Shown here: positions 1 through 64,000 of the stretch, one piece after another
Numbering within the stretch: the stretch's first letter is position 1
Layout: each line of letters opens with the position of its first letter
NCBI GenBank assembly: GCA_963776545.1
Contig: CAVZND010000001.1
Coordinates: 278,345 to 342,344, forward strand
DNA length: 64,000 nucleotides
Direction of reading: 5' to 3'
From: an uncultured Chloroflexia bacterium
GTDB lineage: Bacteria > Chloroflexota > Limnocylindria > Limnocylindrales > CSP1-4
Made by a program: the position numbers and the translations under genes
The notes under the pieces: generated by a model
Seen by the model: the letters and a program-made list of their open reading frames with translations, nothing else
Database searches by the model: none
Told to the model about the DNA's origin: nothing

Positions 1-1
1 C

Positions 2-418
2 GGCCCGCTGACGCTCCGCCACGTCGGCTACGTGCTGACCGGACTGCTGTCGCTGCTGGTCGCGGCCGCCATCCTGCGGGATCCGCGTCCGCGGACCCTC
101 ATCCTCGGCCTGGCGGCCGCGACGCTCATCGCGTTCTGCTGCCTCACGAGCATGCACGAGCGCTATGCCTACGGCGCGCTGGTCTTCCTGATGCTGCTCA
201 TCCCCGAGGCCCGCGTGCGCTGGCTGGGGATCGCGTTCGGCGTCGTGTTCACGCTCAACCTGCTCGCCGCCGTCCCGCCGACGCCACGGATCGCCGAGCT
301 GCTGCCGGCCGGCGGGTGGCTGGGCATCGTCGGGTCGGTCGCGATGCTCGCGATCGCGGCGGCGACGGTGTGGCTCATGAGACGGGGCGCGTCAGGACCC
401 GAAGCGCAGGCCGCCTGA
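2..418 (+). CDS. C-terminal part of a polytopic membrane protein, putative GT-C glycosyltransferase (5' end outside window)
   Basis: Frame open from position 2; several hydrophobic helices; MHERY motif typical of GT-C mannosyltransferase-like proteins. Confidence 0.6.
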   Translation, partial: GPLTLRHVGYVLTGLLSLLVAAAILRDPRPRTLILGLAAATLIAFCCLTSMHERYAYGALVFLMLLIPEARVRWLGIAFGVVFTLNLLAAVPPTPRIAELLPAGGWLGIVGSVAMLAIAAATVWLMRRGASGPEAQAA

Positions 419-1168
419 CCGCCGGATCGAGCACGCCCACGCGAGAAGCGGGGCCAGCATCAGTGGCAGCGTCGGGAGGTTGTAGAGCAGCGACACGTCC
501 GAGTTGCGCACGACCGTGAACCAGTCGGCCCAGACCGGCAGGAACAACAGCGACGCCACCCCGAGCGCCGCCAGGGCGACCCACCAGCTCCGGCGACGAA
601 CGCCGAGCAGGGCGATGGGCGTGAACGTCGGCTTGGCGAAGACGAACACGAACGGCCAGCGCCAGATGGTCCCGGCGGCGATGGCCGCGACGACCCACAT
701 CGAGGGGTTGCCGAAGACGTAGACGTTGAGCGACTTGTCGAAGGCGAGGATGGACGTGATCACGACCCAGGCCCACAACGGCGGGCGGTGCCACCACAGC
801 CCGTACGCCAGGATCGCGATGGGGATGACCCACCACAGGATCGCAGGCAACCACAGGAAGGGGATGAACAGGAGGAACGCCGTCGGCGGGTAGAGGATCG
901 CCCCGGCCCCGATGACGAACGGTCCGGCCAGCTCGAACGGGAGGTACGGCGTGCCGGTGTCGAGCAGCCGCTGGGCCGCCTCCATATGCCAGCGGTAGTC
1001 GAGTCCGAACGAGGGGTTCCCGAGGCTCTGGACCATGACGTAGACGATCCAGAGGACCTCGACCCCGATGATCGTCAGTCCGAGGACCCGGCCGACCGGC
1101 TGCCAGCGGCCGAGATCGAGCGGTCGGGGTGCCTCGCTCACCGCCGTGTGACCGCTATCCGGCGACAC
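392..1168 (-). CDS. GT87/DUF2029-like membrane glycosyltransferase
   Basis: N-terminal TM, then GLDY..H..AA.RL...TPY and LYPPTAFLLF loop motifs; multiple TM helices. Confidence 0.7.
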   Translation of the reverse strand: MSPDSGHTAVSEAPRPLDLGRWQPVGRVLGLTIIGVEVLWIVYVMVQSLGNPSFGLDYRWHMEAAQRLLDTGTPYLPFELAGPFVIGAGAILYPPTAFLLFIPFLWLPAILWWVIPIAILAYGLWWHRPPLWAWVVITSILAFDKSLNVYVFGNPSMWVVAAIAAGTIWRWPFVFVFAKPTFTPIALLGVRRRSWWVALAALGVASLLFLPVWADWFTVVRNSDVSLLYNLPTLPLMLAPLLAWACSIRRSGGLRFGS

Positions 1169-1907
1169 CGTGGTTCCCGCTGGTTCGCCCGCGAGTCAGG
1201 CGACCCCGGAACGCGGCCCAGTACCAGTGCAGGTAGTGGGGCAGCCACTTGCGCAGCTTGAAGTTGCTCTGGCCCGCGGTCCGGTCGCGCCACGTCGTGG
1301 GCACCTCGGCGACCCGCCGCCGGGCCACCGTCGCCTTCACGGTCAGCTCGAGCGCGAGTTCGAAGCCGGCGGTGCTCTCGATGGTCACGGTCTCGAGGAA
1401 CCGGCGCGAATACAGCTTGAAGTTGTTCGTCGGATCGTGGGTCGGGACGCCGGCGAACCAGTGGAGCGTCAGGCCGGCGGTCCGGCTCATCAACCGCTTC
1501 AGCGGCGGCCCGCCGACCTGGTGGCCGCCGCGCATGTAGCGCGACGCCGCGACCACGTCGGCACCGCCTCGCGCCAGCTCGACCATCGGGTCGACGACGT
1601 GCGGCTCGTCCGAGCCGTCGGCCATCGAGATGAGCACGTAGGGTGCGGTCGTCCCGGCGATGCCGGCCCTCATCGCATTGAGGACGCCCCGGCCGAGATC
1701 GTTGCGGAGGCCGCGCAGCCCGGGGATCTCGCTCGCCAGGCGGGCGACCACGGGCACGGTGGTGTCCTCGTCGAAGTCGTACACGACGACCAGCTCATGG
1801 GAGGTCTGGACGCCCGCCGCGAGCGCGCGGAGCACCGGCTCGACGGCCTCGCCCTCGTTGTAGACGGGCAGGACGATCGCCAGTTCGGGCCCCGGCGATG
1901 CGGTCAC
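1155..1907 (-). CDS. GT2 glycosyltransferase, polyprenol-phosphate sugar synthase (DPM1-like)
   Basis: IVLPVYNE, MADGSD (DxD), VAASRY, DPTNNFKLY, GQSNF motifs. Confidence 0.85.
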   Translation of the reverse strand: MTASPGPELAIVLPVYNEGEAVEPVLRALAAGVQTSHELVVVYDFDEDTTVPVVARLASEIPGLRGLRNDLGRGVLNAMRAGIAGTTAPYVLISMADGSDEPHVVDPMVELARGGADVVAASRYMRGGHQVGGPPLKRLMSRTAGLTLHWFAGVPTHDPTNNFKLYSRRFLETVTIESTAGFELALELTVKATVARRRVAEVPTTWRDRTAGQSNFKLRKWLPHYLHWYWAAFRGRLTRGRTSGNHGVAG

Positions 1908-2926
1908 AGCCGGCCGACCTCCACCTCGGCCCGGATCCAGGGCACGACCTCATCGAGCATCGCGTCGAGGGACGTCGTGGCTTCGAACCCCAGCACGTCC
2001 CGCGCCTTGCGGACGTCGGGCACGCGTCGCTGGACGTCGTGCTCGAATGGCGGGTCGCTGACGTGGCTGAAGGGGCGGCCGTCCGTATGGACCTTGCGCC
2101 ACAGGCACGCGGCCAGGTCGAGCACGGTCGTGGAAGCCGCAGTCGAGAGGTTGAAGTCGTCGTTCACCGCCGCATCGGACTCCATCGCCAGGCGGATCCC
2201 GTGAGCGAGGTCGCCGCCGTAGGTGTAGTGCCGAACCTGGTGGCCGTCGCCCAGGATGTGCAGCGGGTCCTGGCCCTTGAGGATCTTGAGCGCGAGGTCC
2301 GGCACGACGTGCGAGAGCGCGAGCTTGACGTTGCCGCTCATGACGTCCGTGTCGCGCAGGGCCCGACGTTCGCCGATGCCGACGCAGTTGAACGGGCGAA
2401 CGATCGTGTACGGCAGCCGGTACTGCTCCCACGCCCCCCTCGCGAAGTACTCGGACGCGAGCTTCTGGAAGCCGTAGGTCGACATCGGCGGCGGCGAGGT
2501 CAGCTGGGCGCCCTCGGGCGTCGGGAAGATCGTCGCCGACTCGTAGACCATCGATGACGACACGACGACGATCCGGCCGAGGTGCCCGTCGCGGTGGGCC
2601 GCGACCGCCGCATCGAAGGTCGAGGCGAGGATCCGCTCGTTCTCGGCGAGCAGGTCGTAGGCGAACTCGTGGAAGTAGCTGATGCCGCCGATCATCGCGG
2701 CCGCGGCGACGACCTGGTCGCAGTCGGCCGCGAGCTCGCGCATGAGCGACGCATCCTTGGCGTCGCCCTCGACGAACCGGTAGCGCGGATGGCCGTCGTA
2801 GGACTTCGCGAGGCGACCGTACTTGCTGAAGTCGTCGAGCCCGACGACCTCGTGGCCGGCCTCGAGCAGTTCGGGGACCAGGTACCCGTTGATGAACCCG
2901 GCGGCACCCGTGACGAGGATGCGCAC
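1904..2926 (-). CDS. NAD-dependent nucleotide-sugar epimerase/dehydratase (extended SDR)
   Basis: GTG start at 2926 overlapping the upstream TAG; ILVTGAAGFI, SSSMVY, YGFQK (YxxxK), RPFNCVG. Confidence 0.9.
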   Translation of the reverse strand: MRILVTGAAGFINGYLVPELLEAGHEVVGLDDFSKYGRLAKSYDGHPRYRFVEGDAKDASLMRELAADCDQVVAAAAMIGGISYFHEFAYDLLAENERILASTFDAAVAAHRDGHLGRIVVVSSSMVYESATIFPTPEGAQLTSPPPMSTYGFQKLASEYFARGAWEQYRLPYTIVRPFNCVGIGERRALRDTDVMSGNVKLALSHVVPDLALKILKGQDPLHILGDGHQVRHYTYGGDLAHGIRLAMESDAAVNDDFNLSTAASTTVLDLAACLWRKVHTDGRPFSHVSDPPFEHDVQRRVPDVRKARDVLGFEATTSLDAMLDEVVPWIRAEVEVGRL

Positions 2927-4131
2927 TAGAGCTGGATGCCCCCGCCGAGGGCCCCCCAGACGTCGACCACGTCCTTGCCGCCGATCCGGAGGCCCCGGTA
3001 GGCCTTGTGCGGCGCGCCAAGGACCAGGATGTCGCTCTCCTCGAGCGTGCATTCGAGCGTGACCAGCCGGTCGTCGTCGACGTACGGATCGGTGGCCAGC
3101 ACGCGCGCGCCGGCCCACGAGAGGAGCTTGCGCAGCTTGTAGCTGAGCGACGCCCGGGTGTCGTCCGATTCGCTCTTGAAGGCCATGCCGAGGATGCCGA
3201 CGGTCTTGCCCTGGAGCCCGCCGTAGCGACGTTCCAGCGCGGAGACGATGTAGGCGGGCAGGCCTTCGTTGACCTGCATCGCGGCCTGGCCGAGGGGGAA
3301 GTGGTCGGCCGTGAACGCGGCGAGCTGCATCGTGTCCTTGAACAGGCACGGACCGGCCGCGAAGCCGGGACCGGGCAGGTCGGCCGCGCGCGGGTAGTCC
3401 TCGCGGATCGCCCGCAGGACGTTGGTGTAGTCCACCCCGGCCTGGTCGGCGATCATCAGGAACTGGTTGGCCACCGCGAACTTCATGTACCGCCAGGTGT
3501 TGGTGAAGAGCTTGGCGAGCTCGGCCTCCTTCGAGGAGGTCCGGATCGTCTTGTCGGCGAGATGCCGGAACAGGGCCTCGGCCCGGTCGGCGGCCCGGTC
3601 GTCGTCGGCGCCGACGATCTGGGGCAGCGTCCGCAGCTCCTCGAGGGCGTGGCCCTCCGCGATCCGCTCCGGGCAGAACGCGACGTCCGCGGTGCAGCCG
3701 CGCTCGGCCAGGTGCTGCGCCACGTAGCCGGTCGTGCCCGGGTAGACCGTGCTGCGCAGGACCACCAGGGCGCCGTCGCGCAAATGAGGCGCGATCTGCT
3801 CCACGGCTCGCTCGAAGACCGTCATCGATGGCCCGAGGAACTCATCCACCGGCGTCCCGATGACGACGACCAGCTGGTCGGTCCGGCCGATCATCGAGCC
3901 GTCCGCACCGAATGCCAGCCGCCCGGTCGGGAGCAGGGTGCGGAGCAGTTCGTCGGCACCGGCCTCCATGAACGGCATCTCGCCGGCGGCGATCCGGTCC
4001 AGGGTGTCCTGGTTCGTGTCGTAGATGCCGACCCGGAGACCGGCGTTGGCGAACGCGAGGCTCAGGGGCAGTCCGACGTGGCCGCCACCCCCCAGGACGA
4101 CGACGTCGAGATCGACGGACGATTCCCTCAT
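2926..4131 (-). CDS. Nucleotide-sugar dehydrogenase (UDP-glucose/GDP-mannose/UDP-ManNAc dehydrogenase family)
   Basis: GGGGHVGLP, LRSTVYPGTT, FCPERIAEG, AELAKLFTN, GPCLFKD, GMAFK; ATG at 4131. Confidence 0.9.
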   Translation of the reverse strand: MRESSVDLDVVVLGGGGHVGLPLSLAFANAGLRVGIYDTNQDTLDRIAAGEMPFMEAGADELLRTLLPTGRLAFGADGSMIGRTDQLVVVIGTPVDEFLGPSMTVFERAVEQIAPHLRDGALVVLRSTVYPGTTGYVAQHLAERGCTADVAFCPERIAEGHALEELRTLPQIVGADDDRAADRAEALFRHLADKTIRTSSKEAELAKLFTNTWRYMKFAVANQFLMIADQAGVDYTNVLRAIREDYPRAADLPGPGFAAGPCLFKDTMQLAAFTADHFPLGQAAMQVNEGLPAYIVSALERRYGGLQGKTVGILGMAFKSESDDTRASLSYKLRKLLSWAGARVLATDPYVDDDRLVTLECTLEESDILVLGAPHKAYRGLRIGGKDVVDVWGALGGGIQL

Positions 4132-4138
4132 GTGCTCG

Positions 4139-4144
4139 ACTCTA
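4139..4144 (-). promoter_or_regulatory. Putative -10 box TAGAGT (leaderless promoter)
   Basis: TAnnnT 7 nt upstream of ATG 4131; no SD; its TAG is also the stop codon of the upstream gene. Confidence 0.4.
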
Positions 4145-5653
4145 GCAGCCGGGTGCGAGCACGCACCGGGACCCGAAGGTCGGGCGGTGCCCGGTACTGA
4201 CGACATGGTCGACCCGGGCGAGGATCGGCCGGTCCCGCCTGACCAGGACGGCGCCGTCCGCGTCCCGGTATTCCTCCCGCCAGCCCGCCCTGAGCAGGCG
4301 GGCCGAGAAGGCGTCCTGGCCGTCGCCGGCGGCGACGACGATCGTCACGCCCCAGTCGTCGAGCTGCTCCTGCCACCCGTCCACGCCCGCGACGACGCGC
4401 TCGTACTGGTCCCAGACTTCGACCGGGAACACCTCGATCCGCGAATCGATGGCGACCGGGAGGTGGCGGAACGTGAATTCGAACCACGATCCCCAGGGCT
4501 GCGGGTTGAAGAGGCGGTCGCCGGGCCGTTCGACGTCGCGCAGTGCCGCCGTGATGCCTGGCGGGGCGTTGCCGACGACCCCGGCCGGGGCCTGCAACCC
4601 GGTGTCGAGCGGCCGCCACACGGGCAGGAGCGCGATGCCCGCGACGACCATCGCGGCGGCCAGGACGACATTCATCCGCCGGATGAGGACCGGGTCCGGG
4701 CGGTCCTCGCTCGTGCCTCGTTCCGGCTCCGTCAGCAGCGTGCCGGCGACCGCCGCGACCGCGCCGAGCGGCCACCACGCGACTCCGCGGATCGCATACG
4801 CCCCGATCGCCGCGAACGCCCCGAGCCAGGCGAGCGTCGGCCAGCTGGTCCGGGACCCTCGCCGCGCGATGAGGACCACCACGGCGGCGACCGACGTGAA
4901 GTAGAGGAGGCCCGGCACGCTGCGGAGCGACGTGGGCTGCCACTCGCTGATCCGGCCGGTCACCTCGGGGTTCGTCGAGAGCCCGACGGCGTAGACCCAG
5001 ACCATCGGGCCGAACGGCGTCAGGCAGGCGGCGGCGGCGCTCACGAGCGCGATCAGCAAGACCTGGCGTCCGCCCGGCGCCCGGTCGTGCAGGTCCTCGA
5101 GCCAGGCGAGGCCGAGGACGAGCGGCCCGAGGAAGAAGCTCCCGTGGAAGTTCGCCCAGATCGCGACGAGGACCGGGATGACCCAGAGTCGGTCCGGGTG
5201 GGTGCGGCGATCGACGACGAGCAGCACGATGACCGCGAACAAGGCCATGCCGAACAGCTGCGGGCGCAGGGCGAGCGCCACGGCGGCCACCACGAACGCC
5301 GCGAAGGTGAGCCCGGCCGCCCGTCGCGTCTCGAGACCGCGCCGGCGCCCGATCTCGAAGACGCACCCGAAGATCACCCCGACCAGGAGCGCGCGCAGGA
5401 TGACGAGGCCGGTCCAGCCGGCCAGCCGGTAGACGCCGAAGAGCACGACCTGGGCGCCCCACTGCTGGTCGATCCACTCGGCGCCGGCGGCGGTGTACGT
5501 CCAGGTATCCGTGCCCGGGAGCGCACCGTGCGCGAGGATCTCGTCGCCCGCGCGCAGGTGGTACGCGAGGTCGACCGAGCTCAGGTTCGCGATGAGCGCG
5601 GCGAGGACCGGCAACGCGACGGCCAGGAACGCCCAGAATCGGGTCAGGGTCAC
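4142..5653 (-). CDS. Polytopic membrane protein, putative GT-C glycosyltransferase
   Basis: DLAYHLRAG first-loop motif, WIDQQW, LRPQ, WANFHG, ISEWQP and a soluble C-terminal domain. Confidence 0.6.
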   Translation of the reverse strand: MTLTRFWAFLAVALPVLAALIANLSSVDLAYHLRAGDEILAHGALPGTDTWTYTAAGAEWIDQQWGAQVVLFGVYRLAGWTGLVILRALLVGVIFGCVFEIGRRRGLETRRAAGLTFAAFVVAAVALALRPQLFGMALFAVIVLLVVDRRTHPDRLWVIPVLVAIWANFHGSFFLGPLVLGLAWLEDLHDRAPGGRQVLLIALVSAAAACLTPFGPMVWVYAVGLSTNPEVTGRISEWQPTSLRSVPGLLYFTSVAAVVVLIARRGSRTSWPTLAWLGAFAAIGAYAIRGVAWWPLGAVAAVAGTLLTEPERGTSEDRPDPVLIRRMNVVLAAAMVVAGIALLPVWRPLDTGLQAPAGVVGNAPPGITAALRDVERPGDRLFNPQPWGSWFEFTFRHLPVAIDSRIEVFPVEVWDQYERVVAGVDGWQEQLDDWGVTIVVAAGDGQDAFSARLLRAGWREEYRDADGAVLVRRDRPILARVDHVVSTGHRPTFGSRCVLAPGC

Positions 5654-5659
5654 CGGCCG

Positions 5660-5665
5660 ATGCTA
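5660..5665 (-). promoter_or_regulatory. Putative -10 box TAGCAT (leaderless promoter)
   Basis: TAnnnT 6 nt upstream of GTG 5653; no SD. Confidence 0.5.
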
Positions 5666-5702
5666 GCGAACCGCGGTGCGCGGCCGCACCAGCCCGATGG
5701 TC

Positions 5703-6905
5703 CTAGCCGGCTGCGGCGACCTCGGACAGGCGGACCGAACCGGCGCCTTCGTCGTAGATCGATTCGACGGCGCGGACCATCAACTCGATGCAGAACCGGT
5801 CGTGCACGAGGTCGTGGCCCGCGCGCCCGAGGGTGTCGGCGTATGGGTGGTCGCGCAGGAGGCGGGTGATCGCGGCGGCAAGTGCCTCTGCGTCGTGCGG
5901 GGGCACGAGCAGGCCGGTCAGGCCGTCCTCGATCATTTCGGGGATACCGCCGACGTTCGAAGCCACCACCGGACGGGACAGGGCCATGGCCTCGAGGACG
6001 GACAGTCCCTGCGCCTCGCGATAGGAGGGCAGGACGGCGACGTCCAGCGCCGCGGTCACGGCCGGCACGTCATCGCGGCGTCCCGTGAACACCACACGAT
6101 GGGCGATCTGCAGCTCGCGCGCCTGGGCCTCCAGGGCGTCGCGGCGACTCCCCTCCCCGACGATGAGCAGGTACGCGTCCGGCACCGCCCGCAGGACCGC
6201 CGGCCAGGCCTCGAGCAACGTAGGGTGGCCCTTCTCGGGCTCGAGGCGCGCGACGACGCCCACGATCTGCGAGCCCGCCTCCATGCCGTACTCCTCCGGC
6301 AATGTGCAGCACGGCTCCTGGTGGTCGTAGCGCTCGAGGTCGACGCCGTTGTAGATGAGGCTGACCGGGACCGTCGTGCGTTCCTCGTCGACCAGCTTGT
6401 GCTGGATCGCGCGGGACACGGCGATGATGTGGTCCATGTGCGGCGTCAGCTCGCGCAGGAACGCCTGGTCCTCGGACGGGCGGACCCGGCTGGAATGGAC
6501 GGTCGCGACGAGGTAGGGGCGACGGTGGCCGATCTCGGCGAGGGCCAGGACCGCCCGGGTCGCGACCGTCTCGGCGCGGTACATGTGGGCGTGGACCACG
6601 TCGGCTCGGACCTCCGCCAGGTGCGCGGCGAGCGCGCCGACCGCGATGGCGTCGTCGGGATCGTCGATGACGAGGACCGGGACGCCGGCGCGCTGGAGCT
6701 TGCGAACGGCGCTGCCGGTCGACATCGCGACGACCGAGACGTCATAGCGGCTCATGTCGATCCGCGTGACGAGCGACTGGAGATGCTCCTGGGCGCCACC
6801 GTTCGTGCCGGTCGAGATGACCTCGACGACCCGGATCCGGTCGCCGGTCAGGACCGGCCGCTGGACGGCCTCGAGACACGGGTCCGCTGGACGTGGGGCG
6901 GTCAT
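5703..6905 (-). CDS. GT4 family glycosyltransferase
   Basis: GGAQEH, IYNGVD, VARLEPEKGH, EAQGLSVLEAMA, SNVGGIPE; ATG at 6905 right after the upstream stop. Confidence 0.9.
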   Translation of the reverse strand: MTAPRPADPCLEAVQRPVLTGDRIRVVEVISTGTNGGAQEHLQSLVTRIDMSRYDVSVVAMSTGSAVRKLQRAGVPVLVIDDPDDAIAVGALAAHLAEVRADVVHAHMYRAETVATRAVLALAEIGHRRPYLVATVHSSRVRPSEDQAFLRELTPHMDHIIAVSRAIQHKLVDEERTTVPVSLIYNGVDLERYDHQEPCCTLPEEYGMEAGSQIVGVVARLEPEKGHPTLLEAWPAVLRAVPDAYLLIVGEGSRRDALEAQARELQIAHRVVFTGRRDDVPAVTAALDVAVLPSYREAQGLSVLEAMALSRPVVASNVGGIPEMIEDGLTGLLVPPHDAEALAAAITRLLRDHPYADTLGRAGHDLVHDRFCIELMVRAVESIYDEGAGSVRLSEVAAAG

Positions 6906-6906
6906 C

Positions 6907-8112
6907 TCACCTGGTCCTACGTCGAACCAGCACGCGCTGGATGGGCTCGTCGACCGCGCCCCACTCGTACTTGTAGGGTTCGTCGCCACGGAGGAAGTCG
7001 AGGCGGCGCTTGCCCAGGGCCAGGGCACGCTCGACATAGGCGTGGACCATGACCACGCCGGGGGATAGGTCACGGGCATCGGGGTCCACGCCGGCGTTGA
7101 AGTAGAGATAGCCATCCGGGGTCTCGAAGTGGATGCCTGCCGCGATGCGCCGGCCGCCCACGGTGAGGAAGGCCAGCCGGATGGGCCCATCCGTGCCCCA
7201 CAGCTCGAACATGCGACGGAACATCGTCCGGCTCTGGTCGCCACCGATCGTCGGCGGGAACAGCCCGGCCGCCCCCCAGCGCTTCTGGTGCAGGTCGATG
7301 AACGCCGCGAGGTCCGCGAGCGGGTCGGCGGAGTCGTCGAGACGGACCTCGCCCAGCGCGGCCGCGCGCCGTGCCTTGCGCCGGATCTCGTGGCGTTCCT
7401 TCTTGCCAAGCGTCGCGAGGAACCCGTCCATGTCGACGCCATCGGGCAATGTCGCGACGGGGCATACGTCCTCGCGCTCGACGTTGAGCGTCCAGCCGTT
7501 CGCGATCTCGAGCGCACCGAGCGCCGCAGCCAGTTCTTCGGCGAACGGGTCGCCGCACCGCAGGCGGCGCAGGTCGACGACGTCCCAATCGCCAGACCCC
7601 GGATCGGCGAGATACCCGGCGACGGCGGCGCACAGCGCCGGGCGATCCGCCGGCGCGACGAGCGCAGTGGCGTAATCGGCGTGGTACGACGCCCCGAAGA
7701 AGATCGCCGTCGCGTCGGGGTCGACCGGCGTCAGCTCGGCATCGCCACCGTGGCGCATCATCGTCCGGGTGGCCGCGTCGCTCGGCTCGACCTCGTGGCG
7801 GTGCATCAGCGGCACGATGGCGACCGGGTTCGCCCGTCCGTCGGTCGGCGCGTCGGCCGGCACGGCCACGAGGGTCTGTTCGTGGGCATTCGGGCCGTAG
7901 GCGTCCCACCACGCCCGGTGGAAGGCCCATTCGGAGAACGGCGTCGCCCAGGGGTTGCGGGCCGCGAGCGCATCCCAGGTCGATCGCGGGATGGCGTCGA
8001 TGGCGCGCGGTTCGATCCGCAACGTCGTCGAGATCGGAGTCTGGTCGGGGTCGCCGGCGTCGAGTGCCGGCCCCGGACAGGCAGGCTCCCGGTCGAGGGT
8101 CTGGGTGGTCAT
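6907..8112 (-). CDS. GNAT-fold protein, CelD/BcsL-like acyltransferase
   Basis: TPFSEWAF..AWW, ADY, LGKKERHEIRRK, LSPG, LDFLRGDEPYKYEWG. Confidence 0.8.
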   Translation of the reverse strand: MTTQTLDREPACPGPALDAGDPDQTPISTTLRIEPRAIDAIPRSTWDALAARNPWATPFSEWAFHRAWWDAYGPNAHEQTLVAVPADAPTDGRANPVAIVPLMHRHEVEPSDAATRTMMRHGGDAELTPVDPDATAIFFGASYHADYATALVAPADRPALCAAVAGYLADPGSGDWDVVDLRRLRCGDPFAEELAAALGALEIANGWTLNVEREDVCPVATLPDGVDMDGFLATLGKKERHEIRRKARRAAALGEVRLDDSADPLADLAAFIDLHQKRWGAAGLFPPTIGGDQSRTMFRRMFELWGTDGPIRLAFLTVGGRRIAAGIHFETPDGYLYFNAGVDPDARDLSPGVVMVHAYVERALALGKRRLDFLRGDEPYKYEWGAVDEPIQRVLVRRRTR

Positions 8113-8119
8113 CGGCGCG

Positions 8120-8128
8120 AGGATAGCA
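8120..8128 (-). promoter_or_regulatory. Putative extended -10 TGcTATCCT (leaderless promoter)
   Basis: TGn-TAnnnT 7 nt upstream of ATG 8112. Confidence 0.5.
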
Positions 8129-8134
8129 TCGGAC

Positions 8135-9043
8135 CTAGGACGATGGTTGCGGCGGCAACCTGACGGGTCCCCAGGCGAAACCGCGACGTTGCACGATGAC
8201 CTGCGCGGCCACCAGGGAGGCGGCGACGGTCGTCGCCCAGGGCAGCGGGATTGCCAGGACGACGGCCGACAGCAGGGTGGCGCCGGGCATCGCCAGCGAC
8301 GCGTAGTACCACTGCGTGCTGGGCCACAGGACGGGCACGATCAACCACGCCGCCCGCCGGCGACCCATGAGGATCAGGGCGCCGATCGCGATCGGGATGA
8401 GCACGGGGATCGACGTGGCGCTCAGGCCGCCATCGGACTGCTCGGCGAGGGTGTCGACCAGCGACGGCCAGGCGGCGATGTACGCCGCCCACGGCAGGAA
8501 CGGGGCGGTCACGGCCAGGAGGAGCGCGCTGAGCGCGACCGACCGCCACTGGCCGAGCACGAGCGGGACCAGGCCCGCGTACGCCTTGACCAGGACGGCA
8601 AGCGGCGCGGCACCCGCGACGAGGAGCGGGACCAGCAGCACATGCGGGTTGGCGTTGTAGAGCCCATCGATGAAGGGCGGGAACGCCAGCCACCACCACG
8701 GCAGGCCGAGCCGCCGGATCGCCCAGGCGGTCCCGATCAGCCCGAGACCGATGATCAGCGCGACCGCCACATCCGCCGGTACCAACGCGAACGGCACCAT
8801 CGCGAGCAGGCTCGGTGGGGGAGCGGCGTAACGGATCGCGCCGGCGTAGACCGACCAGGGATCCCCGCCATCCATCCACACGATCGTGGCCGTCCGGTAG
8901 AGCCGACCATCGAAACCGGGGGCGGCCGACGAGAGCACGAGCACCCGCATCGTGCTGATCGCCAGGAACCATGCCCCCACCAGCGCGCCCTGCCAGCCCG
9001 GCGGCATCGTCAGCGACCGCCTTCCGGCGGCTGGCGCCGTCAT
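8135..9043 (-). CDS. GT87/DUF2029-like membrane glycosyltransferase
   Basis: GFDGRLY...W..GGDPW and YAAPPP loop motifs, many TM helices; ATGA overlap with the upstream gene. Confidence 0.6.
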   Translation of the reverse strand: MTAPAAGRRSLTMPPGWQGALVGAWFLAISTMRVLVLSSAAPGFDGRLYRTATIVWMDGGDPWSVYAGAIRYAAPPPSLLAMVPFALVPADVAVALIIGLGLIGTAWAIRRLGLPWWWLAFPPFIDGLYNANPHVLLVPLLVAGAAPLAVLVKAYAGLVPLVLGQWRSVALSALLLAVTAPFLPWAAYIAAWPSLVDTLAEQSDGGLSATSIPVLIPIAIGALILMGRRRAAWLIVPVLWPSTQWYYASLAMPGATLLSAVVLAIPLPWATTVAASLVAAQVIVQRRGFAWGPVRLPPQPSS

Positions 9044-11331
9044 CCCCCGCCGCCCGATCCGAGCCACCGACGCAGCAGGAAGTATTCCGGCCGAGGCCGG
9101 TCGTCCGTGATCAAGGGGCCGCTCCCGGCGTACGTCTCGACCGCCGGTCCGGACAGCCACTGCTGGCGGGCGATCACGTTCACCCAACCGTCGACGGTCG
9201 TCGCCGGCGAGTCATAGGCCGATGAGATGTCCTCGAGGACGCCGGGCCGGGCGAGGATCGCGCGGATCGCGTCGGGTTCGAAGCTGAGCGGCTCGGCGGA
9301 GCCGAGCATGTACGCGCCGTAGCCGCCGGCGCCCTTGATGACGGCCACGTTGGGGTACACGGATGCGAACGTCCGGATGTGCTCCCGGAACTCGGCGTCC
9401 GGTGCCCCGTACGGCACCCATTGCATCATCACGCCACCGTCGGTCAGGTGGTCTCGGCCGGCCTGGTAGTACTCGAGCGACGAGATCACCGAGGCGCCGC
9501 TGCTCTCGATCGGCGGCGGCGGGTCGGTGAGGATGATGTCGAAGCGTTCGGTCGTGAGCTCGAGGTGGTTCCGGCCGTCCGCGATGACGACCCGTCCATC
9601 CGGGTCGGCCAGGACCGCCTGGGCGTCGGGGTAGTAGAAGCCGAACATCTCCGGGACCGACGGGACGAGCTCCACCGCGTCCGTACGCAGCCCGGCGATC
9701 AGCGCCGCGCGGAAGGCCGTCCCCATGCCGAATGCCACGACGAGCGCTCGCTTGGAGTCGGGACGGGCGATGAGGGGCAGGATCGGCATCAGCTTCGCGT
9801 CGACGGTCAGCAGCGTCATCGAGGTGCCGGCGACCCACAGCTCCGGCGTGGAGCTGATCTGGCCGGCCTGGACCGAGGCGATCTCGTCCTCGGTGGAGGC
9901 GAACAACTGCCCGCCCGCGGCGCGGATGAATGCCTCGTTTGGTTGGGCCACGACCGCCGGGCGCAGGAGGAACACGCCGACCACCGCGAGCACCCCGGCC
10001 CCGACGACCAGCGTCTCGAGTCGGCGCGGCCGGCCGATCAGGGCCAGCCCGATCCCGAGGGACGTGTTCACGACCGCGAGGATCACGATGACCCACGGCG
10101 AGCCGACGGTCGGCATCAGGACGAATGGCACGAGCAGGCTGCCGAGGATGGCCCCGGTAGTGTTGGAGGCCAGGAGCGAGCCGGACTCCGACCCCGCCTC
10201 GGATGCCCGGTCGCGCAGCAGGGCGGCGGCCGCCGGGAAGGCGATCCCGAGGACGATGGTCACCGGCAGGACGACCAGCACCGCGCTGCCGAACAGCGCC
10301 CGCAGGGTCTCGATCGGCCGGCCCGGTTGGAGCACCTCCGGCTGCCCGAGGACGCCGATCAGCCCGAGGAGGACGAGCCCCGCGACCACGACCTGGCTGA
10401 TCGCCAGCAACCGGAGCGGGTCCCGCAGGCGCGGGCGCAGGAGGTTGAAGATCACCGCCCCGATCGCGATGCCGCTCAGGAAGATGGCGAGGATGACCGT
10501 GAAGACGTACGTGGTGTTGCCGGTGCCCGACGCCAGGAGGCGGGTCCACGTCACCTGGTAGCCGAGCGAGGTGATCCCCGACACGAAGGCGATGACGAGG
10601 GCCAGCCTGACCCGCGACGACGCGGGCATCGTGGCCGGGTCGGGTCGTGGCGCGGCCGCCGGGGCGGGCGGCGTCGGCGTCGTCTCGGCCAAATCGCCCC
10701 GGGCCAGCACGAGAGCCGACACGCCGGCGATCGCCGAGCAGGCGGCCCCGATGGCCAACGCTCCGCCCAGTCCGAAGACCTCGATGAGGACCAGCCCGGC
10801 GGCAAGCGTTCCGGCGATCGCGCCGATCGTGTTCGCCGCGTAGAGGCGACCGAACGCCCGGCTGAGCGCGCTCGAGCGGGCGAGGTATCGGGTGAGACTC
10901 GGGAAGGTCGCGCCCATGAGGATCGTCGCCGGCGCGAGCGCCGCGACCGCCAGGACCAGGCGCACGACCGCGAGCAGGCCCGGGGCGCCTTCGAGACTCG
11001 GATAGATGCCCCGATAGACCTCGTGGATGAGCCGGAAGGAGATGGGCGTCACCAGGACCACCACGACCAGCACCAGCTCCAGGATCCCGTACATCCGGAG
11101 CGGCGAACGGACTCGATCGGCGATCCGGCCGCCCACCGCCGCCCCGATCGCCATGCCTCCGAAGAACCCCGTCAGGATCGCCGAGACGGCCTGTGTGGTG
11201 TTGCCGAACACGAGCACGAGCTGTCGGGACCAGACGATCTCGTAGATGAGCCCCGCCGCTCCCGACAGGATGAAGATGGCCAGCACGGCCATCGTGCGGC
11301 CGGCGTCGGTCCGCCGAGTCTCCCCGTTCAT
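9040..11331 (-). CDS. Membrane-domain/spermidine-synthase-like fusion protein
   Basis: SGAAGLIYEIVWSRQL and LYAANTIGAIAG membrane repeats; C-terminal FGMGT, AVELVP, ADGRNHL, FDIILTDPPPP, ITDDRP. Confidence 0.8.
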   Translation of the reverse strand: MNGETRRTDAGRTMAVLAIFILSGAAGLIYEIVWSRQLVLVFGNTTQAVSAILTGFFGGMAIGAAVGGRIADRVRSPLRMYGILELVLVVVVLVTPISFRLIHEVYRGIYPSLEGAPGLLAVVRLVLAVAALAPATILMGATFPSLTRYLARSSALSRAFGRLYAANTIGAIAGTLAAGLVLIEVFGLGGALAIGAACSAIAGVSALVLARGDLAETTPTPPAPAAAPRPDPATMPASSRVRLALVIAFVSGITSLGYQVTWTRLLASGTGNTTYVFTVILAIFLSGIAIGAVIFNLLRPRLRDPLRLLAISQVVVAGLVLLGLIGVLGQPEVLQPGRPIETLRALFGSAVLVVLPVTIVLGIAFPAAAALLRDRASEAGSESGSLLASNTTGAILGSLLVPFVLMPTVGSPWVIVILAVVNTSLGIGLALIGRPRRLETLVVGAGVLAVVGVFLLRPAVVAQPNEAFIRAAGGQLFASTEDEIASVQAGQISSTPELWVAGTSMTLLTVDAKLMPILPLIARPDSKRALVVAFGMGTAFRAALIAGLRTDAVELVPSVPEMFGFYYPDAQAVLADPDGRVVIADGRNHLELTTERFDIILTDPPPPIESSGASVISSLEYYQAGRDHLTDGGVMMQWVPYGAPDAEFREHIRTFASVYPNVAVIKGAGGYGAYMLGSAEPLSFEPDAIRAILARPGVLEDISSAYDSPATTVDGWVNVIARQQWLSGPAVETYAGSGPLITDDRPRPEYFLLRRWLGSGGGG

Positions 11332-12551
11332 TTGAGGTTGTACGCCCAGTACACGCCGACCGCGTTGACGAGGACGCCAGCGACGATCAGGACGCGCCAG
11401 CCGGTGCCGACGCCGCCCCGATAGACGGCTGCGAGACCGCACAGGGCGATGACGAACGGGACCGAATCGAGGAAGTACCGGTAGCCGTACTGGAGCCAGC
11501 CACCGCCGTAGTAGAGCAGGGTCGGGATGAGGACGGCGATGATCGCCCCGAGGAGAAGCCAGGACCGGCGCTCTCGCCAGTCGGCGCGGACCGCGAAGAA
11601 CAGCGCGGGGCTGGTCAGGAAGATCGAGAGGCCCAGGCCGTCGGGCATGAAGAACGGGAAGTCCGGGATCGGCCTAGGCAGGTGGAAGAACAGGAAATCC
11701 AGGTTCATCGAGATGTGGCTGATCGAGAAGAGCCCTTGATCGCGCAGGACCTCGAGGAACGGCGGCAGCGTCGCCAGCGCGTAGCCGGACTCGAAGGGCG
11801 TGCCGAACCGGATCTGGTTGTAGGCGAAGAACGCGACGAGAGCCGGCAGGGTCCCGATCCCGAGCCACACCCAGGAACGCCACGGGAACCCCGTCGCCCG
11901 CTCGATGTAGCCGCCCGGGACGGTCGCCGCCGCGATGGCCGGTCTGGGATCGAGGAGGAGCGCATAGAACGGGATCGCGAACGCGAGCGGCGCCCGGGTC
12001 AGGAACGCGGCGCCCGCAAGCAGGCCGATGAGCCAGGCGCGCTGGCGGCCCCACAGCTCGATGAGGCAGGCGAACGTCAGGATCGTGGCGATGAGGTGGC
12101 CGGTGTGCCAGACACCACCGCGAGTCGTGACCCACAGGATCTGCGTGGAGAAGCCGAACAGGATCGTCAGCCAGACGCGATCCGCGAGCCGAGGCACCCT
12201 GAGGCGACCGAGCAGCCACCAGCACAGCCCGACGCCGGTCCCCGCGAGCAGCGCATTGATCAGCGGCTCCCATGCGGCCGCGGACACCGGGCCGATCAGC
12301 GCGACGAGCGGCATGAGGGCGACGGCCGGGAACGGTGCGAAGGGCACGTAGAAGTGGCGGCCGACGATGATGACGTCGTACGGGCCCGGTTGGACTGTCA
12401 GCCAGGTCCGGCCGTGGAGGAAGGCGTCGGCGAGGTAGAAGAAGTCCGGCCGCCCCGCCGTGAACAGGCGATCGGCCAGCACGTAGATGATCGTCGAGGC
12501 GCCGGCGATGCCGAGTCCGATCAGGGTCGCGCGGTCGCGGCGCTCGGTCAC
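11328..12551 (-). CDS. Polytopic membrane protein, putative GT-C glycosyltransferase
   Basis: GTG start in a GTGA overlap; YLADAFLHG, YVPFAPFPA, YNQIRFGTPFESGY, QYGYRYFLD. Confidence 0.6.
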   Translation of the reverse strand: MTERRDRATLIGLGIAGASTIIYVLADRLFTAGRPDFFYLADAFLHGRTWLTVQPGPYDVIIVGRHFYVPFAPFPAVALMPLVALIGPVSAAAWEPLINALLAGTGVGLCWWLLGRLRVPRLADRVWLTILFGFSTQILWVTTRGGVWHTGHLIATILTFACLIELWGRQRAWLIGLLAGAAFLTRAPLAFAIPFYALLLDPRPAIAAATVPGGYIERATGFPWRSWVWLGIGTLPALVAFFAYNQIRFGTPFESGYALATLPPFLEVLRDQGLFSISHISMNLDFLFFHLPRPIPDFPFFMPDGLGLSIFLTSPALFFAVRADWRERRSWLLLGAIIAVLIPTLLYYGGGWLQYGYRYFLDSVPFVIALCGLAAVYRGGVGTGWRVLIVAGVLVNAVGVYWAYNLK

Positions 12552-13633
12552 GCGGCCGCGCCGTTGGCCCGCGAGCGGACGCCCACCAACGCGGTTGCCA
12601 CGAGCGAGACCCAGAACACGATCGGGTAGACCACTGGCGGCGTGATGCCGACCAATGGGAAGGCGGTCGCGAGCGGGATGGCCAGGGCCCACCAGCGACC
12701 CGCCGCGAGGAGATAGGCGACCGGCAGCAGCAACAGCATCGCGTAATGGTCCCAGAGGATCGGCGAGAGGAGCTGGCTCGCGACGACCGCGACGAGGTAG
12801 GACGCCTCCGACGTCGCGAGGCGCGCCGCGATGACGACCGCCGCGAGCACCGCGACCGTGCTGACCAGCTGGACGAGCGCCGCCACGTCCGCGCCGATCC
12901 CCAGCTGGTAGGCGATCGATCCCGGCGTGAAGTTGTGTGCGGTCGTGATCGGGTCGCTGACCCGGCGAACGAGCGTGACGAAATCCGCCCACGAGCCCAT
13001 GCCGGCGGTCAGGGTCGCGGCCACGGCGAGGACGAGCAGGCCGAAGGCGCCCACGACCACGGCACGATACCGCCCGGTCAGCAGCGCCCACACCAGGATG
13101 AGTCCCGGCTGGAGCTTGATCGCCGCCCCGAGGGCGCCACTCAGCCCGAGACGGACCGGATCGTCCAGCCAGCGCCACCCGACGGCGAAGCACAGGAACA
13201 GGATCGGCCCCACCTGGCCGAGCTTGACCGCATAGGCGAACGGCCAGGAGAGGCCGGCCAGGAGGACGATCCACCAACGAACGGTCGTCGAGACCGGCAG
13301 GATCGCGACACCGACGAGGAACGCCGCGACCAGCAGGCCGGTCCAGACCCAGACCGCCGTCGTGGACGACAGCCACCCGAACGGCAGGATGAGCGGCACG
13401 AACGTGGGCGGGTAGTAGAAGAGCCCGAAGGCGCCGCTCGCCTCGAACCCGAGGTCGTAGACCGGGGCTCCGGCCAGCAGCCGGACGGCCGCCTGGTGAT
13501 AGGCGAGGAAATCGAACCCGAGCGTGTCACCGGCGACGGCGACGGTCGCTCCGACGACCGCCGCGAAGACCAGGACGGCGACGATCGGCAGCGCCGCTCG
13601 GGCCAACCGCGGCGGGTCGAACGCAGCGGTCAC
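12548..13633 (-). CDS. GT87/DUF2029-like membrane glycosyltransferase
   Basis: GFDFLAY..AA, FYYPPTF, KLGQV, AIKLQP, SPILWDHY; GTGA overlap. Confidence 0.8.
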   Translation of the reverse strand: MTAAFDPPRLARAALPIVAVLVFAAVVGATVAVAGDTLGFDFLAYHQAAVRLLAGAPVYDLGFEASGAFGLFYYPPTFVPLILPFGWLSSTTAVWVWTGLLVAAFLVGVAILPVSTTVRWWIVLLAGLSWPFAYAVKLGQVGPILFLCFAVGWRWLDDPVRLGLSGALGAAIKLQPGLILVWALLTGRYRAVVVGAFGLLVLAVAATLTAGMGSWADFVTLVRRVSDPITTAHNFTPGSIAYQLGIGADVAALVQLVSTVAVLAAVVIAARLATSEASYLVAVVASQLLSPILWDHYAMLLLLPVAYLLAAGRWWALAIPLATAFPLVGITPPVVYPIVFWVSLVATALVGVRSRANGAAA

Positions 13634-14430
13634 GTGGGCCGGCGGGCGCCCCGGCCGTCGGCGCGATGGATGAGCGGGATGCGGAAGAGGTCCCACGCCA
13701 CGCGCAGCGCCAGTCCCGGCCGAGCGCGCATCCGCGATCCACGCCGGTCATACCAGTGGATCGGGACGACGACGAGCCGATAGCCGCGACGCCGGGCCAG
13801 GTAGATGAGCTCGACATCGAACACGATGCTCGTGATCCGCTGGCGCTCGAACAGGTCGCGAGCGGCCTCGCGCGTGAAGCCCTTGAAGCCGCACTGCGTG
13901 TCCTTGACCGGGCCGACGACCCACGCCGATGCCAGGACGTGGAACGCCCGGCCCAGGAGGCGCCGGTACCGCGGCTGGGTGGCGCGCATGTCGGAGCCGT
14001 CCGCCTGGATGCGCGACCCGAGCGCGACGTCGTGATCGGCGAGGGCCTCGACGAGGAGCGGGAGTTGATCGGGCGGGGTCGCCATGTCGGCGTCGGCGAA
14101 GACGACGAGATCGCCTTCCGCGGCCAGCATCCCGGCCCGGACCGCGGCCCCCTTCCCTCCGTGCGGGACGGTGAGCACGCCGAGACGAACGGCGGCGTCG
14201 CCGGCGACCTCGGGCCGGGACCGGACGAGGGCGGCGGTGCCGTCGGCGCTGCCATCGTCCACGACGAGGACGTCGATCCGCTCGGGTAGTCCGGCCGATC
14301 CGGGAGCGCCCTCCCGCGCCCGATCCCCTCGTCGGCGGAGGTACCCGAAGAGCTCGTCGAGCGCCGGGCCGATCCGCTCCGCCTCGTCATAGGCGGGCAG
14401 CACGATGGTGAGGCTCTCGGCGGCGGACAT
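13630..14430 (-). CDS. GT2 dolichyl/polyprenyl-phosphate beta-glucosyltransferase-like protein
   Basis: VLPAYDE, VVDDGSADGT, GKGAAVRAG, FADADMATP, DTQCGFKGF, FDVELI. Confidence 0.9.
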   Translation of the reverse strand: MSAAESLTIVLPAYDEAERIGPALDELFGYLRRRGDRAREGAPGSAGLPERIDVLVVDDGSADGTAALVRSRPEVAGDAAVRLGVLTVPHGGKGAAVRAGMLAAEGDLVVFADADMATPPDQLPLLVEALADHDVALGSRIQADGSDMRATQPRYRRLLGRAFHVLASAWVVGPVKDTQCGFKGFTREAARDLFERQRITSIVFDVELIYLARRRGYRLVVVPIHWYDRRGSRMRARPGLALRVAWDLFRIPLIHRADGRGARRPT

Positions 14431-14437
14431 CGCCGGA

Positions 14438-14443
14438 AGTCTA
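14438..14443 (-). promoter_or_regulatory. Putative -10 box TAGACT (leaderless promoter)
   Basis: 7 nt upstream of ATG 14430; its TAG is also the upstream stop codon. Confidence 0.4.
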
Positions 14444-16006
14444 CGGGCTGGCCGAGGCGTCCGGGTCCGCGACCTCGTAGAGCTCGAAGGCGCTGCGCCC
14501 CCCGAACCGGTACTCGGTGTCCGGGCGACGGTCCCACGCGACGCCGAAGAGCTGCTCGAACAGGCTGGGGAACAGGTTGACCAATGTCAGGTTCGGCTCG
14601 AGCGTCACCCGGTCGTCGGTGGAGCGTACGGCCAGCAGGTTCTTGAACCGAAGCCGGATGTCACCACCGTCAGCGCCGATCCATGAGCCATGGTCCGAGA
14701 AGATGATCACGACCGCGGGCCGGCCGCGGGCGGCGATCGCGGCGTCGAGCCTGGGCAGGGCCTCGACCAGGCGCCGGTCCGCGTCGGCGACCTGGGCGGC
14801 GTAGCCCGCCTTGAGCTGCTCGACGGTCAGACCGGTCGAGGCGGGCGTCTCCGCCAGCCACTGGTCGTGGAATGACACCGTGCGCGGCGACCCGTCCGCG
14901 TTGAAGACCCATGGCGGATGCGGACTGGGCACGTGGGCGAAGACGAACTGCGGCCGGTCGCCGATCCACGATGGCGCGGCCGCGAACGCGTCGAAGATCC
15001 CCTTGATCCGGTCCCGCTGCTGGCCACTGACCGAATCCGGAGCGACGACCTCCAGCACGCGGCCGACGACCGACCGCTTCAGCACGGCCAGCTCGAACTC
15101 GTTCAGCTGGCCGGTGTCCACGAAGCGGTCCGCCTCACGCAACGCGACCTGCTCGAAGCCCGACGAGACCGAGTTGATCTCGTAGCCGCTATCGCGCAGG
15201 AACGTCCAGGTGGGGTTGTCGTTGATGACGTTGCGGACGATGCCGCCGGGCGGCTGGTCCTCGGTCACCGCCAGCAGGTCGGCCATGCGCGGCACGTCCG
15301 CGAGCTGGGCCTGGCTGAACATCGAGGCCAGCGTCTCGCCGGTCTGCGTGTAGTTGGACCGACTCCGCGGCGCCACCGTGAATCCCTCCGCATCGAGGGC
15401 CCGGACGAGTGCCGAGCCGTCGCTGCCGAACACACCGGTCACGACGTCGGCGCGAGCATGGCCGTCGACCAGCAGCATGTAGATGTCGGGATCGGTGTCG
15501 CCAGAGGCCGCCCTGGCGACGGCCGGTCGCAGCGCCGTCTCATGCGTCACGGAACGGACGGCATCCGACAACGCGCCGGTCTGGACCGCCTGGATCGCGA
15601 CCGCCAGCGCGAACACCACCGCCAGCCTCGAGAAGACGAGCCCGATCCGCGACCAGCGGATGGTCTGGCGCGCCTTCGGCAGGAGGTATCGCTCGGCCAG
15701 GAGCAGCAAGGTCGCTGCGCCGATCGCCACTGCCAGCCGCGGGTCATCGCCACCCAGCAGCGCCAGCACCCATAGGGCGGCCGCGATGCCGCCGCGGTCG
15801 GGATCGCCGAAGAGCAGACGGCCCAGCACGGCAAGGACCAGCGCCAGCACGATCGCGACGATCATCGGGCGCCCGGCCGAGAACGGGCTGACGCCCGAGA
15901 CGTTCACGAGTTCGACGACGAGCGTCACCGCCAGCAGGACCGGATAGAGCGCGATCGTCCGGGCCGGGCGCGCCGTGATCGCGATCGGCTCGGCCACGGC
16001 CGTCAT
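14441..16006 (-). CDS. Membrane-anchored alkaline-phosphatase/sulfatase-superfamily transferase (paralogue 1)
   Basis: N-terminal TM helices; PDIYMLLVDG, SNYTQT, FVFAHVPSPHPP, IIFSDHG; ATGA overlap at 16006. Confidence 0.75.
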   Translation of the reverse strand: MTAVAEPIAITARPARTIALYPVLLAVTLVVELVNVSGVSPFSAGRPMIVAIVLALVLAVLGRLLFGDPDRGGIAAALWVLALLGGDDPRLAVAIGAATLLLLAERYLLPKARQTIRWSRIGLVFSRLAVVFALAVAIQAVQTGALSDAVRSVTHETALRPAVARAASGDTDPDIYMLLVDGHARADVVTGVFGSDGSALVRALDAEGFTVAPRSRSNYTQTGETLASMFSQAQLADVPRMADLLAVTEDQPPGGIVRNVINDNPTWTFLRDSGYEINSVSSGFEQVALREADRFVDTGQLNEFELAVLKRSVVGRVLEVVAPDSVSGQQRDRIKGIFDAFAAAPSWIGDRPQFVFAHVPSPHPPWVFNADGSPRTVSFHDQWLAETPASTGLTVEQLKAGYAAQVADADRRLVEALPRLDAAIAARGRPAVVIIFSDHGSWIGADGGDIRLRFKNLLAVRSTDDRVTLEPNLTLVNLFPSLFEQLFGVAWDRRPDTEYRFGGRSAFELYEVADPDASASP

Positions 16007-17601
16007 GGCGTCCACCCCGTGATCGGCGGCACCTCGACGACGTCGAGGTAGGAGGCGCTCTTCCATGCCCAGATGGTGTCCGGGCGACGTTCCGTCGGCG
16101 TGCCGAGGTATGCCCCGAGCAACGTCCCGAACAGGTTGACCGGCGTCGGCCGCTCGGCCAGCAGGTCCGGGTGATCGGGGGTCAGGGCCGCCAGGAAGTT
16201 GCTCGCCCGGAGCTGGATGTCCGACGTGAAGGGCTTGACCGTCGAGAACTCGCCGGAGGGGCCGTGATCGGACATGACGACGATGACGGGCGGGGCCGAG
16301 GACGCCGACCGGACGGCATCGATCGCATCGATCGCCAGTCGTCCGATGTGGGTCGCCTGGGCGAAACCCGCTGCGAGCTCGGCCTCGTCGGACAGGTAGG
16401 GCTCGCCACCCAGCGACACGACCGCCGGGTTGCGTGGCGAGCCGTCCGCCTCGAAGACCCATGGTGGGTGTGGCGCGGGGACGTGCACGAAGACGAAGCG
16501 CGGCCGGTCGTGCGGTTCCGCCGCCAACCGCCCGGCCATGCCGAACGTGTCGTTGATCCGGGCGCGCTCGAGACCGGCGACGGTGCCGGGCGAGACCAGG
16601 TCGATCACCTCGTCGATGTGGGTGTTGTGCATCAGAGCCCGTTCGAGCTCGGCCGGCTCGGCGACTTCGATGAAGCGATCGACGGCACGCAATTCAGCGT
16701 GAGCGTACCCGCCGTCGACCGCGACGACCTCGTACCCGGCGGCACGCAGGATGGCGAAGACCGCCGAATCGTCGAGGACGGCTCGGAGGTGCCGCCAGTC
16801 ATCGAACATCGGGCCGTGGGGAGGGCCGAGCTCCGGGATATCGGCGAGGTGACGCATGGACAGCATCGAGGCCAGGGTCAGGGGTGTCAGGAGGTAGTTC
16901 GAGTGGGCGTCACGGACGACGTCGAAGCCACGAGTCTCGAGAGCCGCCGGGAAGGCGTCGGCGTCGAACGTCGCCGAATGAGCGGCCGCCCGATCGCCCG
17001 GATAGGCATCCAGCAGGAAGACGTACATGTCCGGCAGGCCGGGCGCGGCCGGCCCGAGGGCGGGCAGCGCTGGACGGGCGATATCCGCCGCGGCCGTCGC
17101 GAGTGAGCCCGTCTGGAAGAGCTTCAGTCCGATGGCCACCGCCACGATGAAGGCGACGCCCGTCAGCACTCGCCCGATGAGATCCGCTCCTCGGAGAGGC
17201 CGGCCGCGACGGGCGATCCCCTCGATGAGCAAGACCACGCCGACCGCGAGCAGTGCGATCGCCAGGCGGTCGTCCGAGGCGAGCAGGACGAGCACGAGGA
17301 CCAGCACGAAGAAGCCCGCTCGATGGCGGTCGTCGAGGATCGCGGCCATCAAGAGCGTGAGCGCGAGGCCGACGCCGACCGCGACCAGCAACGGTCGGGC
17401 CAGAAGGGCCGGATGGATCCCGGCGTTGCTCCAGGTCAGAAAGACCAGCGCGGAGGCGAAGACGGCCGGGTAGAGCGGGATGCGCCACCAGGGTCGTCGC
17501 GTCGGTTCCCGCCACCAGCGCCGCCGCGTGGTCTCGTCGGTCGGCGGCTCCGTCGACCGCGGGCTGTCGTCGTCGGGGAGCGCCGGATCAGGCTGCGTGA
17601 T
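16003..17601 (-). CDS. Membrane-anchored alkaline-phosphatase/sulfatase-superfamily transferase (paralogue 2); start uncertain
   Basis: PDMYVFLLDAY, SNYLLT, FVFVHVPAPHPP, VMSDHG; homology (IPLYPAVF) extends upstream of the first canonical start (TTG 17391); ATC at 17601 proposed. Confidence 0.7.
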   Translation of the reverse strand: MTQPDPALPDDDSPRSTEPPTDETTRRRWWREPTRRPWWRIPLYPAVFASALVFLTWSNAGIHPALLARPLLVAVGVGLALTLLMAAILDDRHRAGFFVLVLVLVLLASDDRLAIALLAVGVVLLIEGIARRGRPLRGADLIGRVLTGVAFIVAVAIGLKLFQTGSLATAAADIARPALPALGPAAPGLPDMYVFLLDAYPGDRAAAHSATFDADAFPAALETRGFDVVRDAHSNYLLTPLTLASMLSMRHLADIPELGPPHGPMFDDWRHLRAVLDDSAVFAILRAAGYEVVAVDGGYAHAELRAVDRFIEVAEPAELERALMHNTHIDEVIDLVSPGTVAGLERARINDTFGMAGRLAAEPHDRPRFVFVHVPAPHPPWVFEADGSPRNPAVVSLGGEPYLSDEAELAAGFAQATHIGRLAIDAIDAVRSASSAPPVIVVMSDHGPSGEFSTVKPFTSDIQLRASNFLAALTPDHPDLLAERPTPVNLFGTLLGAYLGTPTERRPDTIWAWKSASYLDVVEVPPITGWTP

Positions 17602-17767
17602 CTGTCGGCTTGGTCGGCGGCTGGCTCGAGCGCTCGCCGCGCAGGGAGCGGGTGACGCGAGCGATCTGCTGCCGGAAGAAGAATGGGATCGCGACGGCGG
17701 TCGCGATCACCGCCTGGATGATGAGGCTACCCGAGCCCGGATCGATGTACGCCAGGAGATGCAGCAT
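17588..17767 (-). CDS. Small single-TM protein with AYIDPGSGS motif (59 aa)
   Basis: GGAGGA SD upstream of ATG 17767; MLHLLAYIDPGSGSLIIQAVIA, hydrophobic helix, basic tail. Confidence 0.75.
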   Translation of the reverse strand: MLHLLAYIDPGSGSLIIQAVIATAVAIPFFFRQQIARVTRSLRGERSSQPPTKPTDHAA

Positions 17768-17938
17768 CCGAATAAGTCCTCCGCCGACGCCCACGAGGGC
17801 ACTCGATAGAACGCACTGCGTGTCGAACGCGGTGCATTGGTGCAACCGTCGCGGGCCATCATGACGGAGTGCCCTTGGCGGGACGCATCCCCCGATGGTC
17901 CTGTAGGCTCGGAGTCAGACGGCCAGAGGAGGGTTCGG

Positions 17939-19243
17939 TTGGGCCGACGCGAGACCGGTCGCGCACGGTGGTTGACGGCTCGCGCGATGGTCGTCGCCGG
18001 CGTGGCCGTCTTCGCGATCTACCTCGGCCTGTGGGCCGCGTTGATCGGGGGCCGACACACCGACCAGGCGGACTACACCGCCTTCTACACGGGCTGGACG
18101 ATCGTGGCCGATGGCCGCGGATCCGAGCTGTACGACCCGGCCGTCCAGGCCGAGGTCCAGCGCCAGATCCTGGGTGGGCGTTCGTTCGAGGCCGGGCTGA
18201 ACCCCTTCAACAATCCGCCGCACCTCGTGGTGCCGTTCGTACCGCTCGCCTGGCTGCCCCTCGACGTCAGCTACCTCGTCTGGGCCGCCGTCCAGCTGGC
18301 CCTCCTGGCCTGGTTGATGGTGCGCCTCTGGACCGTCGTGGCGGCGGGCTGGACCCGAGACGAGCAGCTCGCGTTGGTGGCCGTCTCGCTGGCCGCCTCG
18401 CCGCTGCTCATCACGTTCCTCCAGGGCGCGTTCTCGCTGCTGCTGTGCGTGGCGGTCACCGAGGCCTATGTCGCCCTGCGAACCGGACGAGACGGGTCGG
18501 CCGGGTCATGGCTGGCCCTCGCCTCCATCAAGCCGCAGGCCGTCGCCACCCTCGGAGTCATGCTGCTCGTCGGTCGCCGGTGGCGGGCGATCGCCGCCGG
18601 GCTGGCGGTGGCCGTGGGGCTGGCGGCCGTCGCGACGCTCGTCCTCGGTCCCGCGATCTGGCGCGACTACCTCTCGTTCCTCTCCCGCTACCTGTCGACC
18701 TTCGACGAGTTCAGCGTGCGTCCGTCGGTGATGTGGAACCTGCGGGGGACGGTCACGCTGTTGATCGGACCGGAGCGCGCCGCCGACCAGGCAGCCTTGA
18801 TCAACGGCATCGGCGCCGTCGGCCAGTTGGTGGGTCTCGCGGCCGTGGCGTGGCTCTGGCGAGGACACTGGGATCCGTCCCGTCCGGAGTTCGACCTGCG
18901 CTTCGCCCTGACGATCGCGATCGGCCTGCTGACGAGCCCGCATCTGAACCCGCACGACGACCTCCTCCTGGTGCCCGCCGCCGCCATCGCCTATCGAGCG
19001 CTCCGACTCGGCCCGAACGGTGGGTGGATCGGCGTCGCGCTGGGGGCGTCGCCATTCGTGATCCTCGCGACCAATTCGGTCAGCGCGAATGACGTCGGCG
19101 GGCTGCCGGTCAGGGTCCCGGTCGTGTTGATGCTCCTGTTCGTCGCCGTCCTCGTCGTGGCGCTGGTTGGTCGGCGGCGAGATCAGTCGCCGGGCGTGAC
19201 CTCGATCGGCACGACGTCGAGCACCGAGGCGCCGTACGCGTAG
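17939..19243 (+). CDS. GT87/DUF2029-like membrane glycosyltransferase
   Basis: GAGGAGG SD before TTG 17939; ADYTAFYTG, ELYD, PFNNPP, QGAFS, SIKPQ, SPHLNPHD. Confidence 0.8.
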   Translation: MGRRETGRARWLTARAMVVAGVAVFAIYLGLWAALIGGRHTDQADYTAFYTGWTIVADGRGSELYDPAVQAEVQRQILGGRSFEAGLNPFNNPPHLVVPFVPLAWLPLDVSYLVWAAVQLALLAWLMVRLWTVVAAGWTRDEQLALVAVSLAASPLLITFLQGAFSLLLCVAVTEAYVALRTGRDGSAGSWLALASIKPQAVATLGVMLLVGRRWRAIAAGLAVAVGLAAVATLVLGPAIWRDYLSFLSRYLSTFDEFSVRPSVMWNLRGTVTLLIGPERAADQAALINGIGAVGQLVGLAAVAWLWRGHWDPSRPEFDLRFALTIAIGLLTSPHLNPHDDLLLVPAAAIAYRALRLGPNGGWIGVALGASPFVILATNSVSANDVGGLPVRVPVVLMLLFVAVLVVALVGRRRDQSPGVTSIGTTSSTEAPYA

Positions 19244-20736
19244 GTGTCATCGGGCTGCATCGGCACGTCCGCCCCGAGGTAGGCGTTCGTCAGCGTCCCG
19301 ATGATGTTGATCGGCATCGTCTTGTCGCGGAACAGCTCCGGTCGGTTCGGGGTCAGCGTCGCGAGGAACGAGCTCGACCGTTCGGTCAGGTCCGAGCCGA
19401 GGGCATTGCCCGGCAACCACCCGATGTCGGTGCCATGGTCCGAGAACAGGACGATGACCGGCGGCGTGGCAGAAGCGGCCCGGACGGCATCGACGCCGTC
19501 GAGGGTCATGTTCGCGACGGCCGCGACGTGCTCGAAGGAGCGCTGCCGACGGAGCTCCGTCGTCTCGTCGCTGCCGTGGAACGAATCCCAGGCGGCGTCC
19601 GGGCTCCCGTTCTCGGCCGAGCCATCGGCGCGGAAGACCGTCGGCGGGTGGGGCGCCACCACGTGCACGAACACGAACCGCGGACGGGTGTGCGGCTCGG
19701 CCGCGATGTCCTCGGCGGCCTGGTACGCCGCGTGGATGCGGTCGCGCATGATCCGCGAGTACCCGGTCGGGTCGATGAACTGGAGGAGGGACCCGAGCCC
19801 CGTCTGGCGGATGACCGAGATCTCGAGCTCCGACGGGCCGGGCGCTTCGATCCATCGGTCGACGTTCCGGATGTCGAGGTGGTCGTAGCCGGACGACACC
19901 CAGACCACGTCGTAGCCCGCGGCGCGGATGGCCGCAAGTCCGGCAGCGTGCTCGGTCACCGCGCGCAGCCGTCGCGCGTCGACGGCCTGGTCCGGGCCGG
20001 ACGGCGGCGCGAGGCCCTCGATGTCGACGACGTGGCGACCCTCGAACATGGTCGGGATGACCAGACGCGTGAGCAGGTAGTTGGTCCGTGAGTCGTCGTG
20101 GACGGTGAAACCGCGATCGGCGAGCGCCGTGGGAAAGGCAGCCGCGTCGTACCACGGCGCCTGGGCGGAGGCCGTCGCGCCCGGAAAGCCATCGATGAGA
20201 TAGACGTAGATGTCAGCGGCGCCGTCGGCCGCGGCCGGTCGATCGGCTGGACCGGGCGGCGGGAGCAACGCTTCCTGGATCGACGGCCAGAACCCGGGCC
20301 GCCCGACGACCGCGATGACCGCCGCCACGATCGCGACGGTGGCGACGAGCTGGAGGATCCGAGTCGCGATCGGCAGGAATCGGATCGCCCGCCCGCCTGG
20401 CAGTCGCGCCACGACGACGACCACCACCGCCACCCCGGCGAGGAGCAGGCTGGCCTCGACCCGGTCGACCACCAGCGCGACGAGCATCGCGGTCGCCGCG
20501 ATCCCCCCGAGACGTCGATCCCCGGCGAGGAGCGTCAGCACGAACGTGATCGCGAGCGACCCGACGATGACGATCACTGCCGGTCGGACGAGACTCAGCA
20601 AGTTGAGCTCGGACTGGCCCCACAGCAGCACCACGATGCCAAGCGGGAAGGCGACCGGGTAGATCGGGATCGGCCACCATGGTCGGCCGGTCGGCGTGGA
20701 CGGCGGAGCGAGATCGGAGTTCCGATCGGTCGCCAT
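19183..20736 (-). CDS. Membrane-anchored alkaline-phosphatase/sulfatase-superfamily transferase (paralogue 3)
   Basis: IPIYPVAFP, DIYVYLIDGF, TNYLLT, FVFVHVVAPHPP, LFSDHG. Confidence 0.75.
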   Translation of the reverse strand: MATDRNSDLAPPSTPTGRPWWPIPIYPVAFPLGIVVLLWGQSELNLLSLVRPAVIVIVGSLAITFVLTLLAGDRRLGGIAATAMLVALVVDRVEASLLLAGVAVVVVVVARLPGGRAIRFLPIATRILQLVATVAIVAAVIAVVGRPGFWPSIQEALLPPPGPADRPAAADGAADIYVYLIDGFPGATASAQAPWYDAAAFPTALADRGFTVHDDSRTNYLLTRLVIPTMFEGRHVVDIEGLAPPSGPDQAVDARRLRAVTEHAAGLAAIRAAGYDVVWVSSGYDHLDIRNVDRWIEAPGPSELEISVIRQTGLGSLLQFIDPTGYSRIMRDRIHAAYQAAEDIAAEPHTRPRFVFVHVVAPHPPTVFRADGSAENGSPDAAWDSFHGSDETTELRRQRSFEHVAAVANMTLDGVDAVRAASATPPVIVLFSDHGTDIGWLPGNALGSDLTERSSSFLATLTPNRPELFRDKTMPINIIGTLTNAYLGADVPMQPDDTYAYGASVLDVVPIEVTPGD

Positions 20737-22292
20737 CAGTCGCCCGGGGTCGTCTCGATGGGGACGACGTTGAGGACGGACCCGTCATAGGCGAAGGTCT
20801 CGTCGGGCTGGCGCGGCACCTTCGTGCCCATGTAGGCGTTGGTCAGTGTGCCGATGATGTTCACGGGCGTGGTGGGCTCCTTGAAGAGGTCGGGGTGCCC
20901 CGGCGTCAGGCTGGCGAGAAAGGAGCTCGTGCGTTCGGCCAGATCCGATGTCATGGGCGTGCTGTCATCCCAGCCGACATCAGTGCCGTGGTCGGAGAAG
21001 ATGACGATCGCCGGCGGCGTCGGGGCGGCGGATCGTAGCGCATCGACGCTGGCGACGGTCATCCGACCGATCGTCTCGACGAACCCCACGCGTCGGGCGA
21101 CGCGTTCGCTCGCCGTTTGCTCCGCGGGATCGAAGGTGTCCCAGCGCGAATCCGGGCTGCGATCCTCCGGGCCACCGCTGGCCGTATAGACCGGCGGCGG
21201 GTGGGGTGCCGGCACGTGGACGAAAACGAACCGTGGCCGGTCGTGCGGCTCGGCGACGACGGCCGGGGCTTCGGCGAACGCCGCCTCGATGCGCGTTCGC
21301 ATGACGTCCGCGAAGCCGTACGGGTCGATGGCTTGGAGGATGTCGCCGATCGCGGTCTGGCGGAACAGCACCATCTCGAATTCGTTCGGCCCGGGGGCGT
21401 CGATCCGCCGGTCGACGTTCCGGATGTCGAGATGGCTCCAACCCGACGACACCCAGACGACGTCGTAGCCGGCCGCCCGGATGGCGGCGAGGCCGGCCGA
21501 GGTCTCCTGAACGGACCGGAGCCGGCGGGCGTCGGCGGCGGGTTCGTCGCCGTACGGGCCCGCGAGCGCGGGGATGTCGGCGATGTGCCGTCCCTCCAGC
21601 ATCGAGGCGAGCACGATCCGCGTGATCAGGTAGTTCGTTCGCGCATCGGCATGGACGGTGAACCCCCGATCCCTGAGCGCCGCAGGAAACGTCGCTGCGT
21701 CAACGCCTGGCAGGCGGCTGGCGGCCGTGAGTCCCGGGTAGCCGTCGATGAGGTACACGACGATGTCAGGAGTTCCTGGCGGCGGCATGGGCCGATCCGC
21801 TGGTCCCGGCGGCGAGAGGAACGGCTCACGGATGACCGTGAGGAACCCCGGCCGCCCAGCCACGTACAGGAGCGCGGCCAGGATCAAGATCGTCGCGATC
21901 AGCTCGAGCAGTCGAGTCGCCGTCCTCGCGACCCGAAGGTTCCGCCCCTGCGGGATGTAGCCGATGAGCACGACGACGATCGCGACGCCGACGAGCATGA
22001 CGCGTGCCGCCGGCTGGTCGACGATGAGACCGATCATCAATGCCGACGTCGCGATCGCGCCGAGGCGTCGGTCTCCGGCCAGCCGGCCGAGCAGGAGGTT
22101 CAACCCGACCGCGGCGACCAACGCGATCACCGCCGGGCGCACGAGCTCGGCGAGGCTGATCTCCGACTCGCCCCAGATGAGCACGATGATGCTCAGCGGG
22201 AAGGCGGCCGGATAGAGGAGGGTCTGCCATCCGGAGCCGCGACGGGGCGCAGGCGTTGCCGCGGGCGCATCCGCGACGACCGAGGCCGTCAC
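20736..22292 (-). CDS. Membrane-anchored alkaline-phosphatase/sulfatase-superfamily transferase (paralogue 4)
   Basis: LLYPAAFP, PDIVVYLIDGY, TNYLIT, FVFVHVPAPHPP, IFSDHG; close tandem paralogue of 19183..20736. Confidence 0.75.
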   Translation of the reverse strand: MTASVVADAPAATPAPRRGSGWQTLLYPAAFPLSIIVLIWGESEISLAELVRPAVIALVAAVGLNLLLGRLAGDRRLGAIATSALMIGLIVDQPAARVMLVGVAIVVVLIGYIPQGRNLRVARTATRLLELIATILILAALLYVAGRPGFLTVIREPFLSPPGPADRPMPPPGTPDIVVYLIDGYPGLTAASRLPGVDAATFPAALRDRGFTVHADARTNYLITRIVLASMLEGRHIADIPALAGPYGDEPAADARRLRSVQETSAGLAAIRAAGYDVVWVSSGWSHLDIRNVDRRIDAPGPNEFEMVLFRQTAIGDILQAIDPYGFADVMRTRIEAAFAEAPAVVAEPHDRPRFVFVHVPAPHPPPVYTASGGPEDRSPDSRWDTFDPAEQTASERVARRVGFVETIGRMTVASVDALRSAAPTPPAIVIFSDHGTDVGWDDSTPMTSDLAERTSSFLASLTPGHPDLFKEPTTPVNIIGTLTNAYMGTKVPRQPDETFAYDGSVLNVVPIETTPGD

Positions 22293-23107
22293 GCTCGCGC
22301 GACCGGCTCAGGGGCTAGCGGTCGTCGAAGGAGCGGCAGGCAGGCGGCGCAGATGGCGAACCCGCTGACCCACAGGACGGGCAGCGCGAAGGTCGCGCCG
22401 AGCGGCACGGTCCAGCGCCGGTCCGTGCGCGCACCCCAAGCGACGAGGACGAGCGCCAGCGGGAACCGGATGAGCAGCGGGATGGCGATCTGGAATTGCG
22501 CGACCGAGCCACCTTCGGGTGTCGTGGAGAGGAACTGGATCCAGTCCACCCAGAGGTCGCCATCCACGATGACCGAGACCCCCACGATGGCCGCGGTGAC
22601 CCCTAGCGCGATCGCCAGGGCCCGCCACTCACGCCGGACGGCGAACCAGACGAGACCGATCCCCGGCGTGACCTTGGTCAGTAGCACGAACCCCCACGTC
22701 CACGGATAGCGGAAGCCCAGCACGATCGCGGCCGCGATCCAGAGATGGATGTTCCCGTGATACAGCTCCAGCGCGACCGGTGGCAGGGCGAGGAGCCAGA
22801 GTGTCCGGACGCCTCGCTGACCGAGAAAGATGAGGTTCCCGACGAGGAGCGCGGTCCAGATCCAGAGGAACGACGGCCACGCGATGGCCCCGAACGGGTC
22901 GAACAACCGGGCGATCGGCGGCGAGTAGTTGAACGCCCCGAGCCCGCCTACGCCAGCGCCGTATGGGTCGTTACCATCGACCGCCCAGTAGGCGAACGCA
23001 TCGAACCCGAACGTGCCGGCCGACGGCGCGACGACGATGAACAGGTACGCGGCGAAGAGGAGGCCGGCGATGATGGCGCCGTCGCGGACGGCGCGGGCGG
23101 CGGTCAT
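22289..23107 (-). CDS. GT87/DUF2029-like membrane glycosyltransferase
   Basis: GFDAFAYW, FNYSPP, ELYHGNIHL, TKVTPG. Confidence 0.75.
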   Translation of the reverse strand: MTAARAVRDGAIIAGLLFAAYLFIVVAPSAGTFGFDAFAYWAVDGNDPYGAGVGGLGAFNYSPPIARLFDPFGAIAWPSFLWIWTALLVGNLIFLGQRGVRTLWLLALPPVALELYHGNIHLWIAAAIVLGFRYPWTWGFVLLTKVTPGIGLVWFAVRREWRALAIALGVTAAIVGVSVIVDGDLWVDWIQFLSTTPEGGSVAQFQIAIPLLIRFPLALVLVAWGARTDRRWTVPLGATFALPVLWVSGFAICAACLPLLRRPLAPEPVARA

Positions 23108-23193
23108 CCCGGCATCGTGTCAGCCGAGTCGGTCGTTGGACACCGAACCATCGTACCGCCGCGGACCGGTCGGACGACGTTGATACTTCGGCC

Positions 23194-24294
23194 GTGTCGA
23201 TGAACGGATCCCCGCCGGCGTTGCTCGGCCCGGGCACTCGGGCGACCGCGGCGGTCCGCCTGGTCCTGGCCGCCGCCGCCCTCGTCGTCTTCGTCGTGAC
23301 CGACCTCCAGATCGTGGCGAACGTCGCGCCCGCCGTCGATGTCGGGATCCCCCTGGCAGCGACGGAACGATGGTTGGCCGGCGAGTCGGTCTACCTGGAG
23401 GCGAGCTTCACGGATCCGGCCGCCTTCGGGCAACCCTTCCTGTACCCGCCGTTCGTGCTCCCGTTTCTCGTCCCGCTGACCGCCATCCCGGAGGAGCTGG
23501 CGCGGGCGATCGGGCTGGCCGTGACGTTCCTTGCGGCCGTGGTGATCTGCCGGCGGCTCGCGATCCCTTGGCTGATCGTGCCCGGGGTGTTGCTCTGGGA
23601 GCCCATGTTCGGTGGCATCTGGGGCGCGAACGTCCAGATGCTCCTCGTCGCAGCCTTCGTGGCGGCCTTCTGGATCGCCCCGTCCCGGCACGACCTTCGG
23701 CCGGAGCCGCGCGACCTCGACGCCCCCGGTGCGGTGACGCCGAGGATCGGCTGGTACGCGGCGACGGTCGCCAGCGTCAAGGCGACCCAGGTCCACGCGT
23801 GGCTCGCCGTCGCGTCCCGGGCCCCGAGAGCCGCGATCGTCGGGGCGTCACCGTGGGCGATCGTCGCCCTGGTCACGCTCCCGATCGTCGGGGTCGCGCT
23901 GTACGCCGACTGGCTGGCGCAGCTGTCGCGCGCATCGGATCCGAGCTGGGCCGCGATGGGTCCGTCTCTGCTCAAGTATCTCCCGGCGTGGACCGTGGCC
24001 GCGCTCACGCTCGCGTCGTTGGTCGTCGCCGTACGGCTGCGCGGACCGGACACCGGGGCGTGGCTCGGCATCCTGATGCTCCTGGTCGCGCCGAACATGC
24101 ATGACTTCAACGGGCTGCTGCTCCTGCCCGCCCTACTGCGCGTCCGGCGGGAGTTCGCCCTGCTCGCGGCGCTGCTCACGTCCACCGCCACCGCCGAGGG
24201 CTGGTGGCTCGGAATCGCCATCGTCGTCGTGGCCATGTTCGCCGGACGGTCCTGGCCGGATGCGTACGAACCGCGCCCCGCGTCGTGGCCCTGA
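23194..24294 (+). CDS. GT87/DUF2029-like membrane glycosyltransferase
   Basis: AVDVGIP..A..RWLAGESVY, FLYPPF, GANVQ, APNMHDF; start GTG 23194 or ATG 23200. Confidence 0.7.
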   Translation: MSMNGSPPALLGPGTRATAAVRLVLAAAALVVFVVTDLQIVANVAPAVDVGIPLAATERWLAGESVYLEASFTDPAAFGQPFLYPPFVLPFLVPLTAIPEELARAIGLAVTFLAAVVICRRLAIPWLIVPGVLLWEPMFGGIWGANVQMLLVAAFVAAFWIAPSRHDLRPEPRDLDAPGAVTPRIGWYAATVASVKATQVHAWLAVASRAPRAAIVGASPWAIVALVTLPIVGVALYADWLAQLSRASDPSWAAMGPSLLKYLPAWTVAALTLASLVVAVRLRGPDTGAWLGILMLLVAPNMHDFNGLLLLPALLRVRREFALLAALLTSTATAEGWWLGIAIVVVAMFAGRSWPDAYEPRPASWP

Positions 24295-24357
24295 TTCGGA
24301 CCCCAGCCGTTCCCCGCCGATAGGCGGAAGGTACTGGTCGGCGAGCCCGGAACCCGG

Positions 24358-24366
24358 TGCTACGCT
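24358..24366 (+). promoter_or_regulatory. Putative extended -10 TGcTACGCT
   Basis: 9 nt upstream of GTG 24376; no SD. Confidence 0.45.
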
Positions 24367-24375
24367 GCACCGGCC

Positions 24376-26028
24376 GTGCGTATCCCCCTACTGCTGTACG
24401 GGCTCGCCCTGGCCGTTCGGGCGGTCCTCATCTGGCACTTCCCGGAGCCGGCCTACCCCGATTCGTCCTACTACGTCGACGTCGCGCGGGCCCTCCATGC
24501 GGGGCAGGGCTTCAACGTCGACTTCATCTGGATCTTCGCCGAGGTCGGGGGCACGATCCCGGCCGACCCGACCCTGCCCATCCCGTCGAACGCGCACTGG
24601 ATGCCGCTCGCATCGATCGTCCAGGTGCCGTTCCTCGCCGTGTTCGGCGATGCCGCCTGGGCGTCGGCGGCACCGTTCGCCCTGATCGGCTCCCTGGCCG
24701 CACCCCTGACCTGGCTGATCGCGCGCGACGCGGGCGCCCGGTCCTGGATCCAGACCGGCGCGGGCGTCCTGGTCGCGGTCCCGCTGTTGTCGGCGGTCTA
24801 TCTCGTCCAGCCGGACAACTTCTCGCTCTACCAGCCGCTGGTCGCGGGCTCACTCTGGCTCGGCGCTCGCGGGCTCAAGGGGTCGGGCTGGGCCTTCGCG
24901 GGCGCCGGCGTGCTCGCCGGACTGGCGACACTGTCGCGCAACGACGGGCTCCTGGTGCTGGTCGCTCTCGGCCTGGCCTTCGCGTGGGATCGCTGGCGAG
25001 CCTGGCGCTCGGCCGGCGCCCGACGACCGGCGATCCCGTTCGCCGCGGCGGTGGCCTGCGTCGGGCTCTTCGGGCTCGTCATGGCGCCGTGGTGGGCGCG
25101 CCAGCTGGCCGTCTTCGGCTCGCTATCGCCATCCACGGCGTCGGGCAAGGTCCTCTTCATCCGTGACATCTCGGAGTGGAACAGCATCACGACGCCGGCC
25201 ACCCTGGAGCACCTCCTGGGCATGGGCGCCGGGCCGCTCATCGCCAGCCGGGTCGGGGGCCTGGCGGCCGCCGTGATGATCTATGCGACCCTGGTCGCGG
25301 GGTTCGTGCTCGCGCCGTTCATGCTCGTCGGTGGCTGGGCCCGACGGCGGTCGATCGACTTCGGGCCCTTCTTCGCCTTCACCGGTCTCCTGTTCGCGTT
25401 CTCCGCCCTGGTCTCCGCGGTCCATGTCCCCGGTGGCACGTTCATCCACTCGGCGATCGCGCTGGCGCCGCACTCCTACATCCTGGCCCTGGAGGGCATC
25501 GCGGTCGCGGTCGCGTGGGTCGCGCGTCGCCGGCCGACCTGGGACGCGGAGGCGGGCGCCCGGTTCTTCGGGACCGCGGCGGTCGTGTTCGCGGTCGTGT
25601 GTGCCGTGGGCGGCACGCTCGTGGTCCACGCCAACTGGGCGAAGCGGGCGGACCGGTTTCGCGCGGTCGCGGGCGCGCTCGACACGGCGGGAGCCCCGGT
25701 CAGCGACCGCGTCATGTCCATCGATGCGTCCGGCACCAGGTACTGGACCGGCCGTGGCGGCGTGGTCCTCGTCAACGACCCGCTGGACACGGTCGAGGCC
25801 GTCGCGCGAGCGTACGGCATCCACTGGCTCGTCCTCGACGCCGGTGACACCGTCACGGCGGCCGGGCCGATCCTCGACGACGACACCCGGCCGGCCTGGA
25901 TCGGGCCGCCCGTCTACACGGAGCCGCGGAGCGGCACGACGGGCGGCGAACGCTTCGGCGTGGGCGTGTACCCGGTCTGCCTCGAACCCGACGATCACCG
26001 CTGCGCGGCGACGGGGAGCGCCTCGTGA
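24376..26028 (+). CDS. GT39/ArnT-like (GT-C) membrane glycosyltransferase
   Basis: YPDSSYYVDVARAL..G.G, WMPL, GLATLSRNDG, PWWAR...FGS. Confidence 0.7.
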   Translation: MRIPLLLYGLALAVRAVLIWHFPEPAYPDSSYYVDVARALHAGQGFNVDFIWIFAEVGGTIPADPTLPIPSNAHWMPLASIVQVPFLAVFGDAAWASAAPFALIGSLAAPLTWLIARDAGARSWIQTGAGVLVAVPLLSAVYLVQPDNFSLYQPLVAGSLWLGARGLKGSGWAFAGAGVLAGLATLSRNDGLLVLVALGLAFAWDRWRAWRSAGARRPAIPFAAAVACVGLFGLVMAPWWARQLAVFGSLSPSTASGKVLFIRDISEWNSITTPATLEHLLGMGAGPLIASRVGGLAAAVMIYATLVAGFVLAPFMLVGGWARRRSIDFGPFFAFTGLLFAFSALVSAVHVPGGTFIHSAIALAPHSYILALEGIAVAVAWVARRRPTWDAEAGARFFGTAAVVFAVVCAVGGTLVVHANWAKRADRFRAVAGALDTAGAPVSDRVMSIDASGTRYWTGRGGVVLVNDPLDTVEAVARAYGIHWLVLDAGDTVTAAGPILDDDTRPAWIGPPVYTEPRSGTTGGERFGVGVYPVCLEPDDHRCAATGSAS

Positions 26029-27659
26029 CCCGGCGCGAGATGTGGCTGTCGGTCGCGCTCGTCTTTGTCGTCGCACTCGTGACGCGCGCGATCTTCGCCT
26101 CGCAGATCGTGTTCCCCAAGCCCGAGGACACCGCCTATTACGTCGGGGTCGCGCGTAACCTGCTGGACGGACGTGGCCTGGTCTCCGACGCCCTGTGGAG
26201 CTACCAGACGCCGCCGCTGATGTTCCCGCGGCCGGCTTTCGAGGTCTGGCTGCCGCTGCCGACGTTCCTTGCCGCCATCCCGATGGCCATCGCCGGTTCG
26301 ACGTTCCAGGCCGCCCAGGTCTCGTCGATCGTGGTCGGGGCGCTCGTGCCGGTCCTGGCGTGGCGTCTGGCCGCCGACGTCGCAGAGGAACGAGGCCTGC
26401 CTATCGGCCGGGCCCGGACCCTGGCCCTCGGCACGGGCCTCACGACGGCGTTCTACCTGCCCCTGCTCCTGCATTCCGCCCTGCCGGACTCGACGATGCC
26501 ATTCGCCGCGCTCGCCCTGGCGGCCTGCCTGCTGATGACCCGGATCGCGCGCGACCCGCGCGGCGCGCGCCTGACCGATCCACGCGTCATCGGCCTGGGA
26601 GCCCTCATCGGCCTGGCCGCGCTGACCCGCAACGAGGCCGCCTGGCTCGGGCTGACATGGGCGATGGTGGCCTGGCTCGCGCCGGCGACGACCCGGATCG
26701 AGCGAGTCCGGATGATCGGCCTCGCCGGGGCCGTCGCCCTGCTGGTCTTCGCGCCATGGGCGTGGCGCGACTGGGCGGTCTTCGGCAGCCCGTTGCCGGG
26801 CCAGGCGGCGGCGAACGCCCTGTCCGTGACGGGCTTCGACATCTTCGCCTGGAACGATCCACCGACGCTCGCTCGCTACCTCGCGGTCGGGCCCGCCCGG
26901 CTCCTCGAGATGCGGGTGGAGGGCCTGGCCCACAACCTGTTCTCCGTCCTGTTGCTGCCTGGGGTGCCGATCTCGCTGATCGGGTTCGCCGCGCTGCCGT
27001 GGCAGGGTCGCGACCGCGCCACCCGTCCGGTCGTCCTGCTGGGGCTGATGATGTTCCTCATCACCAGCCTGGCCTTCCCGGTCGCCACGACCTGGGGCAC
27101 GTTCCTGCACGCGGCGGGTCCGGTCCACGTCCTGCTCGTCCTCTCGGCGCTCCTCGCCCTGGATGCGGCCATCGCGCGCCTCGGCGCCAGGCTCGGCTGG
27201 ACGCGTCCGGTGGCCTGGCTCGGGGCGCTGCTCGGGGTCTTCGGGTCGCTCCTGTTCTCGATCGCCGTCCTGCCGTCATTCGGGAGTGGCTCGCGCGCGA
27301 CTGCCGCCCTGTACGAGGAGCTGGCCACGCGGATGGCCGCCATCGGGCATCCCCTTGACGCGTCGAGCGGGCCGATCATCACCAACTTCCCGATCTGGCT
27401 GGCCGAGACGCCCGGCGTGCGAGCCCTGGCCCTTCCGGCGGAAGGGCCCAGCGACATCGTCGATCTGGCCACCGACCCGGCATTCGCGGGGACGCAGCTC
27501 GTGATCGTCATCGGCGACGATCACGGCGGCTGGCCGGGCATCCTGGATCAGCCCGGGCCGGATGTCGCGTGCTTCCATGAGCTCGACCTGGGCCCAGGGC
27601 CGCCTGGTCGCGACGATGCGCTCGGCGACGTCCGGGCTTTCGAGATCGCCTGCCCATGA
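26025..27659 (+). CDS. GT39/ArnT-like (GT-C) membrane glycosyltransferase, paralogue of the preceding gene
   Basis: PEDTAYYVGVARNL..GRG, WLPL, GLAALTRNEA, PWAWR...FGS; GTGA overlap. Confidence 0.7.
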   Translation: MTRREMWLSVALVFVVALVTRAIFASQIVFPKPEDTAYYVGVARNLLDGRGLVSDALWSYQTPPLMFPRPAFEVWLPLPTFLAAIPMAIAGSTFQAAQVSSIVVGALVPVLAWRLAADVAEERGLPIGRARTLALGTGLTTAFYLPLLLHSALPDSTMPFAALALAACLLMTRIARDPRGARLTDPRVIGLGALIGLAALTRNEAAWLGLTWAMVAWLAPATTRIERVRMIGLAGAVALLVFAPWAWRDWAVFGSPLPGQAAANALSVTGFDIFAWNDPPTLARYLAVGPARLLEMRVEGLAHNLFSVLLLPGVPISLIGFAALPWQGRDRATRPVVLLGLMMFLITSLAFPVATTWGTFLHAAGPVHVLLVLSALLALDAAIARLGARLGWTRPVAWLGALLGVFGSLLFSIAVLPSFGSGSRATAALYEELATRMAAIGHPLDASSGPIITNFPIWLAETPGVRALALPAEGPSDIVDLATDPAFAGTQLVIVIGDDHGGWPGILDQPGPDVACFHELDLGPGPPGRDDALGDVRAFEIACP

Positions 27660-27670
27660 AAGGCGACCCC

Positions 27671-27676
27671 TATACT
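27671..27676 (+). promoter_or_regulatory. Putative -10 box TATACT for the kinase-regulator operon
   Basis: Near-consensus -10, 9 nt upstream of in-frame ATG 27686. Confidence 0.55.
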
Positions 27677-27685
27677 CGGGCGCAG

Positions 27686-28801
27686 ATGGAAGCACGGGCC
27701 GGGACGCAGTCCGGGGACAACCGCTTTGACGGGCTCCGTGCGGAAGCGAGTGCGGCCGTTGGCTACAGCGCCAATACGCTGCGCGGCATCCGCGAGCGAT
27801 ATCGCGAGGCCTACGGTGAGGCGCTCGTGCGCTGGCAGGCGCTCCGAGACCAGCTCGACGGCATCGACCGTGGCCCCGGCATGCGCCGGAAGTCGGCCGC
27901 CAAGGCGACGGCCGAGGAACTGGCCGCGAGTGCCGCCGAGGCCGGGGCGGACGATGCCCTCGAGCGCACCCTCCGCTCGGAGGTCGACCTGTTGATCGAG
28001 CAGCTTGGCGGCCACCAGTCCGAGTTGGCCAAGCTGGAGCTCGCCCAGAGCACGCTCGAGCGGACGTGGCTGTTCATGGAGCGCGGCGACGTCTCGCTGG
28101 TCAGCGAGGCGGACGGGCCGCTGACCTCGGGCGACATCCAGATGCGGATCGTCGAGGCGCAGGAGGCCGAACGGTCCCGACTCGCGCAGGAGATCCACGA
28201 CGGACCGGCCCAGGTGCTCGGAAACGCGATCTTCCAGATCGAATATGTCGAGCGGGTCCTGCCGACCGATCCACGGACCGCGGCGGCGGAGCTGGCGACG
28301 CTGCGGGAGATGCTTCGGCGCGAGCTGGGCACGCTCCGGGCGTTCATCAGCCTGCTGCGTCCGCCCTTGCTCGACGAGCTGGGCCTCGAGGGCGCGATCT
28401 TGGACACCATCGAGCACGTTCGCGCGATGACGGGGCTGGTCATCGCCGCGGACCTGGCGGCGCCGAGCCAGGCCCTCGACGATCGCGCGCGAACCGTGGC
28501 GCTGCGAGTCGTCCAGGAGGCCCTGCAGAATGTCCGCAAGCATGCAGCCGCCGGCAACGTGACCGTCAGCACGTCGCTCGACGGGGATACCTGGACCCTT
28601 GAGGTGCGCGATGATGGCCGTGGCTTCGATGCTGGGGCCGTTGCGGCCAGGGGCCGGAGCAACTTTGGCCTCCAGTTCATGCGCGAGCGCGCCGAGTTGA
28701 TCGGGGCTCGCGTGGACGTTCGATCGCGACCGGACGGCGGGACCGTCGTGCGGCTGTCGATCCCAATCCATGACATGGCGAAGCAGAGGGAGAGCAGATG
28801 A
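27686..28801 (+). CDS. Cytoplasmic HisKA_3 sensor histidine kinase, DegS-like
   Basis: Coiled-coil N-terminus with no TM; ERSRLAQEIHDGPAQ, LDELGL, QEALQNVRKHA, DDGRGFD, FGLQFMRERA, GGT; alternative start 27656. Confidence 0.9.
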   Translation: MEARAGTQSGDNRFDGLRAEASAAVGYSANTLRGIRERYREAYGEALVRWQALRDQLDGIDRGPGMRRKSAAKATAEELAASAAEAGADDALERTLRSEVDLLIEQLGGHQSELAKLELAQSTLERTWLFMERGDVSLVSEADGPLTSGDIQMRIVEAQEAERSRLAQEIHDGPAQVLGNAIFQIEYVERVLPTDPRTAAAELATLREMLRRELGTLRAFISLLRPPLLDELGLEGAILDTIEHVRAMTGLVIAADLAAPSQALDDRARTVALRVVQEALQNVRKHAAAGNVTVSTSLDGDTWTLEVRDDGRGFDAGAVAARGRSNFGLQFMRERAELIGARVDVRSRPDGGTVVRLSIPIHDMAKQRESR

Positions 28802-29544
28802 GTGCAGTCGACTACGGCGGGCCCGAGCGCCGAAGAGGCGGGCCAGATCGGCGGAACGTCGGGGATCGGACTCGGATCCTGATCGTCGACGACCACGCCC
28901 TCTTCCGCGTCGGGATCGCCAACATCCTGAGCCGGGAGCCCGACCTGGACATCGTCGCCGAGGCGGACGACTCGCGGAGCGCCATCGATCGCGCCATCGA
29001 GACCTCGCCCGATATCGTCCTCATGGACCTCTCGCTGCCGGCGCCCGGCGGCATCGAGACGACCCAGCGCATCAAGCGCGAGCTGCCCTCGACGGCCATC
29101 ATCGTGCTCGCCGTCAGCGAAGACGAGGACGCCCTGTTCGATGCGATCAAGGCCGGTGCCGCGGCCTTCATCCTGAAGGACGTCGGGCCCGATGACCTCG
29201 TCACGATCATCCGCCGGGTGGTCGCCGGCGAGTACCTCATCAACGACAAGGTCTTCGCAAAGCCGGCCGTCGCCTCGCGCGTCCTCAAGGAATTCCGAGA
29301 GTTGGCGGTCTACGGCCAGGAGGCCGCCCCGATCTTCGCGCCGCTCTCACCGCGCGAGGTCGAGATCCTCGACAATATCGCGCAGGGCATGACCAACAAG
29401 CAGGTCGCCTACGCCTTGTCGATCAGCGAGCAAACGGTCAAGAATCATATGAGCTCCATCCTGCGCAAGCTGTCCGTCAACGATCGGACCCAGGCGGTCG
29501 TCTACGCGATGCGCCAAGGCTGGATCCGGATGCCGGAGGACTGA
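28798..29544 (+). CDS. NarL/DegU-family response regulator (REC + LuxR HTH)
   Basis: LIVDDH, VLMDL, FILKD, LSPREVEIL..IAQGMTNKQVA..LSISEQTVKNH. Confidence 0.95.
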   Translation: MSAVDYGGPERRRGGPDRRNVGDRTRILIVDDHALFRVGIANILSREPDLDIVAEADDSRSAIDRAIETSPDIVLMDLSLPAPGGIETTQRIKRELPSTAIIVLAVSEDEDALFDAIKAGAAAFILKDVGPDDLVTIIRRVVAGEYLINDKVFAKPAVASRVLKEFRELAVYGQEAAPIFAPLSPREVEILDNIAQGMTNKQVAYALSISEQTVKNHMSSILRKLSVNDRTQAVVYAMRQGWIRMPED

Positions 29545-29585
29545 CCGATCACGACCCCAGCGACGCACGCGACCCGCGAACGCCC

Positions 29586-30851
29586 ATGACCGACGCTTCG
29601 ACGACCGAACCGACCACCGCCGACGCCCCGGCGACCGAGGCCCCGCCGGCCGAGGCCCCGGAGGTCCCCGCCCCGCGAACCCTGGCCGAGCTGTCCACCC
29701 GCCTGGCGGCGGAGGTCGAGCGCCTGGACGGCGAGCTCGGTGAAGTGGACCTGCTGGTGACGCAGGCCACCACGGAGGCCGCCCGACACGAGAGCCGCCG
29801 GAACAGCACGGCCGAGAAGCTCTCGACCCTCACCAGACAGGGCGAGTCCAACGAGCTCCTCGACCTGAGCGCCCAGCTCACGTCCCTCACCAAGCGTGCC
29901 GCACTGATGGAGTCGCAGGTCGACGTCCTCGAGGGCAAGCGTCGGGCCCTCGCCCGGCACCGCGAGGCGATGTCGTTGTATGCCGATGCGGTCGCGGCGA
30001 TGGACCCTTCGACGCCGGTGGCGTCAGCGCAGACGGCCGCCAAGGGCGGACGGAAGTCGGCAGCGTCCGACGGCGAGACGATGGCTCCGGCCGTCTCCCG
30101 CCTCGTGCTCACCGGCCAGGAGGACCTGCGGCGCGAGATCGCCCGGGCGATGCATGACGGGCCGGCTCAGAGCCTGACGAACATCATCCTCCAGGCGCAG
30201 ATCGTCGAGCGGCTCGTGGCCAAGGACCCGGCCGCGGCGCTCGGCGAGGTCCATCAGCTGATCGGCATGGTCCAGCGGACGCTCGAGGCCACCAAGACGT
30301 TCATCTTCGACGTGCGACCCATGGTCCTCGACGATCTCGGCCTGGTGCCGACGCTCCGGCGATCCGCGCGCGAGCGCGGGCGCAAGGCCGGTGTCGCGGT
30401 CGACTTCGACTCGATGGGCCAGGACCGCCGGCTCCCGATGGACCTCGAGAGCGGGCTGTTCCGCATGCTCGACGAGGCGCTCGTCGGGTATCTCGAGCGA
30501 TCGCCGACCCGCATCTCGATGCGCCTCGACTGGTCCGACCAGATCGAGGCCCGGGTGCATGCCGAGCGGACCGGCGACACGGAAGCCAAGCCGGCGCCTG
30601 AACCCGCTGAGGCCCCCGCCCCGACCGGTGCGGATCTCCCGCCGGCGCTCGCGGCGATGATGGAGGACCGTCGGGCCGACGCCCGCGACGCCGCGGAGAC
30701 GGCTCGACGCGATGCGATCGTCGCGTTGCCCGTCCCGATCTGGCAGGAGATCCAGAGCCGAGCCACGACGCTCGGCATCCTCGCCGACCTGTCCGACGAC
30801 GGATCCGAGCTGCACCTGGTCGCTGAAGCTCCCGTCCCCGCGGAGCGATGA
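29586..30851 (+). CDS. DegS-like HisKA_3 protein with degenerate ATP-binding domain
   Basis: Coiled coil, IARAMHDGPAQSLTN, RPMVLDDLGL; N and G boxes not recognisable. Confidence 0.8.
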   Translation: MTDASTTEPTTADAPATEAPPAEAPEVPAPRTLAELSTRLAAEVERLDGELGEVDLLVTQATTEAARHESRRNSTAEKLSTLTRQGESNELLDLSAQLTSLTKRAALMESQVDVLEGKRRALARHREAMSLYADAVAAMDPSTPVASAQTAAKGGRKSAASDGETMAPAVSRLVLTGQEDLRREIARAMHDGPAQSLTNIILQAQIVERLVAKDPAAALGEVHQLIGMVQRTLEATKTFIFDVRPMVLDDLGLVPTLRRSARERGRKAGVAVDFDSMGQDRRLPMDLESGLFRMLDEALVGYLERSPTRISMRLDWSDQIEARVHAERTGDTEAKPAPEPAEAPAPTGADLPPALAAMMEDRRADARDAAETARRDAIVALPVPIWQEIQSRATTLGILADLSDDGSELHLVAEAPVPAER

Positions 30852-30852
30852 C

Positions 30853-31020
30853 GTGGGCCGACTGTCCCGCGTGCGCGGGCAGGGACTGGTCGAGTACGGC
30901 CTGATCCTCGTCCTGACCGTCGTCTTCACGGTCGTGATCCTTGGCGTTTTTGGCGGAACGGTGGCCGATGTGCTCGCACGAATCGGGGAGGCGATCGACG
31001 CCGCGACGGGGGGTACTTGA
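30853..31020 (+). CDS. flp: Flp family type IVb pilin 1
   Basis: GTG 30853 after GGAG; G|QGLVEY then hydrophobic helix; 55 aa. Confidence 0.8.
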   Translation: MGRLSRVRGQGLVEYGLILVLTVVFTVVILGVFGGTVADVLARIGEAIDAATGGT

Positions 31021-31132
31021 CGGCTTCCGGCCGAACCCCGCACGAACGTGGCTCGGGCGCAACAGAGGGCCTCCGGTAAGTCCGGGCACGTTCGGTACCA
31101 TCGTGCTAGTGCTTTCCTGGAGCACCTCTTCA

Positions 31133-31138
31133 TATAGT
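31133..31138 (+). promoter_or_regulatory. Putative -10 box TATAGT for flp2 (no clear -35)
   Basis: Near-consensus hexamer about 50 nt upstream of ATG 31189. Confidence 0.45.
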
Positions 31139-31188
31139 GGCGCAGCCCTCAGATTTCGGGGGTGAGTACTCATCCAGGAGGCTGCCAC

Positions 31189-31359
31189 ATGGCGCTCTTC
31201 ACTTCGTTCCTCGCTTCCCTTCGCCGGGACGAGGAAGGCCAGGGTCTCGCGGAGTACGCGCTGATCCTCGCCCTCATCGCGATCGTCGCGATCGTCGCCC
31301 TGATCTTCCTGGGCGGCCAGGTCAGCACCATCCTGAGCACGGTCGGCGACTCGATCTAG
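31189..31359 (+). CDS. flp: Flp family type IVb pilin 2
   Basis: AGGAGG SD; EEG|QGLAEYALILALIAIV; 56 aa. Confidence 0.95.
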   Translation: MALFTSFLASLRRDEEGQGLAEYALILALIAIVAIVALIFLGGQVSTILSTVGDSI

Positions 31360-31382
31360 TCGTCGGTCCTCAGTGATCGAAC

Positions 31383-31423
31383 AAGACCGCCGGGCCTCCT
31401 GAGGCCCGGCGGTCTTTCGTTTT
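31383..31423 (+). terminator. Intrinsic terminator after flp2
   Basis: Perfect stem AAGACCGCCGGGCCT/AGGCCCGGCGGTCTT followed by a T-rich tail. Confidence 0.85.
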
Positions 31424-31455
31424 GCAGGACGGCCATGCGACCCGCGTCTGGAGCC

Positions 31456-31485
31456 TTGACAGTCTCTGGGAACCGCCCGTACCGT
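31456..31485 (+). promoter_or_regulatory. Sigma70-type promoter for flp3
   Basis: TTGACA-N18-TACCGT. Confidence 0.6.
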
Positions 31486-31546
31486 GACACGTCCCACGAG
31501 CCCAGCGCGCGTGGAATCTGCACGGAGAGGAGGTACCCTCAAACAC

Positions 31547-31714
31547 ATGTCCCCGCTTCATGCTCTTATCTCGTCCTTCCGTCGGGAAGACGGCCAGGGT
31601 CTCGCGGAATACGCGTTGATCCTCGCCCTCATCGCCATCGTGGCGATCGTGGCACTCATCTTCCTCGGCACCCAGGTCAGCACCATCCTGAGCACGATCG
31701 GCGATTCGATCTAG
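31547..31714 (+). CDS. flp: Flp family type IVb pilin 3
   Basis: GAGGAGG SD; EDG|QGLAEYALILALIAIV; mature part differs from flp2 at 2 residues. Confidence 0.95.
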   Translation: MSPLHALISSFRREDGQGLAEYALILALIAIVAIVALIFLGTQVSTILSTIGDSI

Positions 31715-31740
31715 TCGCCGACTTCACCCCAGGGCCAACG

Positions 31741-31778
31741 AGGCCGCCGGCGCCCGCGAGGGCACGGCGGCCTTTCTC
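31741..31778 (+). terminator. Intrinsic terminator after flp3
   Basis: AGGCCGCCG...CGGCGGCCT stem followed by TTCTC. Confidence 0.7.
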
Positions 31779-31819
31779 GTTGCTGGTGCGCGCACGTCCA
31801 CAGGCCAACCTTCGGGCTA

Positions 31820-31847
31820 TTGACACGTACCCCCCTCGACCTATGGT
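31820..31847 (+). promoter_or_regulatory. Sigma70-type promoter for flp4
   Basis: TTGACA-N16-TATGGT. Confidence 0.6.
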
Positions 31848-31911
31848 GGGATCACCGGCCACGGGTGGTCGGCGCCCGCTAGCGAGCCTCGTGGAAAGGA
31901 GGTGAATCAAG

Positions 31912-32103
31912 ATGACCGCGCACCCGCGTCTGGTCGCCATCGTCCGACGGATCCGACAGGTCGATGGCCAGGGCCTGGCTGAATACGCACTTATCCTCGC
32001 GCTTATCGCCATCGTCGCTATCGTCGCCCTTATCTTCATGGGTAGCCAAGTCAGCGATAAGCTGAGTGTCATCGGAAGTCAGCTGGAATCGGTCAAACCG
32101 TAG
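31912..32103 (+). CDS. flp: Flp family type IVb pilin 4
   Basis: AAAGGAGGTG SD; VDG|QGLAEYALILALIAIV; divergent C-terminus. Confidence 0.92.
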   Translation: MTAHPRLVAIVRRIRQVDGQGLAEYALILALIAIVAIVALIFMGSQVSDKLSVIGSQLESVKP

Positions 32104-32134
32104 GGATCCCGACCGTCCACCCTGTTCCTTTGCT

Positions 32135-32169
32135 GACAGCCCGCCGAGCCGGCGGGCTGTCGACGTTTT
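32135..32169 (+). terminator. Putative terminator after flp4
   Basis: GACAGCCCGCCG/CGGCGGGCTGTC stem, then GACGTTTT. Confidence 0.6.
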
Positions 32170-32366
32170 CGGGCCCTCCTCCGGGCGTCGCGCACCAGGC
32201 CGCAGCCGGCCGCGCGCCTCCCGGTCCGACCTTTCAGGAAACCTTGCGTCACGCACGGATTCCTGCCGTTTCCTCCTAATGGTCCTAGGCCTTTCGTATA
32301 GTCGCGAGCCTCCGGGCCGATGCTACAGTGGTGCCACCTGTCACAAGCCTCTCGGGGAGTAACAAC

Positions 32367-33263
32367 TTGAAGCGCTCTAATCGTCTGGTCCTGCTTGTCG
32401 GGGTCTTTCTCGCGATCGTTGCCTTCGTCGGGATCCTCCTGCTCGTGCGCCAGCCGGCGGACGACAAGGAGAAACCCCCGACCACCGGATTCGTGCTCAT
32501 CGCGACCGTCGACATCCCCCTGTCCGGGAAGATCGAGGCGTCCGCGCTCAAGCGAACGGAGCTCCCGCTCGACAGCATCCTCCCGGGCGCGTTCTCTGAC
32601 GTGTCCCAGGTCGTCGGGAAGATCGCCCGCCAGCCGGTCGCGACCGGCGCCCAGATCACTGCGGACACCATCACCGGTGGCGCGCAGGGCGAGATCCTCG
32701 ACATCGTGACGCCTCCGGGCCTGCGCGCCATCGCGGTCCAGGTCGACCAGGTCACCGGCGTCGGCACGGTCATCAAGACCGGCGACTACGTGGACCTCGT
32801 CAGCGGCGTGACCGGCGACAAGTTCCCGGTCATCACGGTCAACCCGGCCGATGATTCGGTCAGCGTCGTCAGCGGACTCAACAGCACCAGCGTCAAGATC
32901 CTCCTGCAGGGCATGCAGGTCCTTGGCACCCTGTTGCCGCCCGCCGCGGAGACCACCACGAACGACAACAGCGGCGACAACGCGGACCAGGCCAACGCCT
33001 CGCAGCCGGGCACGGCCCTCAACGGCCAGCAGCAGATCGTGATCCTCGCGGTCGACGCCCAGCAGGCCGAGGTCATCAAGTTCGCCCAGCTCGACTCGTC
33101 CATCACGCTCGTGCTCCGTTCGCCGGACGACTTCCTCGATCCGGTCACGCACGAGCCTGTCGCGCCGCTCCCCAACAGCACGACCGGTGTCAACCTCAAG
33201 GAACTCGTCGACCGGTACGGGGTCGTCCCGCCGGAAGTCGTCGAGACCGTGACCCCGCGGTAA
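32367..33263 (+). CDS. cpaB: Flp pilus assembly protein CpaB/RcpC
   Basis: TTG start after GGGGAG; N-terminal TM, SAF-like domain, PPGLRAIAVQVD..TGV...IKTGDYVD. Confidence 0.9.
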   Translation: MKRSNRLVLLVGVFLAIVAFVGILLLVRQPADDKEKPPTTGFVLIATVDIPLSGKIEASALKRTELPLDSILPGAFSDVSQVVGKIARQPVATGAQITADTITGGAQGEILDIVTPPGLRAIAVQVDQVTGVGTVIKTGDYVDLVSGVTGDKFPVITVNPADDSVSVVSGLNSTSVKILLQGMQVLGTLLPPAAETTTNDNSGDNADQANASQPGTALNGQQQIVILAVDAQQAEVIKFAQLDSSITLVLRSPDDFLDPVTHEPVAPLPNSTTGVNLKELVDRYGVVPPEVVETVTPR

Positions 33264-33413
33264 CCAAGTCCGAACACGGCCGAACGTCGGCCGAGCTGAG
33301 ACAGCCCAGACGCGGCGGGCGCGGCGGACCCAAAGGGTCGCGCGCCCGCCGTCGTCGAGGCCTTCGATCGATCCTCGGATCGATCACCTAACGAAGAGCA
33401 AGATCAGAGCGAG

Positions 33414-34673
33414 ATGGCCGACCAGATCCGAGTCCTCGTCGTCGACGACATCCCAGAGACCCGCGATCACCTCACGAAGCTGCTGAGCTTCGAGAGCGAC
33501 ATCGACGTGGTCGGATCGGCCTCGTCCGGCCGAGAGGCGCTGGACATGGCCGGCAAGCTCACGCCCGACATCATCCTGATGGACATCAACATGCCGGACA
33601 TGGACGGCATCACGGCGACCGAGCAGATGGCCGCGACCCTCCCCTCGGCGGCCGTCGTGATGATGTCGGTCCAGGGCGAGGCGGACTACCTGCGACGGTC
33701 CATGCTGGCGGGAGCCCGGGAGTTCCTCGTCAAGCCGTTCAGCAGCGACGAACTCACCGCGTCGATCCGACAGGTCCACTCCCGCGAACGCGACAAGGCC
33801 AGCCGCATGGCGGCCGTCCCGACGGCCGCCACCGGCGGCGGGGGCGCTCCGAATGATGAGTACGCCGGGGAGCCGGGCCGGGTCGTCGCGGTGTTCAGCC
33901 CCAAGGGCGGCGTCGGCCGCACGACGGTCGCCGTCAACCTGGCGGTCGCCGCGGCCACGGACCTCGGCAAGAAGGTCGTGCTCGTCGATGCCTCGTTCCA
34001 GTTCGGGGACGTGGGTGTCCTGCTCAACCTGAATCCCAAGAGCAAGTCGATCGCCGACCTCCTGCCGCAGCTCGAGGCGAACGAAGCAGACGCCCTCGAC
34101 GTGTTCATCATCGACCACAGCTCCGGCGTGCGGGTCCTGCTCGCCCCGCCGACACCCGAGACCGCCGAACTGATCACACCGGCCGCCGTCCGCAAGGTGA
34201 TCGAGGGGCTCCGCCGCAACCACGACCTGGTGGTGGTGGACTGCACCGCATTCTTCAACGACACCACGCTGGCGATCCTTGACATCGCCGACGTGATCCT
34301 GACGATGCTGAGTCTGGAGATCACGAGCATCAAGAACATGCGTCTGTTCCTCGAGGTCGCCCAGCAGCTCGGATACGAGTCGGGGAAGGTCCGCTTGATC
34401 CTCAACCGCGCCGATTCGGCGTTGGGCATCCGCGTCCAGGACGTCGAGCAATCGATCGGCCGCAAGGTCGACGAGACGATCGTCAGCGACGGTCGCAGCG
34501 TCGTGTACGCCCTCAACCGTGGAGTACCGTTCTACCTGTCCAACAAGGAGGCCCAGGTCTCCCAGGACGTCCTCCGCCTCGCTCGGGCGGTCACTGGTGA
34601 GCGCCTGAGCGTGCCAGCCGGCGAAGACAGCCGGAAGTCCAACCAGAAGAAGTCCTTGTTCGCGTGGCGATGA
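33414..34673 (+). CDS. cpaE: CpaE/TadZ-type receiver domain + MinD/ParA-like ATPase
   Basis: REC (VVDD, LMDINMP, LVKP) followed by SPKGGVGRTT, QFGD, LLAP. Confidence 0.9.
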   Translation: MADQIRVLVVDDIPETRDHLTKLLSFESDIDVVGSASSGREALDMAGKLTPDIILMDINMPDMDGITATEQMAATLPSAAVVMMSVQGEADYLRRSMLAGAREFLVKPFSSDELTASIRQVHSRERDKASRMAAVPTAATGGGGAPNDEYAGEPGRVVAVFSPKGGVGRTTVAVNLAVAAATDLGKKVVLVDASFQFGDVGVLLNLNPKSKSIADLLPQLEANEADALDVFIIDHSSGVRVLLAPPTPETAELITPAAVRKVIEGLRRNHDLVVVDCTAFFNDTTLAILDIADVILTMLSLEITSIKNMRLFLEVAQQLGYESGKVRLILNRADSALGIRVQDVEQSIGRKVDETIVSDGRSVVYALNRGVPFYLSNKEAQVSQDVLRLARAVTGERLSVPAGEDSRKSNQKKSLFAWR

Positions 34674-34717
34674 ACACGGCCGTAGTGAGCCCCTCGGGGC
34701 GAAAAGGGGTGTAGGCG

Positions 34718-36127
34718 ATGTCCCTCCTGAAGCGGATCGAGAGCGCTCGACCGGGGTCTACGGGACCCGACGCAGGGCCGGGCGCTCCCGGCTCGAACCT
34801 GCCGGTCGCACCGGGTGGTGCGCCGCCCACGCCGACCTCGCCCAGGCTGACCAGCCAGGCGCCGGTCCGCGAGTCGTTCCGGGACGTGAAGTTCCGCATC
34901 CAGAACCGGGTCATCCAGGACCTGGATCCGAAGCTCGACCTGTCCAACCAGGTCGAGGTCCGGCGCCAGATCGAGGAGATCTTCGGCAAGGTCATCGACG
35001 AGGAAGGCCTCGCGCTGACCCGGGCCGAGCGCGTCCGGATGCTGGAGCAGATCACCGACGAGATCATCGGCCTCGGGCCGCTCGAGCCGCTCCTGCGGGA
35101 CGAGTCGATCACCGAGATCATGGTCAATGGCCCGCGCCAGGTCTACATCGAGCGCTCCGGCAAGCTCGAGCTGACGAACGTGGTCTTCCAGAACGACGAC
35201 CACGTCATGCGCATCATCGACCGCATCATCGCCCCGATCGGTCGCCGGGTGGACGAGTCGAGCCCGATGGTCGACGCCCGCCTGACGGACGGCTCCCGCG
35301 TCAATGCCATCATCCCGCCGCTTTCATTGGTCGGCCCGGTCATCACCATCCGCAAGTTCTCCGCGTCGCCCTTCACGGTCGACGACCTCATCCGGTTCGG
35401 GACCGCCACGGCCGAGATGTTCGACTTCCTGCGCGCCTGCGTGGAAGCTCGCCTGAACATCTTCGTGTCGGGCGGCACCGGCTCGGGCAAGACGACCACC
35501 CTCAACGTCCTCTCCTCGTTCATCCCGAACGACGAACGGATCGTCACCATCGAGGATGCCGCCGAGCTGCAGCTCCGCCAGGAGCACGTGGTGACGCTGG
35601 AGTCCCGCCCGCCGAACATCGAAGGCAAGGGCGCCGTCCCGATCCGCGAGCTCGTGCGCAACGCCCTGCGCATGCGGCCCGATCGCATCATCGTCGGGGA
35701 GTGTCGTTCCGGTGAGGCCCTGGACATGCTCCAGGCCATGAACACCGGCCATGACGGCTCGATGTCGACGGGTCACGCCAACAGCCCGCGCGACATGCTC
35801 TCGCGCCTCGAGACGATGGTCCTGATGGCCGGCGTGGACCTGCCCCTGCGGGCCATCCGCGAGCAGGTCGCCTCCGCCGTCGACCTCATCGTCCAGCAGA
35901 GCCGTCTCAAGGACGGGACCCGCAAGATCGTGAACATCACCGAGGTCCAGGGCATGGAGGGTGATGTCATCGTCATGCAGGACGTGTTCGTCTTCGAACA
36001 GACGGGCGTCGTCGAAGGCAAGATCCAGGGCCGGCTCAAGCCGACCGGGATCCGCCCCAAGTTCGTCGAGAAGTTCGAGGTCATGGGCATCAACCTGCCG
36101 CCTGGCCTGTTCGGCTTCACCTACTAG
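34718..36127 (+). CDS. cpaF: Tad pilus assembly ATPase CpaF/TadA
   Basis: GLGPLEPLL, SGGTGSGKTT, TIEDAAEL, LRMRPDRIIVGE, AMNTGHDG. Confidence 0.97.
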   Translation: MSLLKRIESARPGSTGPDAGPGAPGSNLPVAPGGAPPTPTSPRLTSQAPVRESFRDVKFRIQNRVIQDLDPKLDLSNQVEVRRQIEEIFGKVIDEEGLALTRAERVRMLEQITDEIIGLGPLEPLLRDESITEIMVNGPRQVYIERSGKLELTNVVFQNDDHVMRIIDRIIAPIGRRVDESSPMVDARLTDGSRVNAIIPPLSLVGPVITIRKFSASPFTVDDLIRFGTATAEMFDFLRACVEARLNIFVSGGTGSGKTTTLNVLSSFIPNDERIVTIEDAAELQLRQEHVVTLESRPPNIEGKGAVPIRELVRNALRMRPDRIIVGECRSGEALDMLQAMNTGHDGSMSTGHANSPRDMLSRLETMVLMAGVDLPLRAIREQVASAVDLIVQQSRLKDGTRKIVNITEVQGMEGDVIVMQDVFVFEQTGVVEGKIQGRLKPTGIRPKFVEKFEVMGINLPPGLFGFTY

Positions 36128-36148
36128 GCCACGGAAGGAGCATCGCCC

Positions 36149-37156
36149 GTGGATACCATGACGCTCGCGATCGCCGGAGTCGCCGCCCTGGCGATCCTGC
36201 TCATCGCGATCGGCGTCGCCACCTCCGGCGGATCGGGGATCTCCGACCGCCTCGAGCGTTACGCGTCGAACCGCCCGGCCAAGCCCGCCCCGAGCGGCCA
36301 GGGCGCCATCGCCGACATGATCACCCAGAGCGCGACCCTCGCCAGCCTGAACAAGGTCGTCGAGAATCGCGACTTCGGCGCCAATCTCCAGCGGGAGATC
36401 GCCCGCGCCGACCTGAAGCTCAAGCCGTCGGAATACCTGCTCATCTGGATCGGCTGCACCGTCGGTGTGCCGGTCGCGATGCTCCTGCTGTCGGTCTTCC
36501 TGCCGACGCTCGGCAACCCGATCTTCCTGCTGATCGGCGGACTCGTCGGCTTCTTCATCCCGCGCTTCTGGCTCGCTCGTCGGCGGAACGGCCGCCTCGG
36601 CGCCTTCAACAAGCAGCTCCCGGACACGATCACCCTGATCGCGAACGCGCTGCGCGCCGGGTCGTCGTTCCTGCAGGCCATCGAACTGGTCGTGCGCGAG
36701 TCACGCCCGCCGATCTCCACCGAGTTCGGCCGGGTCATCCGCGAGGTCAACCTCGGCCTGCCGTTCGACCAGGCCCTCGAGAACATGGTGCGGCGCGTCC
36801 GATCCGACGACCTGGAACTGATGGCAACGGCCATCTCGATCCAGCACCAGGTCGGCGGCAACCTCGCCGAGATCCTCGACTCCATCGCGTTCACGATCCG
36901 TGAGCGTGTCCGCATCAAGGGCGAGATCCGGACCCTGACGGCGCAGCAGCGCCTGTCCGGCTACGTCGTCGGCTTCCTGCCGATCGGGCTGGCGGGCTTC
37001 CTGTTCATCGCGGCCCCTGACTTCATGTCACCCATGTTCACGAAGCCACCGGAGGTCGTCGGGCTTCCGGGCGGCGTCATCATCCTGCTGCTCGGCGGAT
37101 TCATGATGTTCATCGGCTTCATGATCATCCGCCGCATCGTCGACATCGAGGTCTAG
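36149..37156 (+). CDS. tadB: Tad membrane platform protein TadB (T2SS F-like)
   Basis: QLPD....ANALRAG, GGNLAEILD, IRTLTAQ. Confidence 0.92.
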   Translation: MDTMTLAIAGVAALAILLIAIGVATSGGSGISDRLERYASNRPAKPAPSGQGAIADMITQSATLASLNKVVENRDFGANLQREIARADLKLKPSEYLLIWIGCTVGVPVAMLLLSVFLPTLGNPIFLLIGGLVGFFIPRFWLARRRNGRLGAFNKQLPDTITLIANALRAGSSFLQAIELVVRESRPPISTEFGRVIREVNLGLPFDQALENMVRRVRSDDLELMATAISIQHQVGGNLAEILDSIAFTIRERVRIKGEIRTLTAQQRLSGYVVGFLPIGLAGFLFIAAPDFMSPMFTKPPEVVGLPGGVIILLLGGFMMFIGFMIIRRIVDIEV

Positions 37157-37160
37157 CCCG

Positions 37161-38093
37161 ATGCCCATCCTGCCCATCGTCATCGCGGCCGTCGCGGCCG
37201 GCGCGATCCTGCTCATCTTCATCGGGCTCGCCGGCAACTCGCCGGTCGACCCGGTCCAGGCCCGCCTGACCCAGCTCGGGTCCATGCAGGCCAAGAACCT
37301 CGAGGAGCTGGAGCTCCAGGCCCCGTTCATCGAGCGGACCCTCCGCCCGCTGGCGTCGCGTCTCTCCAACAGCGTGTCGCGGGTCACCAGCACGTCGTTC
37401 TCGGATCGCACCGAGAAACGGCTGGCCCTGGCCGGCAACCCGGGCGACCTTCGCGTCGCCGACTGGCTCGGCATCAAGGCCATCGGCGCCATCGTCGGCG
37501 GCATCCTGTTCTTCCTGCTGTTCGTGGTGCTCGGCGTCCTGAAGTTCCCGGTCCTGATCGGGTTCGTCCTGACGATCGTCGGCGTCGCGTTCGGTTACAC
37601 GATCCCGGAGTTCTGGCTCGGTGGTCGGGTGCGCAAGCGCCAGAAGGCCATCCTGATGATGATCCCGGACTCACTCGACCTCCTGACGATCTCCGTGCGG
37701 GCCGGCCTCGGCTTCGATGCGGCGCTCGGACGCGTCGTCGAGAAGCTCAAGGGCCCGCTGTCCGATGAGTTCCGTCGGGCGCTGGCCGAGGTCCGCGTGG
37801 GCAAGGCGCGGCGCGAAGCCCTTCGGGACATCGTGCCTCGGACCGAGGTCCAGCCGCTGACCAACTTCATCGGCGCGATCATCCAGGCCGAGCAGTTGGG
37901 TGTGTCGATCTCCAAGGTGCTCCAGGTCCAGTCCGAGCAGCTCCGCATCGAGCGGCGCCAGCGGGCTGAGGAGCAGGCGGCGAAGGCGCCGATCAAGATG
38001 CTGTTCCCGCTCGTCGGCTGCATCTTCCCGTCGCTGTTCATCGTCATCCTTGGCCCGGCCATCATCCTCATCATCCAGAACCTGACGATCTGA
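37161..38093 (+). CDS. tadC: Tad membrane platform protein TadC
   Basis: PDSLDLLTISVRAGLGFD, QAEQLG, AEEQAAKAPIKMLFPL..CIFP. Confidence 0.93.
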   Translation: MPILPIVIAAVAAGAILLIFIGLAGNSPVDPVQARLTQLGSMQAKNLEELELQAPFIERTLRPLASRLSNSVSRVTSTSFSDRTEKRLALAGNPGDLRVADWLGIKAIGAIVGGILFFLLFVVLGVLKFPVLIGFVLTIVGVAFGYTIPEFWLGGRVRKRQKAILMMIPDSLDLLTISVRAGLGFDAALGRVVEKLKGPLSDEFRRALAEVRVGKARREALRDIVPRTEVQPLTNFIGAIIQAEQLGVSISKVLQVQSEQLRIERRQRAEEQAAKAPIKMLFPLVGCIFPSLFIVILGPAIILIIQNLTI

Positions 38094-38509
38094 CCACGGA
38101 CACCACACCGGACGCCCGGGCGACCGCGCTGGTCGCCCGGAACGTCACGCGCGGGACCGTGCTGGCCGACCAGGTCGAGGTCGCCGCGAGTCTCTGGGGC
38201 AAGTTCATGGGCCTGATGGGGCGCGCCGCGCTGGCGCCCGATGCCGGCCTCTGGCTGCCCGACAGCAACGGCATCCACATGATGTTCATGCGGTTCCAGA
38301 TCGACGCGGTGTTCCTCGATCGACCCGACCCTGCCGACGGCACGGCTCGCCGCGTCGTCTCCGTCCATCGCTCCCTCCGGACATGGACCGGGATGGTGCC
38401 ACTGGTCCGTGGCGCTCACGGCGTCCTCGAGCTACCGGTCGGCGCGATCGAGCGCACCGGCACGCTCGTCGGGGACGTGATCGCCCTGGAGAGCCCGACG
38501 CCCGACTGA
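38090..38509 (+). CDS. DUF192 family protein; start uncertain
   Basis: GLMGR, IHMMFMRFQIDAVFLD, VLELPVG; frame and expected N-terminus (RNVTRGTVLA) extend upstream of GTG 38159 to CTG 38090. Confidence 0.8.
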   Translation: MTTDTTPDARATALVARNVTRGTVLADQVEVAASLWGKFMGLMGRAALAPDAGLWLPDSNGIHMMFMRFQIDAVFLDRPDPADGTARRVVSVHRSLRTWTGMVPLVRGAHGVLELPVGAIERTGTLVGDVIALESPTPD

Positions 38510-38606
38510 CCGCGTAGCCCTCGACCCGTTGCTTGCGCCGCGTTCATCGCCTCGTATCCAGTCATCAGGCGACTGGTAAGTGATCAGAGCGGACGGGGAA
38601 CCGCCG

Positions 38607-39356
38607 TCATCGTTCCGTCAAGTCGTCAGGCGCTTCGGACGGAGCCTCTGTGGCGGTTCGAACCCTGAAGACGCGCTTACCAGTCGTCTCACGGCTATTC
38701 GAGAGGAACCACACACCAGCGATGGCACCGATCGGCGCCCGGAGCCAGGCGCGGATGGCAGCCGCCCGAGCCGGAAACGACACGTCGAACACCGATCGGT
38801 GGCGCTCGACGATCGCGCGGTTCGCTGTGGTCCCAGGGATCACCAGGATCCTCCCGACGTCGACCGCGTCCCATCCGCGATCCGCTCGAACCGATCCCGG
38901 GACCACGCGAAGCTTCCGCCCGAACGACGACAGGAATGCCTGCAGGTCGGTCAGCCGCGTCTTCACCTCCACGATGAGGAGGGCCCGGTGTGCCGCGTGA
39001 TAGGCGAGGACATCGACCGAACCTCGCTCCCCGTAGTGGTTGAACGTGTACTCGACCACGATCTCCCAGCCCTCCGCCTTGAGCCTGGTCACGACCAGCT
39101 CTACGAGCCGTGCGTGGTCGCGATCGACGAGTCGGTCGACGTCACCTGCACGTCCGCGAAGCTCGATCCGCAGGTCGAGCTCGAGCGCCGAGGCGATCCG
39201 CTCGAGAGTTGCGATCGTCACGCCGTCGACCCGACCCCGTTCGACGCGCGAGACGACCGACTGGCCGACCTTCGCGAGCCGACCCACGTCACGCTGGCGC
39301 AGTCGTTTGTCTTGTCTGACCGCCAGGACGATCCGACCGACACGAATCCCGTCCAT
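38607..39356 (-). CDS. XRE-type HTH fused to a PD-(D/E)XK nuclease-like domain
   Basis: LRQRDVGRLAKVGQSVVSRVERG HTH; EYTF, GSVDVLA, IVEVKT. Confidence 0.7.
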   Translation of the reverse strand: MDGIRVGRIVLAVRQDKRLRQRDVGRLAKVGQSVVSRVERGRVDGVTIATLERIASALELDLRIELRGRAGDVDRLVDRDHARLVELVVTRLKAEGWEIVVEYTFNHYGERGSVDVLAYHAAHRALLIVEVKTRLTDLQAFLSSFGRKLRVVPGSVRADRGWDAVDVGRILVIPGTTANRAIVERHRSVFDVSFPARAAAIRAWLRAPIGAIAGVWFLSNSRETTGKRVFRVRTATEAPSEAPDDLTER

Positions 39357-39446
39357 GATCCGGCGACGATGACGTGACGCCCTTACCGATGGCTTACGTA
39401 CGCGGCGCATAAGCCGCCGTGCAGCCTCGCGGGCGATGATTGGCGC

Positions 39447-40124
39447 ATGTCGGTCATCGGGCAGGTCGCTGCACGCGCGCTCGATCTCGCCTTCCCGGCA
39501 TCCTGCGCGGGCTGCGGGCGCGAGGGCGAGCCCATCTGCGCGGCGTGCGCCCCGGAACTTGACGTCCGCCTCGACCTGGCGGCCGGCGTGCCGATCGGCT
39601 TGACGGCCGAGCTGCCGGACGGGCTCCTCCAGGTCGAGTGGTGCGCGCCGTTCAGCGGTGTGGTCCGCGACGCGCTCCATCAGCTCAAGTACGGCGGTGA
39701 ACGACGACTGGCCGGCCCGCTCGGGGGCGCGGTCGCCCGGCGCTGGTCGAGGGCCGGGGCCGGCGGGGACCTCCTTGTGCCGGTGCCGGTGCACCGCGAT
39801 CGGGCGGCCCAACGAGGCTACGACCAGGCGGTCCTGCTGTCCCGGGCGGTCGGCGCGTCGCTCGGGCGGCCCGTCGTCGAGGCGCTCGAGCGACGGACGG
39901 CGACGACGGCCCAGTTCCAGCTCGACCGAGGGGCCCGCGCCGCCAACGTCGCCGGTGCGTTCCGCCTCCGTTCGGATCGCATCGCCGCCTCGATCCGCGG
40001 TCGCTGGGTCGTCCTCGTCGACGACGTCATGACCACCGGCGCCACGCTCTCGGCCTGTGCGGCGGCACTCCTCGAGGGTGGCGCCGAGGCGGTTTCGGCG
40101 GTCACGGTCGCCCGGGAACGATGA
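39447..40124 (+). CDS. comF: ComF family protein (double zinc ribbon + phosphoribosyltransferase fold)
   Basis: FPASCAGC..ICAAC, LKYG, VPVPVH, RGYDQA, LVDDVMTTGAT. Confidence 0.92.
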   Translation: MSVIGQVAARALDLAFPASCAGCGREGEPICAACAPELDVRLDLAAGVPIGLTAELPDGLLQVEWCAPFSGVVRDALHQLKYGGERRLAGPLGGAVARRWSRAGAGGDLLVPVPVHRDRAAQRGYDQAVLLSRAVGASLGRPVVEALERRTATTAQFQLDRGARAANVAGAFRLRSDRIAASIRGRWVVLVDDVMTTGATLSACAAALLEGGAEAVSAVTVARER

Positions 40125-40167
40125 AGGTCGGTGCGGCCTGCGGCCGGGGCCGCGGAACCGGGCGGAC

Positions 40168-40173
40168 TATACT
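40168..40173 (+). promoter_or_regulatory. Putative -10 box TATACT for hpf
   Basis: Near-consensus; followed by a short leader with GGGAGGTG SD. Confidence 0.55.
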
Positions 40174-40206
40174 CAGGCTCTGCACGCGGCCCTCGGGAGG
40201 TGACGA

Positions 40207-40800
40207 ATGCGAACCATCGTCAAGGGCAAGAACGTCGAGGTTCCCGAGCGCGTTCGCGCGTACGCCGAGCGCAAGCTCGGGCACATCGCCCGGATCGTCG
40301 ACGACCGGACGGACGCCATCGTCGAGCTCTCCAACGAGCACCATCGCAGTGCCGCCGATGCCCACATCGTCGAGGTCGCCCTGGTCGTGAACGGGCAGAC
40401 GATGCACAGTCGCGCGACGGGTTCGAGCTACCAGGCCGCGCTCGACACCGTGGTCGACAAGGTCGAGCGGAAGGCCGTGTCACACAAGGAACGACCACGC
40501 GTGCGCGCCCGCCCGACCCAGGAGAAGGCGATCCTTCGCCGGGTCGCCGACGGCACGGTCGAGACCACGCCCGTCTCGCGCGTCGTCAAGAGCAAGCGCT
40601 TCGCGATCGAGCCGATGTTCGAGGAGGACGCCATCACCGCGATGGAGGAGCTCGGCCATCGCTTCTTCGTCTTCGTCAACGCCGAGAACGAGCGCGTCGC
40701 GATCCTCTATGCCCGCGACGACGGCGGCTACGGCCTCATCGAGCCGATCGTCGGTGGGGACTACACCGGTGGCCAGGGTCGGGCCAACGGCCGTCACTGA
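40207..40800 (+). CDS. hpf: Ribosome hibernation promoting factor, long form (RaiA/HPF)
   Basis: VKGKNVEV...YAERKL; C-terminal S30AE domain KRF..EPM..EDAI..MEELGH.FFVF. Confidence 0.92.
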   Translation: MRTIVKGKNVEVPERVRAYAERKLGHIARIVDDRTDAIVELSNEHHRSAADAHIVEVALVVNGQTMHSRATGSSYQAALDTVVDKVERKAVSHKERPRVRARPTQEKAILRRVADGTVETTPVSRVVKSKRFAIEPMFEEDAITAMEELGHRFFVFVNAENERVAILYARDDGGYGLIEPIVGGDYTGGQGRANGRH

Positions 40801-41387
40801 GGACGGTCGGTCGTCGCCTCCGGAACCCGATATTCGCCGGCCGCCCGCGTCAGCAGTCCGGCGTCGACCATGTATCGACGGAGCGACGCGACGTCCGGGT
40901 GGAAGATCGCCAGGCGCTGATTGACCTCCTTCTCCGGGTACGGGCGATCCTCGGTGAAGCAGCGGTCCCGCAGGTAGCGGAGGACGACGATCCGCTTGGA
41001 CTCCGTGGCGGGGATCGTCGTGAGTCGGTCGGCCTCGAAGAAGCTGCGCAGCACGCGCGCGACGTCGGCCGGCAGGGCCTCGCCCGCCGGCCCGACCCCC
41101 GGACCCGCGTCCGCGCGCGCGTCGGGTTCGAGGGCGGCCAGCTGTCGGCCCAGCGCTCCGATGGCCTCCGGCCGGAGGGCGTGCCGGGCACCTTGAGCCT
41201 CGTTGGTCGTCGCGACCAGGCCGGCGTCCACCAGCTTGGCCAGCTGGCGCCTGACCGTCGCTGCGGACAGGCCGAGGTCCGCGGCCAGGACCGACTCGGT
41301 CGCCGGCTCACCGGCCAGGCGACCGGCCAGTCGTAGCCGGGTCGGGTCGGCGAGGGCCCGGAGCGCGGTCAGCACGTCGTGGTCCAT
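40794..41387 (-). CDS. ArsR-type HTH fused to DUF2087
   Basis: LRALADPTRLRL; YPEKEVNQRL..FHPDVASLRRYMVD. Confidence 0.85.
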   Translation of the reverse strand: MDHDVLTALRALADPTRLRLAGRLAGEPATESVLAADLGLSAATVRRQLAKLVDAGLVATTNEAQGARHALRPEAIGALGRQLAALEPDARADAGPGVGPAGEALPADVARVLRSFFEADRLTTIPATESKRIVVLRYLRDRCFTEDRPYPEKEVNQRLAIFHPDVASLRRYMVDAGLLTRAAGEYRVPEATTDRPQ

Positions 41388-41392
41388 GGCGC

Positions 41393-41410
41393 GCGCATCG
41401 TACGATGCGC
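41393..41410. promoter_or_regulatory. Perfect 18-bp palindrome giving a TACGAT -10 box on both strands
   Basis: GCGCATCGTACGATGCGC in the 25-nt gap between divergent start codons. Confidence 0.65.
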
Positions 41411-41412
41411 CC

Positions 41413-42387
41413 GTGCTTCCAGATGGCCGACGCCTCGGTGCCCACCTGCCCCTGGTGAACGGCATGGCGAAGGCCGTCGAGCGCGCCCACGTCATCGGTG
41501 CCTCGGCCCTGCAGATCTTCGGCGACAACCCGACCGCCTGGCGTCGCCGCGCCGAGCCGCCGGCCGAGTTGCCCGCCTTCCGCGAGCGGCTCCTGGCCAT
41601 GGACATAGGACCCGTGGCCATCCACGCGTCCTATCTCATCAACCTCGCCGGCCCGGAGCCGGACTTTCGCGAGCGGTCGATCGGCCTGCTGGTGCACGAG
41701 CTCCGAGCCGCGCCCGCGTTCGAGGCGCGGTTCGTCAACGTCCACATCGGATCCCACCGCGACACGTCCATCCATGCGGGCACCACCCGGCTGGCGGACG
41801 GAGTCGCCCAGGTCCTCGCGGAGGTCGACGACACGCCCGACGCCGCGCGGCTCGTGCTCGAGAACTCGTCCGGCAGCGGGTTCGGGCTCGGGACGAGCGT
41901 GGCCGAGCTCGCCGACATCGCGGAGGCGATCGCCGCGCGCGGGATCGCCGCCGGCCGGATCGCCTTCTGCCTCGATACCGCCCACGCCTGGGGCGCGGGC
42001 GTCGACCTATCGAGGCCGGACGCGGTCGACGCGTTCCTGGCAGACTTCGACGGGCGCATCGGGCTCGACCGCCTGGTCATGGTCCATCTCAACGACTCGA
42101 AGTCGGAGCGTGGCTCCCATGCCGACCGCCACGAGCACCTCGGAGCCGGCCGGATCGAGGCCCCGGGCCTCGCGAGGGTGCTGACCCACCCGGATCTCCG
42201 CCGGGCGACGTACTACCTCGAGACGCCCGGCATGGACGAGGGCTACGACGCGGTCAACGTGGCCCGTGCGTACGACCTGGCGGCCGGCCGCCCGCTCGCG
42301 GACCTCCCGCCCGAGGCGCTGACGATGCGCGGCAGCCGCGCCCGGACCGGACCGCCCGATCACGCGCCAACCGAGCTCGCGTCATGA
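41413..42387 (+). CDS. nfo: Endonuclease IV (AP endonuclease 2)
   Basis: LGAH, LQIF..NP, HASYLINL, HIGS, LENSSG, CLDTAH, HLNDSK, DRHEHLG, LETP. Confidence 0.93.
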   Translation: MLPDGRRLGAHLPLVNGMAKAVERAHVIGASALQIFGDNPTAWRRRAEPPAELPAFRERLLAMDIGPVAIHASYLINLAGPEPDFRERSIGLLVHELRAAPAFEARFVNVHIGSHRDTSIHAGTTRLADGVAQVLAEVDDTPDAARLVLENSSGSGFGLGTSVAELADIAEAIAARGIAAGRIAFCLDTAHAWGAGVDLSRPDAVDAFLADFDGRIGLDRLVMVHLNDSKSERGSHADRHEHLGAGRIEAPGLARVLTHPDLRRATYYLETPGMDEGYDAVNVARAYDLAAGRPLADLPPEALTMRGSRARTGPPDHAPTELAS

Positions 42388-43979
42388 CCCCGGCGCCGTC
42401 GCGTCCGCGCGACGCCATGGTCCGGGGCGTGACCGCGTTGCTCATCCTGCTGGGCATCGCGGCCCTGCTTCGTCTGCCGGACCTGGCGACGCGCGGCACC
42501 TGGGACGCGGACCAGGGCCACGACATGCTGGTCCTGCGGGCCCTCGTCCGGGACGGGGTCGTGCCGCTCCTCGGTCCGCCGACGTCGATCGGCGACTTCC
42601 ACCACGGCGCGCTCTACTACTACCTGCTCGCACCGTCCGCCGCCCTCACCGGCGGCGATTCGCCGCTCGCCGTGACCCTCGAGATCGCCCTGTTCGGGAT
42701 CGCGGCAGTCGGCGTCACCTGGTGGCTCGCCCGATCCATCGGCGGGCCGGTCGCCGGGTTCGTGGCGGGCCTCGCGATGGCGGTCTCGGCGTCCGCGGTC
42801 GAGGAATCGACCTTCATCTGGAACCCGAACCTCATCGCACTGTCGAGCGCGATCGCCCTGGCCGGCGCGTGGCGGGCCTGGTCGAGCGGGCGAGCGCGTT
42901 GGTGGCTCCTGGCCGCGGTCGGCACGGCGGTCACGATGCAATGCCACGTCCTTGGTGTGACCATGCTTCCGATCAGCGGCGCGCTGCTCGTCGCCGACGC
43001 CCGGCGCCGGGCGCCAGGGCCTGACCGTCAGGCGGTCGTTCGGGCGGGTCTTGCCGGTCTGGCGATCATCGCGCTGACCTACGTCCCGCTGGTCGTCCAC
43101 GAGCTCACGACCGACTTCGCCGAGGTCCGGGCGGCGCTCGACTACCTGCAGGCCGGCGGGGACCCGGCCGCATCACCCCTTGTGACCCGCGTCCTCGTGG
43201 TGTTCATCCGCGTCGTCTCGTGGCCATTGACCGGGTTGATCACGAATTCGCTGGCGGCCGCGGTCGCGGCGCTGGCGGTGGTCATCGGCATCGTCATCTG
43301 GCGCTGGCGCAGCCCCGACGCCGACGAGCGGACGGCGGTCCGCTGGCTGGGCCTCGGGCTGCTCTGGACGGCGAGCTTCCTGACCGTCGCTGCGGCGAGT
43401 CTCGCGGTCGTGGTTCCGGGTCTCCCCAACGACCACTACCACGCGTTCGCGGATCCGATGGTCTTCGTGCTGGCCGGGCTCGGGGCGGCGGCGGCCTGGC
43501 GGACCTGGCGCGAGTCGCCCGACCGGCGACCGGCGGCGGTGCCGATCGTCGTCGCGGGCGTCGTCGGCGTGGCCTTCGTCGCCTGGAATCTCGCCCACCT
43601 CCCACCATCGGTCGCACCCGACGGCGGGTTTCCCGCGGCCGCCGCCGCGGCCACGCGCATCCAGGCGGCCACGGACGAGCGAGCCATGGCCATCCGCTCG
43701 CTGCCGACCTTCAAGCCGGCCGACACGTATGGCTATCCGCTGACCCGCGATGGCGTCCGGATCGTCCCCGAGGACGAGACCGACACGCTCGTGATCGTAT
43801 GCGACGCGCTCTTCGAGACGGCGATCGGCTCGCCGTGCGGGGGCCCGGCGGAAGACGCGATGCTCCGGTCGGACCCGTTCCCCGCGACGGGGACGGGCGG
43901 CACCGGTGAGGCGCCCTTGATGCGCGACCGGTTCGAGGCCGCGCCTGGTCGGTTCGTGACGGTCTACGGTCGGCCCTGA
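42384..43979 (+). CDS. GT39/ArnT-like (GT-C) membrane glycosyltransferase
   Basis: WDADQGHD, PLLGPPTS, GALYYYL, FIWNPN; ATGA overlap with nfo. Confidence 0.7.
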   Translation: MTPAPSRPRDAMVRGVTALLILLGIAALLRLPDLATRGTWDADQGHDMLVLRALVRDGVVPLLGPPTSIGDFHHGALYYYLLAPSAALTGGDSPLAVTLEIALFGIAAVGVTWWLARSIGGPVAGFVAGLAMAVSASAVEESTFIWNPNLIALSSAIALAGAWRAWSSGRARWWLLAAVGTAVTMQCHVLGVTMLPISGALLVADARRRAPGPDRQAVVRAGLAGLAIIALTYVPLVVHELTTDFAEVRAALDYLQAGGDPAASPLVTRVLVVFIRVVSWPLTGLITNSLAAAVAALAVVIGIVIWRWRSPDADERTAVRWLGLGLLWTASFLTVAAASLAVVVPGLPNDHYHAFADPMVFVLAGLGAAAAWRTWRESPDRRPAAVPIVVAGVVGVAFVAWNLAHLPPSVAPDGGFPAAAAAATRIQAATDERAMAIRSLPTFKPADTYGYPLTRDGVRIVPEDETDTLVIVCDALFETAIGSPCGGPAEDAMLRSDPFPATGTGGTGEAPLMRDRFEAAPGRFVTVYGRP

Positions 43980-43991
43980 CGCTGGAACCGG

Positions 43992-44029
43992 AAAAGCGAA
44001 CGCCGGCGCCCCAGACGCCGGCGTTCGCT
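43992..44029 (-). terminator. Intrinsic terminator between convergent genes
   Basis: AGCGAACGCCGGCG/CGCCGGCGTTCGCT stem; the A-tract gives a U-tail on the minus strand. Confidence 0.75.
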
Positions 44030-44082
44030 GTCCCCGAGACCCGGACGGTGGAGGGCGGTCCGGGTCGTGCCCTGGTGGATTC

Positions 44083-44622
44083 TCAGTAACGGCCCCGCTC
44101 GGGCCCCGCGCTCCGCGTGACCGGTCGAACGGATCCGATGCCCACACCGACCGGCGTCGAGCTCCCCCCGGCACCCATCGGTCGGCCGGGCGCGGCTGGA
44201 CGACCCAGGGTGCGCTCGTTCGATCGATCGGCGTTGCCCGAGGCCGACTCCGTCGGCTGGAACGGACGGCCGTAGCGACGCATCCGCACGGCCAGGTAGT
44301 ACTCCATGATCTGGCGGACCTGCGGCTCGGTGAGGAGCTCGTCCGCGCGAAGCGAGTACTCGACGCGGGCGGTCGGGTTCATCGAGCCCGAGGCCACCAG
44401 GCCGAGGTATTGAGGCGTGTCAGCGTCGTCGCGCAGCTCGCGCAGGCCCCGCGCCAGTTTCGTGGCGGTGCCGAGCGACGGCATGCGGTCCCCGCGGATG
44501 AGTCGGGAGATCGTCGAGTGGTCGACGCCCGACTGCTGGGCGAGTTGCCGCTGGGACATCTTCTTGGCCTTGAGCTGGGCTCTCAACCATTCGTTGAAGG
44601 CTCGGCCGTTTTGGGTCGTCAT
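44083..44622 (-). CDS. XRE family transcriptional regulator
   Basis: MSQRQLAQQSGVDHSTISRLIRGDRMPS. Confidence 0.85.
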   Translation of the reverse strand: MTTQNGRAFNEWLRAQLKAKKMSQRQLAQQSGVDHSTISRLIRGDRMPSLGTATKLARGLRELRDDADTPQYLGLVASGSMNPTARVEYSLRADELLTEPQVRQIMEYYLAVRMRRYGRPFQPTESASGNADRSNERTLGRPAAPGRPMGAGGSSTPVGVGIGSVRPVTRSAGPERGRY

Positions 44623-44870
44623 GTCAGAGAGGGCGCTCCGTCCGGGTCGGCCCGCGGCCGATGCCGCGATACCCCAACTATCGAGTCAGCCCAAGGGGTC
44701 CTGTATCCCCCGTTGGTACCGCTTGCACGCTTGCACCACCCCTCTGCGACCGGGTGAGTTCGGTGCGGTCAGGCCGGGAGAGGGGCGAAGCGGATCGGGG
44801 TGTCCCCCCGGACGAAGGTACGTCTCCTATCGACGAGCGGTTCACCGCCCGGACCGGGTGCTCCGTGCGT

Positions 44871-46091
44871 TCAGACGGTCGAGAGGGGCGTGGCGGCCGT
44901 CGCCGGCTGCACGATCTGGCCCATACCCCGTGGCTTGGGCGAGATGACGTAGGCGATCGAACCGAGCACGATGACAGAGAAGACGCTGATCACCCGATCG
45001 AGCAGGGCGATGGCCGTGGCCTCTGGCAGCGGGATGCCATAGGCGACGGTCAGGACGCCGACCACGCCCGCCTCGACGATCCCGAGGCCGGCCGGGCTGA
45101 GGGGCACCGCCGTCAGGAGTGAGCCGATGAGGGCCACGAAGACCGCGCCGGACAGGCCCAACTCCACGTCCGGGAAGCCCAGGGCCTGGACCACGAAGTA
45201 GAGCCGCAGCGCCTCCGTCATCCAGATCGTGCCCGTCAGGAAGAGCAGGACGGGCAGGTGCCGCAGCCGGACGGCCCCGAAGACCCCCTCCTCGAATCGA
45301 TCGTACAGCTCCAGGATGTTGTGCGGGAGTGGCAGGGCGATGATGATCCGCCGCCCGAAGTTGCGCATCGTGAATAGCCCGACCGCGAGGACCCCGACGA
45401 CGACCACGCCGAGGGCGAACACCACCTGGATCGCGGGCGGCAGGCCGTCCCGGAAGCTCCAGTATCCCGCCGCCATGCCCAGCAGCGCGATCGCGATCAC
45501 GTCGAGACAGCGCTCGATGAAGACGGTCCCGAACGTCCGGCTCAATGAGACGGTGCTGTTGATCTTGAGGAGATAGGCGCGGTAGACGTCCCCGAGCTTG
45601 GCGGGGACCACGCAGTTGACCAGCCAGGAAAGGAAGATGATCTCGGTGGAGTCCTTGGTCCGGATCTGGAACCCCGTTCCCCGCAGCAGGATCGCCCAGC
45701 GCAGGCCGCGAAGGGGGAACCCGAGGTAGAACACGAGGAAGGCGATCAGGACGAGCGCCGGGTTCGCGGCCGCGATCAGCGATGGGACCTTCGAGAGCAC
45801 CTGCCAGTTGAGGCCGACGAAGGCCACGATGATGGCCAGCGGGACGAGGATGGAGACGATGGTCTTCGTCTGGCGCAGGCGCCGTCCGAGCGAGACCTGC
45901 TCGGGGGTCACCTCGTCCTCGACGGGCTGGCCGGCGACCGGAGGCGTCGTGCCGCCCGCGGGCGCCGGACCGTTCGCCGGGCGCGGCTGGGCGAGCTCCA
46001 GGCCGGGGCTGATCTCCATGGGTTCGGAGGCTACCGGTCCGGGCGGTTCGTTCGCCACCGGCCGATGGTCCTGCTCACCGGGTCCGCTCAT
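44871..46091 (-). CDS. UPF0104/lysylphosphatidylglycerol-synthase TM (flippase-like) protein
   Basis: RGLRW..LL, NCVVPAKLGDVYRAY, ERCLD, PAGLGIVEAG, LLDR. Confidence 0.85.
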   Translation of the reverse strand: MSGPGEQDHRPVANEPPGPVASEPMEISPGLELAQPRPANGPAPAGGTTPPVAGQPVEDEVTPEQVSLGRRLRQTKTIVSILVPLAIIVAFVGLNWQVLSKVPSLIAAANPALVLIAFLVFYLGFPLRGLRWAILLRGTGFQIRTKDSTEIIFLSWLVNCVVPAKLGDVYRAYLLKINSTVSLSRTFGTVFIERCLDVIAIALLGMAAGYWSFRDGLPPAIQVVFALGVVVVGVLAVGLFTMRNFGRRIIIALPLPHNILELYDRFEEGVFGAVRLRHLPVLLFLTGTIWMTEALRLYFVVQALGFPDVELGLSGAVFVALIGSLLTAVPLSPAGLGIVEAGVVGVLTVAYGIPLPEATAIALLDRVISVFSVIVLGSIAYVISPKPRGMGQIVQPATAATPLSTV

Positions 46092-46804
46092 GACGGACCT
46101 TCAGTCGAGTGGCCCACCCCGATCGACTCGGGCTGGACGCGTCCACGTCCGCGGCTGCGCTGGACGACCTTCGCGACCGGGGTGACGAGCCGCGCGAAGT
46201 AGCTCGCCCGGCCGGGCACGAGCTGGGCCGAGGCGAGCGCGGCCAGCAGCCCCGCCGGGGTCGAGGGATCGCCATCGACGACCGTGTACGCGACGGCGAC
46301 CTCCAGCGTGGTGTGCGCATCCGACACGGCCACGACGGGACGTCCGACCTCGCGGGCGAAGGCCAGCGCCCGCTCGTTGCCGCTACCGACGATGCGGGCG
46401 TTGTGACCCTCGATCCAGTCGACATGGGCCGCGATCGTCTCCATCCGGGCGTCCTTCAGGAGCGACCCCCGCCATTGATCGAACGGGTGGGGGATGCCGA
46501 CCAGGCCCCCTTGATCGCGAACGGCGCGGACGGTCTCGAGGGCCGTGAGCCCGGGTGGGATCGCCCGCTCGAGGAAGACGCAGATCAGGTCCCCGTCCGC
46601 GGTCTTGACCTCCTCCCCGACGATCACGGTCAGGCCCTCCGGCGCGGCCTCGCGCGCCGCCAGAGCCCCGTCGATCCGGTCATGGTCCGTGATCGCCAGG
46701 TGCGTCAACCCGCGAGCCGCCGCCGCCCGCATGACATCCCGAGCCTTCGACAGCGAATCGAAGCTGGCATCTGTATGGCAGTGCAGATCGACGAATGCCC
46801 GCAT
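46088..46804 (-). CDS. PHP domain metal-dependent phosphoesterase
   Basis: DLHCHT..SFDS, AITDHD, GEEV, PHPF, SDAH. Confidence 0.88.
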   Translation of the reverse strand: MRAFVDLHCHTDASFDSLSKARDVMRAAAARGLTHLAITDHDRIDGALAAREAAPEGLTVIVGEEVKTADGDLICVFLERAIPPGLTALETVRAVRDQGGLVGIPHPFDQWRGSLLKDARMETIAAHVDWIEGHNARIVGSGNERALAFAREVGRPVVAVSDAHTTLEVAVAYTVVDGDPSTPAGLLAALASAQLVPGRASYFARLVTPVAKVVQRSRGRGRVQPESIGVGHSTEGPS

Positions 46805-46806
46805 GA

Positions 46807-46959
46807 CTACGGAGCGAGCACCGGCAGAGCTGGGCTCAGGGTGCGCGCGGGTGGCGCCGGGCGGTTCCAGGCGGGCGCCGGACCGGCAGCGAAGCGCGGT
46901 CCAAGCCCGCATGGGTTCGCCCGGAGACAGGACCCGCGCGTGCCCTGTTCAGGCCTCAT
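46807..46959 (-). repeat. Structured intergenic insert with a gene-bridging 50-codon ORF (MIRU/MITE-like)
   Basis: Inverted repeats 46827-46842 and 46932-46947; ATG overlaps the mreB TGA; TAG ends 2 nt before the PHP ATG. Confidence 0.45.
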
Positions 46960-47957
46960 CAGATCTGCTGGACGAGCGACTTCTTGAAGAAATCGAAGTG
47001 CTCGAGTGCCAGCCCCGTCCCGAGGGCCACACAGTTCAGCGGGTCTTCCGCGACGTGGCAGGGTACGCCGGTCACCTGCGTCAGGAGCCGGTCGATGTTG
47101 CGCAGCAGCGCCCCGCCCCCGGACATGACCATGCCCTTGTCGATGATGTCGCTCGACAGTTCCGGCGGGGTCTGCTCCAGGACGCTGCGGACCGCGGCGA
47201 CGAGCTGCTGGAGCGGCGCCTCGATGGCCTCCATGACCTCCGAGCTCGTGATGGGGATCGTCCGTGGCAGGCCGGCGATCAGGTCGCGACCGCGGACCTC
47301 CATCGTCATCTCGCGCTCCAAGGGGAGGGCCGTCCCGATCTGGATCTTGACCTCCTCGGCCGTCCGCTCGCCGATCATCAGGTTGTACTTCTTGCGGACG
47401 TAGGTCGCGATCGACTCGTCGAACTTGTTGCCACCGACGCGCAGGCTGTGCGACACGACGATGCCGCCGAGCGCGATCACCGCGATCTCGCTCGTGCCGC
47501 CCCCGATGTCGATGATCATGTTCCCGGACGGACCGCTGATCGGGACGTTGGCGCCGATGGCGGCGGCGAGCGGCTCCTCGATGAGGAACGCCTCCCTGGC
47601 GCCCGCCTTGAGGGCGGCATCGCGGACGGCCCGCTTCTCGACGCTGGTGACCCCGGCGGGCACGCTGATCATCACCTCGGGCCGGTTGAACCCGATGCGC
47701 CCCTTGGTGGCCTTGGCGATGAAGAAGCGCAGCATCGCCTCGGTGATGACGTAGTCGGCGATGACCCCGTCCTTCATCGGGCGGATGGCCTGGATGTTGC
47801 CGGGGGTGCGCCCGATCATCTCGCGGGCCTCCTCGCCGACGGCCACGATCCGGTTGTCGTCGGACACGGCCACCACGCTGGGCTCGGTGATGACGATGCC
47901 CTTGCCCTTGACGTAGACGAGCACGTTGGCCGTGCCGAGGTCGATGCCGATCTTCAT
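46959..47957 (-). CDS. mreB: Rod shape-determining protein MreB/Mbl
   Basis: [44 protein letters not shown]. Confidence 0.97.
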
Positions 47958-49300
47958 GAGGTGGTGTCAGTCGTCCCTTCCGCGAGGCGCTCGATCCGGG
48001 CGCCGAGATCCACGAACTTCCGCTCGATGTTCTCATAGCCCCGGTGAACGTGGTGTGCACCGTGGATCGTGGAGGTGCCCTCGGCGGCCAGCGCGGCCAG
48101 GATGAGCGACGCCCCGGCGCGAAGGTCGCCGATCTCCACCTCGGCGCCGCGCAGGGCGGCCCGGCCGGTGACGGTCGCGTGCTGGGCGTCCTGCGTCTCC
48201 GCGACGACGCCCATCTTGCGCGCCTCGGTGAGCCACTCGAGACGGTCCTCGAAGATCGCCTCGTGGACGTGGGACGTGCCCCCGGCCTGCGTCAGCAGGA
48301 CGCAGACCGCCGGCTGCAGGTCGGTGGCGAGGCCGGGGTACGGGGCGGTCTCGACGTCGGTCGCCCGGTAGCCGATCCCGCCCAGGGCGGAGCCGTCGAC
48401 CTCGATCGTGTCGGTCCCGCAGGCGATCCCGACGCCGACCCGCCCGACGACGTCGAGGAACTCGCCAAGGTGGTCGCACGGCGCGCCTTCGAGGGTCACG
48501 CGCCCGCCGGTGACGGCCGCGGCCACGGCGAACGTGCCGGCCTCGATCCGGTCGGGAACGACTCGGTGCTCGGCCCCGCGCAGGCGCTTGCGGCCCTCGA
48601 TCTCGATCGTGTCCGGGGCGGTGCGTTCGACCTCGGCGCCCATCGCGCACAGGAAGTCGATGAGGTCGTCCACCTCCGGCTCCTGTGCCGCCGGCCGGAT
48701 GGTGGTGTGGCCCTCGGCGAGCGTCGCTGCGAGGATCGCGTTCTCCGTGCCCATGACCGACACGAACGGGAAGGTGACCTCGGCCCCGCGCAGTCGTCCG
48801 GGCGCCGTCGCGAAGTAGTAGCCGTTGCGGTAGTCGATCGAAGCCCCGAGCGCGCGCATCGCGTCGACGTGCAGGTCCACGGGGCGTCGCCCGATCCGGT
48901 CCCCGCCGGGGTTGCTGATGATGACCCGGCCGAAGCGGGTCAGCAGCGGGCCGAGCAGGATGAAGCTGGCCCGCATCTTTGCCGCGGCTTCCAGAGGGAC
49001 GAACAGCCACTCGACGTCGCCCGAGGCGATCTCGTAGGTGTTCGGCTCCGTCCGGTCGACGACGACGCCGAGGTCGCGCAGCGTGTCGGCGAGGACCCGG
49101 ACGTCCTCGATGTCGGGCACGTTCGTGAGGCGGCAGCGTTCGCCCGTCAGGGTGGCCGCGGCCATGAGCTTCAGGGCGGCGTTCTTCGCGCCGCTGATCG
49201 GCACGATCCCGTTGAGCGGGCGACCGCCTTCGACCCGGAAGAGTTCCCGCGCCACGGGATCCGGCCGGTACTCCCAGTGGAACGGTCGAGCGTCAGCCAT
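47954..49300 (-). CDS. murA: UDP-N-acetylglucosamine 1-carboxyvinyltransferase
   Basis: [51 protein letters not shown]. Confidence 0.95.
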
Positions 49301-49335
49301 GCGTCATATCTGCGAAGTCGCCGCGCCGCCGTCCG

Positions 49336-49420
49336 GGCCAAGGCGGCGTCGAGCACGTGAACGAGCGCACCCCAAGGTGCGTGAGCGAACGAGCGGAGGC
49401 GCCAACGCCGGCATGGGCGA
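49336..49420 (+). repeat. Dispersed ~85-bp REP/MIRU-like repeat, copy 1 (atpC-murA gap)
   Basis: 27-nt core CGAGCGCACCCCAAGGTGCGTGAGCGA (49362-49388) identical to the reverse complement of 52245-52271; similar flanks. Confidence 0.8.
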
Positions 49421-49458
49421 GCGCCGCGGCGATCCCGTTGTTGGTCGGCACGAAAACG

Positions 49459-49887
49459 TCACCCGCGGTGCCGCGGACCCTCTCGGTAACGACGTTCCGC
49501 AACGCGGATCCGCAGGAGCGCCGTCTGGAGCTGGGCGCGGGCGCGGGCAAGGTCGGCCGGCTCGCCGCTGACCTCCTCGAGCGCCCGTTCCGCCTCCAGG
49601 CGCGCCTGCTGCGCCTTCTCGAGGTCGATCTCGCTGGCCATGTCCGCGGTCTCGGCCATCACCACGACCTTGTCCGGGCGGACCTGGAGGAAGCCGCCCG
49701 CGATGGCGAACGACTCCTCGACGCCACCCTTGCGGATGCGGAGCTCGCCAACGCCGAGCATCGAGACGAGCGGGGCGTGATGGGGCAGGACACCGAGCTC
49801 GCCCTCGCTCCCGGGCAGGACGACCGAGTCGACCATGTCCGAGTAGGCCAACCGTTCGGGCGTGACGATCTCGAGCAGCAGCGGCAT
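49459..49887 (-). CDS. atpC: ATP synthase epsilon subunit
   Basis: LEIVTPER, GELGVLPHHAP, GGFLQV. Confidence 0.97.
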   Translation of the reverse strand: MPLLLEIVTPERLAYSDMVDSVVLPGSEGELGVLPHHAPLVSMLGVGELRIRKGGVEESFAIAGGFLQVRPDKVVVMAETADMASEIDLEKAQQARLEAERALEEVSGEPADLARARAQLQTALLRIRVAERRYREGPRHRG

Positions 49888-49889
49888 GG

Positions 49890-52185
<2,296 letters not shown>

Positions 52186-52211
52186 TGCGTGGTCCCTGGC
52201 CGGCGCTGTGA

Positions 52212-52297
52212 TCGCCGCATGGCGGCGTTGTCGGCTGCGCGCGCTCGCTCACGCACCTTGGGGTGCGCTCGCTCTCGTGCGCACCGCCGCCTTGCCC
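52212..52297 (-). repeat. Dispersed ~85-bp REP/MIRU-like repeat, copy 2 (atpA-atpG gap)
   Basis: Inverted copy of 49336-49420; lies inside mini-ORF 52178-52330. Confidence 0.8.
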
Positions 52298-52337
52298 TTC
52301 GACGCCCCAGCGCCGGATTCTCGGTTCCATCAACGGA

Positions 52338-53870
<1,533 letters not shown>

Positions 53871-53882
53871 GGGTGGGATCTC

Positions 53883-54425
53883 CTAGAGGGCGCCTGAGAC
53901 CAGCTGGTTGCGCAGCCGCTCCAGGCGGCCTCTGACGCTCCCGTCGATCAGGCGGTCGCCGACCCGGACCACCAAGCCACCCAGCAGGCTGGGATCGACC
54001 TGGAGCGCGAGTTCGATGCGTCCGCCGGTCATCTGTTCGAGCCGACCCACGAGTGCCCGGACCTCGTCCTGGCTGAGCGGAGCGGCGGTGGTTGCGGTGG
54101 CGGGCACGATGCCCTGGCGGGCGTTGTCGAGTCGGCGGAACTCCGCCGAGACGCGCGGCAGTTGATCGATCCGGCCGCGCCGGAGCATGAGCTTGACGAG
54201 GTTGAGGACCGGACCGGAGATGATCGGGCCGATGGCCGAATCGACCATCGCGTCGCGGCTCTCCAGCGCGACGGCCGGGTTGGCCAGCACACGGGCGACG
54301 GTCGGGTCCTCGACCACCGCTCCGGCCAGGTCGAGTTCGGAACGCCACACCTCGACGGTCCCGTCGCGCATGGCGATCTGGAAGGCCGCCTCTGCATAGC
54401 GCCGGGCCGCCGATTCGCGGGCCAT
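53883..54425 (-). CDS. atpH: ATP synthase delta subunit
   Basis: ARRYAEA, VDPSLLGG..VRVGD..IDGS. Confidence 0.96.
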   Translation of the reverse strand: MARESAARRYAEAAFQIAMRDGTVEVWRSELDLAGAVVEDPTVARVLANPAVALESRDAMVDSAIGPIISGPVLNLVKLMLRRGRIDQLPRVSAEFRRLDNARQGIVPATATTAAPLSQDEVRALVGRLEQMTGGRIELALQVDPSLLGGLVVRVGDRLIDGSVRGRLERLRNQLVSGAL

Positions 54426-54997
54426 CAGTTCTTCGACCCGTCGACGGCCGCCTCGCGCAGGAACTCCTCGACGAGGCGTCGCTGGCGGGCGTCGTCCATC
54501 GATTCGCCGACCACGCGGCTCGCGGCGGCGAGGGCCAGGTCGGCGACCTCGGCGCGCAGCTCGGCGATCGCTCGCCCCTTCTCCGCGTCGATGTCGGACG
54601 CGGCGCGAACACGCATCCGCTCGAGCTCCTCGCGGGTCGCCGCGATGTCGGCGTCGCGCGTCTCCTGGGCGACCTTCTGGGCTCGCGCCAGGATGTCATT
54701 CGCCTCGCGACGCGCCTCGCCGAGCGTCGCGACACGCTCCGACTCCGCGTTCTCGCGGTCGCGCCGCGCCTGCTCGGCGTCCTTCAGGCCTTGCTCGATG
54801 CGAGCCGACCGGTCGGCGAGCATCTTCGAGACCGGCTTGAACGCGAACGTCCAGATGATGACGAAGAAGAGGATGAAGTTGAGCGCGCTGACGATCACCC
54901 AGAACAGGTTGATCTGGAACAGCGCCCCTCCACCCTCCTCGGCGGCCAGCTGGACGGCGTGACGGCCCGCCTCCGTGGCGATGGCCAGGATGTCCAC
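54425..54997 (-). CDS. atpF: ATP synthase F0 subunit b
   Basis: NFILF...FAFKP TM followed by a charged coiled coil; operon position. Confidence 0.95.
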   Translation of the reverse strand: MDILAIATEAGRHAVQLAAEEGGGALFQINLFWVIVSALNFILFFVIIWTFAFKPVSKMLADRSARIEQGLKDAEQARRDRENAESERVATLGEARREANDILARAQKVAQETRDADIAATREELERMRVRAASDIDAEKGRAIAELRAEVADLALAAASRVVGESMDDARQRRLVEEFLREAAVDGSKN

Positions 54998-55003
54998 GGT
55001 GGA

Positions 55004-55222
55004 CTACGCCGGCTGGATGAAGATCGCGAGCAGACCGACGACGATCGCGAGGACGCCAAGGCCCTCGGCGAACGCGGCGAGGATGATCGCGATGCCGCGG
55101 ATCTGTCCGGCCGCGTCGGGATTGCGGCCGATCGCCGCAGCGGACAGGCCGCCGATGATGCCGACCCCGATACCGGGGCCGATCACCCCAAGCGCGGCGA
55201 GTCCGGCGCCGAAGTACTCCAT
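55004..55222 (-). CDS. atpE: ATP synthase F0 subunit c
   Basis: GPGIGVG, RNP loop, conserved Glu in FAEG; AGGAGGA SD. Confidence 0.97.
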   Translation of the reverse strand: MEYFGAGLAALGVIGPGIGVGIIGGLSAAAIGRNPDAAGQIRGIAIILAAFAEGLGVLAIVVGLLAIFIQPA

Positions 55223-55298
55223 CTTGTCGGTTCCTCCTACTCCCGGGCGGCCCGGGTCACATATGTGGGACGTGGTTCAGGCTAGGCGGCCGTGCCCA

Positions 55299-56333
55299 TC
55301 AGTGGGCCGGCTGGAGCGCTGAAGGCTCAGATCCATCGAGCGTGATCGCCTCGTCGGCGACGTGGCCTTCCTCGTGTTCGTGACTCTCGATGGCAAGGGT
55401 GATGAAGATGAGCGTCAGGACGCTGAAGATCAGCGCCTGGATGGCGTTCAGCATGACCTCGAGGCCGAGCAGGCCGACCGGGATGAACGCGATCGTCAGC
55501 GCTGTGATGACGCCGAGCGCGACTTCTCCGCCGTAGATGTTGCCGAAGAGACGCATCGAGAGCGTGACCGGCTTGACGAATTCGAGCATCAACTCGACCA
55601 GCCCGACGAACAGGGCGATGCCTCCCGCTCCGATGCCCTTCCGGAACTCGCCGAGCGGAAAGAACTTGCCGAGGTAGCCGCCGACCCCGAGACGTCGGAA
55701 GCCCTGGAATTCGAAGTAGGCGAAGCTCACGAGGGCCAGCCCGATCGTGATGTTGACGTCGCTGGTCGGTGCGCGGAGTTCCTCAACCCGCCCGACCGGC
55801 GGCACCAGGCCACTCCAGTTACAGAACAGGATGAGGATGAAGAATGCGGCGAACAGCGGGACGTACGGGCGGGCGGCCGGGCCCGCGATGCTGACGCCGA
55901 AGTCGCTCAGGAACTCGTAGAAGAACTCGAAGACGTTCTGCGCGCGACCGGGGACGGACTTCCGCCCGCGAGTCATCAGGATGGCCGCCACCAGCACGAT
56001 CGCCATGACGATCCACATCGTCAGGATGCTGGAGCTGATGCTCGGATAGAAGACGATGAGGCCGGTCGGCGGCGCTTCGGCGCCAGCCGGTGCCCAGACC
56101 ACGTGCGGGGCCGGGAACTCGAGCGTGCCGTTGATGAAGCAGACCGGGAAGGCACAGGCATCGCCCGGTTGGCCGCCCTTCGGGAATGGCGGCACGAGGA
56201 TGAACGCGACGATGTTAAGGACGATGACCGCGCCGATGAGCAGGAACCAGCGCGACGACAGCCCGCGGCCGCGCTTCGGCTGCGGTTCGGGGGCCTGGGG
56301 GACCTCGTCGGTCACGACCTGCTCGCTCGACAC
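55299..56333 (-). CDS. atpB: ATP synthase F0 subunit a
   Basis: PTSDVN, KPVTLSMRLFGNIYGGE, IQALIFSVLT; start approximate. Confidence 0.96.
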   Translation of the reverse strand: MSSEQVVTDEVPQAPEPQPKRGRGLSSRWFLLIGAVIVLNIVAFILVPPFPKGGQPGDACAFPVCFINGTLEFPAPHVVWAPAGAEAPPTGLIVFYPSISSSILTMWIVMAIVLVAAILMTRGRKSVPGRAQNVFEFFYEFLSDFGVSIAGPAARPYVPLFAAFFILILFCNWSGLVPPVGRVEELRAPTSDVNITIGLALVSFAYFEFQGFRRLGVGGYLGKFFPLGEFRKGIGAGGIALFVGLVELMLEFVKPVTLSMRLFGNIYGGEVALGVITALTIAFIPVGLLGLEVMLNAIQALIFSVLTLIFITLAIESHEHEEGHVADEAITLDGSEPSALQPAH

Positions 56334-56406
56334 GCTTGCTCCACACACAGGAGCGCGGCTCGACGCCGCGCTCGCATCCTCCCTGACCGGTCGTCGATGA
56401 GACCGG

Positions 56407-56628
56407 CTATTCGATCGTCTTCAGGAACCGGTTGACCAGTCTGTAGATCATCAGGGCCCCGGATCCCGCGCCGGCGAAGAAGCCGACCATCGTGAAGACC
56501 GGAATGGTCCCGAGTCGCCCGTCGGCCCAATAGCCGACCAGCACGCCGAGTAGCGTCGTCACCAGGAGTGAGATGCCGATCTCCGAGAAGAGGGCGACGT
56601 AGGCCCAACCCCGGCCGGGCTCGATCAT
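56407..56628 (-). CDS. AtpZ/AtpI-type ATP synthase accessory protein
   Basis: Two TM helices with GYWADGRLGT.P motif; first gene of the atp operon. Confidence 0.85.
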   Translation of the reverse strand: MIEPGRGWAYVALFSEIGISLLVTTLLGVLVGYWADGRLGTIPVFTMVGFFAGAGSGALMIYRLVNRFLKTIE

Positions 56629-56651
56629 GGGCGACCTGTCAAGGCGGCGGA

Positions 56652-56660
56652 AGTATAGCA
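56652..56660 (-). promoter_or_regulatory. Putative extended -10 TGcTATACT of the atp operon
   Basis: Near-consensus, 23 nt upstream of ATG 56628. Confidence 0.6.
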
Positions 56661-56713
56661 GCTGCGAACTCCGGGTCGCCGCAACCGCATCGCAACCTTC
56701 GTGACGGAATCGG

Positions 56714-59389
56714 TCAGCGGAAGACCACGAAGCCGTCGATGTCGACCCGTCCGTCACCGACCGGCTGGATCTCGAGGACGTGCGGGCCGAGCGTCGCGAA
56801 GTGGCGGGCGAAGACGAGCTTCCGATACGTCGTCTTCGCCCGGTCGAGATCGATCGTCGCGACCAGCGCGCCGTCGAGATAGATCCGGGCCTTGCCACTC
56901 TTCGTGGTCCTCGTGGCGATCCAGCCCACGTCGTAGGCCGTGAAGGCGAACCTCGCCCGCTTGGCGCTCGACGTCGCGTGTCGGGTGGCGCCGCCGAGGG
57001 CCTTGAGCGTCTTGGTCTTGGCCCATGCGCCGACGTAGGTGACCTTGGTGCTCGCCTCGGAGGAGCGGACCGGCGTGAGCAGCGGTCCTTTCACGTAGGC
57101 GCTGGTGTTGCCTTCTCCGTCCGTGGCCCGGACCCGGAAGCGGTATCTGTGGCCGGTCTTGAGTGCCGACACGATCGTCCGCGTCGTCGCCTTCGGGAGC
57201 CTGATCGTCTTCCACGCCTTGCCGTCGACGCTGACCTGGACCTTGTACCGCTTGATTCCTGAGCCCGGATCGGTCGCGCCCCATGTCACCCGGGACTTCG
57301 TCGTCGAGCCGCCGACCGTCTGGCCGGGGACTCGGGCCAACGGCGCCACGACGACCGGTGGTGCGCTGTCGTGGACGACGGTGACCAGGACGGTCGCCAA
57401 ATCGGAGGCGAGGCCGTCGCTGATCGTGTACGTGAACGTGTCGATGCCGTCGAAGCTGTTGACCGGGTTGTAGGTCAGCCCGGTGCCGCCACCGGTGATG
57501 ACGACCGTGCCGTGGTCGCCGTCGGTCTTCGAGGTGATGGTCAGGGTGTTGCCGTCGAGGTCCTGGTCGTTGGCCAGGACCGTCAGGGGCGTCGGACCGG
57601 CGCCCTGCGGGACGGACCTGGCGTCATTGACGGCACTCGGGGCGTGATTGCCCGACGTGATGGTCACGCTGACGGTGCCGACCGCCGTACCGCCATGGCC
57701 GTCAGCGACCGTGTACGTGAACGAGTCGGGACCGAAGAGGCCGGGGAACGGCTTGTACGTCAGGCTCGTGTTGCCGGCGCCGATCTGGACCGCACCCTTG
57801 CCCGGGGCGGTGTTGCCGGTGATCGTCAGCGTGTCGCCATCGACATCGGTGTCATTGGTCAGGACGGGTACCGGGACCGCCGCGGCGCCGGCCGGGATGC
57901 TCAACGAGTCCGCGCCGGCGACCGGGAGGTCGTTCGATGGCGTGATGGTGATGTTCACGGAGGCGACGGACCCGCCGTTGAGGGTGTAGGTGATGGTGTC
58001 AGCGCCGGTTGCGTTCGCCGCCGGCATGTAGGTCAGGCTCGTGCCACCGCCGACGATGGCGACGGCCCCCTTCGATCCGTTCGTCGCGACCACGATCGAC
58101 TTGGGCCCGCCGTCGATATCCGTGTCGTTGGATCGAACATCCAGCGCCACAGGTCCGACCGGATCCTCGCCGAACGTGAAGGTGTCGGCCCCGGCCACCG
58201 GTGGGTCGTCGACCGGCGTGATGTGGACCGTTACGGTGGCCGTCGATCCGCCGTTCAGCGCGTAGTCGAACTCGTCGTCGCCATTGGCGTTTGCCGTTGG
58301 GATGTAGCGGACATCGGTGCCGCCAGGCGCGAGGCTGGCCGTGCCCTTCGGGGGATCTGTCACCGAGACCACGGTCATCGGACCGTCGTCGATGTCGGTG
58401 TCGTTGTCGCGGACGTCGAAGGTCTGGAGGGTCGCGTCCTCGAGGATCGTGAATTCGTCCGGCTTGGCCACTGGTGGATCGTCGGCGGCTCCCACCGTCA
58501 CCGTCACCGTGGCCGTTGACCCGCCGTTGAGTTCGTACGTGAACGTGTCGTCGCCGACGTAATCGGGATCAGGGTCGTACGTGACGCCGGCACCGCCAAC
58601 GTTGATGGTGACGTCGCCGTGGAACGCGCCCTGCGTGTCTTGGACGACCTTGGGCCCGCCGTCGACGTCGGTGTCGTTGGCGGTGACGTTGATCGAACTC
58701 GGGACGTCCTCGGTCACGCTCGCATGGTCGGCAACGGCATGCGGCAGATCGTCTACGGCCGTGATCGTGACGTCCACGGTCGCCGTGTCCTGTTTGAACC
58801 CGTCGGAGATCGTGTACGTGAAGCTATCCGACCCGGTGGCGTTGAGGTTTGGGTCGAACTGGACATCGGCGCCATCGTGGGTGATCGCGACAGAGCCCTT
58901 CGAGCCGTCATTGACGTCGACGACTACGAGGTTGTCCCCTTCCGGATCGTCGTCGTTACCGAGGACATCGATCGTGGTGGTCGTGTCCTCGGTGACCGCC
59001 TTTGTATCGTCATTCGCGTCGGGCGGGTCGTTGACGGACGTGACGGTCACGACGACGGTCGCGGTGTCCTCGCCGGTCTCGTCGGAGACCGTGTAGTCGA
59101 ATGTGTCGGTACCGTTGTAGTCCGGGTCCGGCTCGTAGGTGAGCGACGAACCGCCGTCGGCAACGGAGACCGTGCCGTGATCGGGATTCGTGGCGCCGAT
59201 GATCGTCAGAGTATCGCCGTCGTCGTCGTTGTCGTTGCCGAGGACGTCGATCTGAGTCGCCGGGTCATCCTCAGCGACGGTCGCCGAGTCGTCCTGCGCG
59301 TCAGGTGTGGCGGCGAGCGCGCTGCCCGGCATCGCGAGGGCGAGCATCAGCCCGAGAGCGATGGCACGCGAGAGGCGGTGCGTGGTCAT
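56714..59389 (-). CDS. Secreted Ig-like tandem-repeat protein (tandem-95/Big_9/cadherin-like) with a C-terminal FN3-like domain
   Basis: Signal peptide ending SALA; about 7 repeats of P.A.DD...ED.....DVL.ND.D.DG...G.D.F.Y; YRFRVRATD..GN. Confidence 0.85.
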   Translation of the reverse strand: MTTHRLSRAIALGLMLALAMPGSALAATPDAQDDSATVAEDDPATQIDVLGNDNDDDGDTLTIIGATNPDHGTVSVADGGSSLTYEPDPDYNGTDTFDYTVSDETGEDTATVVVTVTSVNDPPDANDDTKAVTEDTTTTIDVLGNDDDPEGDNLVVVDVNDGSKGSVAITHDGADVQFDPNLNATGSDSFTYTISDGFKQDTATVDVTITAVDDLPHAVADHASVTEDVPSSINVTANDTDVDGGPKVVQDTQGAFHGDVTINVGGAGVTYDPDPDYVGDDTFTYELNGGSTATVTVTVGAADDPPVAKPDEFTILEDATLQTFDVRDNDTDIDDGPMTVVSVTDPPKGTASLAPGGTDVRYIPTANANGDDEFDYALNGGSTATVTVHITPVDDPPVAGADTFTFGEDPVGPVALDVRSNDTDIDGGPKSIVVATNGSKGAVAIVGGGTSLTYMPAANATGADTITYTLNGGSVASVNITITPSNDLPVAGADSLSIPAGAAAVPVPVLTNDTDVDGDTLTITGNTAPGKGAVQIGAGNTSLTYKPFPGLFGPDSFTYTVADGHGGTAVGTVSVTITSGNHAPSAVNDARSVPQGAGPTPLTVLANDQDLDGNTLTITSKTDGDHGTVVITGGGTGLTYNPVNSFDGIDTFTYTISDGLASDLATVLVTVVHDSAPPVVVAPLARVPGQTVGGSTTKSRVTWGATDPGSGIKRYKVQVSVDGKAWKTIRLPKATTRTIVSALKTGHRYRFRVRATDGEGNTSAYVKGPLLTPVRSSEASTKVTYVGAWAKTKTLKALGGATRHATSSAKRARFAFTAYDVGWIATRTTKSGKARIYLDGALVATIDLDRAKTTYRKLVFARHFATLGPHVLEIQPVGDGRVDIDGFVVFR

Positions 59390-59449
59390 CAAACGGTCGA
59401 TCGCGGGGCTCCCCGAGTCTTCTTCCCCGAACCCGGGACCTAGTTCGAG

Positions 59450-61165
59450 TCAGGGGACGCTGTAAGGGCGGCTATCCGTATTTGATCCTGATGCGTTCGT
59501 GACCGTCAGGGTCACGAGGTAGCTCACGGGTGTCTGATACGTGTGCGAGGCCTGAGCGCCGGTCTGCGTCGGCCCCTCGCCGAAGTCCCACACGTACGTA
59601 TCTGCGAATCGCGAGTCGGACCCATCGCAGTGCAGCGTCAGCCCATCGGCGACACAGTCGAAGATGGCGACAGGCCGATGGATCGGCTTCGGCGTTGGCT
59701 TGGCGGTCGGCTTGGCCGTGGGCTTCGGGGTAGGCGGCACTGCGCGCGGCGTCGCCACGGGCCGCGGCGTGACCGAGGCGGTCTTCACCTGTTCGGACGC
59801 GGCCGCCGTCGGCGAGGGCGATGACGACGCCGTCGGCGAGGGCGAGGCGACAGGAGCCACCGATGCAGGCACCACGGTCGGTGTGGCGGGCGGCGCGGGC
59901 GCAGCGGTCTCCTGAGGGACCACGCTCGCGTCGTTCGTGGGCTGTGGGGTCCCGGTCGCCGTCAGGACGCCGCCCTGTGATGGCAGATTCGGCACGATGA
60001 CCGCGACGGCGAGTGCCAGGGACGTGGCGCCGACGAGCGCCGCCAGTCCGATCGCGGCCCGTCGGCGCCGACGACTGCGGCGCTCCGGCCATGCCTCGGT
60101 CTCGACGGTCGGCAGGACGGGGACGACGACCTCCTGGCCTCCGGCGACCTCGATGACGGACGGCCGCTCAGGACGCTGCGCCCCTGGGATGCCGATCCGG
60201 TAGGCGAGTTCGTCCTCGATGCCGTCCGGCTCGGGCGCTCGGACGATCGCGCGCGCGACGGGCGCGTAGCCGGCCACCATGGCCGCCGTGGCCTTGGCGG
60301 CTGGCGCTGCGGCGGGCATGGAAATGAGGTTGCCGTTCTCGGGCGCCAGGTCGGCCTCGGCGACCGGGTAGGTCCCGGGCAGGAACAGCGGCACCGGTCC
60401 AGCAACGGCGGGTTCGGGCTCGGGCTCGGGCGCTGCCGCGGCCGCGGCGATGTCCGGCACCGGCTCCGCGTCGGAGCCGGCGCCGGCGCCGGCCTCAGGT
60501 TCGGCCTCCGCGGCCGGGCGCGTCTCGACGAGCTCGTCGGCCAACGGCTCCGGCGTGGCCGCCGCGACCGCCGGCGTGACCCAAGCGAACTCCGGCGCGG
60601 TCGGTCTCGACCTGTGGGCATGCGCCGTCGGTTCGGGCTCGGCCATCACGGGCACCGGCTCGGGCTCCGGCTCGACTACCTCGGGCTCGGGCGTCACCTC
60701 GACCAACTCAGGTTCGACGAGCTCGGGTTCCACGTCGACCAGCTCGGGCTCCGGCTCGACTTCCGTCGGTTCCGGGGCGGCCACGACGGCCTCGGGCACG
60801 GCATCAGGCGCCGCCACGGCCGCGTCGATCGCCTCGGGCACGAGCGGCACGGGCTCCGGCAGGACGACGGCCGGCTCCGCCATGACCGGGACGGGGTCCT
60901 TGACGACGGACGCGCCGAGCGTCGCGTATGCCGAGCGTGACCCGATCGCCGGGGCCTGGAGCTCGAACGCCCGGATCGAGCCGTCCGCGGCCGTCGGACC
61001 AGGGACCGCGCGCGCGAGGCGCTCGGGTTCGATCCGGCGGGAACGGTATTGCGCCATCAGCGACGGGGCGCGACGGCGCTCCAGGACAGCCCGAAGCATG
61101 CCCACGATCACGGCGCCGACGGCGACGACGATCGTCCCCCCGAGGAGCAGGATTTCCAGGCTCAA
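59450..61165 (-). CDS. Two-TM Pro/Glu-rich membrane protein with a C-terminal PKD domain
   Basis: N-terminal TM, EPEP-rich region, RRSRRRRR + TM, S/T/P-rich linker, YVWDFGEG...HTY....Y.VTLTVTN. Confidence 0.75.
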   Translation of the reverse strand: MSLEILLLGGTIVVAVGAVIVGMLRAVLERRRAPSLMAQYRSRRIEPERLARAVPGPTAADGSIRAFELQAPAIGSRSAYATLGASVVKDPVPVMAEPAVVLPEPVPLVPEAIDAAVAAPDAVPEAVVAAPEPTEVEPEPELVDVEPELVEPELVEVTPEPEVVEPEPEPVPVMAEPEPTAHAHRSRPTAPEFAWVTPAVAAATPEPLADELVETRPAAEAEPEAGAGAGSDAEPVPDIAAAAAAPEPEPEPAVAGPVPLFLPGTYPVAEADLAPENGNLISMPAAAPAAKATAAMVAGYAPVARAIVRAPEPDGIEDELAYRIGIPGAQRPERPSVIEVAGGQEVVVPVLPTVETEAWPERRSRRRRRAAIGLAALVGATSLALAVAVIVPNLPSQGGVLTATGTPQPTNDASVVPQETAAPAPPATPTVVPASVAPVASPSPTASSSPSPTAAASEQVKTASVTPRPVATPRAVPPTPKPTAKPTAKPTPKPIHRPVAIFDCVADGLTLHCDGSDSRFADTYVWDFGEGPTQTGAQASHTYQTPVSYLVTLTVTNASGSNTDSRPYSVP

Positions 61166-61317
61166 ATGGACCTCAGGATCGAATCCCAGTCATGCCCCGC
61201 TGGGATGAGTACTGGTCGATGCTAGCACCGCCCCGTATAGGCGCCCACCGCCACACTTCGCACCGCACTGCACCCGACCGACAAGGACTGTTGGCAGGCG
61301 GCAACAGTACGAAGGTC

Positions 61318-62472
61318 CTACCCGGTTTCAGGGCCGTCGACGGGCGCCGAAGCGGCCCCCGAGGCCTTCGGTGGGTCGTCCTCGTAGGACTCCGCCTCGA
61401 GCTCCTCCGGTCGGCGCAGCGCGCCGCGCGTCGGGATGAAGAGCACGAGTCCGGACGCGAGGAAGACGCCAAGGAACGCGTACAGCTGGGTGACCCCGGA
61501 CAGTGCCAGCGCGAGGAGCGCCAGCACGAGGCACAGGCCGTAGATGGCGAACACGGTCTGGCGGTGCGACAGGCCCAGGTCCAGCATCCGGTGGTGGATG
61601 TGCCCGCGGTCCGGGCTGAACGGGGAGCGTCCCTGCGAGACCCGGCGGACGATGATCCAGAAGGTGTCGATGATCGGGACGCCGAGGACGAGCAGGGCGA
61701 CGGCGACCTTGGCGGTGCCGAGGATCGCGAGCAGGGCGAGCGTGTACCCGACGAACTGGACGCCGCTCGTGCCCGGGAAGATCGAAGCCGGGTGCAGGTT
61801 CCAGCGCAGGAACCCGAACAGTGACCCCGCGAGGATGAAGCACAGGACCGCGATGAGCGGCTGGCTGACCTCGGTCGTGAGACTGATGAGCCCCAGCGTC
61901 ACCGCGGCGATGAGGGCGATGCCGGATGACAGGCCATCAAGCCCGTCGATGAAGTTGATGCTGTTGATCATCCCGACGATCCAGAAGACCGTCAGGCCGA
62001 CCGCGAACGGACCCGTGAACCGGATGACGCCGTTGCTCAACGGGTTCGCGATGAAGCCGATGTTGATCCCGAGCGCGACCGCGAAGAGCGCCAGGCCGAT
62101 CTGGCCGGCGAGCTGCCAACGAGCGCGCAGGTCCAGCAAGTCGTCGAGGCCGCCAATGGCGGCGGCCAGCGCGCCACCGATGAGCAGCGCCGCGAACTGG
62201 CTCGCCTGGAGCGGGACGAAGAGCTGCAGGGTCTCGGCGTTGATCTGGAGGAAGACCACGACCGTCACCAGGAAGGCGGTCGCGACCGCGATGCCGCCCC
62301 CTCGCGGGATCGGCGAGGTGTTGACCCGCCGAGCCTCCGGTCGATCCACCACCTTGTAGCGGACGACGACCCGCCGCACAAGCGGGGTCAGGAGGAGCGC
62401 CAGCAGTCCCGCCGTCGCGAACGCCAGCGCGATCGGGCCGATCGCGTCGCCGAGCGTCGGGATGAAGGTCAT
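61318..62472 (-). CDS. WecA/TagO-type undecaprenyl-phosphate GlcNAc-1-phosphate transferase (MraY-like family)
   Basis: [41 protein letters not shown]; ATG 62472. Confidence 0.9.
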
Positions 62473-62533
62473 CGCGACGGGCGTCTCAAGACCGGCGCGC
62501 TCGGACTCGCGAGGTCGACGGCGGGGTCGGACC

Positions 62534-63863
62534 TCACGCCGCAGGCAGGCCCGGGACCGGGAAGCGCGCGACGATCTCGCGCACCTCCCCGGCGAGACGA
62601 GCCTGGGCGCCCTCGTCCGCACGCTGGCGGATGGCGTCGATGATGATCCGGCCGATGGTCCGCATCTCGTCGGGGCCGAAGCCGCGCGAGGTGGCCGCCG
62701 GGGTCCCGATCCGGATGCCCGAGGCCGTGTTGGGCGGGAGCTCGTCGAACGGGATCGCGTTCTTGTTGACCGTGATGCCGATCTCGTCGAGCAGGTGCTC
62801 GGCTTCCTTGCCGGTCACGCCGAGCGGCGTGACATCGACCAGGAGCAGGTGGTTGTCGGTGCCGCCGGACACGACCCGTGCGCCCAGGCCGGCCAGCGTC
62901 TCGGCCATGACCTTCGCGTTCTCGATCGTGCGGAGCTGATCCGAACGGAACGGCTCCTCGGCGGCGAGCTTGAACGCGATGGCCTTGCCGGCGATGACCT
63001 GCATGAGCGGTCCGCCCTGCACCCCTGGGAAGACCGTCCGGTCGATGGTCGCGGCGAGCGTGCCCTTGACGTTCGGGAACGTCGCTGCGTCCAGCCACGA
63101 CGGCAGCTCGGTCCGGCTGAAGATCATCCCGCCCCTGGGTCCGCGTAACGTCTTGTGCGTGGTCGTCGTGACGATGTCGGCCAACGGGAACGGGCTCGGA
63201 TGCGCGTCCGCGGCGACCAGGCCCGCGATGTGGGCCATGTCGATGAACAGGACGGCACCGACGCTGCGGGCGATGTCGGCCATCCGCTCGAAGTCCCACA
63301 GGCGCGGGTACGCGCTCGCCCCGCCCACGATGAGCTTCGGCCGGATCTCCTTCGCCTGGACCTCCATCGCGTCGTAGTCGATGCGCTCGGTGTCCTTGCG
63401 GACGCCGTACGGATGGACCTCGTACAGCCGCCCGGAGAAGTTGAGCGCCATCCCGTGCGTCAGGTGGCCGCCGTGGGCGAGGTTCATGCCCATGATCCGG
63501 TCGCCCGGCTGGAGCACGCTGAAGTACGCCACCATGTTGGCCTGGGCCCCGGAGTGCGGCTGGACGTTGACGTGCTCGGACCCGGGGAAGAGCGCCAGGG
63601 CTTCGTTCCTGGGCGAGCCGCTCGGCGATGTCGACGTACTCGCAGCCACCGTAGTAGCGCTTGCCGGGCAGGCCCTCGGCGTACTTGTTCGTGAGCCAGC
63701 TGCCCTGGGCCTCCATGACGGCGGCCGACACGTAGTTCTCGCTGGCGATGAGCTCGATCTTGTCGTGCTGGCGGCGGCGCTCGCCGAGCATCGCCTCCCA
63801 CAGGACGGGGTCGACGTCTGCGATCGACTCAAGCGCGACGCCCCTGGCTGGGGAGATGGTCAT
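62534..63863 (-). pseudogene. glyA: Serine hydroxymethyltransferase with a +1 frameshift near 63602 (sequencing error or pseudogene)
   Basis: LIASENY, NKYAEG, RYYGGC in one frame; [26 protein letters not shown] in another; one extra A in CGA-A-GCC. Confidence 0.9.
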
Positions 63864-64000
63864 GGCTCGCCGACTCCTTCCTGCCGGTCCCGTGATCCGA
63901 CCGACACGCCGCGGGCTATCTTCCCACGAACCGCCCGGGCCACGACCGTCGGACGTGGCGGATGACCGGAGTCAGCCTGGCGAAAGGTCGTGGGCGACCC

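Follow-up and report, generated by a model that had tools for sequence, protein, structure and literature searches.

A pilus-adjacent response regulator of Limnocylindrales with a conserved arginine-rich tail and a damaged phospho-switch may be a new kind of c-di-GMP sensor

The window analysed here, a stretch of 64,000 nucleotides, contains an open reading frame (28798-29544) for a REC-LuxR protein whose host is Candidatus Limnocylindrales (Chloroflexota), and which lies between a histidine kinase gene and a second kinase-like gene followed by a tad pilus locus (Table 1). Pfam recognizes a receiver in the encoded regulator (Response_reg, PF00072, residues 27-139, E 9e-25) and a DNA-binding domain (GerE, PF00196, residues 182-237, E 1.3e-22), the combination of receiver and GerE/LuxR HTH that characterizes the NarL/FixJ (LuxR-HTH) class, and its top PDB matches are NarL, VraR and LiaR. 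It scores under the cut-off of every NCBIfam model among the 25 matches listed. In genome G000, 37 sequences match it at E <= 0.001, and the recognition helix of its HTH is almost unchanged from Limnocylindria through the outgroup Chloroflexota.

Table 1. Features of the regulator gene and of the adjoining pilus locus, in window coordinates.
Feature	Position	Strand	Remarks
DegS-like HisKA_3 + HATPase_c kinase	27656..28801	+	H, N and G1 boxes legible in the sequence
Ribosome-binding site and ATG	28786..28801	+	coupled to the upstream kinase, whose stop codon the ATG overlaps (ATGA)
NarL/DegU-type response regulator	28798..29544	+	248 aa: N-terminal tail, receiver, LuxR HTH
Conserved tail motif Y6-R19	28813..28854	+	YxGP[DE]RRR-GGP-DRR; one Cle-like half-site and a second DRR
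Receiver	28876..29214	+	D31, D32, D77 and K127 intact; Ala105 (29110-29112) in place of the switch Thr
Arg60	28975-28977	+	clade-specific; start of helix alpha2 in the receiver
LuxR/GerE HTH of the regulator	29341..29508	+	
Second kinase-like protein	29586..30851	+	HisKA_3 H-box retained; no HATPase_c match
Small divergent Flp-like prepilin ORF	30853..31020	+	GQGLVEY; no NCBIfam match
Conserved imperfect inverted repeat	31093..31110	+	consensus YRGKAC-N4-GKSCYA, then TT; at an activator position; putative site of regulator binding
TATAGT, -10-like hexamer	31133..31138	+	22 nt behind the inverted repeat
Three Flp pilin genes	31189..32103	+	31189-31359, about 31547-31714, 31912-32103; Flp_Fap under the curated cut-off
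Terminator-like hairpin	31383-31416	+	among the flp genes
Promoter-like site	31820-31847	+	TTGACA-16-TATGGT, among the flp genes
tad genes	32328..38093	+	cpaB/rcpC, REC-cpaE/tadZ, cpaF/tadA, tadB, tadC

The ATG at 28798, with GAGGGAGAG immediately on its 5' side, is the single in-frame ATG, GTG or TTG from the preceding in-frame stop to strand beta1, and this sole possible start precedes YGGPERRRGGPDRR; a start 3' of the tail was rejected, there being no in-frame candidate for it within the window. Positions 28798-28854 translate as MSAVDYGGPERRRGGPDRR at the N-terminus of the frame, exactly as a preliminary description of this DNA had read them. Metatranscriptome contigs from relatives (share 0.08-0.10) span the regulator, one of them including start and tail, and are uninformative on translation or the level of expression. 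The tail is predicted to be disordered (pLDDT < 50 at residues 1-18), is covered by no family in Pfam or NCBIfam, and gave no usable match in the ESM Atlas when residues 1-24 were searched.

In a set of 158 orthologues (90 from the regulator's own family, 29 from a second, 20 from a third and 19 from an outgroup), the conserved core of the tail is a tandem pair of [DE]RR units, found in 75/90 own-family and 29/29 second-family sequences and in 0/20 and 0/19 of the third-family and outgroup ones; a single [DE]RR-type unit occurs in 15/90 own-family orthologues. Among 35 hand-picked tails of the tandem type G8, R11-R13 and D17-R19 are invariant and the flanks vary, and the distance from the last DRR to beta1 is six residues in 62/89 own-family and 20/29 second-family orthologues. 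Third codon positions of the motif vary freely (a tally of only the 67 own-family orthologues with the full motif), which argues for constraint at the level of the peptide; gene overlap or another DNA-level constraint was rejected, since the kinase gene ends at 28801 and the motif codons vary synonymously. The picture of a motif placed on the N-terminus of a REC-LuxR regulator at an Flp/Tad locus holds up in part: the extension is conserved, is translated from the sole available start, and is a clade-limited addition to a regulator whose linkage to tad genes predates it. The idea that the tail is a tag, for degradation or for arginine phosphorylation, or else a neutral appendage fits its disordered, terminal character and its partial erosion in some genera, but strict conservation of residues amid synonymous divergence makes this barely plausible. 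The arginine-phosphorylation variant was set aside, the McsB-type ATP:guanido kinase domain being absent in 5/5 genomes with a positive Bacillus control. Across the 2975 genes of G000 predicted by a simple purpose-made gene caller, the regulator alone has [YF]xGP[DE][RK]R (0.24 expected from shuffles) and is the sole gene with tandem [DE]RR inside the first 30 residues, while tandem [DE]RR at any protein position is not rare there (6 observed vs 3.7 expected).

The arginine-rich region (ARR) of Caulobacter CleA-E and the CSP peptide derived from it bind c-di-GMP (PMC5677366; PMC7382256; PDB 6SFT). The structurally defined spacing of this binding is DRR-x11-[RK]RxxD (Hee et al., NMR; PMC7382256), and CleD Y150-R157 includes residues contacting Gua1/Gua3 (PMC7382256). 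Apo-CSP is disordered, and c-di-GMP alone was bound among the nucleotides tested on it (PMC7382256); Y163A, G165A, D172A and single-residue loop deletions lower its affinity about 2- to 40-fold, and peptides shorter than CSP show no c-di-GMP binding (PMC5677366; PMC7382256). If D and E are scored as a match, the first half of the tail agrees with CleD Y150-R157 at 7/8 positions, and a PDB search with the 30-residue N-terminus had the CleD peptide structure 6SFT as its sole match, at a non-significant E of 0.25. The half-site [YF]xGP[DE][RK]R is present as one copy, at residues 6-12, in 67/90 own-family orthologues and in 116/120 of the best database homologues; in the second family it is found in 0/29, YxGP being wholly missing there and ERR-x2-3-DRR alone kept. 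Of the tandem Cle-like motif announced in the preliminary description, the first copy does fit [YF]xGP[DE][RK]R, but the second, RGGPDRR, lacks the aromatic residue, and 0/158 orthologues have two aromatic half-sites in tandem or DRR-x11-[RK]RxxD, with x10-12 permitted. Judged by its sequence, the tail is not a Cle site, nor is it a tandem Cle motif. In a c-di-GMP site of the PilZ type, RxxxR precedes a beta-barrel that contains [DN]xSxxG; the regulator has no PilZ domain (Pfam), and the R-to-R spacing of its tail shifts with the 2-4 residue linker.

The receiver itself is altered. Ala105, which aligns with a Ser of NarL, occupies the position of the switch Thr, and Ala is found there in 113/119 tail-bearing orthologues. 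The five canonical receiver residues (DD, D, T/S, K) are all present in 6/90 own-family and 0/29 second-family sequences, vs 18/19 in the outgroup, and the full set is lacking in the regulator of ORF 28798-29544. D31, D77 and K127 do not vary within the own family; 28/29 second-family orthologues have additionally lost the second acidic residue. Pseudo-receivers, or atypical response regulators, are those without at least one of the five catalytic residues (PMC12632262); the present regulator, with Ala at the T position, is one of them, and most tail-bearing orthologues, having lost the switch Thr, are therefore pseudo-receivers as well.

The Ala at the switch position of those 113/119 orthologues casts doubt on integration with phosphorylation, as first proposed for this protein. 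Spelled out, such integration would be an AND gate, in which a canonical phosphorylation-activated regulator would also bind a c-di-GMP dimer with a single chain in the manner of Cle. The first Cle-like half-site, D31, D32, D77 and K127, and an intact-looking kinase in the source genome would speak for it; a substitution at T does not necessarily abolish phosphorylation (PMC12632262), and DevR, according to a review (PMC12564702), provides a precedent in which c-di-GMP stimulates phosphorylation. However, the Cle spacing and the second aromatic half-site are missing in 158/158, the Thr is gone from most tail-bearing orthologues and the second acidic residue from nearly all second-family ones, and we regard such a gate as decidedly improbable.

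Tail and Thr loss probably map to one origin (support 83/67), and their co-occurrence therefore counts as a single event. A tail arising together with Thr -> Ala could instead be a protein-docking or intramolecular arm that binds no nucleotide. Such an arm would lie against the receiver, at its acidic beta4-alpha4 loop or its active site, or against the upstream kinase or RNA polymerase, and would make up for the missing Thr. The fixed six-residue spacing to beta1 and the failure of the Cle geometry are consistent with this, as is the strongly acidic beta4-alpha4 loop, although tail-less orthologues have an equally acidic one. Furthermore, the second family has the tail while its loci yielded no second kinase-like gene, the tail unit recurs in unrelated proteins, and conservation concerns D/E-R-R and Y-x-G-P and not the net charge; altogether, a docking arm seems rather unlikely. 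The second kinase-like protein as an obligate partner of the tail was rejected, as none turned up in the second-family loci.

The inverted repeat upstream of the pilin genes was derived by EM. A matrix built solely from flp promoters places it also before the diguanylate cyclase orthologue in 29/30 and before the HD-GYP orthologue in 13/29; strict-pattern matches precede GGDEF genes of the second family in 3/10, and on contig C21 there is a match at a distance of 627 nt from a GAF-GGDEF-EAL gene. The element precedes flp in tail-less outgroups too (5/6). Synteny is the basis on which we infer its assignment to the regulator. It may resemble DosR-type boxes, a likeness for which the literature search gave no confirmation.

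The source genome has 16 GGDEF domains, and 30/30 sampled genomes from the four regulator-bearing families have 5-17 each, with none in 3/3 genomes of a streamlined family without the regulator. The third family combines GGDEF and cpaF genes with a degenerate receiver (D to E) and no tail. Known c-di-GMP receptors appear scarce in these bacteria, since the PilZ domain is absent in 5/5 genomes examined and MshEN occurs in 2/5. Rfam at gathering scores finds no c-di-GMP or other riboswitch within the window, and no c-di-GMP receptor for Chloroflexota was found in the literature searched.

The YxGP[DE]RR..DRR unit is also found in unrelated proteins, namely a CheA linker and a large Planctomycetota repeat family (> 5000 sequence clusters), and for this reason appears to be portable. 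A neighbourhood link to c-di-GMP is unsupported in the latter, with such gene neighbours at 1/58 loci (motif regex); an endonuclease IV-like gene, adenylosuccinate lyase and a sigma-54 activator are its usual neighbours. A DNA-pattern scan gave at least 119 loci; among the matches listed, 62 are Collinsella-type and off-frame, 31 are this regulator, nine have a stop or Ser, eight lie in other non-coding-like frames and nine in coding-like frames, one of the latter, inside a GAF strand, probably by chance. A profile of the 35 tails returned 44 matches from 1.84 billion representatives, and the 27 inspected were all orthologues, fragments or frameshifted fusions, so that no other carriers came to light in this way. 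It is a possible, if tentative, generalization that short [DE]RR repeats with an optional YxGP would constitute a widespread, portable and so far unannotated c-di-GMP motif that includes the Cle ARR as a special case; in Limnocylindria it would have been grafted onto a pilus activator, where it would replace phosphorylation and close a cyclase/phosphodiesterase feedback loop.

The tail could also bind another guanine ligand or nucleic acid, such as (p)ppGpp, cGAMP, the DNA minor groove, or RNA via an RGG box. Arginine-guanine contacts are generic, which would favour this, as does the commonest linker between the [DE]RR units, RRRGG (RGGx in 69/90 own-family and RGG in 17/29 second-family orthologues). 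Nevertheless, the linker varies (TGR, QGA, KGA, RTMP, RSAP) while [DE]RR is retained, and CSP is selective for c-di-GMP among the nucleotides tested (PMC7382256), so that these ligands are very unlikely.

Taken at the level of the sequences, the tail, its fixed distance from the receiver, the loss of the switch Thr, the tad synteny and the inverted repeat common to flp, diguanylate cyclase and HD-GYP promoters are established. We read them best, with about an even chance of being right, as a disordered c-di-GMP-binding tail partly replacing phosphorylation in a pilus/c-di-GMP regulon. The regulator would bind the inverted repeat as the DNA-binding activator of a pilus regulon that is old in Chloroflexota; two Limnocylindria families would have gained the disordered N-terminal [DE]RR-repeat tail, which would bind c-di-GMP and fold upon binding. 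Each [DE]RR unit would read a guanine pair, like CleD D154-R155-R156. A separation of only 2-4 residues between the units leaves too little room for CleD's single-chain wrap, so the ligand would more likely be held by the tails of two subunits, or by tail and receiver surface (Arg60), favouring an active dimer. Thr -> Ala would leave phosphorylation of D77 as a weakened or secondary input, and control over cyclase and phosphodiesterase genes would close a feedback loop. Several features of the sequences weigh against this reading: the defined CSP motif is not there, the second family does without YxGP, 15/90 own-family orthologues have a single unit, the third family has GGDEF and no tail, the own family keeps D31, D77 and K127 without exception, and the upstream kinase looks intact. 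The probably single origin of tail and Thr loss, the occurrence of the element before flp in tail-less outgroups, the 37 matches to the regulator in G000 and the missing neighbourhood link of the Planctomycetota family count on the same side.

What is at stake is the readout of c-di-GMP in bacteria with 5-17 GGDEF domains and no PilZ in any of five genomes. Should the tail bind the ligand, Chloroflexota would gain a receptor candidate for c-di-GMP, a motif of ~14 residues, below the minimal CSP peptide length, could work, probably across a dimer, and a searchable signature would be at hand for receptors in other phyla, e.g., the CheA linker and the Planctomycetota repeat family. If it does not, the regulator would remain conserved and atypical, its tail unexplained, and be of modest interest. 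The promoter element on its own defines a regulon open to testing (pilins, prepilin peptidase, a second TadZ/CpaE, cyclases and an HD-GYP enzyme) in an abundant uncultured lineage.

Among known systems, the Cle ARR resembles the tail in that the first tail unit fits [YF]xGP[DE][RK]R, followed by RR as in CleD, and in that the predicted disordered segment is joined to a receiver whose phospho-switch residues are changed. In Cle proteins the ARR follows C-terminally on a CheY-like receiver that stands alone, whereas the Chloroflexota protein carries its tail N-terminally on a DNA-binding REC-LuxR regulator, with one aromatic half-site instead of two and [DE]RR units 2-4 residues apart instead of DRR-x11-[RK]RxxD, and its binding is a prediction. 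With the NarL/VraR/LiaR/DegU family (PDB 1A04, 4GVP, 5HEV) it shares fold, domain order, a HisKA_3 kinase partner and a 16-bp inverted repeat adjoining the -35 region, and it differs by the extra tail, by Ala in place of the switch Ser/Thr and, in the own family, by the second, ATPase-less kinase-like gene.

c-di-GMP receptors of the REC-LuxR type are already known in VpsT and DevR, with differing binding sites; RisA was set aside as a precedent, its c-di-GMP binding being merely hypothesized. DevR of Mycobacterium smegmatis is likewise of the NarL family and, according to the review (PMC12564702), combines c-di-GMP binding with phosphorylation by a kinase, so that this combination is not a new concept; the review maps binding to the C-terminal domain, describes no ARR-like tail and deals with another regulon. 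VpsT of Vibrio cholerae (PMC3359988; PMC12632262) is an atypical REC-LuxR protein (FixJ/LuxR/CsgD family) that also acts on surface-attachment genes. By description it differs in binding through a motif and an additional, sixth helix of its receiver region (R134) and not through a terminal DRR tail, and it has neither the DegS-like kinase trio nor tad linkage. The loss of receiver residues in tail-bearing orthologues follows the pattern of the Cle and VpsT pseudo-receivers, and c-di-GMP-stabilized dimerization, as in VpsT, is the mechanism that we propose for the present regulator.

The regulator, a REC-LuxR protein of 248 residues, begins with MSAVDYGGPERRRGGPDRR and comprises a Response_reg domain (residues 27-139) and a GerE domain (residues 182-237); NarL, VraR and LiaR are its nearest solved structures, both by sequence and by fold, and a homologue 91% identical to it carries the NCBI name Candidatus Limnocylindrales. 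The N-terminal extension ahead of the receiver, proposed in the preliminary description, is indeed present: apart from the ATG at 28798, which has a Shine-Dalgarno-like run 5′ of it, no in-frame start precedes beta1. The regulator is followed by a gene for a kinase-like protein that gives no HATPase match, by Flp pilin genes and by cpaB, REC-cpaE, cpaF, tadB and tadC. Among the 2975 genes that a simple gene caller finds in G000, the genome carrying the window, the half-site of the Caulobacter Cle proteins, [YF]xGP[DE][RK]R, occurs in the regulator only (shuffles expect 0.24), and so does a tandem [DE]RR within the first 30 residues.

Features around the regulator and sites of the promoter element (window positions, unless a contig C1, C2 or C8 of G000 is named)
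Feature	Position	Strand	Remarks
Membrane glycosyltransferase-like gene run	17837-27659		5′ of the kinase
DegS-like HisKA_3/HATPase kinase	27656-28801		stop overlapped by the regulator ATG
Regulator (REC-LuxR)	28798-29544
Second kinase-like protein	29586-30851		H-box kept; ATPase domain not recognisable
Small divergent Flp-like prepilin ORF	30853-31020		starts one base 3′ of the second kinase-like gene's stop
Inverted-repeat promoter element before flp	31093-31110		EM matrix; third-ranked match in G000
DUF192, comFC-like and hpf genes (3′ of the tad cluster)	38108-40800
HTH/UPF0102-like gene	~38607-39377	-	interrupts the DUF192/comFC-like/hpf run
Weaker element matches at gene ends	5705, 61320, 44721	-	precede unknown membrane protein, PKD-domain protein, XRE-type HTH gene
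Other element site	C2:18492	-
Other element site	C1:271089	+
Other element site	C8:325203	-
Diguanylate cyclase (L189:486-3413)	C2:15482-18412	-	N-terminal MerR-like HTH and three GAF domains

The last glycosyltransferase-like gene (PMT_2 match) is kept beside the kinase class-wide. The second kinase-like gene occurs in the regulator's own family (f1), in a third, tail-less family (f3) and in some outgroups, and in none of the loci of the second tail-bearing family (f4). The gene order 3′ of tad resembles the degSU-comF-hpf order of Bacillus.

Orthologues of the regulator were found in 102 of 108 sampled f1 genomes, and in 59/66 f3, 53/66 f4 and the one f5 genome (1/1), the f3-f5 tally taking in five genomes flagged unpublished and used there alone; none of the 42 sampled genomes of the streamlined family f2 has one. 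N-termini were compared in 158 orthologues, drawn from loci that were best matches or hand-picked across genera rather than random, after removal of duplicates, paralogues (L022-L030, L072, L073, L093) and three loci either broken or truncated (L019-L021), of which the two readable ones have the tail. L019 and L020 belong to two genomes with a frame break within the receiver, possibly an assembly error. The proposed alignment of orthologues upholds conservation of the extension in two families, with a tandem [DE]RR-x2-5-[DE]RR in 75/90 f1 and 29/29 f4 orthologues, but not beyond them (0/20 f3, 0/19 outgroup, none in the single f5 orthologue). The Cle half-site is confined to f1 (67/90; 0/29 f4, 0/20 f3, 0/19 outgroup). 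The half-site is present in 116 of the best 120 database homologues, and the tandem [DE]RR in 117.

In the tails of the 67 f1 orthologues matching the full motif, variation at third codon positions is unrestricted, and six residues separate the last DRR from beta1 in 62/89 f1 and 20/29 f4. The tail is real and conserved, and its function is a prediction; that it would be a degradation tag or a neutral appendage seems highly improbable. In an AlphaFold2 model (59-row alignment) receiver and HTH are confident and residues 1-18 are predicted to be disordered. A protein-docking arm is a possible, if rather unlikely, reading of such a tail.

Among loci that reach 4.5 kb or more, 31/33 from f1 and 18/19 from f4 have cpaF no more than about 10 kb 3′ of the regulator, and the remaining ones end early, yet show flp or cpaB/E. 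The same linkage occurs in 6/20 loci of the tail-less outgroup, and the link between regulator and tad is therefore older than the tail. It is found in 0/19 f3 loci, f3 and f5 genomes having cpaF elsewhere. The f3 orthologues (L127-L146) no longer adjoin tad.

As for the receiver, every f1 and f4 orthologue keeps D31, D77 and K127, but the switch position is Ala in 84/90 f1 (Ser in six) and 29/29 f4, and Thr or Ser in 20/20 f3 and 19/19 outgroup orthologues. The second acidic residue is lost in 28/29 f4. The five catalytic residues are complete in 6/90 f1, 0/29 f4, 0/20 f3 and 18/19 outgroup sequences; Arg60 is restricted to f1 (87/90) and f4 (29/29), apart from 1/19 in the outgroup. By sequence, the regulator is a pseudo-receiver as defined in PMC12632262, according to which substitutions at catalytic residues of such proteins need not abolish phosphorylation. 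Tail-bearing orthologues form one side of a branch (support 83/67, 30-row tree); gain of the tail and loss of Thr were probably a single event, and their co-occurrence thus has no statistical weight as a correlation. The tail-less orthologues of f3 and f5 (L275) have a receiver degenerate in a different way, with Glu at the phospho-Asp D77 in 20/20 f3 and the acidic pocket lost.

An EM motif search on pilin upstream regions, with the window excluded, recovered the ribosome site and an imperfect inverted repeat, YRGKAC-N4-GKSCYA-TT, which a TAnnnT hexamer follows at a distance of about 20 nt. This element passes a leave-one-out shuffle test at 27/31 f1, 17/17 f4 and 5/6 outgroup loci; a matrix from f1 alone recovers 17/17 f4 and 5/6 outgroup sites, and one from f4 alone 18/31 f1 and 1/6 outgroup sites. 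We infer that the regulator binds it, because of synteny, the LuxR HTH and an activator-like position.

In G000 the element is common to flp, a diguanylate cyclase, an HD-GYP gene and a second REC-CpaE gene. Its eight best matches are all intergenic, and the nearest genes 3′ of the best ones include flp, the second REC-CpaE, an HTH-GAF-GGDEF cyclase, an HD-GYP protein, an MFS transporter and an ACPS gene; a GAF-GGDEF-EAL gene near another top match is 627 nt away, its assignment being uncertain. A score of 10 is reached by 57/2957 G000 genes. The element lies about 60 nt before the cyclase orthologue in 29/30 f1 loci (G000 counted) and before the HD-GYP orthologue in 13/29 (one skipped), the controls being hpf 0/11, comFC 0/25, cpaB 3/45, kinase 8/46 and cpaE 4/78. 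The cyclase promoter has a further conserved stretch between element and -10 hexamer, possibly a second operator.

A strict pattern gave ten matches in five f4 genomes (four flp, one prepilin peptidase, three GGDEF, two unassigned; reversed control 0), four in five f1 genomes (two flp, the cyclase orthologue, a MerR-type HTH gene), one in f5 and none in four f3 or five f2 genomes. With a slightly different pattern, five outgroup genomes gave 13 matches (control 1), small numbers from related genomes, which precede flp, cpaB, TadE, a glycosyltransferase and secreted proteins and in no case a GGDEF/EAL/HD-GYP gene.

Concerning the ligand, G000 encodes 16 GGDEF domains, and 5-17 occur in each of 30 f1/f3/f4/f5 genomes (30/30), any in 0/3 f2 genomes. 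This is only a necessary condition for c-di-GMP reading, since the tail-less f3 has GGDEF too. PilZ was found in 0/5 genomes, MshEN in 2/5, and no riboswitch in the window. The reading we favour, to which we give about an even chance, is that of a c-di-GMP-binding tail. Each [DE]RR would read guanines in a CleD-like manner; the ligand would probably be held between the subunits of a dimer or on the receiver surface, and its binding would activate the regulator with its weakened phospho-switch. Pilins and c-di-GMP enzymes would be the output, closing a feedback loop.

The YxGP[DE]RR/[DE]RR unit is portable between proteins. A back-translated motif scan of GTDB genomes gave at least 119 loci; among the matches listed, most are off-frame or this regulator, and at least nine are coding-like frames in other proteins. 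These listed matches include a CheA adjoining cheD, with YxGPDRR-x4-DRR in its P2-P3 linker (L316:685-2796, +), the C-terminus of an MscS-type protein in a Massilia record (L350:1479-2657, -), a DRR-rich protein in a Sumerlaeaceae record (L309:1069-1680, +) and four small Planctomycetota-type proteins (L306:1230-1712, -; L319:1354-1761, +; L371; L377). The last belong to a family of at least 5212 homologues (clusters), without a Pfam domain and with a conserved C-terminal domain. Among its best 120, the Cle half-site is found in 106, 6-8 [DE]RR units in nearly all, and the unit followed after 2-5 residues by a second [DE]RR, as in the regulator tail, in 110. Only 1/58 loci has c-di-GMP genes nearby, hence no link; these repeat proteins are candidate nucleotide-binding or sponge proteins. 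That the regulator tail would bind another nucleotide or nucleic acid is improbable.

Nesper et al. define the tandem [YF]xGP[DE][RK]R, which they report mostly from stand-alone CheY-like proteins of Alphaproteobacteria (PMC5677366). Hee et al. give the binding motif as DRR-x11-(R/K)RxxD, with Y163 and G165 important and binding weakened by single loop deletions and lost in shorter peptides (PMC7382256). The tandem Cle-like motif first proposed survives in part: the first unit matches CleD Y150-R157, but neither a pair of aromatic half-sites nor the spacing of Hee et al. is found in any orthologue (0/158 each). The tail is therefore at most half a Cle site with a second DRR close by, outside the family of Cle arginine-rich regions. 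Against the PDB, the N-terminal 30 residues matched only the CleD peptide structure 6SFT (E 0.25, not significant). The Cle-type AND gate of the preliminary description, integrating phosphorylation and c-di-GMP, is accordingly doubtful; taking it together with the favoured reading, c-di-GMP binding by the tail is somewhat better than an even prospect.

Our search of the main texts of mostly open-access literature returned no description of the tail, of the architecture or of c-di-GMP control of tad in Chloroflexota. For RisA, the binding of c-di-GMP is a hypothesis (PMC12805831; PMC5020355). c-di-GMP-binding REC-LuxR proteins as such are already known, namely VpsT (PMC3359988) and DevR (reviewed in PMC12564702).
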